A DNA stretch of 60,401 nt from Chiloscyllium plagiosum. Lineage: Eukaryota. How positions within the stretch are numbered: the first letter of the stretch is position 1; every line of letters begins with the position of its first letter. A program made the translations under genes and the position numbers. The notes beneath the pieces were generated by a model, which had not been told where the DNA came from, made no database searches, and saw nothing but the letters and a program-made list of their open reading frames with translations. The DNA lies in contig NC_057759.1 in the NCBI RefSeq assembly GCF_004010195.1, positions 4,018,649-4,079,049 of the forward strand, read 5' to 3'. Shown here in pieces: positions 1-60,401 of this stretch.

Positions 1-1939
1 TGACTGAGTCAGGCCTCATCGCAGCAAGTCTGTCCTGTAAGGATATTGTACAAATTTTTGTTTCTGTAAACGACAGCTTCAACACAATGTAATTTAACTC
101 CTGGCCTGGAAAACTGTCATTAACAACCCTTTCATTTCATGTACACTTCAAGTTAGTTGGAATCTCAGTGAAGAGGTAATGTATGTGAGGGCAGATTGGA
201 TAGGTTTGATGGATAGTTTGGGCAGTATTGGTCAGATAGATAGACAGGCAGATAAGATATTTCCTGGTAAAACTTTGAGCATCATGTTTTTATAAGATTA
301 AATTATGTTGCAGTAAAGATATCGTTGTTTAAAGGAGTGCTACAAAGGAGTGCACATCTATCAGAATTGCACCATTTCATTAACACTATCACTGCTGAGC
401 CCTGGTTTAATGTGCATGATCACCTTCATATTTTATCCCTTTGGGAAGGATTTGTTGACAAACGTAGGGCTAAGAATGGTGTTACAATCAGTGAGATTTA
501 GAAGTAAGAAAGATTCAAATCACAAACATTAAATCTTAAAATGTGTATGAGAAAAATACACTCATTAGACAACAACAGAATGCAGCAACTCCAATGAAAG
601 ATTGGTCCAGTAAAGCATTGAAGTGCTATACCATCTGACAATCTGTCTTAGTGAATTTGTGCCAGAATTCAGACACTTAATAAATCATTTGATGCATTAC
701 TTACTGTTTTGATGGAATGGGAGAATCCAGCTAACGTTCGCATGTAACGGTTTGTGTCAAAATGGGATAAGCATCAATTATTGCCAGAAAAGAAACAGTC
801 CTGAAGCTGGCAGCCTCTCCAAGTGTCTCTCTCCACATAGAGTGTGTGAATTGCACTGACAAACTCTGCAAGAATCTCTGTCGAATCTTATTTCGACACT
901 TCCCTCTTTTTAAATCCTTTAAAGGACTTGCACTGCAGTCAGTGGAGAGTTTTTTTTTCCCTAAAAATGCGTGAAAGCAATGTTGCAATTGCCTGATTAA
1001 ATGGAAAGAAGAAGAGAAAATGTGCAAGCATTTAAAACCATATTGGTATTTCAGATGGGTGGGTATCAGTGCAGCTTCGAATTGCACCTCACTCCGCAGT
1101 GTGTGCAATAGACAGAACTGTGTCTGAAAACCTTTCTTTGAAAAAAAAGAGCGAGGGCACTCTGCAATATTCCATACGTGTTACCCCTGACAGAAGGAAT
1201 GTTTAATTGGAGGCAACATCTCAACATTTATGGAATACACAATTAAGTGCTTTCCCTGTTGCCTTCAGCAGAGAGAACGAAAATAGATTAAAATACACCA
1301 GTACAAACTCCAAGCTTTGAGTGATGGCACCGGAGCGGACTGTCTTTAACACTGGTGGGTCCAGCGCAGGATTCCAAGTGGTAGCATTGGCATTGGCTTT
1401 CAACGGCAGGGAACCTCTGCAGTCCATGGAGAAGACAGCATCTGTGTCAGTGTCAGATAACTGCATTAATGCATTAGACCTGAATCCATATTCCGGGTAG
1501 ATTGCCAGGAACAGCAGTAGCTTCAGCGGCGGTGTGGGCGACCCAATGTGGGCTCCCCCAGATTAGATTGTGTGGGCAAAACATGACAATGAGGAGGAGA
1601 TCGATCCCTTGTAGCAAATGCAGGCCCAGGGTAGATAAACACTTTCGAATTAATGGAATGTTTGACTTCTCATTTTATTTCTTCATTTTTTTAACTTAAT
1701 ACAAAGAATTACGATAACACTGAACTTTTAACTTTGTTCTTTCTTTTGATATTTTTCTTATATTTCTGTTTTTATGTACTTGTACCTAAGATGGTGCCTT
1801 GTGTGGTGACATTACACACTTTCCATTGTATTCCTGTACTTGTGTACATGTGACAATAAAATCTAAATCTGAGAAAGGCAATGTTAAACCAGATTTGGGT
1901 GTACCTTGTACACCAGTCATTGAAAGTAAGTATGCAGAT

Positions 1940-2790
1940 AAAGTCATAGAGTTATACTGCACAGAAACAGACCCTTTGATCCAACTCATCCATGCTGACC
2001 AAATATCCTAAACTGATCTCGTCCCATTTACTACCATTTGGCCCATTTCCCTCGAAATCCTTTTTTATTCATGTAACCATCTAAAGGCCTTTAAATATCG
2101 TAATTATAACCATCTCCACCACTTCCTCTGGCAGCTCATTCTATGCAGTCACCACGCTCTGCATGAAAAAGTTGCCTGCTTTTAAATTTTACCCCCCTCA
2201 ACTCGAACTCTTGCCCTCTGGGTTCGATCTCTCCTACCTTCAGAAAAAAAAAACCGTTGGCTGTTAACCCTGTCCATGACCCTCATGAATTTACAAATCT
2301 CTGCGAAGGTCACCCTGGTGCTAAGAAATGCATGAAATTGGAGGAAAGAGGGATATGTTTCCTGTAAGTGAAGACAGTTTTAGTACGGAATGGCAAAATG
2401 TGTTGGCATGGACTTGGAGGGCCGTAGGACCTGTTACTGTTCTTTGTTCCCTCTTAGACTCTGACACTCACAGACAATAAAGCTCCAGTCCAGTAAGCCC
2501 CTACCTATAGCTCCTTCCAGCCTTTCCTGAATCTTTCCAAGTTTAACAACATCTTTAGCAGGGAGACCAGAATTGAAAGCAGTATTCTAAACGTGGCGTC
2601 ACCAATCACTTTATAGCCGCAATGAGACACTCAGTATTTTGACCGATGAAAGCAAGTCTGCCAAACACTTTCTTTACCACCCTGTCAACGTACAACTCGA
2701 CTTTCAAGGAACTATACACAAATACCTCTATGTCTCTTTGTTCAGGAACACTTCCCAGAATCCTACCATTAACTGGATAAATTCTGCCCA
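1940..2790 (-). mobile_element. CR1/HER1-type LINE 3' fragments (duplicated at ~4250-5095)
   Basis: Minus ORF 'VNGRILGSVPEQRDIEVFVYSSLKVELYVDRVVKKVFGRLAFIGQ' is typical of the CR1 RT C-terminus; 3' tail 'gtcatagagttatactgcacagaaacagaccc'. Confidence 0.8.
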
Positions 2791-2829
2791 GGTCCAGATG
2801 CAGAAGACAGTAATGAAATTGTGTATTGA

Positions 2830-3265
2830 CCTTCATAGTGAGAGGATTAGAGTACAGGAGCAGGGATGTCTTGCTTCAGTTGTACAGTGCATTGCTGAGG
2901 CCAGAGTTGGAAGATTGAGGTCTTGGTCTCCTGATCTGAAGAAGGATGTTCTTGCTCTAGTGGACGTGCAGCAAAGGTGCATCAGATTGATTCCTGGAAT
3001 GGCAGGGCTGACGTATGAAGGAGATCGAATCAGTTCAGATTGTGTTTGCTGGAGTTTAGGTGAATGAGAAATTGCAGCATATTGTATAGCACTGCAGCGT
3101 CACAGTGCCAGTGACCCGGTTTCGATCCCAGCCTTAGGCAATATCTGTTTGGAGTTTGCGTATTCTTCCCGTTTCTGCATGGGTTTCCTCCCACAATCCA
3201 ATGATGTGCAGGTTTGGAGAGTTTTCCATGCTCAATTGACAATTGTGTTCAGCGATGTGTACGTT
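2830..3265 (+). mobile_element. CR1 LINE fragment followed by a decayed HE1-type SINE (duplicated at ~5135-5570)
   Basis: 'WSPDLKKDVLALVDVQQRCIRLIPGM' CR1 motif, then SINE body 'cacagtgccagtgacccggtttcgatccc...ggtttcctcccacaatcc'. Confidence 0.75.
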
Positions 3266-3418
3266 AGGTACACAAAGTTAAAAATCACACAACATCAGGT
3301 TATGGTCCAACACGCTTATTTGGAAGTACTAGCTTTCAGAACGCTGCTCCTTCATCAGGTCGTGGTGAAACAGAATCATTAGACACAGGATTTATAGCAA
3401 AATGTGACAGTGTCATAC

Positions 3419-5723
3419 ACAGAACTGTGTCTGAAGACCTTTCTTTGAAAAAAAAGAGCGAGGGCACTCTGCAATATTCCATACGTGTTACCCCTGACAG
3501 AAGGAATGTTTAATTGGAGGCAACATCTCAACATTTATGGAATACACAATTAAGTGCTTTCCCTGTTGCCTTCAGCAGAGAGAACGAAAATAGATTAAAA
3601 TGCACCAGTACAAACTCCAAGCTTTGAGTGATGGCACCGGAGCGGGCTGTCTTTAACACTGGTGGGTCCAGTGCAGGATTCCAAGTGGTAGCATTGGCAT
3701 TGGCTTTCAACGGCAAGGAACCTCTGCAGTCCATGGAGAAGACAGCATCTGTGTCAGTGTCTGATAACTGCATTAATGCATTAGACCTGAATCCATATTC
3801 CGGGTAGATTGCCAGGAACAACAGTTGCTTCAGCGGCGGTGTGGGCGACCCAATGTGGGCTCCCCCAGATTAGATTGTGTGGGCAAAACATGACAATGAG
3901 GAGGAGATCGATCCCTTGTAGCAAGTGCAGGCCCAGGGTAGATAAACACTTTCGAATGAATGGAATGTTTGACTTCTCATTTTATTTCTTCATTTTTTTA
4001 ACTTAATACAAAGAATTACGATAACACTGAACTTTTAACTTTGTTCTTTCTTTTGATATTTTTCTTATATTTCTGTACCTATGTACTTGTACCTAAGATG
4101 GTGCCTTGTGTGGCGACATTACACACTTTCCACTGTATTCCTGTACTTGAGTAAATGTGACAATAAAATCTAAATCTGAGAAAGGCAATGTTAAACCAGA
4201 TTTAGGTGTACCTTGTACACCAGTCATTGAAAGTAAGTATGCAGATAGAGTCATAGAGTTATACTGCACAGAAACAGACCCTTTGATCCAACTCATCCAT
4301 GCTGACCAAATATCCTAAACTGATCTCGTCCCATTTACTACCATTTGGCCCATTTCCCTCGAAATCCTTTTTTATTCATGTAACCATCTAGAGGCCTTTA
4401 AGTATCGTAATTACAACCATCTCCACCACTTCCTCTGGCAGCTCATTCTATGCAGTCACCACGCTCTGCATGAAAAAGTTGCTTGCTTTTAAATTTTACC
4501 CCCCTCACCTCGAACTCTTGCCCTCTGGGTTCGATCTCTCCTACCTTCGGAAAAAAAAACATTGGCTGTTAACCCTGTCCATGACCCTCATGAATTTACA
4601 AATCTCTGCAAAGGTCACCCTGGTGCTAAGAAATGCATGAAATTGGAGGAAAGAGGGATATGTTTCCTGTAAGTGAAGACAGTTTTAGTACGGAATGGCA
4701 AAATGTGTTGGCATGGACTTGGAGGGCCGTAGGACCTGTTACTGTTCTTTGTTCCCTCTTAGACTCTGACACTCACAGACAATAAAGCTCCAGTCCAGTA
4801 AGCCCCTACCTATAGCTCCTTCCAGCCTTTCCTGAATCTTTCCAAGTTTAACAACATCTTTAGCAGGGAGACCAGAATTGAAAGCAGTATTCTAAACGTG
4901 GCGTCACCAATCACTTTATAGCCGCAATGAGACACTCAGTATTCTGACCGATGAAAGCAAGTCTGCCAAACACTTTCTTTACCACCCTGTCAACGTACAA
5001 CTCGACTTTCAAGGAACTGTGCACAAATACCTCTATGTCTCTTTGTTCAGGAACACTTCCCAGAATCCTACCATTAACTGGATAAATTCTGCCCAGGTCC
5101 AGATGCAGAAGACAGTAATGAAATTGTGTATTGACCTTCATAGTGAGAGGATTAGAGTACAGGAGCAGGGATGTCTTGCTTCAGTTGTACAGTGCATTGC
5201 TGAGGCCAGAGTTGGAAGATTGAGGTCTTGGTCTCCTGATCTGAAGAAGGATGTTCTTGCTCTAGTGGACGTGCAGCAAAGGTGCATCAGATTGATTCCT
5301 GGAATGGCAGGACTGACATATGAAGGAGATCGAGTCAGTTCAGATTATATTTGCTAGAGTTTAGATGAATGAGAAATTGCAGCACAGTGTATAGCCCTGC
5401 AGCCTCACAGTGCCAGTGATCTGGTTTCGATACAAGCCTTGGGCATCATCTGTCTGGAGTTTGCGTATTTTCCCGTGTCTGCATGGGTTTCCTCCCACAA
5501 TCCAAAGATGTGCAGGTTTGGAGCGTTTTCCATGCTCAATTGACAATTGTGTTCAGCGATGTGTACGTTAGGTACACAAAGTTAAAAATCACACAACATC
5601 AGGTTATGGTCCAACACGCTTATTTGGAAGTACTAGCTTTCAGAACGCTGCTCCTTCATCAGGTCGTGGTGAAACAGAATCATTAGACACAGGATTTATA
5701 GCAAAATGTGACAGTGTCATACA
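3419..5723 (+). repeat. Tandem segmental duplication, copy 2
   Basis: Near-identical to 1112-3418. Similarity ends at 'gtgacagtgtcataca' (~5723), inside a Penelope-type terminus. Confidence 0.95.
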
Positions 5724-5833
5724 GTAATAAATTGAATAAATCTGGATTAAATCTTTCATCTTTTAGAATAGGTTACAAATTTCAGTTCATTAATATGCAA
5801 ATCCCAGAACTTCTTTTAAGTCACCTTCTCAAG
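5574..5833 (-). mobile_element. Penelope-like element (PLE) 3' terminus; first ~145 bp also at 3270-3418
   Basis: 'aaagttaaaaatcacacaacatcaggttatggtccaac...agctttcagaacgctgctccttcatcagg' matches the termini at 10612 and 13010 and carries the reverse complement of CTGATGA...GAAA. Confidence 0.8.
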
Positions 5834-5834
5834 G

Positions 5835-7731
5835 AGATGTTCCTTTGCAGTTCTGAGAAAGTGTGGCCCTCAGAACAGGGCTGACTGTAGAGACGTTAGG
5901 TGCTGGCGCATTGCTGTTACAGTCAGCCCTGCCTCAACTGAGGGCCACACTCTCTAAGCACTACAAAGGACCCCTCCTGTACTATATATCCGTTGCTCCC
6001 GATGCAATCTCCTCTATATTGGGGAGACTGGACGCCTTCTCACAGAGCGTTTTGGGGAACATCTCCGGGACACCCGCACCAATCAACCCCCACTGCCCCG
6101 TGGATCAACATTTCAACTCCCCCTCCCACTCTGCCGAGGATATACAGGTCCTTGGGGTTCCTCCACCACGGCTCCCTCACCACCCGATGCCTGGAGGAAG
6201 AAAGCCTCATCTTCTGCCTCGGAACATCCCAACCCCAGGGCATCAATGTGGACTTCAACAATTTCCACATTTCCCTGCCCCACACCTTACCACAGTTCCA
6301 AACTTCCAGCTCAGCACCATCCTCATGACCTGTCCTACTTGCCAATATTCCTTCACACCAATCCACTCCACCCTCCTCTCTGACCGATCACATTTATCCC
6401 CACCCCATCCACCCATTGTACTCTTTGCTACCTTCCCCCACACTCCTCTCTGACCTATTACCTCCATCCCACCACCATCCACCTATTGTATTTTGCTACC
6501 TTTTCTCCAGCCAACCCCCTCCCATTTATCTCTCCATCCTGGAGGTTCCCTGCCTCCATTCCTGATGAAGGGCTTTTGCCCAAAACTTCGATTTTCCTGC
6601 TCCTCGGATGCTGCCTTGACTGCTGTGCTTTTCCAGCACCACTCGAATCTACGCTCTAGTTTCCAGCATCTGCAGTACTCACTTTTGCCTATTTAATTTT
6701 AACCTTACTGCGAATCCTCTTGCAAGGATGACGACCTTGAAGAAGTTATCCTCCTCTCTCAAGAACCTCAGCGAGTGTCTCTCTCACTGCAACCGCCAGA
6801 TCATATCCTCTGCCCTGAAATTCTTCAACCATGTCCTGAAACAGACCCGCTACCAGAGCCACATCTGCTAATTCAGTGCTTGCCTCTACAGCCAATTGAT
6901 CCCCCATGGACTCCGTACTACATTTAAACCTGAAGCTTGGACCCGAACGGGACAACCACTACAGATTCAAAGCCACCAGCAACAGCTTTCCTTCAGGATC
7001 CTCCGCTCCACACTCGCTGCAATACGCCGGCACCTAACCTCTCTACAGTCAGTCCTGTCTCAGCTGAGGGACACACTCTCTCAGAACTGCAAAGGACACC
7101 TCCTGTGCTATATATCCATTGCTCCCAATGCGGTGTCCAATTCATTGGGGAGACTGGATACCTTCTCGCAGAATGCTTCAGGGAACATCTCCGGGACACC
7201 CGCACTAATCGACCCAACATTTCAACTCACCCTCCCACTCTGCCCAGGACACGCAGGGCCTGTCCTTGGAGGCATGTCCTTGGCTTCCTCCATCGCTACT
7301 CCCCCACCACGCGACGCCTAGAGGGAGATACGCCTCATCATCTGCCTCGGAACACCCCAACCCCAGGGCATCAATGTGGACTTCACCAGTTTCATCATTT
7401 CCACACCCCCCATCTTACCACAGTTCCAAACTTCCAGCTCAACACCAGCCTCATGACCTTTCGTACCTGCCAATCTTCCTTCCCACCTATCCAATCCACC
7501 CACCTCTCTGACGTATCACCTTCAACACTACCCCCACCCATCCATTGTACTCTTTGCTAACTTCTCCCCAGCCCCACCCCTCTCCCATTTATCTTTCCAC
7601 CAAAGAAGTTCCCTGCCTCCATTCCTGATGAAGGGCTTTTGCCTGAAATGTCGATTTTTCTGTTCCTCGGATGCTGCCTGATCTGCTGTGCTTTTCCAGC
7701 ACCTCTCTAATCTAGACTCTGGTTTCCAGCC
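5835..7731 (+). mobile_element. Internally deleted Penelope-like element in partial tandem (pseudo-LTR) arrangement with a short 5' inversion
   Basis: GIY-YIG endonuclease remnants ('YIHCSQCGVQFIGETGYLLAECFREHL'; 'EESLIFCLGTSQPQGINVDF') occur twice (5990-6270, 7110-7400). Each is followed by the same C-rich 3' region and hammerhead-like motif (6562, 7625). 5845-5913 is the reverse complement of 7018-7090. Confidence 0.85.
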
Positions 7732-7754
7732 TTACGATCTCTAAAACCAGGAGT

Positions 7755-9478
7755 GTTATTAATAATATGTTCTGTTCACTTTCTGTTTTGTGAATATGAG
7801 AATGCTGTTATCAACTTCTACCTCTCAGTTTCCGCTCTGAGAATGTGAGTGCTATATTCAGTTTCTGACTGTCAGTTTCTGTGCTGTCAACACTTGAGTG
7901 TAATTATCAATTCTTTTCTTGTCAGATTCTTCACTTTGAATATGTGTGTTTATCGACCTGTACCTGTCAATGTCTTAAGAGAATGTTGGTATGAGTTTCT
8001 TCCTGTGAATACATGTTACGTGAACAAGTGTGTGTCCTCAATATGCCCATGTCAGTTACTGCACTGAGAATGTGCGACTGTGTTATCAAGATGCACTTCT
8101 CAGTCTCTGCTATGTGAAAATGAGTGTATAGTTATTCAACATTGTCTGATATTTTCTGCTGAGTAAGCATGAGTGCACAGTTTAATCTTCGCCCCTCAGT
8201 ATCCGCTATGTCAATTTAGTTATCGATCTACAACAATGAGTTCCTGCCTGGTGAATGTGTAGTGTAGTTATTATTATGATCTTGTCAAGTTCTGGTCTGT
8301 GTGTATGTGAGTTTTGTTATAGATCTATTTATGTTACTTTCTGCTCTGTGATTATTTGAATGCAGCTATCAATCTGTCCAAGCTATGTGAATATGAGAGT
8401 ATAGTTATCAAAATGTATGTTACTTTCTCGTCTGTGAATGTGTAGACTGTATTTTTTTTCATCCTGTACTTCTTAGTTTCTGATATGTGACTCTGTGAGT
8501 GCAGGCATTATTCTATATCTACCAGTTTCAGCTACCTCTACAAGTGAGCTCAGTTATCAACCTGGACCTGTCAGATTCAGCAATGTGAATGTATGAATGC
8601 AGTTATCAATCTGTACCTGTCAATTTCTGCTCTAGAATCTGAGAGAGCAGTTATTCACATATTTTTGAATATTTTATTCCTTTACAAAATATAAATGTTA
8701 ATTTACGTGTAATTATCCTTCTATCCCTGTCCATGTATGCTACGTGCAACTGGGAGTGTAACTATCAATCAGTACCTTCAGCTTCTGCATTGTAGATATG
8801 ACAGTGTAGTTATCAATCTTTCTCTGACGGTTGCTGCGATGTGAATATGTGAGTGTACTTACCAATCTGTCCATATCAGTTTCTGGTGTGTGAATGGGTG
8901 AATGCAATTACTAATTTGTACCTGTCAGATTTTGAGATGTTAGTGTGTAAGTTTATATATGAAACCTGTCCCTGATAGTTTCAGTTATGAGAATGCAAGT
9001 ATTGAATCAGATTCTGGAATGTGAATGTGTAGATACGGTCATCTGTGTAGGAATATCAATTTCTGCTCTGAATATGTGACTAGTTGCAATCTGTACCTGT
9101 CAGTTTCTGTTACATGAATGAATGATGATAGTTGTTAACCTGTTCCTGTCAGTTTGTGCTGTTAATGTGTCAGTGTAGTTAACAGTGTGCATCTGTCAAT
9201 TTCTGCTAGGCGAATGTGTGAGATTCTGTGAGAGTCTGCTGTGTGATGGTTTCAATATAGTTATCAAACTGAGCTTGACATTTTTTTTCTGTGACTATGA
9301 TAGCGTAGTTATAAATCTTTACTTCTTAGCTTATGCTGTGGGAGCATTCTTTTCAGTTTCTGCTATGTGCATATAGTTATCCATCTGAGTCTGTCGGTTT
9401 ATGCTATCGAAATATGTGAATGCTGGTGTCAGTCCATGCCTCTCAATTTCTGCTACGTCAATATGTGAGGTTAGTTAT
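7755..9478. repeat. Degenerate ~50-bp minisatellite
   Basis: Recurrent consensus approximately 'gttatcaatctgtacctgtcagtttctgctatgtgaatgtgtgagtgca' throughout (e.g. 8553, 8602, 8810, 9085). Confidence 0.85.
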
Positions 9479-9817
9479 AGAACATAGAACATAGAAAAAT
9501 ACAGCGCAGTCCAGGCCCTTTGCCCCTCGATGTTGCGCCGATCCAAGCCCACCTAACCTACACTTGCCCACTATCCTCCATATGCCCATCCAATGCCCGT
9601 TTAAATGCCCATAAAGAGGGAGACTCCACCACTGCTACTGGCAGGGCATTCCATGAACTCACGACTCGCTGAGTAAAGAATCTACCCCTAACATCTGTCC
9701 TATACCTACCACCCCTTAATTTAAAGCTATGCCCCCTCGTAATAGTTGACTCCATATAGTAAAAATGGTTCTCATGGTCAACCGTATCTAAACCCCTAAT
9801 CATCTTGTACACCTCGA
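9477..9817 (-). mobile_element. Young CR1/HER1 LINE 3' end, running into a gap
   Basis: (atagaac)n tail; minus ORF 'YKMIRGLDTVD...TRGHSFKLRGGRYRTDVRGRFFTQRVVSSWNALP'. Confidence 0.92.
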
Positions 9818-10317
9818 NNNNNNNNNNNNNNNNNNNNNNNNNNNNNNNNNNNNNNNNNNNNNNNNNNNNNNNNNNNNNNNNNNNNNNNNNNNNNNNNNNN
9901 NNNNNNNNNNNNNNNNNNNNNNNNNNNNNNNNNNNNNNNNNNNNNNNNNNNNNNNNNNNNNNNNNNNNNNNNNNNNNNNNNNNNNNNNNNNNNNNNNNNN
10001 NNNNNNNNNNNNNNNNNNNNNNNNNNNNNNNNNNNNNNNNNNNNNNNNNNNNNNNNNNNNNNNNNNNNNNNNNNNNNNNNNNNNNNNNNNNNNNNNNNNN
10101 NNNNNNNNNNNNNNNNNNNNNNNNNNNNNNNNNNNNNNNNNNNNNNNNNNNNNNNNNNNNNNNNNNNNNNNNNNNNNNNNNNNNNNNNNNNNNNNNNNNN
10201 NNNNNNNNNNNNNNNNNNNNNNNNNNNNNNNNNNNNNNNNNNNNNNNNNNNNNNNNNNNNNNNNNNNNNNNNNNNNNNNNNNNNNNNNNNNNNNNNNNNN
10301 NNNNNNNNNNNNNNNNN
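9818..10317. other. Assembly gap (500 N)
   Basis: Run of N. Confidence 1.
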
Positions 10318-10611
10318 TCTCCGAGACCGACTGTATTCTATTTGTGACGAGCCCGTACCTTTGACAAAGTTAACATGCCCTTGAGTTTTTTTTCGCCAGT
10401 GACGGGGTAGTTGGTCAGGCTCCAAATAGGCTGAGTTTGAACTGTGTATTGGGCCATCTTTGTTTATCCCTAACAGATAAGCCCTCCAGCCTTTCATGTC
10501 TTAAAAAGCAAAGCTGGAAAATCAAAGGGGGAGTGGCTGGCTAGCTGTGTAGCTAACCATCGTTAAGTTTAGATTTTTTTTTAATTCAGTTCAGCAGCAG
10601 TGTATGTTATT

Positions 10612-13041
10612 AAAGTTAAAAATCACACAACACCAGGTTATAGTCCAACAGGTTTAATCGGAAGCACACTAGCTTTCAGAGCGACACTCCTTGATCACGT
10701 GATTGTGGAGGGCTCGATCGTAACACAGAATTTACAGCAAAAATTTGCAGTGTGATGTAACTGAAATTATAAGCCTTTCATCTGTTAGAATACAGTGATA
10801 GTTCCACTTCATTCATGTGTAAATCACAAAACTCTTTTTTTTTTAAATTTGCATTCTCGGGTTAGCTGTTAACAATGGTGATAGCTAGACAATATGTTGA
10901 AGGTGCTAGCCCCCTGTGTTCTCTGTCTATGACTTGATGTTTAGATTGATTCTAATCTAAAAAGTGAGATAACGGAGTAACCAGTCGAACCGGGAACATT
11001 TCTCGTCACAATGCACATTTCCGTACTCTACACCAGTAACCCCACAAGGATGGCCTCGCGGCAACAGCCTCAGTACTCAACACCAACAACTGCCAGTCTC
11101 CAAACACCATCCTACAACTCATCCGCTTTATCCTCGATCATAACGTCTTCACCTTTGACAATCAATTCTTCATCCAGACACACGGAACAGCCATGGGGAC
11201 CAACTTTGCACCCCAATATGCCAAAATTTTTATGCACAGGCTCGAACAAGATTTCTTCTCTTTGCAGGATCTCCAACCAACATTGTACTTCCGCCCAGCT
11301 CGCGCCACTCTCTGCTGTGAGAAGACCATTGGCGTCAAGGTAAGTTCTTTATATATCAGTCACTTACCTTCCCGACCAGCTCTGCGCTCCAACCTCACTT
11401 CCGCCCAGCTCGCGCCACTCTCTGCTGTGAGAAGACCATTGGCGTCAAGGTAAGTTCTTTATATATCAGTCACTTACCTTCCCGACCAGCTCTGCGCTCC
11501 AACCTCACTTCCGCCCAGCTCGCGCCACTCTCTGCTGTGAGAAGACCATTGGCGTCAAGGTAAGTTCTTTATATATCAGTCACTTACCTTCCCGACCAGC
11601 TCTGCGCTCCAACCTCACTTCCGCCCAGCTCGCGCCACTCTCTGCTGTGAGAAGACCATTGGCGTCAAGGTAAGTTCTTTATATATCAGTCACTTACCTT
11701 CCCGACCAGCTCTGCGCTCCAACCTCACTTCCGCCCAGCTCGCGCCACTCTCTGCTGTGAGAAGACCATTGGCGTCAAGGTAAGTTCTTTATATATCAGT
11801 CACTTACCTTCCCGACCAGCTCTGCGCTCCAACCTCACTTCCGCCCAGCTCGCGCCACTCTCTGCTGTGAGAAGACCATTGGCGTCAAGGTAAGTTCTTT
11901 ATATATCAGTCACTTACCTTCCCGACCAGCTCTGCGCTCCAACCTCACTTCCGCCCAGCTCGCGCCACTCTCTGCTGTGAGAAGACCATTGGCGTCAAGG
12001 TAAGTTCTTTATATATCAGTCACTTACCTTCCCGACCAGCTCTGCGCTCCAACCTCACTTCCGCCCAGCTCGCGCCACTCTCTGCTGTGAGAAGACCATT
12101 GGCGTCAAGGTAAGTTCTTTATATATCAGTCACTTACCTTCCCGACCAGCTCTGCGCTCCAACCTCACTTCCGCCCAGCTCGCGCCACTCTCTGCTGTGA
12201 GAAGACCATTGGCGTCAAGGTAAGTTCTTTATATATCAGTCACTTACCTTCCCGACCAGCTCTGCGCTCCAACCTCACTTCCGCCCAGCTCGCGCCACTC
12301 TCTGCTGTGAGAAGACCATTGGCGTCAAGGTAAGTTCTTTATATATCAGTCACTTACCTTCCCGACCAGCTCTGCGCTCCAACCTCACTTCCGCCCAGCT
12401 CGACAGACTTAAGACACTCTGCACTCACTACACACACACACACAAACACACACACGCACGCTTTCTCACACTCACAACCCTCACCACAGACAGACACACA
12501 CACAGACAGACAAAGACCCACATGCACACATATATTTTGTGTGGTGAATTTGTACTTGCAGAGTTACATTGCACTTTGTTCAAAAACTGCATACATTCAT
12601 GTAGAACTCTGAGCTCAAAAACTGCATGAATTTATGTAAAATTCTGTTATCTCACTTTTTAGATTAGAATTAATCTAAACATCAGGTCATAGACAGAGAA
12701 CACAGGGGGCTAACACCTTCAACATATTGTCTAGCTATCACCATTGTTAACAGCTAACCCGAGAATACAACTTAAAAAAAAGGGTTTTGTGATTTACACA
12801 TGAATGAAGTGGAACTATCACTGTATTCTAACAGATGAAAGGCTTAACAGATTTCAGTTACATCACACTGCAAATTGTTGCTATAAATTCTGTGTTACGA
12901 TCGAGCCGTCCACAATCACCCGATGAAGGAGTGTCGCTCCACGAGCTCGTGTGCTTCCAATTAAACCTGTTGGACTATAATCTGGTGTTGTGTGTTTTTT
13001 AACTTTGTACACCCCAGTCCAACACCGGCATCTCCAAATCG
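10612..13041 (+). mobile_element. Penelope-like element with inverted arms, RT fragment and internal tandem array
   Basis: 10612-10978 is the reverse complement of ~12642-13007. The RT fragment at 10995-11290 reads 'FTFDNQFFIQTHGTAMGTNFAPQYAKIFMHRLEQDF'. There is a 3' tail extension at 13007-13040 and a TSD 'tgttattaaag' at 10605-10615 and 13042-13052. Confidence 0.92.
11287..12402. repeat. Tandem array of a 110-bp unit, ~10.1 copies, apparently invariant
   Basis: Unit 'ccgcccagctcgcgccactc...ctccaacctcactt' starts at 11291, 11401, 11511 ... 12281, with a partial copy at 12391. No differences seen between units by eye. Confidence 0.99.
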
Positions 13042-13421
13042 TGTTATTAAAGGCTGTTTGTTGTCTCCCACCTCCTAGCCTTCTCACTTCATAACCTGTG
13101 AACTTTTTGTGTCATTTTTAATATTTGTGCTAAAGCGGTTGTTTAAGTAGATTGTTGCGTTAATCTTTGGAACAGCATCATTAAGTTGGGATAGTCTGTC
13201 GGCTTTGGATATGATAGGCTATCTGATATTCTATTTTCTGTTCTTTGTGCTTTATCCCATATTTTGGCAAATAAGTTCTTTTTGTTTAAACATAGGCAGG
13301 CAAATCAACCAATTCACTCCTGGAATATCCACCATACATTTTACGAAGCAAATAGAAAATTTACAAACAGGGCTACCAGCTAAAGAATATTTAGAGGGTT
13401 CGGGCCTGGTCCTTAACAGAT

Positions 13422-13440
13422 TGGGGGCTCTTTGCCGGAT
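13422..13440 (+). promoter_or_regulatory. Primer-binding site, tRNA-Pro-like (degenerate)
   Basis: 'tgggggctctttgccggat' lies 3 nt after the LTR end; the canonical tRNA-Pro PBS is TGGGGGCTCGTCCGGGAT. Confidence 0.75.
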
Positions 13441-16400
13441 TTAGACAGCGAGTAGTAGATGTTAGTGCCTTTATTTCTGGTCTTGATTTGGTTGATTTAC
13501 ACAGTAATGGCTCGGATAGCAATGGTTCTTTCTGTCTTCAAGAGCTTTCTGGGAGTGGAACAGATGACCTTGTGGTTTTTACAAAAGGTGGTTAAGGCCA
13601 AGCTGCAGGAATTAGCAGACAAGCTTGGTTTGGCGCTGTCTTCTAAAGTGAATAAAGATGAGATGATTGCAATAATAGCTCAGCATTGAACTTTGATGGA
13701 AACACCATCAGCAAATGTAGAGATGGCAAGAATGCAATTACAAATGAAACATCCTGAATTAGATCGAGAGATAAGGAAAGGCAACAGAAATGAAAATGTT
13801 TGAGTTAGGATTAAAATTGGAGGAGAAAGAAAAAGAACGAAGGGCTTTAGCAATAGAGAAAGAAAATGAATGTTTGAACTTCAGAAAATGACACTTAGAA
13901 ATGAAAGTCAGCTGAAAAGGATGGACATGAAGGCTGAACGTAAGCTTAGTGTGGAAGAGCATAGAGTTAAAACGGCGAGTTTAGCAGCTGGAATGGCTGA
14001 TGATCATGAGTTGATGATAAAACTCGTTTTGGCTTCAAGAATCAATTTCGAACACGGGAGGGAAAGAAAATGGGGAAAGTAGAAATCCTCACGTGTAAGG
14101 TGAAAGGTAGATCTCAGTGAAGACCATAAAGAAAACTTACTGCAAGGTAAAACGGAAACCATTAAAAGGAGCAAAGAAGTCAAAATGCTTTAGTGTTTTC
14201 ATTGCAAGACAATGGGTCACAAGGAATCACTGTGTTTGTCGGCTCGGGAAAAAAAAAAGCCAGATGTAGGAAAACAGGATAAGCCTGGGAATTTTGTTGA
14301 AATGGTAACATATAGCACAGTGGAAGCTAAGAAAACGGCGTCAATGTGTAAGCTGATCGGAGATTGGTTAATGAGATAGTGCCTGATCTGCATAGAATAT
14401 ATACCTGCAAAGATAAAGTTTATTCTCGTAGGTCAGGAGTAGCAGGTAATGAGTTTAGAATATTAAGGAGCACAGGATTCTCTCAGTCTGTGATGCTGAA
14501 GAATAAGGAGATATGTACTCCTGGGGACTATTGCCAGAAAAGGTACTGGTAACGGGAACTCATGGTCTGAAAAAGGCAGTCAATTATATAAGGTGAGGCG
14601 AGGGTGTCCAGAAAAGAGAATTTGTTTTAGGAGTACTGGACAAACTCTCAGCTCCAGGAATACAGTGTGTCTTTGTGTATGACAGAACCGATTCACCAGT
14701 AGGTGTACCGCCTAACGTAGACGACAAGCCAGTTGAGAATCAGGCAACTGAAGCAATGCAGGAGTTTTACCCTGGAATCTTACCTGATTGTGCAGTAACG
14801 AGGTCACAGAGGCACCAGTTGAAACAGGAGAGATCAAAGGTTATAGATAAGGAAGCTGCAGTGGCATTAGCAGAGACTATGTTCAATCAGATGGTTGAGA
14901 TAGAACAAGAATGAATAGATCATTGTGCAACTATCTAGCTCTGCAAAGCTAGATACAGCAGAAAGATGAACATTTGTATCAAGAGGCATATACAGAGACA
15001 GAATCTGAATGTATCTCTAAGTGCTATTACCTGAAAAATTGAGTCTTAATGAGGAAATCGAGACTATCACATAGTCAAACAGATCAGAAATAGCAAGAAA
15101 TTCAACAAATTGTCTTGGCAGTGGGGTGTGGAAGGAAGATATTGTAACTGGCGCATGAGCAATCGCTTGGAGGCCATTTTGGAGTGAGAAAAATAAAGGT
15201 TAAATTCCAAAAAAAAAACATTTCTAATGACTAGGGCTGCACAGGAATGTAGTTGATTTTTTCCATATGTGTCACACATGTCGTGAAAGTGGAAAACCAC
15301 AGGCGAAAATAAAAGCTGCACTTCTAATACCTGCTCCAGCATTTGAGGAACCTTTTACAGAGTCTTAATTGATTGTGTAGGTCCCCTACCTCAAACAAAA
15401 TTATGAATCAGTATTTGTTAACAACAATGGATGCATCGAGCAGATTTCCAGTGGCTATTCATTACGCAAAATGACAGCTCGAATTATTATAGAGGAATTA
15501 CTCAAATTATTTACTAAATACGGACTACCAAGAGAGATACAGTTCGATCAAGATTCCACTTCTCATCAAAATGATTCAAGGAAGTTACGGACAACTTAGG
15601 AATAAAACAATTAATGTCTACTGCATAACATCCAGTTTCGCAGCGAATGCTAGAAAGGTGGCATCAAACACTAAAGACCATGTTAAGGGCTTATAATCAT
15701 GACTGTCTAGATGAATGGGTTAGGGAATTCTCTTTGTGCTATTTGCGAACAGAGATGCAGCAAATGAATCGATCATATTCTGTCTTGGTTTCTGGGTATA
15801 AAGTGAGAGGACAATTAAAATTAATTAAGGAGAAATGGGTAAGTCAGAATTCAGAGATCACACATTTGGATAGGTTTCAAATTTTTGGGAGCGATTAAAT
15901 GGAGCTAGGGTGTTGGCTAAACAGCATTTAAAACTATTGCAGTTTGCAATGAAACATGAAGCAGGCAAGAAATCAAAAATTCGCGATTTTGCTATTGGGG
16001 TACGATATGAGTGTTACTTCCAGTAATAGGTGAATCTTTAAAAGCAAGGTTTAGTGGGTGGTATCAAATCGAAACGATATTGTGTGAGGTGAATTACTCG
16101 ATAGAGACTCCAGACAGAAAGAAATCTCACAAGATGTGTCATGTGAATATGTTCAAGCTGTATTTTGATATGTAAGGAAAGCAAGAGGAGAAGATGTTTA
16201 ATGATTACAGAAGGAAGAACCTAGTTCAGAGGATTCTGAACAGGACATTCTTCAAAGTAAATTGGACAATGAGGAACTCGTCAAAAATTGGGAGAAATTA
16301 TTGAGTTACCTTCCTGAGAAAATTGAAATAACCTGGAAGAGTTATGACGATCACATGAGAAGATATATGGAAATAAACGCGAAGTGATAATCTAATTTTA

Positions 16401-17631
16401 CATGAAGTAGATATAGAAGATATTGTTCCGATTAAGCAACATCCTTATAGGCATAAACCTCTAACATTGGCACAGGTTTAGAAGCAACATTTGAACGCAA
16501 GCTCCACGATGACGTAATTGAAGTGAGTTACAGTGACTGGGGCTAACCTATAGCAATGGTACCAAAGCCAGATGACACCCAACGGTTATGTGTAGACTAT
16601 TGCAAAGTGAACGCAGTTACAACGACTAATACACATCAAATTCTGCGGTTGGAAAACTGTATTGAAAAGATGGGACAAACAACTTACATTTCTAAGTTAG
16701 AATTGCTCAAAGACTACCTTGCAAGTAACCTCGTCAGGAAAAGCAAAGGCAATGTCAACTTTCATAACGCCAAACGGTGTATATCAGTTTAAAGTCATGT
16801 CACCTAGTATGAAAAACACTCGGGCCATATTTCAGAGTCTGACCAATAAGGTCGCTGTTGATTTATCGAACTTGTTCGATGGACTTCAGAAGGCAAGCTT
16901 TCTGGTAAACCCAACTAAAAGTGAATTTGCCAAAGCCCAAGGCAACTTCCTGGGCCATGTTAGTGGACATGGGCAAATGGCTCATAGGGTTTCATAAACA
17001 AACGGAGTCGGGAATTCCCATACCATCGACAAAATGAGCAGAACTACGGTTACTGGGATTGAGTGGTTGTTGTCAAACTTTTCTGCGGAATTTCAACAGT
17101 GTAGCTGCTCTACTCACTGATTTGCTAAATAAAGGCAAGATGTTTCAGTAGACAGCAGACTGTCAGAAGGCGTTTAGCAGCCTGAAAGCTATGTTAACCA
17201 CTGGCCCGGTATTAGCCACGCCTGATAGCAGAAAGCTTTTCAAGCTGGTTATCAATGCGAGTAATGTAGGTGTCGGTGCTGTGCGCCTGCGGGACGACGA
17301 GGAGAAAAAAATGAAGAACCAGCAGGTATTTCTCTAGGACGTTCAACGTTCATCAGCAGAAAGATTCAACAGTTGACAAAGGGACTTTGAGCTTCGTGTT
17401 GGCATGACAATATTTCAGTGTCGATATCACCAGAAATGCATCTGAGACAGTCGTAAACACTGTTTATAGCCCATTGCAATTTGTGGAGAAAATTAAGGAC
17501 AACAACTCCAGACTGTTTAGATCGAACCTGTTGTTACAGCGATTAAAATTGAAAATTATGCATGTAGCAAATCGTGAAAATGTGATTGCCGATGCATTGT
17601 TGAGACTTAAAAGACAGATGAAGGCCTTTAT

Positions 17632-17893
17632 CTAGATTACTTACATTGTGGAAACAGGCCCTTCGGCTCAACAAGTCCACACCGACCCGGCAAAGCGCAA
17701 CTCACCCATACATTTACCCCTTCACCTAACGCTACGGGCAATTTATCATGATGGCCAATTCACCTGACCTGCACATCTTTGGACTGTAGGAGGAAACCGG
17801 AGCACCCGGAGGAAACCCACGGAGACACGGGGAGAATGTGCACACTCCACATAGTCAGTCGCCTGAGGCGGGAATTGAACCCGGGTCTCTGGC
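17632..17893 (-). mobile_element. HE1-type SINE inserted between RNaseH and PPT
   Basis: 'tagattacttacattgtggaaacaggcccttcgg...ggaaaccggagcacccggaggaaacccac...ggaattgaacccggg'. Confidence 0.92.
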
Positions 17894-17977
17894 CTTTGGT
17901 GTTGGGAGAACCATAGACTATATCCAAATGTAGTTGTGCATGTTTGAAGCTAGGTTTTGATATTGATGTTATTTTTT

Positions 17978-17988
17978 AAAGGGGGAGG
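17978..17988 (+). promoter_or_regulatory. Polypurine tract
   Basis: 'aaagggggagg' immediately before TGTGACG of the 3' LTR. Confidence 0.85.
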
Positions 17989-18628
17989 TGTGACGAACCT
18001 GTTGCTTTAACAAGGTTCTTAGTCACTTGAGTTCTTTTGCAGAGACAGACTAATTGTGTAGGCTTCAACGAGGCTGGGTTTGAAAGGTATATTTGGGCCA
18101 TATTTGTTTATCCCAAAAAGATAATGTCTCTGGCCTAAGCCTTTCGTGTCTTTCAAAAAAAATCCCAGTGTAATAAAAGGGGAGTGACCAGCTTGCTAGG
18201 AAGCTAGCCTTCGTTTAGATTAGGGATTTTGATTCAGCTCAGCATCAGTATGTGTTAAGGTAGGCAGGTGGTTCTCTCCCTCCTTCCACCCTTTGACTGC
18301 GTAACCTGGAAGCTTTATGTATCATTTTAAATCTTTGTGTTAAGGGTCTGTTTATGGGGATTGTTGTAAGAATCTTTAGAACAGCATGATTAAGTCGGGA
18401 TAGTCTGTTGGGTTTGGATAGGATAAGATATTCGGTGCTCTATTTTCTGATCTTTGTGTTTCATTCCGCAATTTTGTAAATTAATTCTGTTTGTTTAAAA
18501 CTTGACAGTTGAATCAGCTAATTCACTCCGGAAATATCCACAACACACTTACCTAAAAATAAAGCAACGTTACGGTCTGGACTACGCAGCTTAAGAATGT
18601 GTTGAGCAGTCGGGTCTGTTCTATAACG
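17989..18628 (+). repeat. 3' LTR
   Basis: Colinear with the split 5' LTR (shared 'gggccat.tttgtttatccc', 'ttaagt.gggatagtctgt', 'aattcactcc.ggaa'); ends 'ctataacg'. Confidence 0.88.
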
Positions 18629-18689
18629 TATCATACAGAACATGGAATGCGGCTGATTAACATTTGCGAGTTTAACACGCATTCATTTT

Positions 18690-19281
18690 TTCAGACCATT
18701 GAGTATAGTCGTTGAGACTTCATGTTGCATTTGTACAGGTCATTGGTGAGGCCAATTTTGCAGTTCTGAATATACTTCTAGTTACCCTGTCAGAGAAAGA
18801 GTGTTATTACATTTGAAAGTGTGCAAAAAAATAGCTATTACCATTATTCGAGAGTTTGAATTAGAAGGACACGCTGGATAGAATCGGCCTTGTTTCCCTG
18901 GAGCTTATGACTTTGAGGCGTGTTATTACAGAGGTTTGTCAAATCATGAATGGCACAGAGAGAGTGAACAGGAACAGTCTTTTCCCCAGGATAAGGGCGC
19001 CTAAACTAAGGGCACAGGGTTAAATTGAGAGGGGAATAGCCTAAAAGGGACCTTTTCACATAGACAGAGATGTAAGAGTGTGATTAGCTGCCAGATAAAG
19101 TGGTAGCTACAGGTTCAGTTGCAACATTTGAAACACATTTGGATAGGTTTGTGAAGAGGGCAGATTTCGAAGGATATTGGCCAAATGGAGGTAAACAAGA
19201 CTAGTTTAGTTTAAGAAACTTGGCCAGCATGTAGTAGTTGGGCTAAAGGGCTTGTTTCCGTGCTGTATGACTCGATGCCTC
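18690..19281 (+). mobile_element. Old CR1 LINE 3' fragment
   Basis: 'ttgtacaggtcattggtgaggcc' to the tail 'tgtttccgtgctgtatgactc'. Confidence 0.8.
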
Positions 19282-19788
19282 AGTAAAACATCATTGACTG
19301 GGATGAAACAACGCGATCAGGATTTGTTGAATTCATTGTCTGAGAGCCAGAGAAGTTTCTGGGCGGAGAAGCGCACTAAAAGATCAAGTAAACAGAAGAA
19401 ATGATTTCTCAAGAGGAGCTCTGGAGACCAACAATCGCCAAGTAATTACCCTGAAGTCATCTTCAAGTGGACAGAGAACTATGAGGCAAGATCATCACAA
19501 AGAGCAAAGGTGGCCATGACGCTATCCAAATGTACAGAGTTCGGGTTAAATGTGAACTAAATTAAACAAGTTATATTTGAATTTAAGTCAGATGAGGTAA
19601 GACGCGAATGCATGCTTTATATTGAGTGTTGGTATCTAAATGTTTAAATAAAGATTGGTTTGTTTATTTAAGTACTGATTTGATTCCTCACCTTTCTGTC
19701 TGCAAGATATCTTGGGAATAGAGGTTCAGTGTCCCTTCTGACAATGTGGCAATCTAGAACTGATGTCTTCTTCTGTTTTGATCCAAAC

Positions 19789-20079
19789 CTGAGAAGTTGA
19801 GGGCAGGCACCTCATTGCAGTTGAAATCACGGGCAATAGCATTTGCAGCACAGCAGAAGTATACGGCGCCCTCCCCCTCAGTTGGCACGGTGACATTGTA
19901 AGTTGCTATCCAAGAGGGAATGACTGTCATATTACCGAGGAGGTCGTGGCGATGACAGTACTGCAAGAGGTTTATCAGCAGTCTCCCTTTTTTGGAGGTA
20001 CACTGGACGGTAAAACGGTCACCAACGGACACCACAGATCTTTTCAAATCTGAACTGATGGATGGGCAGCTCACTGGGA
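19789..20079 (-). CDS. Ig C2-type domain exon, Fc receptor-like/PECAM-like (open frame, phase 1-1)
   Basis: Acceptor 'tttttatctctcctcgccag|tc', donor 'tcag|gtttgg', 291 bp. Encodes 'PVSCPSISSD...GDRFTVQCTSKKG...LLGNMTV....ATYNVT...VYFCCAANAI', resembling FCRL domains (PVSxP, CxxxxGxxPI, YxCxAxN). Confidence 0.75.
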
Positions 20080-20749
20080 CTGGCGAGGAGAGATAAAAAG
20101 CAGGAATCAATTAAATCCCAAACAGCAAAAGTAATTATCCCACTACAAATTGCACACGGAGATGACTTTTCGCACGAAGACACAACTCAAGTGGGGAAGG
20201 TGAAGATTTTGATACAGTTACTGAGTGACAAAAGTCTTTAGTACAGACAGAGACCCATCAGCCTATTGAGCCTTAACAGGTAAAGCAAGTACCTTGCTAT
20301 TCTAATCAAATTTTAATCAGGGCTGCTCCTTAGGGCTAAAGGGATCAAAGGTTTTGAGGTGAAAGGGGAACGAGAGCACTGAGTTGGATGATCAGCCATG
20401 ATTAGATTGAATGGAGAAACAGGCTTCGAAGGGCCGAATAACCTACTCCTGCTCCTATTTTCAGTGATGCTATGAATGAAGGAATCAAATGAAGGTCAGT
20501 GATGGTCTCCCACATATTAAAAAGACATGCATGACTGAGCTGTGCTGACATATCTCAATTTACTTCATTTCGATTAACATTATGTGACTTCCATTTACTT
20601 ATAATTTGTTTCACTTGATCTTACAATAACGAAAATACCAACTATCGATCAACCTTAACTGGTACTGAGAAATTCAACTAACAATTAAGATACTTCACTA
20701 AGTCCAAATAAACATCATTGAAATCTTTGTTTGTTACTGCTATTATTTT

Positions 20750-21230
20750 TTCTTTAACTTACAGGTCGTGGGTGCGGCTGGCTGGGCCTAGCATTAATTG
20801 ACCCCGTCCCTAGTTGCACCGTTAAGATAATGGTGATCTGTTTTCTTGAACTGCTGCACTCCATGTGCTGGAGATAGGTTCCCAATGCCTTCAGGGAGGG
20901 AACCCCAGAGATTTGACACAACAACAGCGAAGGAATCGCTGATATATTTCCAAGTAAAGATGCTGAGTGCCTCGAACGGAAGATTGCAGGCATGGTGTTC
21001 CTATGTATCTGTTGCCTTTGTACTAGTACACATTGTATTGGTCATGGGACTAGAAGGTGTTCTCTGAGAACCTTTGGTGAATGTCTGCAGTGCATCTTTT
21101 AGGTGGTAAGCACTGCTGCTACTGAGCGTCGATGGTGGAGCGGATGGATGTTTGTGGATGTGATGCCAATCAAGTGGCAGCTGCTTTGTCCTGGATGTGG
21201 TCGAGCTTCTCAAATGCTGTGGGAGCTAAA
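20750..21230 (-). mobile_element. Old LINE (CR1/L2 group) 3' fragment
   Basis: Same family as 41975-43330 ('gtgatgccaatcaag..gcagctgctttgtcctggatg'). Confidence 0.65.
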
Positions 21231-21559
21231 GATGCGTGTGCCTATTCTAAATACCAATTCAATTAGAGTTTCTTCTCAGAAGTGTTGATGCTCCTCCCTA
21301 TGTGCCAGAGGGTCTGGGGGTTCAAACCCTAGCTTCTTCAAGGTACGTGATAGCAACCTTCGAACAGGCTAGTTAGAAAATAATGAAAAAAAAATCATTT
21401 CAATGAGATTAACAGTGCTGATTATCAGAGGATTCATTCAATCAAGCCAAAAGCGCGTCGTTAGCTTGGGCACCATTTATTGCCCCAACGTAATAGCTTC
21501 TTGGCTCTCTAACAAACCTGTTTATTAGAACGTTATCAGTTGCCATGAGACTCAAACCT

Positions 21560-22020
21560 TCTCCCACATCTGTTCTAAACTCTCGTGACTATAATGCTAA
21601 TTGATCCAGTCTGTCTTCACACATCAGTCCTGCCATCCCAGGAATTTGTCTGGAAACGGCAGCTGCACATCTTTCATCGCCAAAACATCGTTCCTCAGAT
21701 AAAGTTACCGCAAACTTTACATGTAACACAGCAGGAAATGGGTTCACTCTGTTCAACAGCAGCAAACATCCTTCTCCATGAAGGACAGCATCCCATGTGC
21801 CATCTTTATTGACTGCTGTTGCTGCTACAATGCTCACTTAGAGCGACTAGTGCGCAAGGGACACATAGGTCTTATTGCTGCCTTTCCTTATTGATCACCA
21901 TTCTGATTAACAGTCCACCTTCCCGTATTTACTTCCAAAGAGAATAAACTCATACTGATCCACATTAAACTGCATCACCTGCTGCACTTTTGGCCAATCT
22001 TGTCCAAATCACACTGAAGC
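21560..22020 (-). mobile_element. Decayed CR1 RT fragment
   Basis: Minus translation ends 'RQIPGMAGLMCEDRLDQLAL', the CR1 C-terminal motif. Confidence 0.7.
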
Positions 22021-22237
22021 AACTCTAAATATTCCTTTACATCTCTTTGTCCATTAGTGCACAAGATACTGGAGCAGAATGATGGCATTCCACTTATTCC
22101 ATCATCGCTGTGTGCCACAGAGGTAGCCTCGATCTGAACTTTTATGTAAAGTTAAGCATAGGCTCCTGCGTTCCAGCTGTAATTCAATTTGTCAGCTTTC
22201 AGCAAAATAAACTTCAGTCTTAGATTAGAGCGCTGCT

Positions 22238-22283
22238 GGAACATTCCTGATGAAGGGCTCCGCCCGAAACGTCGATTCTCCTC
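22238..22283 (+). ncRNA. Minimal type I hammerhead ribozyme motif (PLE-derived)
   Basis: CTGATGA-A-GGGC-tcc-GCCC-GAAA-CGTC at 22247-22273: intact core boxes, stem II, palindromic ACGT and GUC cleavage triplet. Confidence 0.75.
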
Positions 22284-22332
22284 TTAGTCGCATGCTGCCT
22301 GACCTGCTGTGCTGTTCCAGCACCACTCTAGT

Positions 22333-22620
22333 GGGCGGCACAGTGGTTAGCACTGTTGCCTCACAGCGCCAGAGACCCCGGTTCAATTCCTACCTCAGGG
22401 GACTGACCGTGTGGAGTTTGTACATTCGCCCCGTGTCTGTGTGGGTTTCCTCCAGGTGCTCTGGTTTCCTCCCACAATCCAAAAAAATGTGCAGGTTGGT
22501 GAATTTCCCGTAGTCTAAGATGAAGGGGTAAATGTAGGGGGATGGGTCCGCGTGGGTTGCGCTTCGGCGGGTCAGTGTTGGGCCGAAGTGCCTGTTTCCA
22601 TACTGTAAGTAATCTAATCT
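22333..22620 (+). mobile_element. HE1-type SINE
   Basis: tRNA-like head 'ggcggcacagtggttagcactg...ggttcaattcc' (A/B boxes) and 'taatctaatct' tail. Confidence 0.93.
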
Positions 22621-22939
22621 GCAGTCCTTACTTTCGCCACACTTCAGTCTTACCTTGCAGTTGAAATACAAGTAGAAGAAAGGAAAACTTAGATAAACAA
22701 TTAATTATTTATTGACTGAAAAACAATTGCTCCAATATTGTAATGTTCCAGACACTTGGCAAAGGCAAAGTCAGTAAAACAGATTGCCCCATGTGCAATT
22801 ACATGTAAGGAGAGAGAGATGTAGCAGTTTTTACAATGAGCTTCCAAAACAAAAACACCTAAAAGCTGAAAACTAAACTAAACTCATATTTCTGTGGGAA
22901 CGTGCCTCCACCCATTCATGCTGCTTTTATTGTTCCAAC

Positions 22940-23465
22940 TACTGTACAGTGTACAGTTCTGGTCACAGAATTATAAGAAGGACGTGGAAGCTTTGGAAAG
23001 GGTGCAGAGGAGATTTACTAGGTTGATGCCTGGTATGGAAGGAATGTATTATGAGGAAAGGCTGAGTGCCTTGAGGCTGTTCTCGTTCGAAAGAAGAAGG
23101 TTGAGAGGTGACTTAATAGAGACATACAAGATAATCAGAGAGTTAGATAGGGTGGACAGGGAGAGCCTTTTTCGAAGTATGGGAATGGCAAACACAGTGG
23201 ACACAATTTTAAAGTGAGGGGAGATAGGTATAAGACAGATGTCAGAGGTAGTTTCTTTACTCAGAGAGTAGTAAGGGTATGGAATGCTTTGCCTACAACA
23301 GTAGTAGATTCGCCAAGTTTAAGTACATTTAAGTCGTCATTGGACAGGTATATGGGTGTACATGGAATAGTGTAGGTGGGATGGGCTTCAGATTAGTATG
23401 ACCGGGCGGCGCAACATCGAGGGCTGAAGGGCCTGTAATGTGCTGTAATGTTCTATGTTCTATGT
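22940..23465 (+). mobile_element. CR1/HER1 LINE 3' end
   Basis: 'VQFWSQNYKKDVEALERVQRRFTRLMPGM...RRLRGDLIETYKII'; (gttctat)n tail. Confidence 0.93.
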
Positions 23466-23650
23466 ACTAAAGAAACGGCCTGACAGGCTGTTTACGTTAT
23501 TGGCTTTGGAGAAGACTTTGCCAGACAGAGGTCATTGCCTCTGTCTCAACCTCTTTTCTTAAAAAAAATACATCCAAAAGTCATAGTATTATCACAGTTC
23601 CCCTCAGCAATAAATCAAGTGCTATTTCCGCAGATATCCTGTAGATTGTC

Positions 23651-23937
23651 CTCAACTTTAATCTTCACCATGACTATGAAATGCATTTCCCAGGCCATTG
23701 TAAACAGTGCAGCTGTACAGACCATCGGCACTCTCATCCAGATGTTGAATTCGGTTTATGACCTCCAGCCTGGATGAGGTCTCCTCACCAATGACATGGT
23801 TTCCCCTGTACCAAGTGTACAACAGCGGCAGGAAACCGCCAGTGATGCCACAGGCCAATGTCAGATTACCCCCCTCACGAATCGTGCCATTCACGGGTGG
23901 ATCACTAGCCAAATGGATTTGTTCGCGACGGGAATTC
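23651..23937 (-). pseudogene. Frameshifted Ig C2-type exon of the same FCRL-like gene
   Basis: 'EGGNLTLACGITGGFLPLLYTWYR...DGLYSCTVYNGLG'. Acceptor 'ttttccactgtag|ga' gives 'IPVANK' in a different frame from the body, the C-terminal 'MVKIKVE' needs a further frameshift, and there is no GT donor after it. Confidence 0.75.
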
Positions 23938-24378
23938 CTACAGTGGAAAACACCATTGTCAGGGCTAGCAGTAAGAGGAGGACTGTCAGCCACATTCCAT
24001 ACGATTGTTATTGATTCTATTTTGGTTTCAACTCCACTTTCCTGCCTCCATTCCCTTTAAAATTCCGTTTAACAGAATAAAGATCTATCCCCTCCTAAAA
24101 TATATTGAGTCACCCAGTGTAACACCCACACACTCTGTGGTGAGGAGGTGAATTCGCACAAATTGACAACCAACCTCACTTTGAGAGAAGTCATTCCTCC
24201 TCAGCTCTGCTTTAAATCTGCCCCATTCCCTTCTTAAATTAAATAAAGAAGGATTTGTTTAATTAAGTAGAGTCAGTTTCGCACCTTATTGTCTGAAGGA
24301 TACCCGAATAAAGATTGAGTGTCCCCTCAGAGAACTTGGCAACCTGGAAATGATGATTTCTTCCGCATTGACCCATAC

Positions 24379-24666
24379 CTGACAAAGTGAGGGCAAATGG
24401 CTCACTACAGACAATGTGGGTAACAGCGTTTGCAGCACAGCAGGAGTAAATGACATCTTCCTCTTCAGGTGGCATGGTGACATTGAAAGCGGCTGCTCTC
24501 GAGCCAGTGACTGTTGTGTTACCCAAGAAGTGGTGGCGGTGACCGTACAGCAAGACGTTTATAGGCAGCGTCCCCCTTTTTAAGGTGCACTGACTGGTAA
24601 AGTGGTTTCCAACCGACACAACAGACACCTTCAGATCTGAGCAAATGGATGGGCAGCTCGCAGGGA
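24379..24666 (-). CDS. Ig C2-type domain exon, paralogue of 19789-20079 (open frame, phase 1-1)
   Basis: Acceptor 'ttctcttccctccccag|tc', donor 'tcag|gtatgg', 288 bp. Encodes 'PASCPSICSDLKVSVVSVGNHFTSQCTLKRGTLPI...IYSCCAANAV'. Confidence 0.75.
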
Positions 24667-24694
24667 CTGGGGAGGGAAGAGAAAATTCAGTCAT

Positions 24695-26548
24695 CGATGC
24701 AATGCAAAGATTTTTCATTTATATATTAAGGACAAAGGGTAACCAGGGAGAGAATATGTCCTCTCAAAGATCAGGAAATCAACCTATGTGTGGAGCCGCA
24801 GGAAATGTGGGACATATTAAACAAATATTTTGCATCAATGTTTACTGTGGAAAAGGACGTAGAAGATATAGAATGTAGGCAAATAGATGGTGACATCTTG
24901 AAAAAAGATGTCCATGTTACAGAGGAGGAGCTGCTGGATGTCATGAAACGCATAAGAGTGGATATGTCCCCAGGACCTGACCAGGTGTATCCTAGAAATT
25001 TGTGGGAAGCTAAGGAAGTGACTGCTGGAATATTTGTATCATCAATACTCACAGTGAGGTGGCAGCAGACTGAAGGTTGGCTAATATGTTGCCACTGCTT
25101 AAGAAAACTGGTAATGAAAAACCAGGGATCTGTACACTGGTGAGCCTGGTATCGGTGATGGAAAAGTTGTCGTAGGGAGTCCCGAGGGACAGGATTTATT
25201 TGCATTTGGAAAGGCAAGGATTGGTTAGGGATAGCCAGATGGCTTTGTGCATGGGACTTCATGTCTCATGAACATGATTAGTTTTTTGAAGATGTAACAG
25301 AGAGGATTGATGAAGGCAAAGCGGTGCAAGCGATCTATATGGACTTCAGTAAGGCGTTCAATAAAGTTCCACGTGGGAGACTGGTTAGCAAGGTTCGATC
25401 TCATGGAAAACAGGGAGAACTAGCCATTTGGATGCAGGACAGGCTCGAAAGTAGAAGACTGAGGATGGTGGTGAAGGATTGCTTTTCAGACTGGAGACCT
25501 GTGAAAAGTAAAGTGCCACTAGGATCAGTGCTGGGTACACAACGTTTCATCATTTATATAAATGGTTTGGATGTGAACATCGGAGATATAGTTCGTACGT
25601 TTGCAGATTACACCAAAATTGTGGATGTAGTGGACTGCGAAGAAGGTTACCTCAGATTACAATGGGATCTTGATCAGATGGGCCAATGGGCTGAGGAATG
25701 GTAGATGGAGTTTAATTTAGATAAATATGAGGAGTTTAATTTTGGAAAAGCAAATCAGAGCAGGAGTTACACACTTAATGGTAAGGTCCTAGCGAGTGTT
25801 GCTGAAGAAAGAGACTTTGAAGTGCAGGTTCGTAGTTCTTTGAAAGTAGAGTTACAGATAGTGAAGAAGGCGTTTGGTATGTTTTCCGTTATTGGTCAAA
25901 GCATTGCGTATAGGAGTTGGGAGGTCATACTGTACAGGACATTGGTTTGGCCTGTTTTGGAATATTGAGTGCAATTCTGGTCTCCTTCCTGTCAATAGGA
26001 TGTTGTTAAACTTGAAAGCGTTCAGAAAGTATGTACGAGGATGTTGCCAGGGATGGAAGATTTGAGGTATAGGGGGAGTCTGCCAAGGCTGGGACTGCTT
26101 TCCATGGAACATCAGAGGCTGAGGGGTGACTTTATAGAGGTTTATAAAATCATGAGTGGCATCGATAAGATAAACAGTCAAGGTCTTTTCTCTACGATGG
26201 CAGAGTCCAGAACGAGAATGCATTGGCTTTTGGTGAGAGGGAAAAGACAGAAAAGGGACCTGAGTGACATTTTTGTTTCAGGCAGTCAGTGGTGTGTGTA
26301 CGGAATGAACTGCCAGAGGAAGTGTTGCTGGCTGGTACAATTACAACATTTAAAACGCATCTGGAAGGGCTTCTGAATAGGAACGGTTTCGAGGGATATG
26401 GGCCAAGTACTGGCAAATGGGTCTACAGTAGTTTAAGATATATGGTCAGCATTGACGAGTTGGACTAAAAGATCTGTTTACATGCTGAATGTGAGATCGG
26501 CTGAATGGTCTGTTTCCGTGCTGTACATCACCAGGACCATATGACTCT
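24695..26548 (+). mobile_element. 5'-truncated CR1/HER1 LINE ORF2 (RT), disabled
   Basis: 'SPGPDQVYPR', 'IYMDFSKAFNKVP', 'VPLGSVLG', 'FADYTKI', 'RLRGDFIEVYKIM'; 3' tail 'tgtttccgtgctgtacatc..tatgactct'. Confidence 0.95.
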
Positions 26549-27311
26549 GAATCCTGGGCAGTCAAAGCAATGGTCCCAGCTCAAATTGCACAAGAAAGTG
26601 ACTTTTTAACACAAAGACCCACATTCCCAGAATTGAAGATGCAGTGGTAATTATAGGTACGGATTAATACAAGTCTTCAGTGCAGTGTTAAGCCCTTTGG
26701 CCCATCGAGTCTTACCACCCAAAAACAAATACCTTCCTATTCAAATCCCACTATCATCAAGATTGGTTCTAATGGCTAAAGAGATAAAAGATTATGGTGT
26801 GAAAGGGGAACAGAGCAATAAGTTGTTCGGCCAAAATCAGGTTGAATATTGAAGCAAGCTTCGAAAGGCCAAATGATCTCCTCGTACTCCGACTATCTGT
26901 CATGCTAAAAATGAAAAAATAACGTGCAGATCACCTCTAACATCCATTATTTCTCACATAATAAACCCACACTCATTCCACTTGGCCGAGTTGTGCTGCC
27001 ATACCATAATTTACTTCATTTCATGTAATATTATGCGACTACCATTTAATTATAACATTTTATTTGGCCTGGCAATAAGAAAGGTAACAACTGTGGATCA
27101 ACCTTACCACGATTGAGAAATCCAACTAACAGCTAACATACTTCACTAATTCCAAACAAACCTCAGTGCACTTTGTATCCTATTGACATTACTTTTCTTT
27201 TATTTCTTGGATTGGACGTGATAGGCTGGGTACAGCTTTAATCACGCTCGCCTCCAGTTTCCAAGTAGGTAAAAATCAGCTCCTTTCTGGAATCGCTGCA
27301 GTACATGAGTT

Positions 27312-29282
27312 AGAACATATAATAGAACATAGAACATTACAGCATAGCAAAGGTCATTTGACCCTCATTGTTGCACCAAGCTGTGAAACCAGTCCGAAGT
27401 ATATCTAACCCATGCTTACCATTCTCGTCCATTAGCCTATCGAATGACTATTTAAATTTCCTTAACACTGGCGCCTATACTACTGTTGCAGGCAGTGCGT
27501 TCCACGCCCAGAATTCTCTCTGAGTAAAGAAACTACCTCTGACAACTATCCTAAATCTATCACCCTCAATTTAAAGCTATGTCCCCTCGTGCTAGCCATC
27601 ACCATCAGAGGAAAAAGGATCTCACTGTTCAACCTATTTAACCCTCTAATCATCATATAGGTTTCAATTAAGTCTCCTCTCAAACTTCTTTACTCTAAGG
27701 AAAATAGCTTCAACTCTGTCAGCCTTTTTCTTGTAAGATCTTCCCTCCAAACCAAGCAACATCCTAGTAAATCTCCACTGAACCCTTTCCAAAGCTTCCA
27801 CATTCTTACTGTAATGTGGTGACCAGAGATGTGCGTGATGCTCCAAGTGTGAGTGCACTAAAGTTTTGTACAGTTACAACATGACCTCATGGTTAAAAAT
27901 GCAATCCCTCTACCAATGAAAACTGACACACTGTCTGCCTTCTTAACAACCCTGTCAACCTGCGTTGCAACTTCCAAGGATATATGTAGTTGGCTACCGA
28001 GATCTCTCTGCTCATCTGCACTACCAAGAATCTTATCGTTTTCCCAGTACTCTGCATTCCTGTTACTCTTTCCAAAGTGAATAACCTCACATTTTTCTGC
28101 ATAAACTCCATTTGCCACCTTTCAGCCCAGCTCTGCAACTTATCCATGTTCCACTGTAACCTAAACATCCTTCGCTACTATCCACAGCCCTATCGACCTC
28201 CGTGTCATCCACAAATTTCCTAAACCATCATTCTATGCGTTCATACAGGTCATTTATAAAAATGACAAATAACAATGGATCCAAAATAAATCCTTGTGGT
28301 ACACCACTCGTAACTGAACTCCAGGAAACCTGATCCAAAACGTTAAATCACCCTCAATCCCATGCCTCCGTATTTTGAGTAATAGGCTACCGTGTGGAAC
28401 CTTATTAAAGACCTTATTGTAATCAATATGCACCACCTCAACCGCTTTACTTTCATCCAGCTGTTTGGTCACCTACTCAATGAACTCAATAAGGTTTGTG
28501 AGGCACAACCTACCCATCACAAAACTCTGTTGACTATCCCCAAACAACTTATTCCGTTCCAAATGATTATAAATCCTATCTCTTATAACTTTTCCCAACT
28601 CTTTACCCACAACAGAAGTAAGGCTTGCAGGGTTTCCTCCCACAATCCAAAAAAAATGTGCGGGTCAGGTGAATTGGCCATACTAAATTGCCCGTAGTGT
28701 TAGGTTAAAGGGGTAAATGTAGGGGTATGGGTGGGTTGCGCTTCGGCGGGTCGGTGTGGACTTGTTGGGCCGAAGGGCCTGTTTCCACACTGTAAATAAT
28801 CTAATCTAATTTGTTATCCTCCAGTTTCCTGGCACTATTCCTCTAGACAATGACAACATAAAGATCAAAGCCAAAGGTTCGTCAATCTCCTACCCGGCTT
28901 CCCAGAGCATCCTAGGATAAATTCCATTCAGTCCAGGGGAAATGACTATTTTTACACTTCCCAGAATTGCTAACAGCTCCTCCTTGTGAACCTCAACACT
29001 ATCTAGTCTAGTAGCCTGTAACTCAGTATTCTCCTCGACCACATTGTCTTTTTCTCGTGTGAATACTGACGAAACCTATTCATTTAGCTCTTCCCCTATC
29101 TCTTCTGACTCCAGGCAGAACTTCCCACGACTGTGCTGGCTTGGCCTAATCTTGCTCTAGTCAGTCTTTTAGTCCTCATACACCAATAGAAAGCCTGAGG
29201 GTTTTCGTTGATTCTATCGGCCAACAACTACTCATGTCCCCTCCTGGCTCTTCTTAGGTCTCTCTTTAAGTCTATCCTGGCT
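27312..29282 (-). mobile_element. CR1/HER1 LINE fragment, interrupted by a SINE and running into a gap
   Basis: (atagaac)n tail at ~27312-27340; minus ORFs 'WQMEFMQK', 'AEKCEVIHFGKSN', 'DYNKVFNKVPHG'. Confidence 0.92.
28627..28810 (+). mobile_element. 5'-truncated HE1-type SINE nested in a LINE
   Basis: 'ggtttcctcccacaatcc...gggcctgtttccacactgtaaataatctaatctaa'. Confidence 0.9.
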
Positions 29283-29782
29283 NNNNNNNNNNNNNNNNNN
29301 NNNNNNNNNNNNNNNNNNNNNNNNNNNNNNNNNNNNNNNNNNNNNNNNNNNNNNNNNNNNNNNNNNNNNNNNNNNNNNNNNNNNNNNNNNNNNNNNNNNN
29401 NNNNNNNNNNNNNNNNNNNNNNNNNNNNNNNNNNNNNNNNNNNNNNNNNNNNNNNNNNNNNNNNNNNNNNNNNNNNNNNNNNNNNNNNNNNNNNNNNNNN
29501 NNNNNNNNNNNNNNNNNNNNNNNNNNNNNNNNNNNNNNNNNNNNNNNNNNNNNNNNNNNNNNNNNNNNNNNNNNNNNNNNNNNNNNNNNNNNNNNNNNNN
29601 NNNNNNNNNNNNNNNNNNNNNNNNNNNNNNNNNNNNNNNNNNNNNNNNNNNNNNNNNNNNNNNNNNNNNNNNNNNNNNNNNNNNNNNNNNNNNNNNNNNN
29701 NNNNNNNNNNNNNNNNNNNNNNNNNNNNNNNNNNNNNNNNNNNNNNNNNNNNNNNNNNNNNNNNNNNNNNNNNNNNNNNNNN
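29283..29782. other. Assembly gap (500 N)
   Basis: Run of N. Confidence 1.
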
Positions 29783-29899
29783 AAAAACAATTCCACCGTC
29801 AGATTAGATACAAAAATAACGGAAGGATTGATGGGAAAACGCATCGTTTGTTCTCTAGTGATTCAAAAATGCAAGGTGATCGCAGTGAAACTGAGAAAG

Positions 29900-31820
29900 T
29901 TCATACTGACGGGATTGACTAACACAGGGACATAGAGAAGTACAAGCAGGCCAGGTTAGGGAGAATCCCAGGATACTCTACAAGTACATCAACCGAAACA
30001 GAATAACTGGGGAATAATTATGGCCCTTTGGAAATCAAGGGGACAATCTATGTGTGTAGCTAGAGTACATTGATACATTGTTACATGAGTGCTTTACATT
30101 TGTTTTACTTGGGAGAAGGAGGCTGCATGCACAGAATTCGAGAAGATGGACGGTGATGCTATTTAATTAACAGATTGATATAAAATATGAGCAAAGACTG
30201 GAGGCTTTGGCTGGTACAAAATTGGAAAAATCCCGAAATCCGAATAAGTTGCATCTTAGGCTGCTGTTGGAGACCAGGGAGGAATGGCCCTGGTTAAAAC
30301 GTTTCAGTGGAATCTTTCCACAAAGGAGATGCCAGAGGACTGGAGAACAGCTTACGTGGTGTCATTTTAATAGGAAGCTATAGACCAGAGAGTATCAGAT
30401 CAGTGTTATGGAAACTATTGGAGAAAATAGGGACGGCTAAAATTCATTCCCATGTCGACAGACAACAATTGATCAGGGATCATAAGCATGATTCTATCAA
30501 AGGGTGAGCATGCCGAATGAATTTGTTATTTTTTAAGGAATGTAGTTTTTCAACAAGGCGTTTTAGAAATTCCCACATGGGAAACTGATAAAGGAAATAA
30601 AACCTCGTGGTATGAAAGGCGACTTAGCAAGTTCTATCCAAACTTGTCTTAGTAGCAGGGGACAGAGGGTGGTGGTAGAAGGCTGTTTGTGTGACTGGAG
30701 ATGAGTGTGCAGCAGTGTACCACACGGATCAGTACTGTGTTCCTTATTGTTTGTTGTATTCATAAATGATGTAGATGTTAGTGTGGAAGGGGGAGGAGGG
30801 GTGCAACGGGAGTGTGATGAGTAAGCTTTTCACACAAAGATTGATCGGATGATTGGCAGTGAGGAGAAAGGGCTTATGCTGCAGGAAGATATATGTATGG
30901 ATATTAACAAGGCGTTTGATAAGTTCCCCCATTGCAGGCTCATTCCGAAATTAGGTAGGAACGGGATATAGGAACATTTAGCTGTCTGGATACAGCATCA
31001 GCTGGTCCATAGAAGATACAACGCGATGGTAGGTGGACAGTTTCAGCCTGGACCTCGTTGACCAGTGGTGTTCCGCAGGGATCTGTTCTAGGACCTCGGC
31101 CATTTGTGATTTTAATAAATGATTTGGATAAGAAGTGGAAGGTTGTGTTAGTAAGTTTGCCGGTGGCGTGAAGTTTGAAGGAGTTGTGGATGGTATTGCA
31201 ACGGACATTGACACGATACAGAGCTGGGTGGAGAAGCGGCAGGTGGATTTCAATCTGGGAAGTGCGAAGTGATTCATTTTGGAAGGTCGAATTTGAAAGC
31301 AGAAAACATGGTTAAATGCAGGATTCTTCGCAATGTTGAGGAGCAGAAGGATCTTGGGGTCCACGTCCGTAGATTAGATTCTCTACAGTATGGAAAAAGG
31401 CCCTACGGCCTAAAGTGTCCACACCGATCCTCGAAAGAGAAACGCACTCAGACCCATTCCCCTACCCTGCATTTACACTGACTAATGCACCTAACACTAT
31501 GTGAATTTAGAATGGGCTATTCACCTCACCTGCACATCTTTGGATTATAGGAGGAAACCGGAGCACCCGGAGGAAACCCACATAGAAGCGGAGAGAATGT
31601 GCAAACTCCACACAGATAGTCACTCGAGGCAGGAATCGAACCCGGTCCCTGGTGCTGTGAGGCAGTAGCGTTAATCACTAAACTGCCGAGCCACCCTCAA
31701 AGGTCCGTCAAGGTTACCACCCAGGTTTTTTTGGGCTGTTAAGAAGGCATTTGGTGTGTTTGCTTTCATGAGCAGTGGCGATTATGTTTAAGAATCGCAT
31801 GGTTATGCTGAAATTCTATA
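29900..31820 (+). mobile_element. Old CR1 LINE ORF2 fragments (at least two), with a nested SINE
   Basis: 'agtggtgttccgcagggatctgttctagg' (SGVPQGSVLG), 'IHFGRSNLKAE...EEQKDLGVHV'. The RT region restarts near 30890. Confidence 0.85.
31370..31696 (-). mobile_element. HE1-type SINE
   Basis: 'tagattagattctctacag...ggaaaccggagcacccggaggaaaccc...ctgtgaggcagtagcg'. Confidence 0.88.
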
Positions 31821-32049
31821 CACTGAAGGGATAGAGATAGAGCAGGACTATGGAGTAGTGATGAGGATCAGACAGCATTATATTGAATGGAAAGAAAAAA
31901 CAATGGATCAAAGAGACTACTGCATTGCCTACTTATATTTTTCCGATGGTCGATCACATTAAGGGATCCGTATGTTGTGTGGAAAACGTACATTGAGGAG
32001 ATGTTTTGCCATGAACTGGAAATGTGAAGGCTCAATGGACTGAAAGGCC

Positions 32050-33500
32050 TACGCCTTTACCGATGTCACTGTGCAGTCTGTGGAAAAGCTCGGTAAACGC
32101 TGCCACAATGTCTTAGATGTCAGAAAGGAGGCCTCTGCAGGGTCGACAGGACTGCGTTTCCGGTTCCCGTTTCTGACAACAAAGCTGGTGGTGCGTGTTC
32201 CGTGTGGTTTGACCCGTGAAGACGTCGGAGCGGTTTGATGCAATTGACTGTCTTGCTTGGCCGCTTCAGAGACCATTGAAGAGTTTATCACATGTCGGTG
32301 TGCCGGCGTCATTTTTAGGCCAGACCAGAAAAGCACCGGACACTTGCTTCCTGAAAGTACATTCGGGAAGCAAATTGGTGTTTGCAATCGACATTGACTT
32401 CAGGACATTTTTTACTGACACAAGATTTTACAGCTCGATATTTTATTAATTATTTTTAACTTCCACCAATTGCCAGAGTATTCGCCTGATCTGGATTAGT
32501 AATCCAGTGACATTTTCACAACAACACCATCTTCACATGAGACATATCATAAATAGAGCAGGGTATTTCTGTGCTGTTTGACAGCAGTTGTCAAAAACAT
32601 GGTCCACAAATTTGACTATTGTGATGGGACTGAGGATGTAGTAATTGGTCCGTTAGTAATTATCAGGGGAGTAGATACCTTTGTGTACTTTTCCAACTTG
32701 CCAGTTCAATGTCAGGCTTGCAGCTGAAATGAAACAGCTTCATCAGGGACACGGTTTGATGTATAGCACAAGTCTTTAATCCTACCGCAGATATAGCGTC
32801 AGGGCCCTTTGTCTTTGTTGTATCTGCTGTGTTCAGCGGTTTCTTGATGTCACTTGCAGAGAATCGAATTGGATGAAGATAGGCATCTGTAATCCTGTGA
32901 GCATCTTGACAAGAGTGAGATAGATCATCCACTCAAAACTTCTGGGTGAGAATGGTGCAGATACTACATCCTTGTCTTTGACATGTTTGTGCCAGCTTTT
33001 GTGGGAAGAGAATGTGAAAAACTGTTTTGCTCCCCGACCACGATTAAGAAATGTGTAGTGTCAGCAATGCTAGTCATATGTAGGTTAAGAACCACTTATT
33101 ATGATGGGGATATTTGTGGAGCCCTCTCCTCCAGTGTGTTGTTTAATAGTTCATCACCAATTATGACTGGTTGCGGCAGACCTGCAGAACTGCGATATGA
33201 TCTGTTGGTCTTTGAATGATTTTGTCTTCTCTATCAGATATTGCACCTGCTCTTTGGAATGTAAGCAGCCAAGTGTGGTAGCTTTAACGGATTGTCATCA
33301 GGTTTAGGTACATATGGTTCTGACCCTGGCACATTCACCAACACTCGTAACTGAACCATAGATCAGCTTGATAGTAATGGTACAATAAGGGATTACCCTG
33401 AGCCAAACGTTAAAGATTATGGTTGAATGTAATTCTGCTTCTGCTGCTGCTGTGGTCGGTAGCATCACATAAGTGTTCAGGTTTGAGCTGAAATGTCTGC
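32050..33500 (-). mobile_element. Old LINE (CR1/L2 group) ORF2 fragments
   Basis: Minus ORF 'PIRFSASDIKKPLNTADTTKTKGPDAISAVGLKTCA...LF...W' is the tether region before RT. Confidence 0.7.
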
Positions 33501-35934
33501 AAAGCAATTCTGTTGCCTGACCCTCATTTCATACCTCGACCAATTCTCCCATCACCTAGGTACTCAGTAGGTACTCAGTGACCTACTCTGGTTTCGATGT
33601 GGTAACACTCCGACTTTAATATTCTCATTCTGCTGAGCGTCTCTCCATGGTGAAAATGATCCAGTTTGCCACATTCCTCAAAACTTTTTAACCTATTCAT
33701 CTTAATCTTTTCCCTTTAGTCTGCCATTGTCCGTGTTGAAAGTGAATGTGTTTCCCTGTCTTTATTGCCCTGACCATGATTAAGAGCTCTGTAGTGTCAG
33801 TGATGCTAGTCTTATGCAGTTTCAGAAAGAATTAATTTGTACACCTTGTGCTAGCATTCACTTCCTGGCTATGGCGCTTCCTGGTGTTGGAGAAGGCAGT
33901 TAAGCAGCTTTGACACGTATCATTGAAACTTGTTCAAAAACGGAAACTACTGGAGAAAATAAGCAGACCTGGCAGCGTATGTTGAATGAAAGCGGAGTTA
34001 ACTTGTTGAGTCCTGTGACCCTTCTTCAAATCTCCCAGTTTCTCCTGCAATTTTTGTTTTTGGTACAGATTTCCAGTATCCACAGTTGTTTATGTGATTG
34101 AAAATGTTTCCTTCCCTATTCATCTCTGGATAGACTCAGCAGGTCTACAGCATTTGTGGAGCCAGGAAACAGACTTAACATTTCAAATCCAGCGTGGTAC
34201 TTCTTCAAAACTGATAAAGATTGAAAATGGGTTCGTTCATCCCATCATTGAAATGAAGAAAGGGTGACGGGGAAATAGAGGGTGTGGAGGCCCAGTGCAA
34301 AAGACAAATTGGCTTTAATTGTGGTGAAAGTGAAACAGATGCGTGTAAGTTAGAGAGTAAGTGGGGAAAATGGGCATTGGAGGAAATGTGAATGGGTAGT
34401 ATTGAGTGCAAGAGAAACAAGCTACAAACAAAACAATGTCATCGGGAGACTCGTGGGAAGATATACGAAAAAGAGAGAATAGGCATAATGGGGTCCGGTT
34501 GTGAAGTTATAGAATTGAATATTATGTCCTACAGGCTGTAACGTAACAAAACGTAAAGTGAAGTGTTACTCGAGATTGAGTTGTGCTTCATTTGAATGTT
34601 GCAGCAGCCCAGAGTCAAAATGTTAGCATGACAGCAATGGAGGTTACTGAAATCGAAAGCACTGAGAAGTTTGCAGAGTGGAAGTTCCTCAAAGCAGTTT
34701 GTTTGCTCTCGCAAATGTAAAGGAGACGGCAGTGTGAGCATCAATGACAGGACACTGGATTGAAAGTGTAAGTGAAATGCTGCTTCAACTCGAAGGTGTA
34801 TTTCGGGTCGCTAAGCAATGATAAACATTCAAATACCTGGCCTTATTTCTTCTTTGATATAGAATATATCACTGCACGTTTGGACCTCTGTAGCAACAGC
34901 TTTAATCGTGTTTTCTTTAGTTCTTTTAGTCTATTTACTCAGAAGCTGTCCCCCACAACTTAACAACAGGAGGTAGGCAGCAGTTTGTTTGATACAAATA
35001 TACCTGTCCGCTTTGAACGGATTTCCTACTTGCTCCTTGCAATAACATTTGTAAAGTTAACTCTTATTATGTGATAGTTGAATCACACAATTTTCAACAT
35101 ACTCCACAACTTCCTTGCTTTTATGCACTATACCTCCAATTTTAATCCCAAAGATCCATTAAGACTTCTTAACTGCAGTTTCAATTTGCCTGGTCACTAT
35201 AACTTCTGGTCTTCTGCGTCCATCTCCAGTTAAACTCGGCAACTCGCTGGGACCCTCCTTGACTCCAGTGATTCCTGAAAGATCACAATCAATGCCTCCA
35301 CAATTTCCTCTTCTACCATCTTAGAACAATGGCGTGTAGTCTATCTGCTTAGGGGTGATTTATGTGCCTTCATACCTTTCCGCTTCCCCAGAACCTCCTC
35401 CTTATTGGTAGTCACTACATCCACCTCTGTCCCCTGACATTTTTGAAATTCTGGGAGGCTGCTGGTGTCTCCCAAAAGGGCAGACTGAGGAAAAATAACT
35501 AGTCAACACCTTTGACTTTTCTTTGTTTCGTATAAATGCTCTAGCATCATTTTCCAGCAGTTTAATGTTTGGTGTTGCTTCCCTGTCCTCCCCGTCATTT
35601 ATCGAAAATCCTCTTGCAATCTTCCATTATTTAATTAACAAGCTTACCGTCATATATCATCTTCTGCTCCCTATTGATCTTCTGCTGGTATTTGAAGGCT
35701 TCATAGTACTCTGGATTCCCAATAACCTTCACCACATTGTTTGCTTTCTCTTTTGTTTTTATGTTGTCCCTGATTTCCCGTATTAACCACTGTTATTCTG
35801 TCCTCTCCTGAGCATAATTGTTCTTCCTTGGAATGAATTTCAGCTGCACATCTCAATTAACATCAGAAACTCCTGACATTGATGCTTCATTGTCTTCCGT
35901 GAGAAACTTCCCTTCCAAGTACCATTCCATGCAT

Positions 35935-37632
35935 AAATAGGAATGTCAGGGGGTAGGATTGGGGGAAGAGGGCTGAGAGATAAATCGGAGCTGGGGGGGA
36001 AGGTTGTTTGGAAGGCGATAGATAGATGCAGATGGGTGCTGATGGTGATAGGTCATAGCAGAACGTGGAGTAGAGAGGTGGGAAGGACGATGGATAGGTA
36101 ACAGTTCAAGAGTATGGTACCAAGTTGGAAGGCTGGGTTTGGGATAGGGTGGAAGGAGAGATAAGGAAACTGGTGAAATAAATGTTGATGCTTTGTGGTT
36201 GGAGGATCCAAAGGCGCAAGATGAGGGGTTGTTCCTCCAGGCGTTGGAAGGCTAGAATTTGGTGGTGAAGGAGGAACAGGGCTTGGATATCCTTGGCGGA
36301 GTGGGAGGGGCAGTTGAAGCGGTCGGCTACAGGGCAGTGGGTTTATTTTGTGCGTGTGTCGCAGAGATGTTCTATCAAACATTCAGCGAGTTGGCATCCT
36401 GTGTCCCCAATGTAGAGGAGATCACATTGACTGCAACGGTCAGAGTAGATGAGGTGTTTGGATGTGAAGGGAAATCTCTGCCAGATGTGGAAGGATAATT
36501 TATGGCCTTGTATGGAGATGAGGGGAGATGTGTAGGCGCAGGAATTACACCTCTTGCAGTGGCAAAAGATGGTGCTGGGAGTGATGGTGTTTTGGTGGGG
36601 GGCTGGACCTATTGAGAGAGTCGTAGAGGGAATGGTCTGTGCAGGATGCTGAAAGGTGTGGGGCGGGAAATATATCTCTGGTGGTGGGGTCTGACTGTAG
36701 CTGGAGGAAATGATGGAGGACAGTGCGCTGTATCCAGAGATTAGTGGGGTAGAAGGGAAAGACCAAGGGGGTTTAACCTGGTTGCGGTTGGAGAGGTGGA
36801 GTTCATGGGCAAAAGTGTGGGCAGTGGAGGAGATGTGCTGGAGGGCACTGTTGAATACTTGCATTATGAAATTGTAGTTCTTGAAATAGAAGGCATTCTG
36901 TGATGCCCTGGAGAGGAATTGATCCTCCTGGGAGGAGATGCGGCTGAGGTGAAGGATTTAGGAGTGAGGGATAGCGTTTTTAAAAGACTTTTGGGGTAGG
37001 AATTAGTTTGGCATGATGTGTATTGCAGTTAGCTGTGGGAGTTGTTGGATTTGAATTAGATATCCGTGTTGAATGGGTCCCTGAAAATGAACACAGAATG
37101 GTCCAGAAAGGGGACGGAGGTGTCCAAGATGATCCAGGTGAACTTGAGGTCACAGTGGTGATGTTTGTGATTTTGATGAACTGTTCAACCTCATCAGCTG
37201 AAGGAAGAACGCCTCATTTTTGCCTTGGAACTCTCCAACACCACGGCATCAACGTCGCTTTCACCAATTCCCTCATCTCCCCCAACCCTACCTCATGCCA
37301 AACCCAACCTACCAATTCGGCACTGCCCACTTGACCTGTCCTGCCTGTCTATCTTCCATCCCAATTATCCACTCCATCCTCCCCTCAGACCTATCACCAT
37401 TATCCCCCACTGCATCTACCTATTGCCTTCCCAGCTATCTTTATTCCAGGCCTACACCGCCTCCTATTTATCTCTCACTTTCCTTCTCTCCCAACCCCAC
37501 ATTCCTGATGAAAGATTTCTGCCCGAAATGTCGATTTCCCGCTGCTCAGATGCTGCCTGACCTGCTGCCCCTTTCCAGAGCCACACGTTTCGCTTCTGAT
37601 GCTCACCATCTGCAATCCTCACTTTCTCCCCT
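35935..37632 (-). mobile_element. Penelope-like element, RT C-terminus plus GIY-YIG, with an inverted plus-strand 3' copy (37195-37632)
   Basis: Minus ORF 'TSKHLIYSDRCSQCDLLYIGDTGCQLAECLIEHL'. The plus strand gives 'HFCLGTLQHHGINVAF', followed by a degenerate hammerhead 'cctgatgaaagatttctgcccgaaatgtc' at 37504. Confidence 0.88.
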
Positions 37633-38086
37633 TACAAATTACTCTGGCCAGTTCCTCTCTCATGTTCATGTAGTTACGTTACTCAATTATAATCGTGTCT
37701 CGTCCAAACGTTAGCAATAGTTGCAATTGAAAGAGGAAGGGTTCAGAGATGGGTCACGGAGAACGATTTATTAATTAGATGCAAAGAGAGAGTAAGAGAA
37801 TATAGATGAGAAAACTCATAAGATAGCCAAAGCTAGATGATCAAGAGAAATAAATGTACTTTCGTATTTGTTTTGGCAATTCTCATATGCTATGATTTTT
37901 TTTAGTGTATACCACATAGTAACATGTTCAAATGCTGTGTCTGATGACAGAAATTTTATCTCCAATAACCCACAACAGTTTTTGACAGATTTGACAGAAC
38001 GCAGCCAGCCAGTATATTTATTTCCCGGTAGGAAGTGCATTAATTGAAATAAAATGGGATACTAGAAGCAGACATTTGTAACTCAC

Positions 38087-38443
38087 CTCGTGATAAAAAT
38101 GAGACTAGAGTACGGAATCGCTGAAAGCGGACGTTAAGCAGTGTATGTTAAACCATTTTCCTCCATTCTATTTGAAATTGCCTTTTTTTTACGTTGTCAC
38201 TCGCCATTCCTCATTTCAATATGTTCTGTTTCTTTCTCGATATTTTACTCTTTTTTTCTCTCTATCAAGAAGATATTGGTGACTGGGGATATCACTTTAC
38301 TACCCTCCAGTCTCCACAGCCACTGTCTCCGATTCATTTCTGTTTCTTACCAATGGCTCGTACATCGTGTCTCTGATTGTTTAAACACAACCAAGAAGAC
38401 AATTATAACTAAACCTTTTTCTTTTGGGGTAAGACCAGAAAAT
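38087..38443 (-). pseudogene. Possible decayed Ig V-type exon
   Basis: 357 bp between acceptor 'ttttctttattcag' and donor 'gag|gtgagt'. Fragments 'QWLWR', 'KYRER' and 'ISNRMEENGLTY(T)C' are spread over frames with stops. Confidence 0.35.
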
Positions 38444-39764
38444 CTGAATAAAGAAAAGGCATATATGTGTGCAATTAGATGTTTGCAGTTTTGGAAACAC
38501 ATCACTGATCTGCATTGTTTTCAAGTAAGAATGTTGCCTTATTAAAGCAATGAGAGGGAAGTTCAGAAAAGAAATCCTCATTTCCTCTGTGTGTGTGTTC
38601 AGGGCAGTTGTGACCAGAGGCAGTTTTTTTATAGAATAGCAGTTGTTGTGGTGGAGGAATTTCCAGTGTAACAACCCCTCTAATAGATCCTATGAACGCA
38701 GTTACTTAGATCATTATATGTGGATAACACAGCAAAGTAATCGAGCCTGTGAAGAGAAAGCATCACCTTTTGCCTTTACCTCTAACATTGTTCGAATAAT
38801 TGGAGATGGGCGATAAGACCAAAGCAGATGCTGTCAACATCCCAACCAGACCAGGTATCGTGGATATATTAGAAGTGTTGTAATGAAAGTGGTTTACTCG
38901 AGCTGTGCGTTCAATTTCTTTGACTGATGTCTGTCTACATGGATCAGAACTGTGTCATTGGACGGTTTCCCTCTTCTCCTCGTAACGGGCTTTCTTTAAT
39001 GTGTTATCCCACTGTATCAGCGGCAGTACCATCCTCAATATGATTGGGATGAGCGACTCCAGAGGGAGGGAAAGATTGGAATTTGAGAAGTTTAGACTGG
39101 AATGTTCCAGGAATGGATCCAAATCTGAAAACAATGGACTGGAATGTTAGAAAAATAAACAGGAGTTTATCCTGCGGTAATCAGTATCTTTCTAAGACTT
39201 GGGCATCGTTTACATTGCGAATAAGATGTGTACTGATGATTATTCACGCAGTTTACGACCGCATCCTCGCTATTGATGGTGCCCCCTGCTAAGTCTATCT
39301 CTGTCAATTTATTAATTCTATAAAACATTCTGCATGCCATCCCTAATCCTGTCGTCTATATTTGACAAAGATGTAAACTGTTGCATTCACGTTCAATCAG
39401 AAACTCCATTTGTAGTCCATGAATTTCTTACCCTTCACTGACAAACATTAAAGAGAAACAAACGTTTCTACAACCACCATGGCCAATTTTGTCTTGAACA
39501 GATTTGCATCTTACTCTTCCTTCTGTCACCGAATGTATCCACTACCACTACCACAATAGCCCCAGTCTTCACTTCTGACTCAATGGTGTTCCTGAATAAA
39601 CCATCATCTACACCTTTCCGGTTGCAGATCTCTTCTGGTTATCTTTCGAGTTGCATATATTTTGATTCTAAAAATATTACTTTCTCTCGCTATGCCAGGG
39701 ATCTATGCCAGGTGCAAAGTATGAAGCCAGTTTGATTCATAATGAGGCGGTCACAGCTTCAAAA

Positions 39765-40930
39765 CATGGGACATTACAGTGCAGAATAGACTCTTTGGCC
39801 CTCGATGTTGTGACGAGCTGTGAAACCAATACAAAGCCCATCTAACCTTCATATTCCATTTTCATCCACATGTCTATCTAATGACCATTTAAATGCCATT
39901 AAAGGTGGCGAATTTGCTACTGTTGCAGGCAAAAGGGTGTTGTCCACACCCTTAATACTCTCTGAGTAGAGACACCATCTTACGTCTACCCTATATCTAT
40001 CAACACTCAATTTAAAGTTATGCCCCCTCGTGAAAGCCATCACCTTCTGAGGAAAATGGATCTAAATGTAAACGCTGTGTAACCCTCTGATTATATGTCT
40101 CAGTTGCCCCTTAGTCACCTCTCAACCTTGTTATCTCTAACGAAAACAGCCTCATGTCCCTCAGCCTTTCTTCATAAGACCTTCCCTCCATACCAGGCAG
40201 CATCCTAGTAACTTCCAGTCGTTGGCAGATAGGATTTAGGAAATCCATAAGGCTTACTGCAGGCATATCAGGAATAAAAGAATGACTGGTGGAAGATTAG
40301 AGCCAATCAAGAATAGTAGTGGGAAGTTGTGCATGGAGTCAAAGGAGATAGGGTAAATGTTAAATACATATTTTTCTTGAGTATTAACATTACAAAAAGA
40401 TAACATTTTCGAGAAGAATTCTGAGACAGAGGCTACTAGTCTAGATGGGATTGTGGTTCACAGGGAGGAGGTGGTAGCAATTTTGCAAAGTATAAAAATA
40501 GGTAAGTCCCCAGGTTGGATGGAATTTATCCTAGATTTCTCAGAGAAGGCAAGGAGGTTGCTGAGCCTTTGGCTTTGATCTTTATGTCGTCATTGTCTGG
40601 AATAGTGCCAGATGTCTGAGTCTTTTCCCTGCGGTTGGGGAATCCAGAACTAGAGGCCATAGGTATCAAAGATATAAAAGAGACCTAAGGGGCAACTTGT
40701 TCACACAGAGGGTGGTACGTGTATGGAATAAGTTGCCAGAGGAAGTGGTGGAGACATGTACAATTGCAACATTTAAAGGGGATTTGGATGGGTATATAAA
40801 TGGGAAGAGTTTGGTGGGATATGGGCCGGGTGATGGCAGGTGGGACTAGACTGGGTTGGGATATCTGGTTGGCATGGACGGGTTGGACCATAGGGTCTGT
40901 TTTCATGCTGTACATCTCTATGACTCTATT
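39765..40930. mobile_element. CR1 LINE mosaic: minus-strand 3' end (39765-40210) joined to plus-strand fragments (40215-40930)
   Basis: Minus 'TRGHNFKLSVDRYRVDVR'; plus 'ggtaagtccccagg..ggatggaatttatcctag' and tail 'gctgtacatctctatgactcta'. Confidence 0.85.
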
Positions 40931-41279
40931 ACTGCACTTATGATCCTCAACTGCCACTGACTGTTAGGAGCCTCCTATCCATATGACTGCTCCTTTTGAA
41001 AGTACTTCCATGATAGACCCCTCCTTACTGCAGTATCTATTTCCATAACTAATAATGCGACGCCACCTTTGCGTTTGTACTCTCCTCTGCCTTGGCTGGT
41101 GACCCCGTATGCTGGAGTGTAAACTTTCCAGGGGCGTCATTTCATCAAGCAGTTCCCTGTGTCAATCTATGCTCAACCAATCTGTTTTAGCTCTGCTATT
41201 TTTTCCATCCATCCACGTCCTTGTCACTAGAGACATGACACAGCTGAACTCCCTTTGCCTTGGTTTGTTTACCAATTTA

Positions 41280-41530
41280 TGCTGTGCTTCTATTGAGCTA
41301 ATTCTGTTTGACCTCTGCTGAAACAAGTGTAACTCCACGCAGCAGCACATGTCCTATCTGATGATTGATCACATATGGATTTTCTGGTAATGATGCATGT
41401 GTGCGTGGAGAGACCCCATGTTCGCCAGAAATGATGCATATGGTTCAGAATCAAACGCTCACAATTCCTGGGCCAGTCGTCCATCTGCTGTATCCTCCTA
41501 TTTCTGTGCTCATTATCCCATAGCATTGTG
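41280..41530 (-). mobile_element. CR1 ORF1 (SGNH esterase-like) remnant
   Basis: 'RNRRIQQMDDWPRNCE...NHMHHFWRTWGL' resembles the CR1 ORF1 'RNRRI.Q.N.WL..WC....F.FLDHW..FW' pattern. Confidence 0.5.
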
Positions 41531-41974
41531 TATAAGCTTGAGATTATAACCTTTAAAATCTTACTTATTAATATTTTAGCTACTCGTACTGGTTATACAA
41601 GGCCTTATCCCTATTACTAGCTATGTCACTAATACTAATGCGTGCCATGGCCTCTGCCTTATTACTGTTTCTCTTCAGGATGCAATGCAACCAGCCAGTA
41701 GCATCGGGGAGACAACACATTACCTTGGAAACACGTCAGCGGCCACGGAAGCGCCGACCTATTCCTTTAACTGATGAATCACGTATCACTGTTTCATCTT
41801 TCATGTTTCCTTCCTCCAGTAAAACCAGCCCGTTTTGGATGCCAGAAGAAAAGTCCTCTCTGCATTTTCTAGACGTGCCAACCCACTCCCAAATTCCAGA
41901 CAGAAAACCAACTTGTGAGTGGAGCCATAGGAGCCTTCTGCACTGTATGCCTGGTGATTAGCCTTTTTTATTTG

Positions 41975-43330
41975 TTCATTTTGTACGAAGTGGGGGTCAC
42001 TGGCTGGCAAGCATTTATTGCCCGTCCATCGTTACCCATGAGAAGGTGTGGTGAGCTACCTTCTTAAACTTCTGTCGTCCACCGGCAGAAGATTATCCCA
42101 AAAATGCCATTAGAGTGAGAGAATTCCAGGATTTTGTTCCAGTGACAGTAAAGGAACGTTGGTATGCTTGCAACTCAGAATGGTGAGTGACTTTAAGGGA
42201 ACCTTGAAGGTGATCGTGTTCGGAAATATTTGCTGCTCTTATCCTTCTAGGTGGAAGTGGCCGTGAGTTTGGAAGGTGCTGTCTGACGATGTTAAGTGAA
42301 TTTCTGCAGTGCATCTTGTAGATCATTTCTCTTGCTTATACTGAGTACTGGATTTGGAGGGAGTGGCTACTTACGGACGCAGTGCCAATCAAGGAGGCTG
42401 CTTTGTCCTGGCTGGTTTCAAGCTTCTTGAATGTTGTTGGGGGTGCACTCATCCAGGCAAGTGGAAAGTATGACATCACACTCCTGACGTGTGCCTTGCA
42501 GATGGTGTAAAGGTCGAGGAGTCTGGAGGCGAGTTAGGCCGCAGTATTCATTGCCTCTGATCTGGTCTTGTAGCCACTGCGTTTATGTGGTGAGCCCAGT
42601 TGAGTTTCTAATTAATGATATCTCCAGGATGTTCGGAATGGGGGATTCATTGATGGCAACTCTATTGAGTGTCAAGAGGCTATATTTGGTGCAAATGCCA
42701 GTTACCAATCCAAGTCTTGATATTGTCCAGATCTTGTTGCATTTGGACACGGACTTCTTCAGTGTCGGAGGAGTCTAGAATTGTGTGGGAGCATTGTGCA
42801 ATCATCAATGAGCATCGCCACTTCTGACCTTAAAATGGATGGAAGGTCACTGATGACGCAGCTGATGGTTGGGCCGAGGACCCTAACCTAAGGAACCCCT
42901 GCAGAGAAGCTGAGTTGACTGACCTCCAGCAAACATGACGACCGTCTGATGTGGCAGGTATGACTCTAAACACTGGAAAGTTTGCCTCATGATAAGCATT
43001 ATTTCCAGCTTTGCTCGGCTTCATTGATGGGCCACTGGATTGAATGCAGCCTGGATGCCAAGGGGCGTCACTCTCATCTCACCTGTGGTCGTCAGTTCTT
43101 TCGTCCATGTTTGGACCAAGTCTGTAATGATGCCAGAAGCTGAGTGGCCCTGGCGGAACCCTAACTGAGCAGGTTATTGCTGAGCGGGTGCTACTTGATA
43201 GCTCTGTTGACAACTTTCATCATTTAACTGATGATCGAGAGTAGACTGCTGAGGCATTAATTAGCCAGTTTTACGTACAGGACATACTTGGACAATTTCC
43301 CACATTGTCCGGTAGATGGAACAGTTTTCT
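41975..43330 (-). mobile_element. Old LINE (CR1/L2 group) RT and 3' end
   Basis: Reverse complement gives 'GVP.G.VLGP...S....DLPSI' (42840-42900) and 'TVTGTKSWNSL'. Confidence 0.75.
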
Positions 43331-43557
43331 TGGGAGAGGGTCAGGTTCTGGAACACAAATCTAACCATCCCTTTATCTGTGGTGTGACAACTTAAGGTAA
43401 TTTCAAACTTTATTTAACAGACACATTCTTTCTTATAAGAGCATGTCACGAAGCGTCTCTACAACTTTCACATACAGATCATTGGCGTCAGTTGGATCTG
43501 ATCAGCAACCGCACCACGGATGTGTCTTGCTGAACAGCAGTCTCTATACTTTAATCT

Positions 43558-43790
43558 AAGTTAAAAAGCACACAGCAACAGATTATTGTCCAACAGGTTT
43601 ATTTGGAAGCACTAGCTTTCTGAGCATTGCTCCTTCATCAGGTAGTTGTGGGGCAAACCCACTACCATCTGATGAAGGAGCAGCACTCAAGAAGCTAGTG
43701 CTTTCAAATAAACCTGTTGGACTATAACGTGGTGTTGTTTGATTTTTAACTTTGCACACCTCAGACTAATACCAGCACTTCCAATTCATA
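43558..43790. mobile_element. Palindromic mini-element made of two inverted PLE termini
   Basis: 43558-43645 is the imperfect reverse complement of 43665-43753, followed by the PLE tail 'tttgcacacctcagactaataccagcacttcc'. Confidence 0.88.
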
Positions 43791-44602
43791 CTTAATTCCA
43801 GCACACCATTGAATGGATTTCTAATCATGACCTGTGTGCAACCAGTTGAAAGTGCAAGATTTATTTTGTCCTTTCAAAGCAGCAATCTTATTTATGACGC
43901 AACGTCAAACATGATTCCAAAGCAAGAAAATGTTCTTCATCTCGATTTTTACGATCCTGTCAGGCATTATTAAGTACAGTGCAGAACGAAATAGAAAATA
44001 CTGAGAGACACTCATTCGAAAACCACATTCTCAAGAAATCGGATTCAATCTTGAGTTAAAAAGTGAAAAAAAATCTCTTTTCCCACGGAGTAGCTATTTG
44101 CTGCTTATAAACCCCAGTGGGAAATCTTAATAAAGCAATTGGCAAACTCCTGCGCTTGCAATGGACAGGGCAAATGATTTTGACGGAATGGCTAAACACA
44201 TCAAACAAAGAAAGTGCCTTTCCTGCACTCACAGAAAGTCTTTATGAAGGTTCCAATACATTACTATCGCAAACAGACAGATGCTACTGTCAGGACACTG
44301 TATGTTTCTATCTCGCCTTCTATCAGAATTAATAATGCATCTGGAAATTATTGGCAGCTTTATATGTACAAAGTCTTCCGAATCAGCGGCAAATTGATGC
44401 TGGAAACACCAATTGCAAAAGATTTATTACTTATGACTCCAACAAAACGCATGTGGAACAATATCTTGACTAAATATGCAAGAAAAACTGCAAGTGTATC
44501 CAAATTGTGGCTCAGGGAACTATTTGATGTCAATGAGAGCTGGACAACATACACCAAACATATTGTTCGTGGTCCGTCATAATACGCCACATATCTGGTT
44601 AA

Positions 44603-44658
44603 AGTTAAAAATCACACACCAGGTTATAGTCCAACAGGTTTAATTGGAAGCACACTAA
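44603..44658 (-). mobile_element. 56-bp PLE terminal fragment with an 8-bp TSD
   Basis: 'agttaaaaatcacacaccaggttatagtccaacaggtttaattggaagcacacta' flanked by 'ctggttaa' (44595-44602, 44659-44666). Confidence 0.85.
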
Positions 44659-45762
44659 CTGGTTAAGACAGTGTCACCGTCTAAGAGTTCTAGTAGTGTG
44701 CTAATTCATTCTCGATGCAATTAGTCCAAGTCCACGAAGCAATTCTGCCTGCAGTCTCTGCCCCAGATGAATAATTGCATTGCATGCAATCAATTTCTAA
44801 TTGGTAAACTAGAAATTGTTTCGAGACCTTGAGAGCAACTTTTTTATTTTGAAAAGGGCACCTGCGAGTACCATATGAAAAGATCAGAGATGATGAACAA
44901 TTTGGAGTATCACTCATTTCTGCAATTATGGAGAAGAAGCTGTTTGGAGCAGCATAAGACGGTGCAGAAATGACGAACTTAATCATCAAGATGATACTGC
45001 ACCTTGTCGGTCCACTGCCTTCTTCTGCATCACATGTGGCGCCAGAGTCTTCAAAATGAGTGGGTGAAAGTGAACACACAGTTGAAAAGCTTAATCCTTG
45101 GCATTTCCGGACAGAAAGCCGTCATTGAATAATTTTCTATCTTCAAACATATTTCCCATTGACGTGTTCAGTTATAACATCGCACTTCAGGACCAGGTGG
45201 GACCTGAACCCAGGCTGTCCTAGTACTCCGATAAAGACACTACCAGTGCAACACAAGAACCTACAGCATTTGATTTTTAGACTGGGCATACTAACTGATT
45301 TATCTTTAATACGACACTGCCAGTTCTTAATTATCCAACTTAGGGTGTCCGTGCCAGATATTTTATGTATTTGTTTGTTTTTAAGTAGCCTGTTTCCTGT
45401 TCCCGTATCATCACTTTACCTGTTGTATTTTCTTCTTTGCATCGTTGTTCAGCCTCATTTATTTGACTGCTTAAACATTCCATAATAAAACTTATATTTT
45501 AGCTTTTCTGCCGTTTATAATTGTTTCTATTCACATAATCATCAGTGGAATCTTTGTTTTTCATCGCTCGTTGGAATGACTCTGGCATCTGCAGAGGTAC
45601 TTCCTGTTTAATGCAGTTCATTATTCTGCTCCAGTTTTAATATCAAGTTTTTGTTCGACTTATCATGTCAGCATCTTTAAGACGGGAAGTTGTAAGTGCT
45701 GCATTAATATTTTCCTTCTTAATTTTACTGTACAATAAGTTTCACTCGCAGCATATATATAT

Positions 45763-45764
<2 letters not shown>

Positions 45765-45796
<32 letters not shown>

Positions 45797-45813
45797 GGAG
45801 AGAGAGAGAGAGA
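45765..45813. repeat. (CA)n(GA)n compound microsatellite
   Basis: Direct reading. Confidence 0.95.
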
Positions 45814-46797
45814 CTTCGCATTACCGGTGCACGTCATTGAATAGGAATATTGTCAGGACTCCAACAGTTTTAATTGGACAGAACCTAATGGTCAAGGATG
45901 TCTTATTGACAAAATTTTACAATTGCGTACTCAGCATTACTGATTTTAATAATTCAATACAGTACCATAATTGAATACTTGAAACGTCCTGGTAAATCTA
46001 CACGATATCTATCATGTATGTCAGTGAATTCATTCCACATACCCATACGTAGACTGGCCCTTTCCCTCTCTACCTCTTCACCTTCTGTTACTGTTATGGA
46101 CCAGGTCCAGGTCCCCTCAAAATATGTTAAGAAGGTCGCGCAGACCTTAACTCTATTTTTTTTAAAAGGCAGGTAAAGAGCTGATATACACCTGGTCAAA
46201 CCAGTCAACTTTAAACAAAGCCGAACTTGGTTAAACACTACTGATGAAACAAGAACCAAAAGAAGATAATTTAGTATAACTTATTTGAAAACCCAACCGT
46301 CTGTATTGCAACTGAATAAAACTTTTCCAATCTTTGCAACATCGTGCAAACATCTCCCTGGTATAATGTAAATTCAAACACAGGTTATTACAGACAGGAC
46401 AGTTTTCAGAGAAAGAAGTGCAGACAAAGGTAAAGAAGGGGAATGAGACAGTGTGAGATTGGCCATGGCATGAACCATAGCATGAATTCATTGAGTAAGA
46501 GGAGATGGTGCAATATCTGTGATTGTCAGTGTGAATTTCTAAATACATTATTGGCATTTTTTATTGCGTATGAGTTTGAAGCAATATTGAATTTCAACGG
46601 CTGAATATTTTTCGAATCAGATCAACCATGATACAAATGGACCACAAAACAGACTGGGCGGGCTTATTGGCACTGGCATTTGTTATCTGATACTACATTT
46701 CAATGGATTTCCAAAAACGCATGACTCTAACGAAACAGGTCCCCACACAGCACTAACAGTAGAGATTCGGACCATTGAGATGATGCATGAGCAAGTT

Positions 46798-47600
46798 CTA
46801 TAAAGAAGAGAATATCTTCAGTTGTTTTGTGAAGTTTACCATCAGGCTCCTTAGATATTCGAGGGCACTCTTCAACTCTGCTCTGAATTTACTCTGAGTT
46901 CCAGCATAAATAAATGGGTTGATAAAAGAACTCAAAAGCTGAAGCATGATTCCGATTTCTTCCAGAATAAAGTTTGATTCGTTGGAATTGTTTCCGGAAA
47001 AATAACTGACTCTCGCAATCCTGACGTACAGGAAAGTTATGAGAACCCAAATCCATAAGAGTATGAAGTTCCCTGAGATGGCGAAGAGTAAAGCAATAGA
47101 CTTTCTGCGGTTCTCCATCTCAGGGTCACACTTACCTCCATTGCTCTGGTTCCGTAGTCTCCTGCGAGCTTGACTGGCCGCTAGAATGTGTCTGACAGTC
47201 CGAGCATTGAGCAGCAGAATCAGCGTGAATGCAAGACAAGGCGTTAAAATACGAAGAACCAGGTCATATGCTACCAAGCTGATGACGTATAAAATATGAT
47301 TTTNNNNNNNNNNNNNNTCATCTTCTGGCAACAAATAGCTATAAATCGATCAAAAGTGAAAGCCACTGTTCGCCAGGCGGAGCTGCCTAATCCTACAATG
47401 TTTAAGACAGCACGGAAACTGCATAACGATGTAATAGAAAGGAAACTGACTGGGAAGTAAATACCACAAATCCTGTTTAATACCACGGCGGCAAAAATGA
47501 CAAGAAGATCGGATACTGCCATCGATGTCAGGTACCGAGTGACACATCTGGAGAGACCGCATCTTCCTTGGGACAGAACCGCAATGGCCACCATATTCAC
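46798..47600 (-). pseudogene. GPR139/GPR142-like rhodopsin-class GPCR, exon 2 (TM1 end to C-terminus), disabled
   Basis: 'VNMVAIAVLSQGRCGLSRCVTRYLTSMAVSDLLV', 'SAWRTVAFTFDRFIAICC', 'ILLLNARTVRHIL', 'DPEMENRRKSI.LLFAIS', 'LQLLSSFINPFIYAGTQSKFRAEL'. Frameshift at ~47274; the TM4/ECL2 region is absent at the 14-N gap. Confidence 0.88.
47304..47317. other. Assembly gap (14 N) inside the GPCR exon
   Basis: Run of N. Confidence 1.
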
Positions 47601-48069
47601 CCTAACATACACACAAAGAGTGAAAAGGGTGAGCATACAGAAAAAGAGGGAAAGTGTATCGCCGTGCTTTGCTGGGGATTGATGTGATGGGGTCAGGAGA
47701 ACTGCTGGTTGGGATAGCAAATAAAAAGCTACGTATTCAAAAGACAATCAGACTTTATGTAGTTTTCTTAATATCAATCTCCAATACTCATTTGAAAACC
47801 ATCACTTTCCTAAACTGTGCGGTTTCTTTGCTGACTCTATGCCTGCTCATTAATCCTTGGCATGCCGATCTGAGTTAGTGACATGAAACTTTATAAGAAT
47901 GATGAATTAACATATTTTTGTAGAAATATAACAAAAAAACATGAGAATTCCTTTTCCATTGCATTCCGCAATGAGACCAAAACACCCTACTCCCAGTCCT
48001 GAAGGCAAACTTGTTAACCTTTGAACAGGTGGCAATGAACCTGTTCAAAATGTATTCAGAGATTTTTTA

Positions 48070-48228
48070 AAAAAAATGCAGATGCTGGAATGTAAGGTAG
48101 ACAAGCAAGAGCTGGAAGAACTCTGCAGGCCAGGCAGCATCAGGCGGTGGAGGAGTGACGTTCGGTTGAAACCCTTCTTTAGAACTATCCCGAAGAAGGA
48201 TTACACCCGAAACGTTGACTTCTCCCCC
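48070..48228. mobile_element. PLE-derived short element with head-to-head hammerhead-like motifs, in the GPCR intron
   Basis: 'gacgttcggttgaaacccttctttag' faces 'ccgaagaaggattacacccgaaacgttgacttctcc'. Confidence 0.65.
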
Positions 48229-48979
48229 GAAAATGTATTCAAGCAGACAAAAGCTTTATGTGAAATGTGGCTGTCACCATTGTTAAGTCTCCATGATTAT
48301 TCCTGGAGCATAGTTGGGAAGTCACGTGCTCTACTTGGTGCAGAGCTGAACCGCGGGAGGTGGCAGAATTTTAGGTCTGAATCGTGGAGAGTAATTTCCT
48401 CATCTACTGACTAGCAGCAGAAACACTGCCGCTAAGCATGATAATGTCGCTTTAAAAAGATTAAACTTTAAATTTCGTGGCGCAACACGTGAATTCAATA
48501 ATTTCAATAGGGAGGTACGTTCAAAACAGTCGTTAACGCATAAATAACAAAGGATCGTCACTTTTACGTTGATACCGAGATAAAAAAACTCCTCATTCTA
48601 AATGGGCAATAAACAATAAAACAGTAAAAAAGATGTGCTGGCAATTCATAAGCAAATGTGCAATTTGTGGAATTCAATGCGATTAAACAAGAGCAGACAA
48701 TGCCATTAATGTAAACAACTTATTTATGTGAAGAAACCATGTACAGAAGAGTTGACGTCATTCATGTAACACTAACAAGAAAACAAAACTGGAAACCTAT
48801 ACATTTAAAGCAGTAAAACCTGATGCAGAAATAGTGGGATGTACGTCAACTTAAAGATGAGGACGTGACAGCTTTTCTTTTAACAGACTAGCTGTTGCTT
48901 TAAAATGAAACAAGCTTATGCGGCAGTGAGTCAGTAAACCTGTGATTACCGCAAACAGTGACCAACAGCTTTGATTTAT

Positions 48980-49049
48980 CTGGAACACTAATGGCTGCAA
49001 GGATAGGATAGTAAATAGCAGGCACAAGGCCCTTTGGTATTCCGCGCAT
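48980..49049 (-). pseudogene. GPR139/GPR142-like GPCR, coding exon 1
   Basis: 'MRGIPKGLVPAIYYPILAAISVP', 70 bp, phase 1. It is followed by 'ataaat' where a 'gtaaat' donor is expected. Confidence 0.8.
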
Positions 49050-49769
49050 TTCTTCAGAAATGTGAGCTCTGCAGTTCATAGAAATATTGCAACATATAAA
49101 GTTAATGCCAAACACAAGAGAGTTTTTTTTCAGCATCAATGATTCTAATTGAAACAAACATATTTATGAATTTGCTGATAATCCGATGTTTATTGTTTTG
49201 AAAAATTACATTTTGCTTTTAAAATGTCGCACATGACGGAGGCCCATAGACCATCCCATGGCATCAGATATGCTTCATTAATATTTAATATAAGAACAAA
49301 AAACTGGCATTTGTTCAGGAGAAAATGATTGACATCAGGACCTAAGTGGTTTGAGCATAACGCATAACTGACCAGAGATCTCTGGTTCCTCAATGAAAGA
49401 CGGTCTGTGTTGACATCCGAAATGCGCACTCATTCAGGGATGTCCATGAACAGAGCTCCATTCCCGCTAGGTGACGTGAAATTTCGATGAAGACACACAA
49501 CTGCTGCGAAGTTGTGATGTCACTGAGCAAGTAATCCAAAACATTGACTTGATGTTGCTGTACTGGCATGTGTCTAAACGCCATCATGAGAAGTAGTGAA
49601 ATTTGAATTCAATAAAAATCCAAATTCGAAACGTTGATTTTTTTTAAAAAATAAATCTGATTCACTCATGTATTTCCAGGAAAGAACTTCATGTTATTTT
49701 TGTTCGGACCGTCGATTTTTACATGCAAGAAAATATAATCGAAGTTTGCATCCGTTACTCCCGTTGTGG

Positions 49770-50082
49770 ACGGCACGGTGGCACAGTGGTTAGCACTGCT
49801 GCCTCACAGCGCCAGAGAACCGGGTTCAATTCCCGCCTCAGTCACACTGACTGTGTGGAGTTTGAACGTTCTCCCCGTGTCTGCGTGGGTTTCCTCCGGG
49901 TGTTCCGGTTTCCTCCCACAGTCACAAAAATGTGCAGGTCAGGTGAATTGGCCATGCTAAATTGTCCGTAGTGTTAGGTAAGGGGTAAATGTAAGGGTAT
50001 GGGTGGGTTGCACTTCAGCGGGTCGGTGTGGACTTGTTGGGCCGAAGGGCCTGCTTCCACACTGTAATGTAATCTAATCTAA
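49770..50082 (+). mobile_element. Full-length HE1-type SINE
   Basis: 'cggcacggtggcacagtggttagcactgctgcctcacagcgccagagaaccgggttcaattccc' to 'taatctaatct'. Confidence 0.95.
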
Positions 50083-50882
50083 AAAAAACTCCCACTGTTT
50101 TGACGACGATCTAGATGAAATGCTAATTCATGACCTATACGTCTTGTTCACCTCCAATGAAAAGTGCGTCAGAATATCCAATCAACAACATGGATATTGT
50201 CTTCTTTGTTTGCAAACTGATTGTCACGGTTTCCAGCATTATAACAACGATATAATTTCAAAACTGTCTCATTAATAGCAAAGATCTATGTAGTACCGAT
50301 AGCTGTGAAAGGTGCAATGTCCTCGCGGCAACTTCTCATTCTTTCTTCCTCGATTATCATTGCCTATAAAGTAATAGTGTAACACCAGTTTACCAGCGAG
50401 CGGTACATCCTTCCCTGCCACAATCTACACCAATATTCAAATCGTTCATTCCACAAATGCTGATGGAATAACTACACTATTATTTCAAAATTTGTTAGAA
50501 AGCAAATACTTGCATAACTGCGTTAATGTCAAGTACTTTTAACAAAACAGTTTGTTGAATTTGCAGAGAAGAATGATGAGCTTTGAGTTTAATTGCTTTC
50601 AAGAAACTCCGTTTGGGAGGCAACAAAAAAATCCAGAATCTGCCTGCTACCGTCAGTACATTTTGGCCCTGACAGTAAGAGCGAATTCAGATGATTAAAC
50701 CCGTTGTTTTCTTGGTTCAGTTATTGTTTGTCCCCCCCCCCCATCATTTAAAGAAGTTGGGGGTTCTCAGTTTAATTACTGATCAAGATGTAAAAAGGCA
50801 CTATTGCAAATTGTTGTTACAGAAATATTTAATTGGAATAGAAGCCTGTTCAGAAAAAGGCATGAGCCATATCACTCACTCT

Positions 50883-51500
50883 TGTTATGGATCAGGCCAA
50901 AACACGTCAAAGCATTTCAAGTAGTAGCTTAAGCCCTAACTTTGCTCGTTGTTTTAAGCAGGCGTTGATGGATAATCCAGGAGTGATGCAACTGGCCAAA
51001 CTACTTAGTTTTAAATGAATCAGAATTTATTTGCACATTTACCGAAAGCAACACAGACACAAGAGAACAGAATATAGACTAACTCAACTATGTAAAATCT
51101 CAACAGACTATCCCAATTTATTGATGTTGTCCCAAATTCCTGCAACAATCGTCATACGTACCCCTTGGCAAGAAAGGTTAAACCAAACACAGGGTATTAC
51201 AGGAGAGTAAGGTTCAAAGCGAATCAGCATAGAACACTTTCTTCCATGTAGCAGTTTCTTCTAGATTCAAAGCTAACAAGTGACCAGCAGTTCTGAACAG
51301 TCAAATTACCAAAAATAAAATCAAAACAATACAAATCAGAGAAAAGGTGAGCTGGGAGAACTGGCGACACAACATTCATTGTTTGCTTTAAAACTGAAAA
51401 GCTTCTTCAAATAGACAAACCCAGACATTTCAGAATTTAGGCGTTTACGACCTCTTTGCAAAAGACAACCTAAAATTGTTTAAAAAGCAGCATCTTTACA
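50883..51500 (-). mobile_element. Solo LTR related to the Gmr1-like element's LTRs
   Basis: TG...CA ends. Matches the reverse complement of the 3' LTR in order: 'ggata.tcc.ggagtga', 'gttttaaa..aa.cagaatt', 'caacagactatccc', 'gctgttc'. Confidence 0.75.
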
Positions 51501-52689
51501 CAAAGAACATAGAGCATTGCATACGTACAAGATAAAAGAGTAATTGCTCCAGCTAGTCATCAAAGCAGAGCAACTTTAATTTTCAAAACAAAAACAGCTT
51601 CCCAGAAAAAGACCACATTCGAAACATTTCATCAACCGAAGCGCAAGGAAGAATGATACAAAAGTCTAAAATAATGGATTATGGCTGATGCCTCTTCCAA
51701 TTAAAGAATTTCTCTATGTGACAAAAAAGGGTTATGTATGCTCCTGGTCGGATAGTGCGGTCCACATGATTGGATATTATCACACAGTTTGCAGGGGAAA
51801 TAAAAGTTCAACTGGCACGAGGAAGTGCATATGACGCATCAAGAAAGAGGAAAAAGTGTGCGTATTAGAATAACTTACGTACGTGGGGTCCGCAAGAAAA
51901 ACAACTAAGGATCAGCTGTCATTTTATTTGATATGATGAGGTGGCCTGTTGTCATCTCATTGTAACTCGTTATAAAGATTTCCCCGCTAAAAATGTACAG
52001 ACAAACGTTCAAAACTTTACATAGTAGACATGAGGATTTATACTCAAGCAATAAAATGTGCTATTCCCTTTTGAAAACGAACTAAAAGCTATCACCAATT
52101 ACAGTGAAACTCAATTCTGGCTCATGAGTGCTCTATAATCAAGACAACCTGCCATCCTTAAGTCTTCTGCGTACAAGTCATTGCTGACCAAAGTCAATCT
52201 AATTAAAGGTAATCATCCACATGAAAAGGCTCAGGAAGGCATTGAGACGATGGGCAATTAGACATGTGAAAAAATCTTAACTTTAACAGCGACACCGACA
52301 TACTACCAGGAAGTGAGGGTAAACAGTTAGAAGGAAAGTTGATAAGAAAATTTCCATCGTCACAGAAATCGTGCATTGTGCCTTATTTTAATCAGAAATA
52401 ACTAATTCAGAGATAGTGACGTAAATTATTTAACAGCCGTTTGAATACTTAATTAGTTGCGCATTTAAAATAAAATGTAAAATATCCGGCTAATATCTGT
52501 TAAGGATACTAATTCTGTTGAGTTTTCAAAAGCAATTAGTCCCTTCCATGGCGGCATTCCTGCGAATCCAGTTTACATCATTTTACATCCCAGGCCAATG
52601 AAGTTAGATGGCGCGCAATTACCTTATCCACTTGTTTTTCCAAACAGGTAATCTGAATGGGTAACAGAAACAGCCTTAAACAGTTTTGC

Positions 52690-53845
52690 TTGAGAAAGGA
52701 TGTACTGAAACTGGAAGCTATTCAGAGGAGGTTCACTAGTGTGATTCAAGGGTTGAGGTGGTTGGTTAATGAAGACTGGCTGAGTAGACAGGGATTATAA
52801 TCATTGGAATTGAGAAGAAAAAGGTCGGATCTTATAAACATATAAAGTTATGAAGAGAATAAATAAAACAGACGTAGAGAGGGTTATTCCCACTGGCGGG
52901 TGAAGCTGGCACCAAAGGGCATAGACTCAGAACTAGGGAGAGCAGATTTAGGACTGAATTGGGAAAGAACTTCTTTGCCCAGAGGGTTGTGAATCTGTGG
53001 AATCCCTTGCCCAGTGAAGTATTTGAGACTTCCCCAGTAATGTTTTTTTTAAACTAAGATAGATACGTTTTTGAACAGTGCAGGAATTAAGGGTTATGGT
53101 GAGAGGGTGGGTAAGTGGAGCTGAGGCCATGACATGATCAGCCACGGCAATATTGAATGGAAGGGCCAGACTGCCCACTCCTGCTTCTCGTAGTGGAACC
53201 CATGGATATACTTATATTCCAGAAGTCTTTTGGCATGGATTTCACATTGATAATCATCGTTTTAAATAAGAGCTTATCACGTTCAAGTCATTTAACAGTG
53301 TGGATTGAGCATTATTGAATGTATAGGCATGAAAGTCGTCAAAACGTTTAGGATTGTCAAGAGATGATGAATAGAATACAATGCAAAGGCTTCAGTTTCA
53401 TTTTCCCAATGACTATTCACAGCTTTGATGAAGAAAGCATATGCAAAGGTGTTACACTTCGTGATGGCCCAAAACTGGGTAGGAAACCCCAGTACAAACA
53501 GGACATAAGAAATCTATGAGGTGTTACTGACAGGTTAAACAGGTTGGGAACATGCTGGGTAAGAGTTTAATGAAGGAAAACCTGTTCAACGTAGCAGGAG
53601 CAATGGAAAAGCAGCACGGAGAGAGGCTGCAAAATCCCGGAAGTACAGAAGGATTCAGGCACGTGGTAAAGTTAGCATAAAGGCACCCGCAAGGGATTAA
53701 GGCAGAAAATAAAATATTGTTTGTGGTAAGGGAGTGGAGCATAAAGTCAGATGTTTTCCTCCATTTGTCAGTGGTTTTGGGGAGACCACCAGACTTGGTC
53801 TCTTCACTTAAAAAAGGATGTAAATACATTCAAAGCAGTTCAGAT
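52690..53845 (+). mobile_element. Two old CR1 LINE fragments
   Basis: 'agaaaggatgtactg..actgga', 'cagagggttgtgaatctgtggaatcc', 'ttggtctcttcacttaaaaaaggatgta'. Confidence 0.75.
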
Positions 53846-54100
53846 TCAATTCCCGACTCAGGCGACTGACTGTGTGGAGTTTGCACATTCTCCCCGTGTC
53901 TGCGTGGGTTTCCTCCGGGTGCTCCGATTTCCTCCCACAGTCCAAAGATGTGCAGGTCAGGTGAATTGGCCATGCTAAATTGCCCGTAGTGTTAGGTAAG
54001 GGGTAAATGTAGGGGTATGGGTGGGTTTAGCTTCGGCGGGTCGGTGTGGACATGTTGGGCCGAAGGGCCTGTTTCCACACTGTAATCTAATCTAAATCTA
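53843..54100 (+). mobile_element. HE1-type SINE, 5'-truncated
   Basis: 'ttcaattcccgactcaggcgactgactgtgtggag...taatctaatctaa'. Confidence 0.92.
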
Positions 54101-54367
54101 AGAGCTGATTTACTCAATTTACAGTTGGGGACAAGGGAGTGTCGGGCTGGCCTGGCATCAGTTAGAGATCAGAAGAATCAAATGATCTGATGGGGGTGTA
54201 CAACACCCCGAGAGGACTTAACAATTTGAATATATGAATCCCTTTGCGCCAGTCACGAGAAATGAGTGGGCAGAGTCAACAAATAGGTGTCCTCTCATAT
54301 AAGGTAGGAGAGTTTTGTTTTTCTCTCCGGCGTTCCAGAGCCTTCGGAATTCACTTCTTCAGCGAGC

Positions 54368-54620
54368 AGCATGGGGTGGTGGCACTGTGGTTTGCATCGC
54401 TGTCTCATAGCATCAGCGACGCTGGTTCGATTTCAGCCTCCGGAGACTGTCTGTGGGGAGTTGGCGCACTCTTCCTCCCCCGTATCTGCGTGGGTTTTCT
54501 CTCATAATCCAAAAAATGTGCGGATTAGGGTGAATTGGCTGTAGGGTAGCAGGGTGGGGCGTTCAGTCAGTGTCACCTCGATGGGCTTATTGGCCTGCTT
54601 TCAAGCTGCAGGGGTTCTAG
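54368..54620 (+). mobile_element. Older diverged HE1-type SINE
   Basis: 'ggtggcactgtggtttgcatcgctgtctcatagc...ggttcgattt'. Confidence 0.75.
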
Positions 54621-54949
54621 ATCTGCCTGGAGTCTGTAAGTGACCAGATGACACGTGGGTGCTTTCTTCTTATACTGCTTTTATTCAAACTTGCAGAGCC
54701 ATTTCCACAGGATGGCAACAAACTCCCCTAATAATAAAATACGTCAGTTTGATATACTGCTGTGTCAAATGAAGAGCAGTTTACATAAACTAAACAATAA
54801 TATGCACTTGTTTTAAGGTTACCAACATTCAATTACAATTAATAGTTCGGGTTATTTCATTTGTCTTCACTTATCATATTCAACCAACTACAGCATCTAG
54901 GCACTTGCCCAGTAACAACATTCAATGTCTACAGAATACTTTTTGTATT

Positions 54950-55264
54950 ATTAGATTTAGATTAGATTACAGTGTGGAAACAGGCCCTTCGGCCCAACAA
55001 GCCCACACCGACCCGCCGAAGCGCAACCCACCCATACACCTACATTTACCCCTTACCTAACACTACGGGCAATTTAGCGTGGCCAATTCACCTGACCTGC
55101 ACATTTTTGGACTGTGGGAGGAAACCGGAGCACCCGGAGGAAACCCACGCAGACACGGGGAGAACGTGCAAACTCCACACAGTCAGTCGCCTGAGGCGGG
55201 AATTGAACCCGGGTCTCAGGCGCTGCGGGGCAGCAGTGCTAACCACTGTGCCACCGTGCCGCCC
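54950..55264 (-). mobile_element. Full-length HE1-type SINE
   Basis: Reverse complement of the 49770 copy, ending 'accactgtgccaccgtgccgccc'. Confidence 0.95.
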
Positions 55265-56256
55265 TATTATCTTGAACACTGACTTGTGACCTCCTCATTT
55301 TTGTCACAATTCCTATTTGTCCCACATTGTCAAGGTTTTGTTTTGTCACATGTCTTCCTGGCTTTTTCCAGTTGCATCCTATATTCTGACCTGGTCAACA
55401 TTTTCCTTTCCAAGTCTGTACTGAGAATTTCGTGAGGAACCTCAACATGTAGTGAGTGTGTGGAACCATAGTAAGTGGTCGGGGAGAAAGGCATTACAAC
55501 CAAGGGGAAGCAAGCCAACATAAACGAGTGTCACTGTCACAACACAGTGAAATTAAAACATGCAATGTCCCTCAAACTTTCTCAACTGTACCTAACCAGA
55601 CTTGACAGGACTCAAAAGTTGTAATTTAAACAAAGAATAACAATTGTAAATACTGCAACTTTACTAGGGCAAACATAAATAAGACAACCGAATTTATGAT
55701 TTCAGCCTACCGTCTCGTAGACAGAAACTTAAGTAGTAATTTAATAAATAAATAAAAACAAAGTGTTACCCATTCAATGAATAAGTTTCCAATAATGGAT
55801 TGCCAAGCCTTTCGGCAATCCTTGTGTGGTGAATTGTGTGCAGGAACATAACTCTATATCCAACTACGAAGTCATTGCTGAATGTGAATGGATGCCCCGA
55901 AGTATTTAACCATATCTTACAGCCTGGCAATCTTCCCAGGAAGAGCAAAGAATTCTTTAACTGGAAAGAATAAAATGCTAGAGTAAAACAGCCGGTCGCC
56001 AAAGCTTCTAAAATCTGCAGCAGCTGGTCAGCAGTAATTTTCTTCTATTTGTTTAAGAAGAGAAATAACATTCTTTGATAGGCTGTTTAAAAACAGTCCT
56101 CCCTTGACTGACTAACTCAACAAGCAACCAGCTGCTAGCCCTGGACAAAGCAAGACACATTGAGATGGAGAGTTTTTGATTACGGATCAAGGGTTAGAAG
56201 GAGAAAGCAGAGAGTGGGGTGGAGAAACTTACCGGCTATGATTGAATGGTGGTAGG

Positions 56257-56730
56257 GTCATAGAGTCAGGGAGATGTCCATCACAGAAACAGACCCTTGG
56301 ATACAACTCGCCCATGTCAACCAGATATCTTAAACGTACCTAGTTCCATTTGCCAGCACTTGGCCCATATCTACTTAATATTTTTCCTAAAAAATACCCA
56401 TCCAGATGCCTTTTAAGCATTGTAATTATACCAGCCTCCACCACTTCCTCTAGCAGCTGATTCCATACACGCACCACCCTCTGCATGAAAATGTTGTCCT
56501 CTAAGTCTCTTTTAAGTCTGTTCACTCTCACCGGAAGCCGATGCGCTTTGTTCTGGACACCCCCAACCATTGTCTATTTACCCTATCCATGCCCCTCATG
56601 ATTTTATAAGCTTCTTCAAAGACAACCCTCAGCATGTGACACTCCAGGGAAAACAGCCCCAGCCTATTCAATCTCTCCCTATAGCTCATATTCTCCAATC
56701 CCTGGCAATACCGTGGTAAGTCTTTTCTGA
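56257..56730 (-). mobile_element. CR1 LINE 3' end
   Basis: 'FMQRVVRVWNQLLEEVVEAG...KRHLDGY'; 'gtcatagagtca' tail. Confidence 0.88.
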
Positions 56731-56835
56731 TAGGGAAGTCAACGTTTTGGGTAGAACCATTCTTCAGTCCTGATAAATGGGTAATACTGGAAAAGCTGAC
56801 TTCTCCACCTGCAAGTGCTGCCTGGCTTGCTGTGG

Positions 56836-57113
56836 TTAGATTAGATTAGATTACTTACAGTGTGGAAACAGGCCCTTTGGCCCAACAGGTCCACACCGAC
56901 CCGCCAAAGCGCAACCCACCCAGATCCATTCCCCTAAATTTACCTTTTCACCTAACACTACGGGCAATTTAGTATGGACAATTCACCTGACCTGCACATT
57001 TTTGGATTGTGGGAGGAAACCCACGCAGACATGGGACAATGTGCAAACTCCACACAGGGAGCCGCCTGAGACGGGAATTGAACCCGGGTCTCTGGCGTTG
57101 TGAGGCAGCAGTG
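56836..57113 (-). mobile_element. HE1-type SINE nested in a PLE-derived short element (56732-57170)
   Basis: (ttaga)n tail and SINE body. The flanks 'cttgctgtg' and 'tgttctcccagcc' continue the interrupted element. Confidence 0.88.
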
Positions 57114-57321
57114 TTCTCCCAGCCTCCTACTTGCCTACTTTGGATTCCGACATCTGCAGTTTTCTTTTTGACTCAAACGAATGGCAGAGCAGACTCGATG
57201 CGCTGAATGTCATAACGTCTGCTCTGATGGTCCTGCTGTCTTAGGTTTCTGCAGATAATTTCAGTGGGAACATGGAGCCATGGGGTAAACGAGCAGCAGC
57301 GCCAACTGGAAGCAATGTGCA

Positions 57322-57738
57322 TAGAATCCCGACAGTGTGGAAATAGGCCATTCGGCCCAACAAGTCCACACTGACTCTCTGAAGATTAACCCACCCAGAA
57401 CCATTCTTCTACCCTATTACCCTACATTTACCCCTGAATGATGCATCACAACTGCACATTGCTGAACACTATGGACAATTTAGCTTGATCAATTCACCCT
57501 AACCTGTACATCTTTGGACTGTGGGAGGAAACCAGACCACCCAAAGAAAGCCACGCAGACACAGAAGGATATCATGCAAACTCCACACAGACATTCGGCC
57601 TAAGGGTGGAATCAAGCCCGTGTCCCTGTCGCTGTGAGACAGCAGTGCCAACCACTGCCCTGGAGACTTACTGGTGCAATCACACGAGGGAGAGGTCGTT
57701 CTCATGCACCGAGTGTGGGAAGAGTCACTGTGCCACCC
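57322..57738 (-). mobile_element. HE1-type SINE containing a 70-bp foreign insertion
   Basis: SINE head 'gctgtgagacagcagtgccaaccactg / tgccaccc' is split by zinc-finger sequence at 57655-57724. Confidence 0.85.
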
Positions 57739-57829
57739 CTGAGCACCGTTGGGTCCTACAGAAAACAAACACAAAAAAAAGTGCCCACCAACTCTCGCAC
57801 TGCACCCACTGTCAGAATGGACAGGAGGT

Positions 57830-58680
57830 TCAGTCCTTGGAACAACCCACAGCAGTATCACCGGTGGAATCTGATTGTTGGGAGCGGTGGTGCCCCTGTT
57901 GGTGCCTCTGCAAGTTGCAGGGCGATATTAACATGCGTCTATATTCGGGGCAGGCAAACAGCCTGTCGCTGGCGTGGACACGCCAGTGGGACAGCAGGTA
58001 GCAGGAGTGGGTGAAACCTTTCCCATACTCAGGACAGCTGAAGAACCTCTCCCCAGTGTGGAGCCGCTGGTGGATGAGCAAGTGTGAAGAGATTGTGAAG
58101 CCCCACTCACACTCAGAGCTCAAGAACAGCCTCCCCCCTTGTGGACTCACCAGTGCATCTGGAGGTGGGAGGCCTGGGTGAAGCCCTTCCTTCATCTGGA
58201 GCAGGAGAAACAGCTTCTTCTCGGTGTGGACCCGCTGGTGGGCCACCAGGTGCGTGGAATGGTTCAGGCTATTGCCGCACATAGAGTGGATGAACGGCCG
58301 CTCACTAGTGTGGACCTGCCAGTGTACTAGCAGTTGGGAGGAGTGGGAAAAGCCCTTCCTGCACATGGGGCAGGTGGACCACCAGTCCCAGTGGTGTCTG
58401 CTGGTGGGACAGCAGGTGGGAGGCTTGGGGAAAGCTCTTCCCACACTCGGTGCAGGAGAACGACCTCTCCCTCGTGTGATTGCACCAGTAAGTCTCCAGG
58501 GCAGATGGGGCATGCAAGTTGCCATACTTCCATGGTTTGTCTGCGGGGCAGCATTCCTCGGGTTTATCCATGGTAGTAGCTTCAGCCACACACAAACGCG
58601 TGTACAGGCCCTGCCCGCCATGAATTCCTGTTTCCAGGTCATATAACTGTTTCAGGCTCCACACTCAGTGCGCTGCAACA
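57830..58680 (-). pseudogene. C2H2 (Kruppel-type) zinc-finger array, frameshifted and degenerate
   Basis: 'CPMCRKGFSHSSQLLVHWQVHTSERPF', 'HLLIHQRLHTGERFFSCPEYGKGF', 'HTRERSFSCTECGKSF'. Fingers lie in several frames and many Cys/His ligands are lost. Confidence 0.88.
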
Positions 58681-59077
58681 TTTGGCTCTCTCATCCAGTC
58701 CTACTGATTCTAAAAACGTACTGAAACAGGAACCAAAATACTTTGCTCGGTCTCACAAAATCAGAGCCGAAAATTGTTGTGGTCCTGATGGATTAACATC
58801 AAATCACGGTTAGACATTGACGTGAAAGTGGGGACGACAGACCAGCGATACCCGCATCCCACAAATTAACATTTATTTTAATGTATTTGTTGGAGACAAA
58901 AGCAGTGTACTCCAGATCAAGACACAGTCTCTCCCGCGATAATTAAATCCAATGTCTCACCACACTGACAAGGTCACAATCTCCCATTTCATCTGTCTCT
59001 TTCAGAGAGAAACTCACACGGACATATTCCTTTGGTCTCACTCCAGATTTTCAACACAATGTAAATCTTGTCCTTAG

Positions 59078-59365
59078 TTTAGATTACATTACAGTGTGGA
59101 AACAGGCCCTTCGGCTCAACAAGTTCACACCGCACCGCCGAAGCGCAACCCACCCATACCCCTGCATTTACCCCTTACCTAACACTACGGGCAATTTAGC
59201 ATGGCCAATTCACCTGACCGGCACATCTTTGGACTGTGGGAGGAAACCGGAGCACCCGGAGGAAACCCACGCAGACACGGAGAGAACGTGCAAACTCCAC
59301 ACAGTCAGTCGCCTGAGGTGGGAATTGAACCCGGGTCTCTGGCGCTGTGCCACCGTGCCGCCCAC
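59078..59365 (-). mobile_element. HE1-type SINE
   Basis: Same family as 54950-55264, with a short internal deletion near the head. Confidence 0.93.
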
Positions 59366-59374
59366 GTTATGTTT

Positions 59375-59720
59375 AGAAAACATAACAATCTTGCAGGATA
59401 TACTGCAAAACTGCACGCAGTACGCAGGGATGGCCTAACCAGCACCCTATACAGCTGCAATATACCCTCCCTGCTTTTAAACTCGATCCTTTTCGCAATG
59501 AAGGTAATATTCGATTTGCCTTTTAATTACTTTTTGTCCCTGCAAACCAACCTTCTGTGATTCATGCACGAGGACATCCAGGTCCCTCTAAACAACACCA
59601 TATTGCAAATTTTTACCATTCAAGTAATAGTCCTTTTTTACTCATATTCCTACTTAAATTAACGACTTCACATTTATTAACATTGTACTCCAAATGCGAG
59701 ACTTTTGATCACTCAATTAT
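59375..59720 (-). mobile_element. Old CR1 fragment
   Basis: 'gcctaaccagcaccctatacagctgcaa', 'gattcatgcacgaggacatccaggtccctc'. Confidence 0.7.
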
Positions 59721-59834
59721 CCTATCTCAGGATGCTAAGGATGTTAGTATATCTGTAAAGACTCTTACGAATTTAAAAGATGCACCATCGTGCCTTAGTA
59801 TGACAACTGCTGTGCCGAGGATCATAATTAAAAA

Positions 59835-60185
59835 AAGACAGTTCCAAACATAGCCCAATCCATCACACAAGCCATCCTGCCATCCTCAACGTGTACTTTC
59901 CTCCCACCCCGGTTATACTCTCTTCCATCAGGCAGAAGATACAGAAGCTTAAACAGATGGATCAACAGATTCAAGAACAGATTCTTCCCTGCTGTTATTG
60001 GACTTCTGAATGGACACTTCAAATTTCAAATTTAATGTCGATCTCACCTTTTCTGCGCCCTCTCTGCAACCTTAACATTTCATTCCTCATTCTGTTCTAT
60101 CACCCTGATGCATCTTGTGTGACATAACCTGCCTGCACTTTCACTGTACTTAGGTACATACATCAATAGTAAAGCGAACCAAATG
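59835..60185 (+). mobile_element. Rex1/Babar-type LINE 3' end
   Basis: 'LPSGRRYRSL...NRFKNRFFPAVIGLLN', reconstructed across frames; tail 'ttcactgtactt.ggtaca..caata' resembles 1820-1865. Confidence 0.65.
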
Positions 60186-60401
60186 AAACTGAATGATCCA
60201 CGTTACTTGTTTTTTTTCTCAAAGTAAAACTCCCATTAAATTAGTCCCTTTCACAGAGCTATGTCAACTCTGCCTGATTGCAACTGGATTTTATAAATGT
60301 CACAATGTGCCTTCCTGCATAATTGATTGCAGCATTTTCCCTCGTGACTGATGTTGAACCAAGCAGTCTGTACATTCCTGCCTTTTGTATCCCTGTTTCC
60401 A

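What the first reader, a model, noticed from the sequence alone, without database searches (positions are those of the whole stretch)
11287..12402. Invariant 110-bp x10 array with promoter motifs and splice donors on both strands replaces the core of a Penelope element
Seen: ten apparently identical 110-bp units with 6 CpGs each retained, in otherwise decayed, CpG-poor DNA. Each unit contains a GC box (ccgccc), an ETS-type site (cacttccg), CCAAT (attgg), a CRE half-site (cgtca) and tatata. It also has a 9-bp inverted repeat aaggtaagt...acttacctt that places a consensus AAG|GTAAGT donor on both strands around the TATA-like loop, and an internal subrepeat (cttcc(c)g.ccagctc(t)gcgc). The array starts at 'LQPTLY', a few codons before the expected YxDD of the PLE RT, and the rest of RT and the GIY-YIG domain are missing. 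Inference: a captured promoter/first-exon monomer (possibly a LINE 5'UTR monomer) amplified by rolling-circle-like or repeated template-jump reverse transcription and carried as cargo between PLE arms.
Basis: partly seen in the sequence, partly recalled or inferred. Interest (0 to 1): 0.75.

Follow-up and report, generated by a model that had tools for sequence, protein, structure and literature searches.

The report
Orphan LINE promoter array inside Penelope
Ten identical 110-base units fill the middle of a dead Penelope-type jumping gene in a shark genome; the unit is a slightly decayed copy of a common repeat that is likely the front-end promoter piece of a different jumping gene, and the array was likely pasted in or multiplied long after the Penelope copy landed, so the locus is probably a one-off accident, although one public sequencing run holds this unit with a 53-base intron-shaped piece cut out exactly.

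Summary
The array is in the sequence as described: 10 x 110 bp plus 16 bp, no differences, replacing at least 1.1 kb of a Penelope element (PLE) with inverted arms and an 11-bp target duplication. The unit is not PLE-specific. It is a dispersed multi-copy repeat in several shark species, tandem elsewhere too, with a shared body on one side and variable flanks on the other: likely a LINE 5' monomer on the minus strand (CR1 label from earlier scan notes, untested here). It reads one way: donor, TATA, anti-donor, acceptor. One run of four laid holds the 53-nt GT-AG piece removed exactly. The CCAAT and CRE motifs and the ninth pair of the inverted repeat are CpG-decay changes not carried by the family majority; the plus-strand donor is the hairpin's other arm. 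The PLE arms differ at 6%, the units at 0%, so the array is far younger than the PLE (or assembler-made), which argues against cargo amplified during PLE copying. Junctions and copy number are unverified. The scan found this monomer design before on other DNA.

The parts
10605..10615 (+). Left copy of the 11-bp target site duplication of the PLE insertion (last 4 bp shared with the arm end)
10612..10976 (-). Inverted, 5'-truncated copy of the PLE end (left arm)
   Evidence: 340 matches, 22 mismatches, 3 gaps against 12643-13006; a contig of organism A matches 10420-10636 with no difference
10981..11288 (+). PLE reverse transcriptase fragment (about residues 179-281 of a 643-aa relative), frameshift near 11040; last 2 bp shared with the array
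   Evidence: 89% identity to Chiloscyllium proteins with PF00078; tblastn
11287..12402 (-). Array of 10 identical 110-bp monomers plus 16 bp; likely LINE 5' monomer, antisense to the PLE, no LINE body attached
11315..11367 (-). 53-nt GT-AG intron-shaped segment of unit 1 (same in every unit); holds TATA, anti-donor, branch-like motif and pyrimidine tract
   Evidence: exact removal in one contig of run X16
11362..11370 (-). Splice donor and arm 2 of the inverted repeat
11347..11355 (-). TATA box in the hairpin loop, 26-32 nt upstream of the places where other genomic copies end
11337..11345 (-). Anti-donor, arm 1 of the inverted repeat (reads as a donor on the plus strand); 11337 is a CpG-decay change
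11322..11328 (-). Unit positions 36-42: where other copies of the family give way to unrelated flanks; predicted transcription start
   Evidence: 5 of 8 listed loose-end rows; start site is inference
11396..11406 (-). GC box overlapping an ETS-type site at the unit boundary, inside the 57-nt exon-like part
   Evidence: singly at 5-7% by chance
12403..13041 (+). PLE 3' region and right arm (12643-13006); degenerate hammerhead-like core near 12920-12950 (motif recalled; no Rfam hit)
   Evidence: 47 contigs of run X1 continue leftwards from 12403 into normal PLE sequence
13042..13052 (+). Right copy of the 11-bp target site duplication
10343..10609 (+). Left half of the older repeat (likely an LTR) that the PLE interrupts
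   Evidence: 70% like 17989-18257; colinear
13051..13417 (+). Right half of the same older repeat
   Evidence: 74% like 18262-18627; colinear

Best explanation
The array is ten identical copies of one decayed unit of a dispersed shark repeat that is likely the 5' promoter monomer of a LINE, and it likely replaced the core of an already old Penelope copy in a single recent repair event, leaving a locus predicted to be inert. Shown: array, PLE frame, target duplication, multi-copy family, tandem copies elsewhere, decay changes shared by all units, 2-bp and 0-bp junction overlap, one exact splice-type joint. Inferred: (1) in its parent element the monomer reads on the minus strand, the TATA of one unit starts RNA about 30 nt downstream at the head of the next, and the TATA lies in a 53-nt intron whose donor is paired with an anti-donor, which would limit splicing and keep upstream promoters in the RNA that is copied; (2) a break inside the PLE was resected and patched by synthesis on a foreign template, either a homogenised monomer array or a unit-length circle excised from one and copied round ten times; (3) both ends joined by micro- or no homology, losing at least 1.1 kb of PLE.
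For: Family: 21 of 24 listed runs hold part of the unit, 10 studies, organisms A-D (shares under 0.2 not counted as evidence; laid runs with cover: X1, X9, X10, X12, X15, X16). In X1 21-48 different contigs carry the other letter at each of four places; depth 1,400-137,000 over the unit against 13.7 on the unique flank (summed depth is not a copy number). Terminus: 5 of 8 listed loose-end rows behind 12401/12402 leave the monomer at unit position 36-42, 1 runs on as monomer, 2 stop short; 5 of 8 rows before 12339-12356 share one continuation, 1 is monomer, 2 differ. Tandem joint of period 110 in X1, X10, X12; the X1 contig fits 15 letters where this allele would fit 16, so it is another array. 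Splice joint: unit position 28 to 82 in an 88-nt contig of X16, depth 103; 11 of 7810 possible deletions have such ends. Age: 3.0% per arm predicts 34 substitutions, 0 seen; 95% bound 0.27%. Array ends are at unit positions 1 and 16, neither the natural start (36-42) nor the body joint (67-74).
Against: The unit differs from the family majority at 4-5 of 110 places, about as much as the PLE has aged (3%), which fits old capture followed by local expansion equally well. The lost PLE part (at least 1089 nt of ORF by a relative, plus some 3' UTR) is close to the array's net 1114 bp, and the array lies on a 19-kb contig between 500-N gaps, as a gap-fill artefact would. The fall in depth over the TATA part is strong in X1, mild in X16 and absent in X12. 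The splice joint is one contig in 1 of 4 runs, from organism B, and its RNA label is a guess. The hairpin fold is not stronger than shuffles by much (z -1.1 to -1.9). The link of the body to CR1 ORF1 was not tested.
Confidence: 0.45

Rival explanations
1. Old capture, young expansion: a piece of 126-240 bp from a monomer array was captured when the PLE inserted (template switch of its RT, skipping 1.1 kb), aged with it, and was recently expanded in place by slippage or unequal exchange across its 16-bp direct repeat.
For: Unit divergence from the family majority (4-5 of 110) matches the PLE's 3%; PLEs capture host DNA between pLTRs (PMC3846280, passages); short flanking repeats seeding minisatellites is a described route (PMC6947457, passages).
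Against: Needs two RT jumps, the first onto an antisense template, then nine gains with no mutation and no aged unit left at either edge. No passage on template jumping in PMC11167929.
Confidence: 0.2
2. Assembly product: junctions and two or more identical units are real but the assembler looped through them to fill the estimated distance; or, less likely, the fill is wrong altogether.
For: Perfect identity; fragmented assembly (N runs at 9818-10317, 29283-29782, 47304-47317); array length near the missing PLE length; a 2.3-kb tandem duplication of uncertain reality nearby.
Against: Target duplication and colinear flanks show that both sides belong to one insertion. Junction overlaps of 2 and 0 bp are too short to cause an overlap mis-join, and assemblers usually collapse such arrays (general knowledge). 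Period-110 tandems exist in raw-read contigs.
Confidence: 0.18
3. A LINE with ten or more monomers inserted antisense at 12402/12403, cut short inside its first monomer; a later deletion with 2-bp microhomology removed its body and the PLE core.
For: Uses only ordinary steps; orientation fits (5' end on the right); earlier scan notes report long arrays on shark CR1 copies (unchecked).
Against: The right end is 20-26 nt short of the natural start; an active parent should carry the majority letters, not CpG-decay letters shared by all units; two events within a very short time.
Confidence: 0.12
4. One reading: a bidirectional promoter/first-exon unit amplified by PLE rolling or repeated-jump reverse transcription and carried as cargo.
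For: Array lies between PLE arms inside one target duplication; plus-strand acceptor-like sites exist 40 and 69 nt after the plus-strand donor; some mouse L1 monomers do fire antisense (PMC6454616, passages).
Against: Age mismatch (34 expected, 0 seen); CCAAT and CRE motifs are decay products; the only splice-type joint seen is minus-strand.
Confidence: 0.05

Closest known systems
Mouse L1Md monomer promoters (A, Gf, Tf) plus tether (PMC6454616, PMC5381506; passages)
   Same: Tandem CpG-rich units at an element end, variable number, common truncation site read as the start site, expansion by unequal exchange.
   Different: 110 bp, built on a TATA box inside a 53-nt intron with a donor hairpin; no YY1 start motif looked for or needed; here the array has no LINE body; promoter activity untested; parent probably CR1, not L1.
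Endonuclease-bearing Penelope-like insertions with an inverted 5'-truncated arm, and Adineta vaga pLTR-flanked captures (PMC8557442, PMC3846280; passages)
   Same: Inverted arms, target duplication of 8-11 bp, foreign DNA between the arms, internal microhomology deletions.
   Different: The foreign DNA is a perfect tandem that is much younger than the arms, and it replaces part of the ORF; the rotifer captures described are single spacers or genes.
L1 SpIREs and human ultra-short introns (PMC5860796, PMC4463651; abstracts)
   Same: Splicing inside a retroelement 5' UTR that removes promoter parts; introns of 37-65 nt can be spliced.
   Different: Intron repeated in every monomer and holding the TATA box; RNA or genomic origin of the spliced contig unknown.
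Minisatellites and satellites derived from transposon pieces (PMC6947457; passages)
   Same: Tandem array of an element fragment, ends forming a short direct repeat.
   Different: Short, single, fully homogeneous array; the source was itself already tandem.

Membership tests
Penelope-like element insertion | PLE-type RT | tested here: met
   52 of 70 candidates at E<=0.001, best 89%; relatives run on to YIDD and a GIY-YIG-type C terminus. The 85-aa piece alone has no Pfam RT hit.
Penelope-like element insertion | GIY-YIG endonuclease in this copy | tested here: not met
   No tblastn match in 11295-13041: deleted
Penelope-like element insertion | Inverted 5'-truncated arm and target duplication | tested here: met
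Penelope-like element insertion | Hammerhead motif in the pLTR | tested here: inconclusive
   0 Rfam hits; degenerate core seen by eye against a recalled motif
PLE cargo capture | Foreign DNA between PLE ends inside one target duplication | tested here: met
PLE cargo capture | Cargo as old as the insertion | tested here: not met
   34 substitutions expected, 0 among units; one ancestral unit could be that old
PLE cargo capture | Same cargo in further PLE copies | tested here: inconclusive
   No genome held; piece tables cut
LINE 5' monomer promoter | Dispersed, multi-copy, tandem in some copies | tested here: met
LINE 5' monomer promoter | At an element end: shared body on one side, clustered ends with variable flanks on the other | tested here: met
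   5 of 8 and 5 of 8 listed rows; 56 further rows not shown
LINE 5' monomer promoter | Body leads to ORF1 and ORF2 of a LINE (CR1) | not testable with these tools
   Loose ends give 30 letters; no copy in the window or in the contig collections. CR1 label from scan notes and recall.
LINE 5' monomer promoter | Attached to a LINE at this locus | tested here: not met
   Both neighbours are PLE sequence
LINE 5' monomer promoter | Promoter activity | not testable with these tools
   Contigs show no starts or strand
Spliced 5' UTR intron (SpIRE-like) | Exact GT-AG removal seen in sequence data | tested here: met
   1 contig in 1 of 4 runs
Spliced 5' UTR intron (SpIRE-like) | Spliced form is RNA or an integrated copy | tested here: inconclusive
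   X16 RNA label is a guess; not listed for DNA run X1 of another organism; for X9, DNA of the same organism, 34 joints and 37 rows were not shown
Known satellite DNA | Unit occurs mainly in long head-to-tail arrays | tested here: not met
   Most listed loose ends run into a shared body or unrelated flanks; tandem joints are single contigs. No shark repeat library available.

The most novel reading that the evidence does not exclude
Shark LINE monomers are self-renewing TATA promoters hidden in a spliced 53-nt intron with a hairpin brake; their arrays shed unit-length circles (110-nt unspliced, 57-nt spliced; the X16 contig is 57+31 long, as a closed loop would be) that are copied round and pasted into breaks, and this locus is a fresh germline rolling-circle insertion that plants ten promoter-intron units firing antisense through a Penelope remnant.
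Probability: 0.15. Interest if true: 0.7.

Novelty: new variant of a known kind. Interest (0 to 1): 0.35.

Why it matters
The locus itself is probably a dead one-off. Its value is indirect. It gives a first piece of sequence-run support that the tiny intron in these shark monomers is really cut at the predicted sites, which makes a TATA-in-intron promoter testable with a 110-bp reporter. I found no description of TATA-based CR1 monomer promoters in the library searched (subscription papers and repeat databases not covered). If the ten copies are real, it is also a clean, young example of how a minisatellite is born from a retroelement promoter away from its parent.

Tried and rejected
No genome held, so no genome-wide search. 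No other copy of the unit or of its shared continuation in the window. Exact patterns found nothing in viral, metagenome (14, 24) or prokaryote (41) contigs. Rfam: 0 hits. No RNA holder listed on record. The best run holds 9 of 14 sampled words, and no listed piece bridges either junction, but 134011 and 838 pieces were not shown and contigs drop variants: no evidence either way. Run X21 had nothing laid. Depth left for this allele at 12327 is 139, ten times the single-copy 13.7: noted, rejected as evidence because summed depth is no copy number and CpG decay is common. X10 joints 'going back 62, 67, 124' have unknown letters between and do not show other periods. Coding reading: plus-strand 67-aa frame gave 1 hit in 1.84 billion, a mussel SRCR-repeat protein at 30% over 33 aa summed over repeats: chance; minus-strand frames are closed within 32 codons. 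Scan look-ups by sequence, relatives and nearby place were blank. Paper searches on rolling-circle insertion gave only listings of reviews, not read. PMC11406177 passages had nothing on this repeat. No supplements were opened; shark repeat libraries in supplements may name the family.

Full report
Observation. Tandem Repeats Finder and a script give 10.1 copies of a 110-bp unit at 11287-12402 with no difference between units; the periodicity stops exactly at both ends. Against 5000 dinucleotide shuffles only the TATA box (0.4%), the inverted repeat (0.8%) and the donor (2%) are unusual singly; GC box, ETS, CCAAT and CRE half-site occur in 5-17%. CpG observed/expected is 0.86, against 0.47 for the rest of the window and 0.77 for the RT fragment next to it.

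The frame. 10981-11288 encodes a PLE RT piece, 89% identical to Chiloscyllium proteins (52 of 70 candidates passed). With 6 of these 52 as queries, the match ends at LQPTLY, two codons before YIDD, and nothing further of the ORF is found at the locus. 10612-10976 is an inverted copy of 12643-13006 (22 mismatches in 362). An 11-bp target duplication (10605-10615, 13042-13052) closes the insertion, and the two flanks are consecutive halves of an older repeat whose second copy lies at 17989-18627. So both sides of the array belong to one PLE insertion of the layout described in PMC8557442 and PMC3846280 (passages). A contig of organism A matches 10420-10636 with no difference, across the left insertion joint. 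The left array junction shares 2 bp with the PLE; the right shares none with the normal PLE continuation seen in 47 contigs. At least 1089 nt of ORF plus some 3' UTR are gone.

What the unit is. No genome was held, so I used public runs. 21 of 24 listed runs hold part of the unit, from 10 studies. Six of seven runs laid cover it (X1, X9, X10; X1, X12, X15, X16; X21 had nothing). In X1, 21-48 contigs carry another letter at each of four places, and summed depth is 1,400-137,000 against 13.7 on the unique flank; this is no copy number but shows a multi-copy family. Loose ends (24 rows listed, 56 not shown) give its context. Towards the left, 5 of 8 rows leave the unit at positions 67-74 into one shared continuation without TATA or anti-donor, 1 continues as monomer, 2 differ. 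Towards the right, 5 of 8 rows follow the monomer to position 36-42 and then run into unrelated sequence, 1 continues, 2 stop short. A shared body on one side and clustered, slightly ragged ends on the other mark an element end. Read on the minus strand, those ends lie 26-32 nt downstream of the TATA box, so I infer a 5' end at the start site, as argued for mouse L1 monomers (PMC6454616, passages). Head-to-tail joints of period 110 occur in X1, X10 and X12, in alleles that differ from this one. Depth over the TATA part is tens of times lower than over the rest in X1, about four times lower in X16 and not lower in X12. That the parent is a CR1 comes from earlier scan notes (e1-8022862 and others) and my recall of shark CR1 leaders; I could not test it.

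Anatomy. On the minus strand each unit reads: GC box/ETS, donor, TATA, anti-donor, branch-like motif, pyrimidine tract, AG; 53 nt from GT to AG. Donor and anti-donor pair in the predicted fold, though only at z -1.1 to -1.9. The plus-strand donor is the anti-donor read backwards. Table 5c lists, for run X16, an 88-nt contig (depth 103) that goes from unit position 28 to 82: exactly this 53-nt piece removed; 11 of 7810 possible deletions of 20-90 nt have a full donor and an AG end, and the joint can slide by only 2. The length 88 is 57+31, as a loop of period 57 would give at word length 31 (word length taken from the tool text; loop is inference), so consecutive spliced units or a circle. It is one contig in 1 of 4 runs, from organism B, and the RNA label is a guess; it may be a spliced RNA or an integrated spliced copy as in L1 SpIREs (PMC5860796, abstract). 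Introns this short are spliced in humans (PMC4463651, abstract). The idea that the hairpin limits splicing to keep promoters in the copied RNA is taken from note e1-8019376 and is untested.

This copy is decayed. The family majority differs at unit positions 35, 42, 51 and 73 (67, 72, 90, 91% of X1 depth; all depth at 35, 42, 51 in X12 and X16). Positions 42 and 51 are CpG in the majority and CpA here. These two changes create the CCAAT box, the CRE half-site and the ninth pair of the inverted repeat. A third possible decay at position 21 is seen in loose ends but not in the difference table. All ten units share these letters, so one aged or minor allele was multiplied.

Timing. The arms imply 3.0% change per copy since the PLE inserted, or about 34 substitutions in 1116 bp; none is seen (95% bound 0.27%). 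The array, as an array, is therefore under a tenth of the PLE's age, or was homogenised, or was made by the assembler. This counts against amplification during PLE reverse transcription. It does not exclude old capture of one unit, since the unit's distance from its family (4-5 of 110) is like the PLE's age.

Mechanism. I favour (0.45) a late, single repair event: a break in the dead PLE, loss of at least 1.1 kb, and synthesis on a monomer array or a unit-length circle, joined with 2 and 0 bp of overlap. Both array ends lie at arbitrary phases, not at the natural start or body joint. Neither junction nor the copy number could be checked in reads.

Novelty. Each layer has a known kind: inverted PLE with foreign DNA, L1-type monomer promoter, intron in a retroelement 5' UTR, element-derived minisatellite. 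The TATA-in-intron monomer was not found in the papers searched but this scan noted it before on other DNA of this and other genomes (unchecked notes). New here: a monomer array orphaned inside another element, and a run contig with the intron cut out exactly. Interest 0.35.

Noticed in passing
window 1108-5723: 2.3-kb head-to-tail duplication, 97.6% identical (53 mismatches, 3 gaps), differences unevenly spread; real segmental duplication or two haplotypes placed in series.
   Followed up: partly
window 10343-18627: Old LTR-retrotransposon-like element: two LTR-like copies only 70-74% alike, broken gag-like and RT-like pieces between them; the PLE sits in the first copy.
   Followed up: partly
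window 19754-20110, 23661-24056, 24266-24718: Immunoglobulin-domain-like reading frames on the minus strand, two of them 72% alike at DNA level; by eye, not scanned.
   Followed up: no
window 46801-47747: Single-exon seven-helix receptor-like frame on the minus strand, split by a 14-N gap; by eye.
   Followed up: no
window 57833-58651: C2H2 zinc-finger array on the minus strand, degenerate, with a SINE-like repeat beside it.
   Followed up: no
window 5857-7700, 35949-37711: Remnants of a second PLE-like family with GIY-YIG similarity (Pfam E 0.008; tblastn 23-25%), partly tandem and inverted.
   Followed up: no
window 7750-9480: Long, degenerate TG-rich region with a ~49-bp period, an old minisatellite-like tract.
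   Followed up: no
run X1/X9/X10 on window 10612-10667: The PLE end itself forms short tandem joints (about 45 back) and has thousands of loose ends at 10612-10618.
   Followed up: no
run X12, X15, X16 loose ends at 12350-12394: Other monomer variants with different continuations, including one with a further donor-like motif, suggest several subfamilies share the GC-rich exon part.
   Followed up: no
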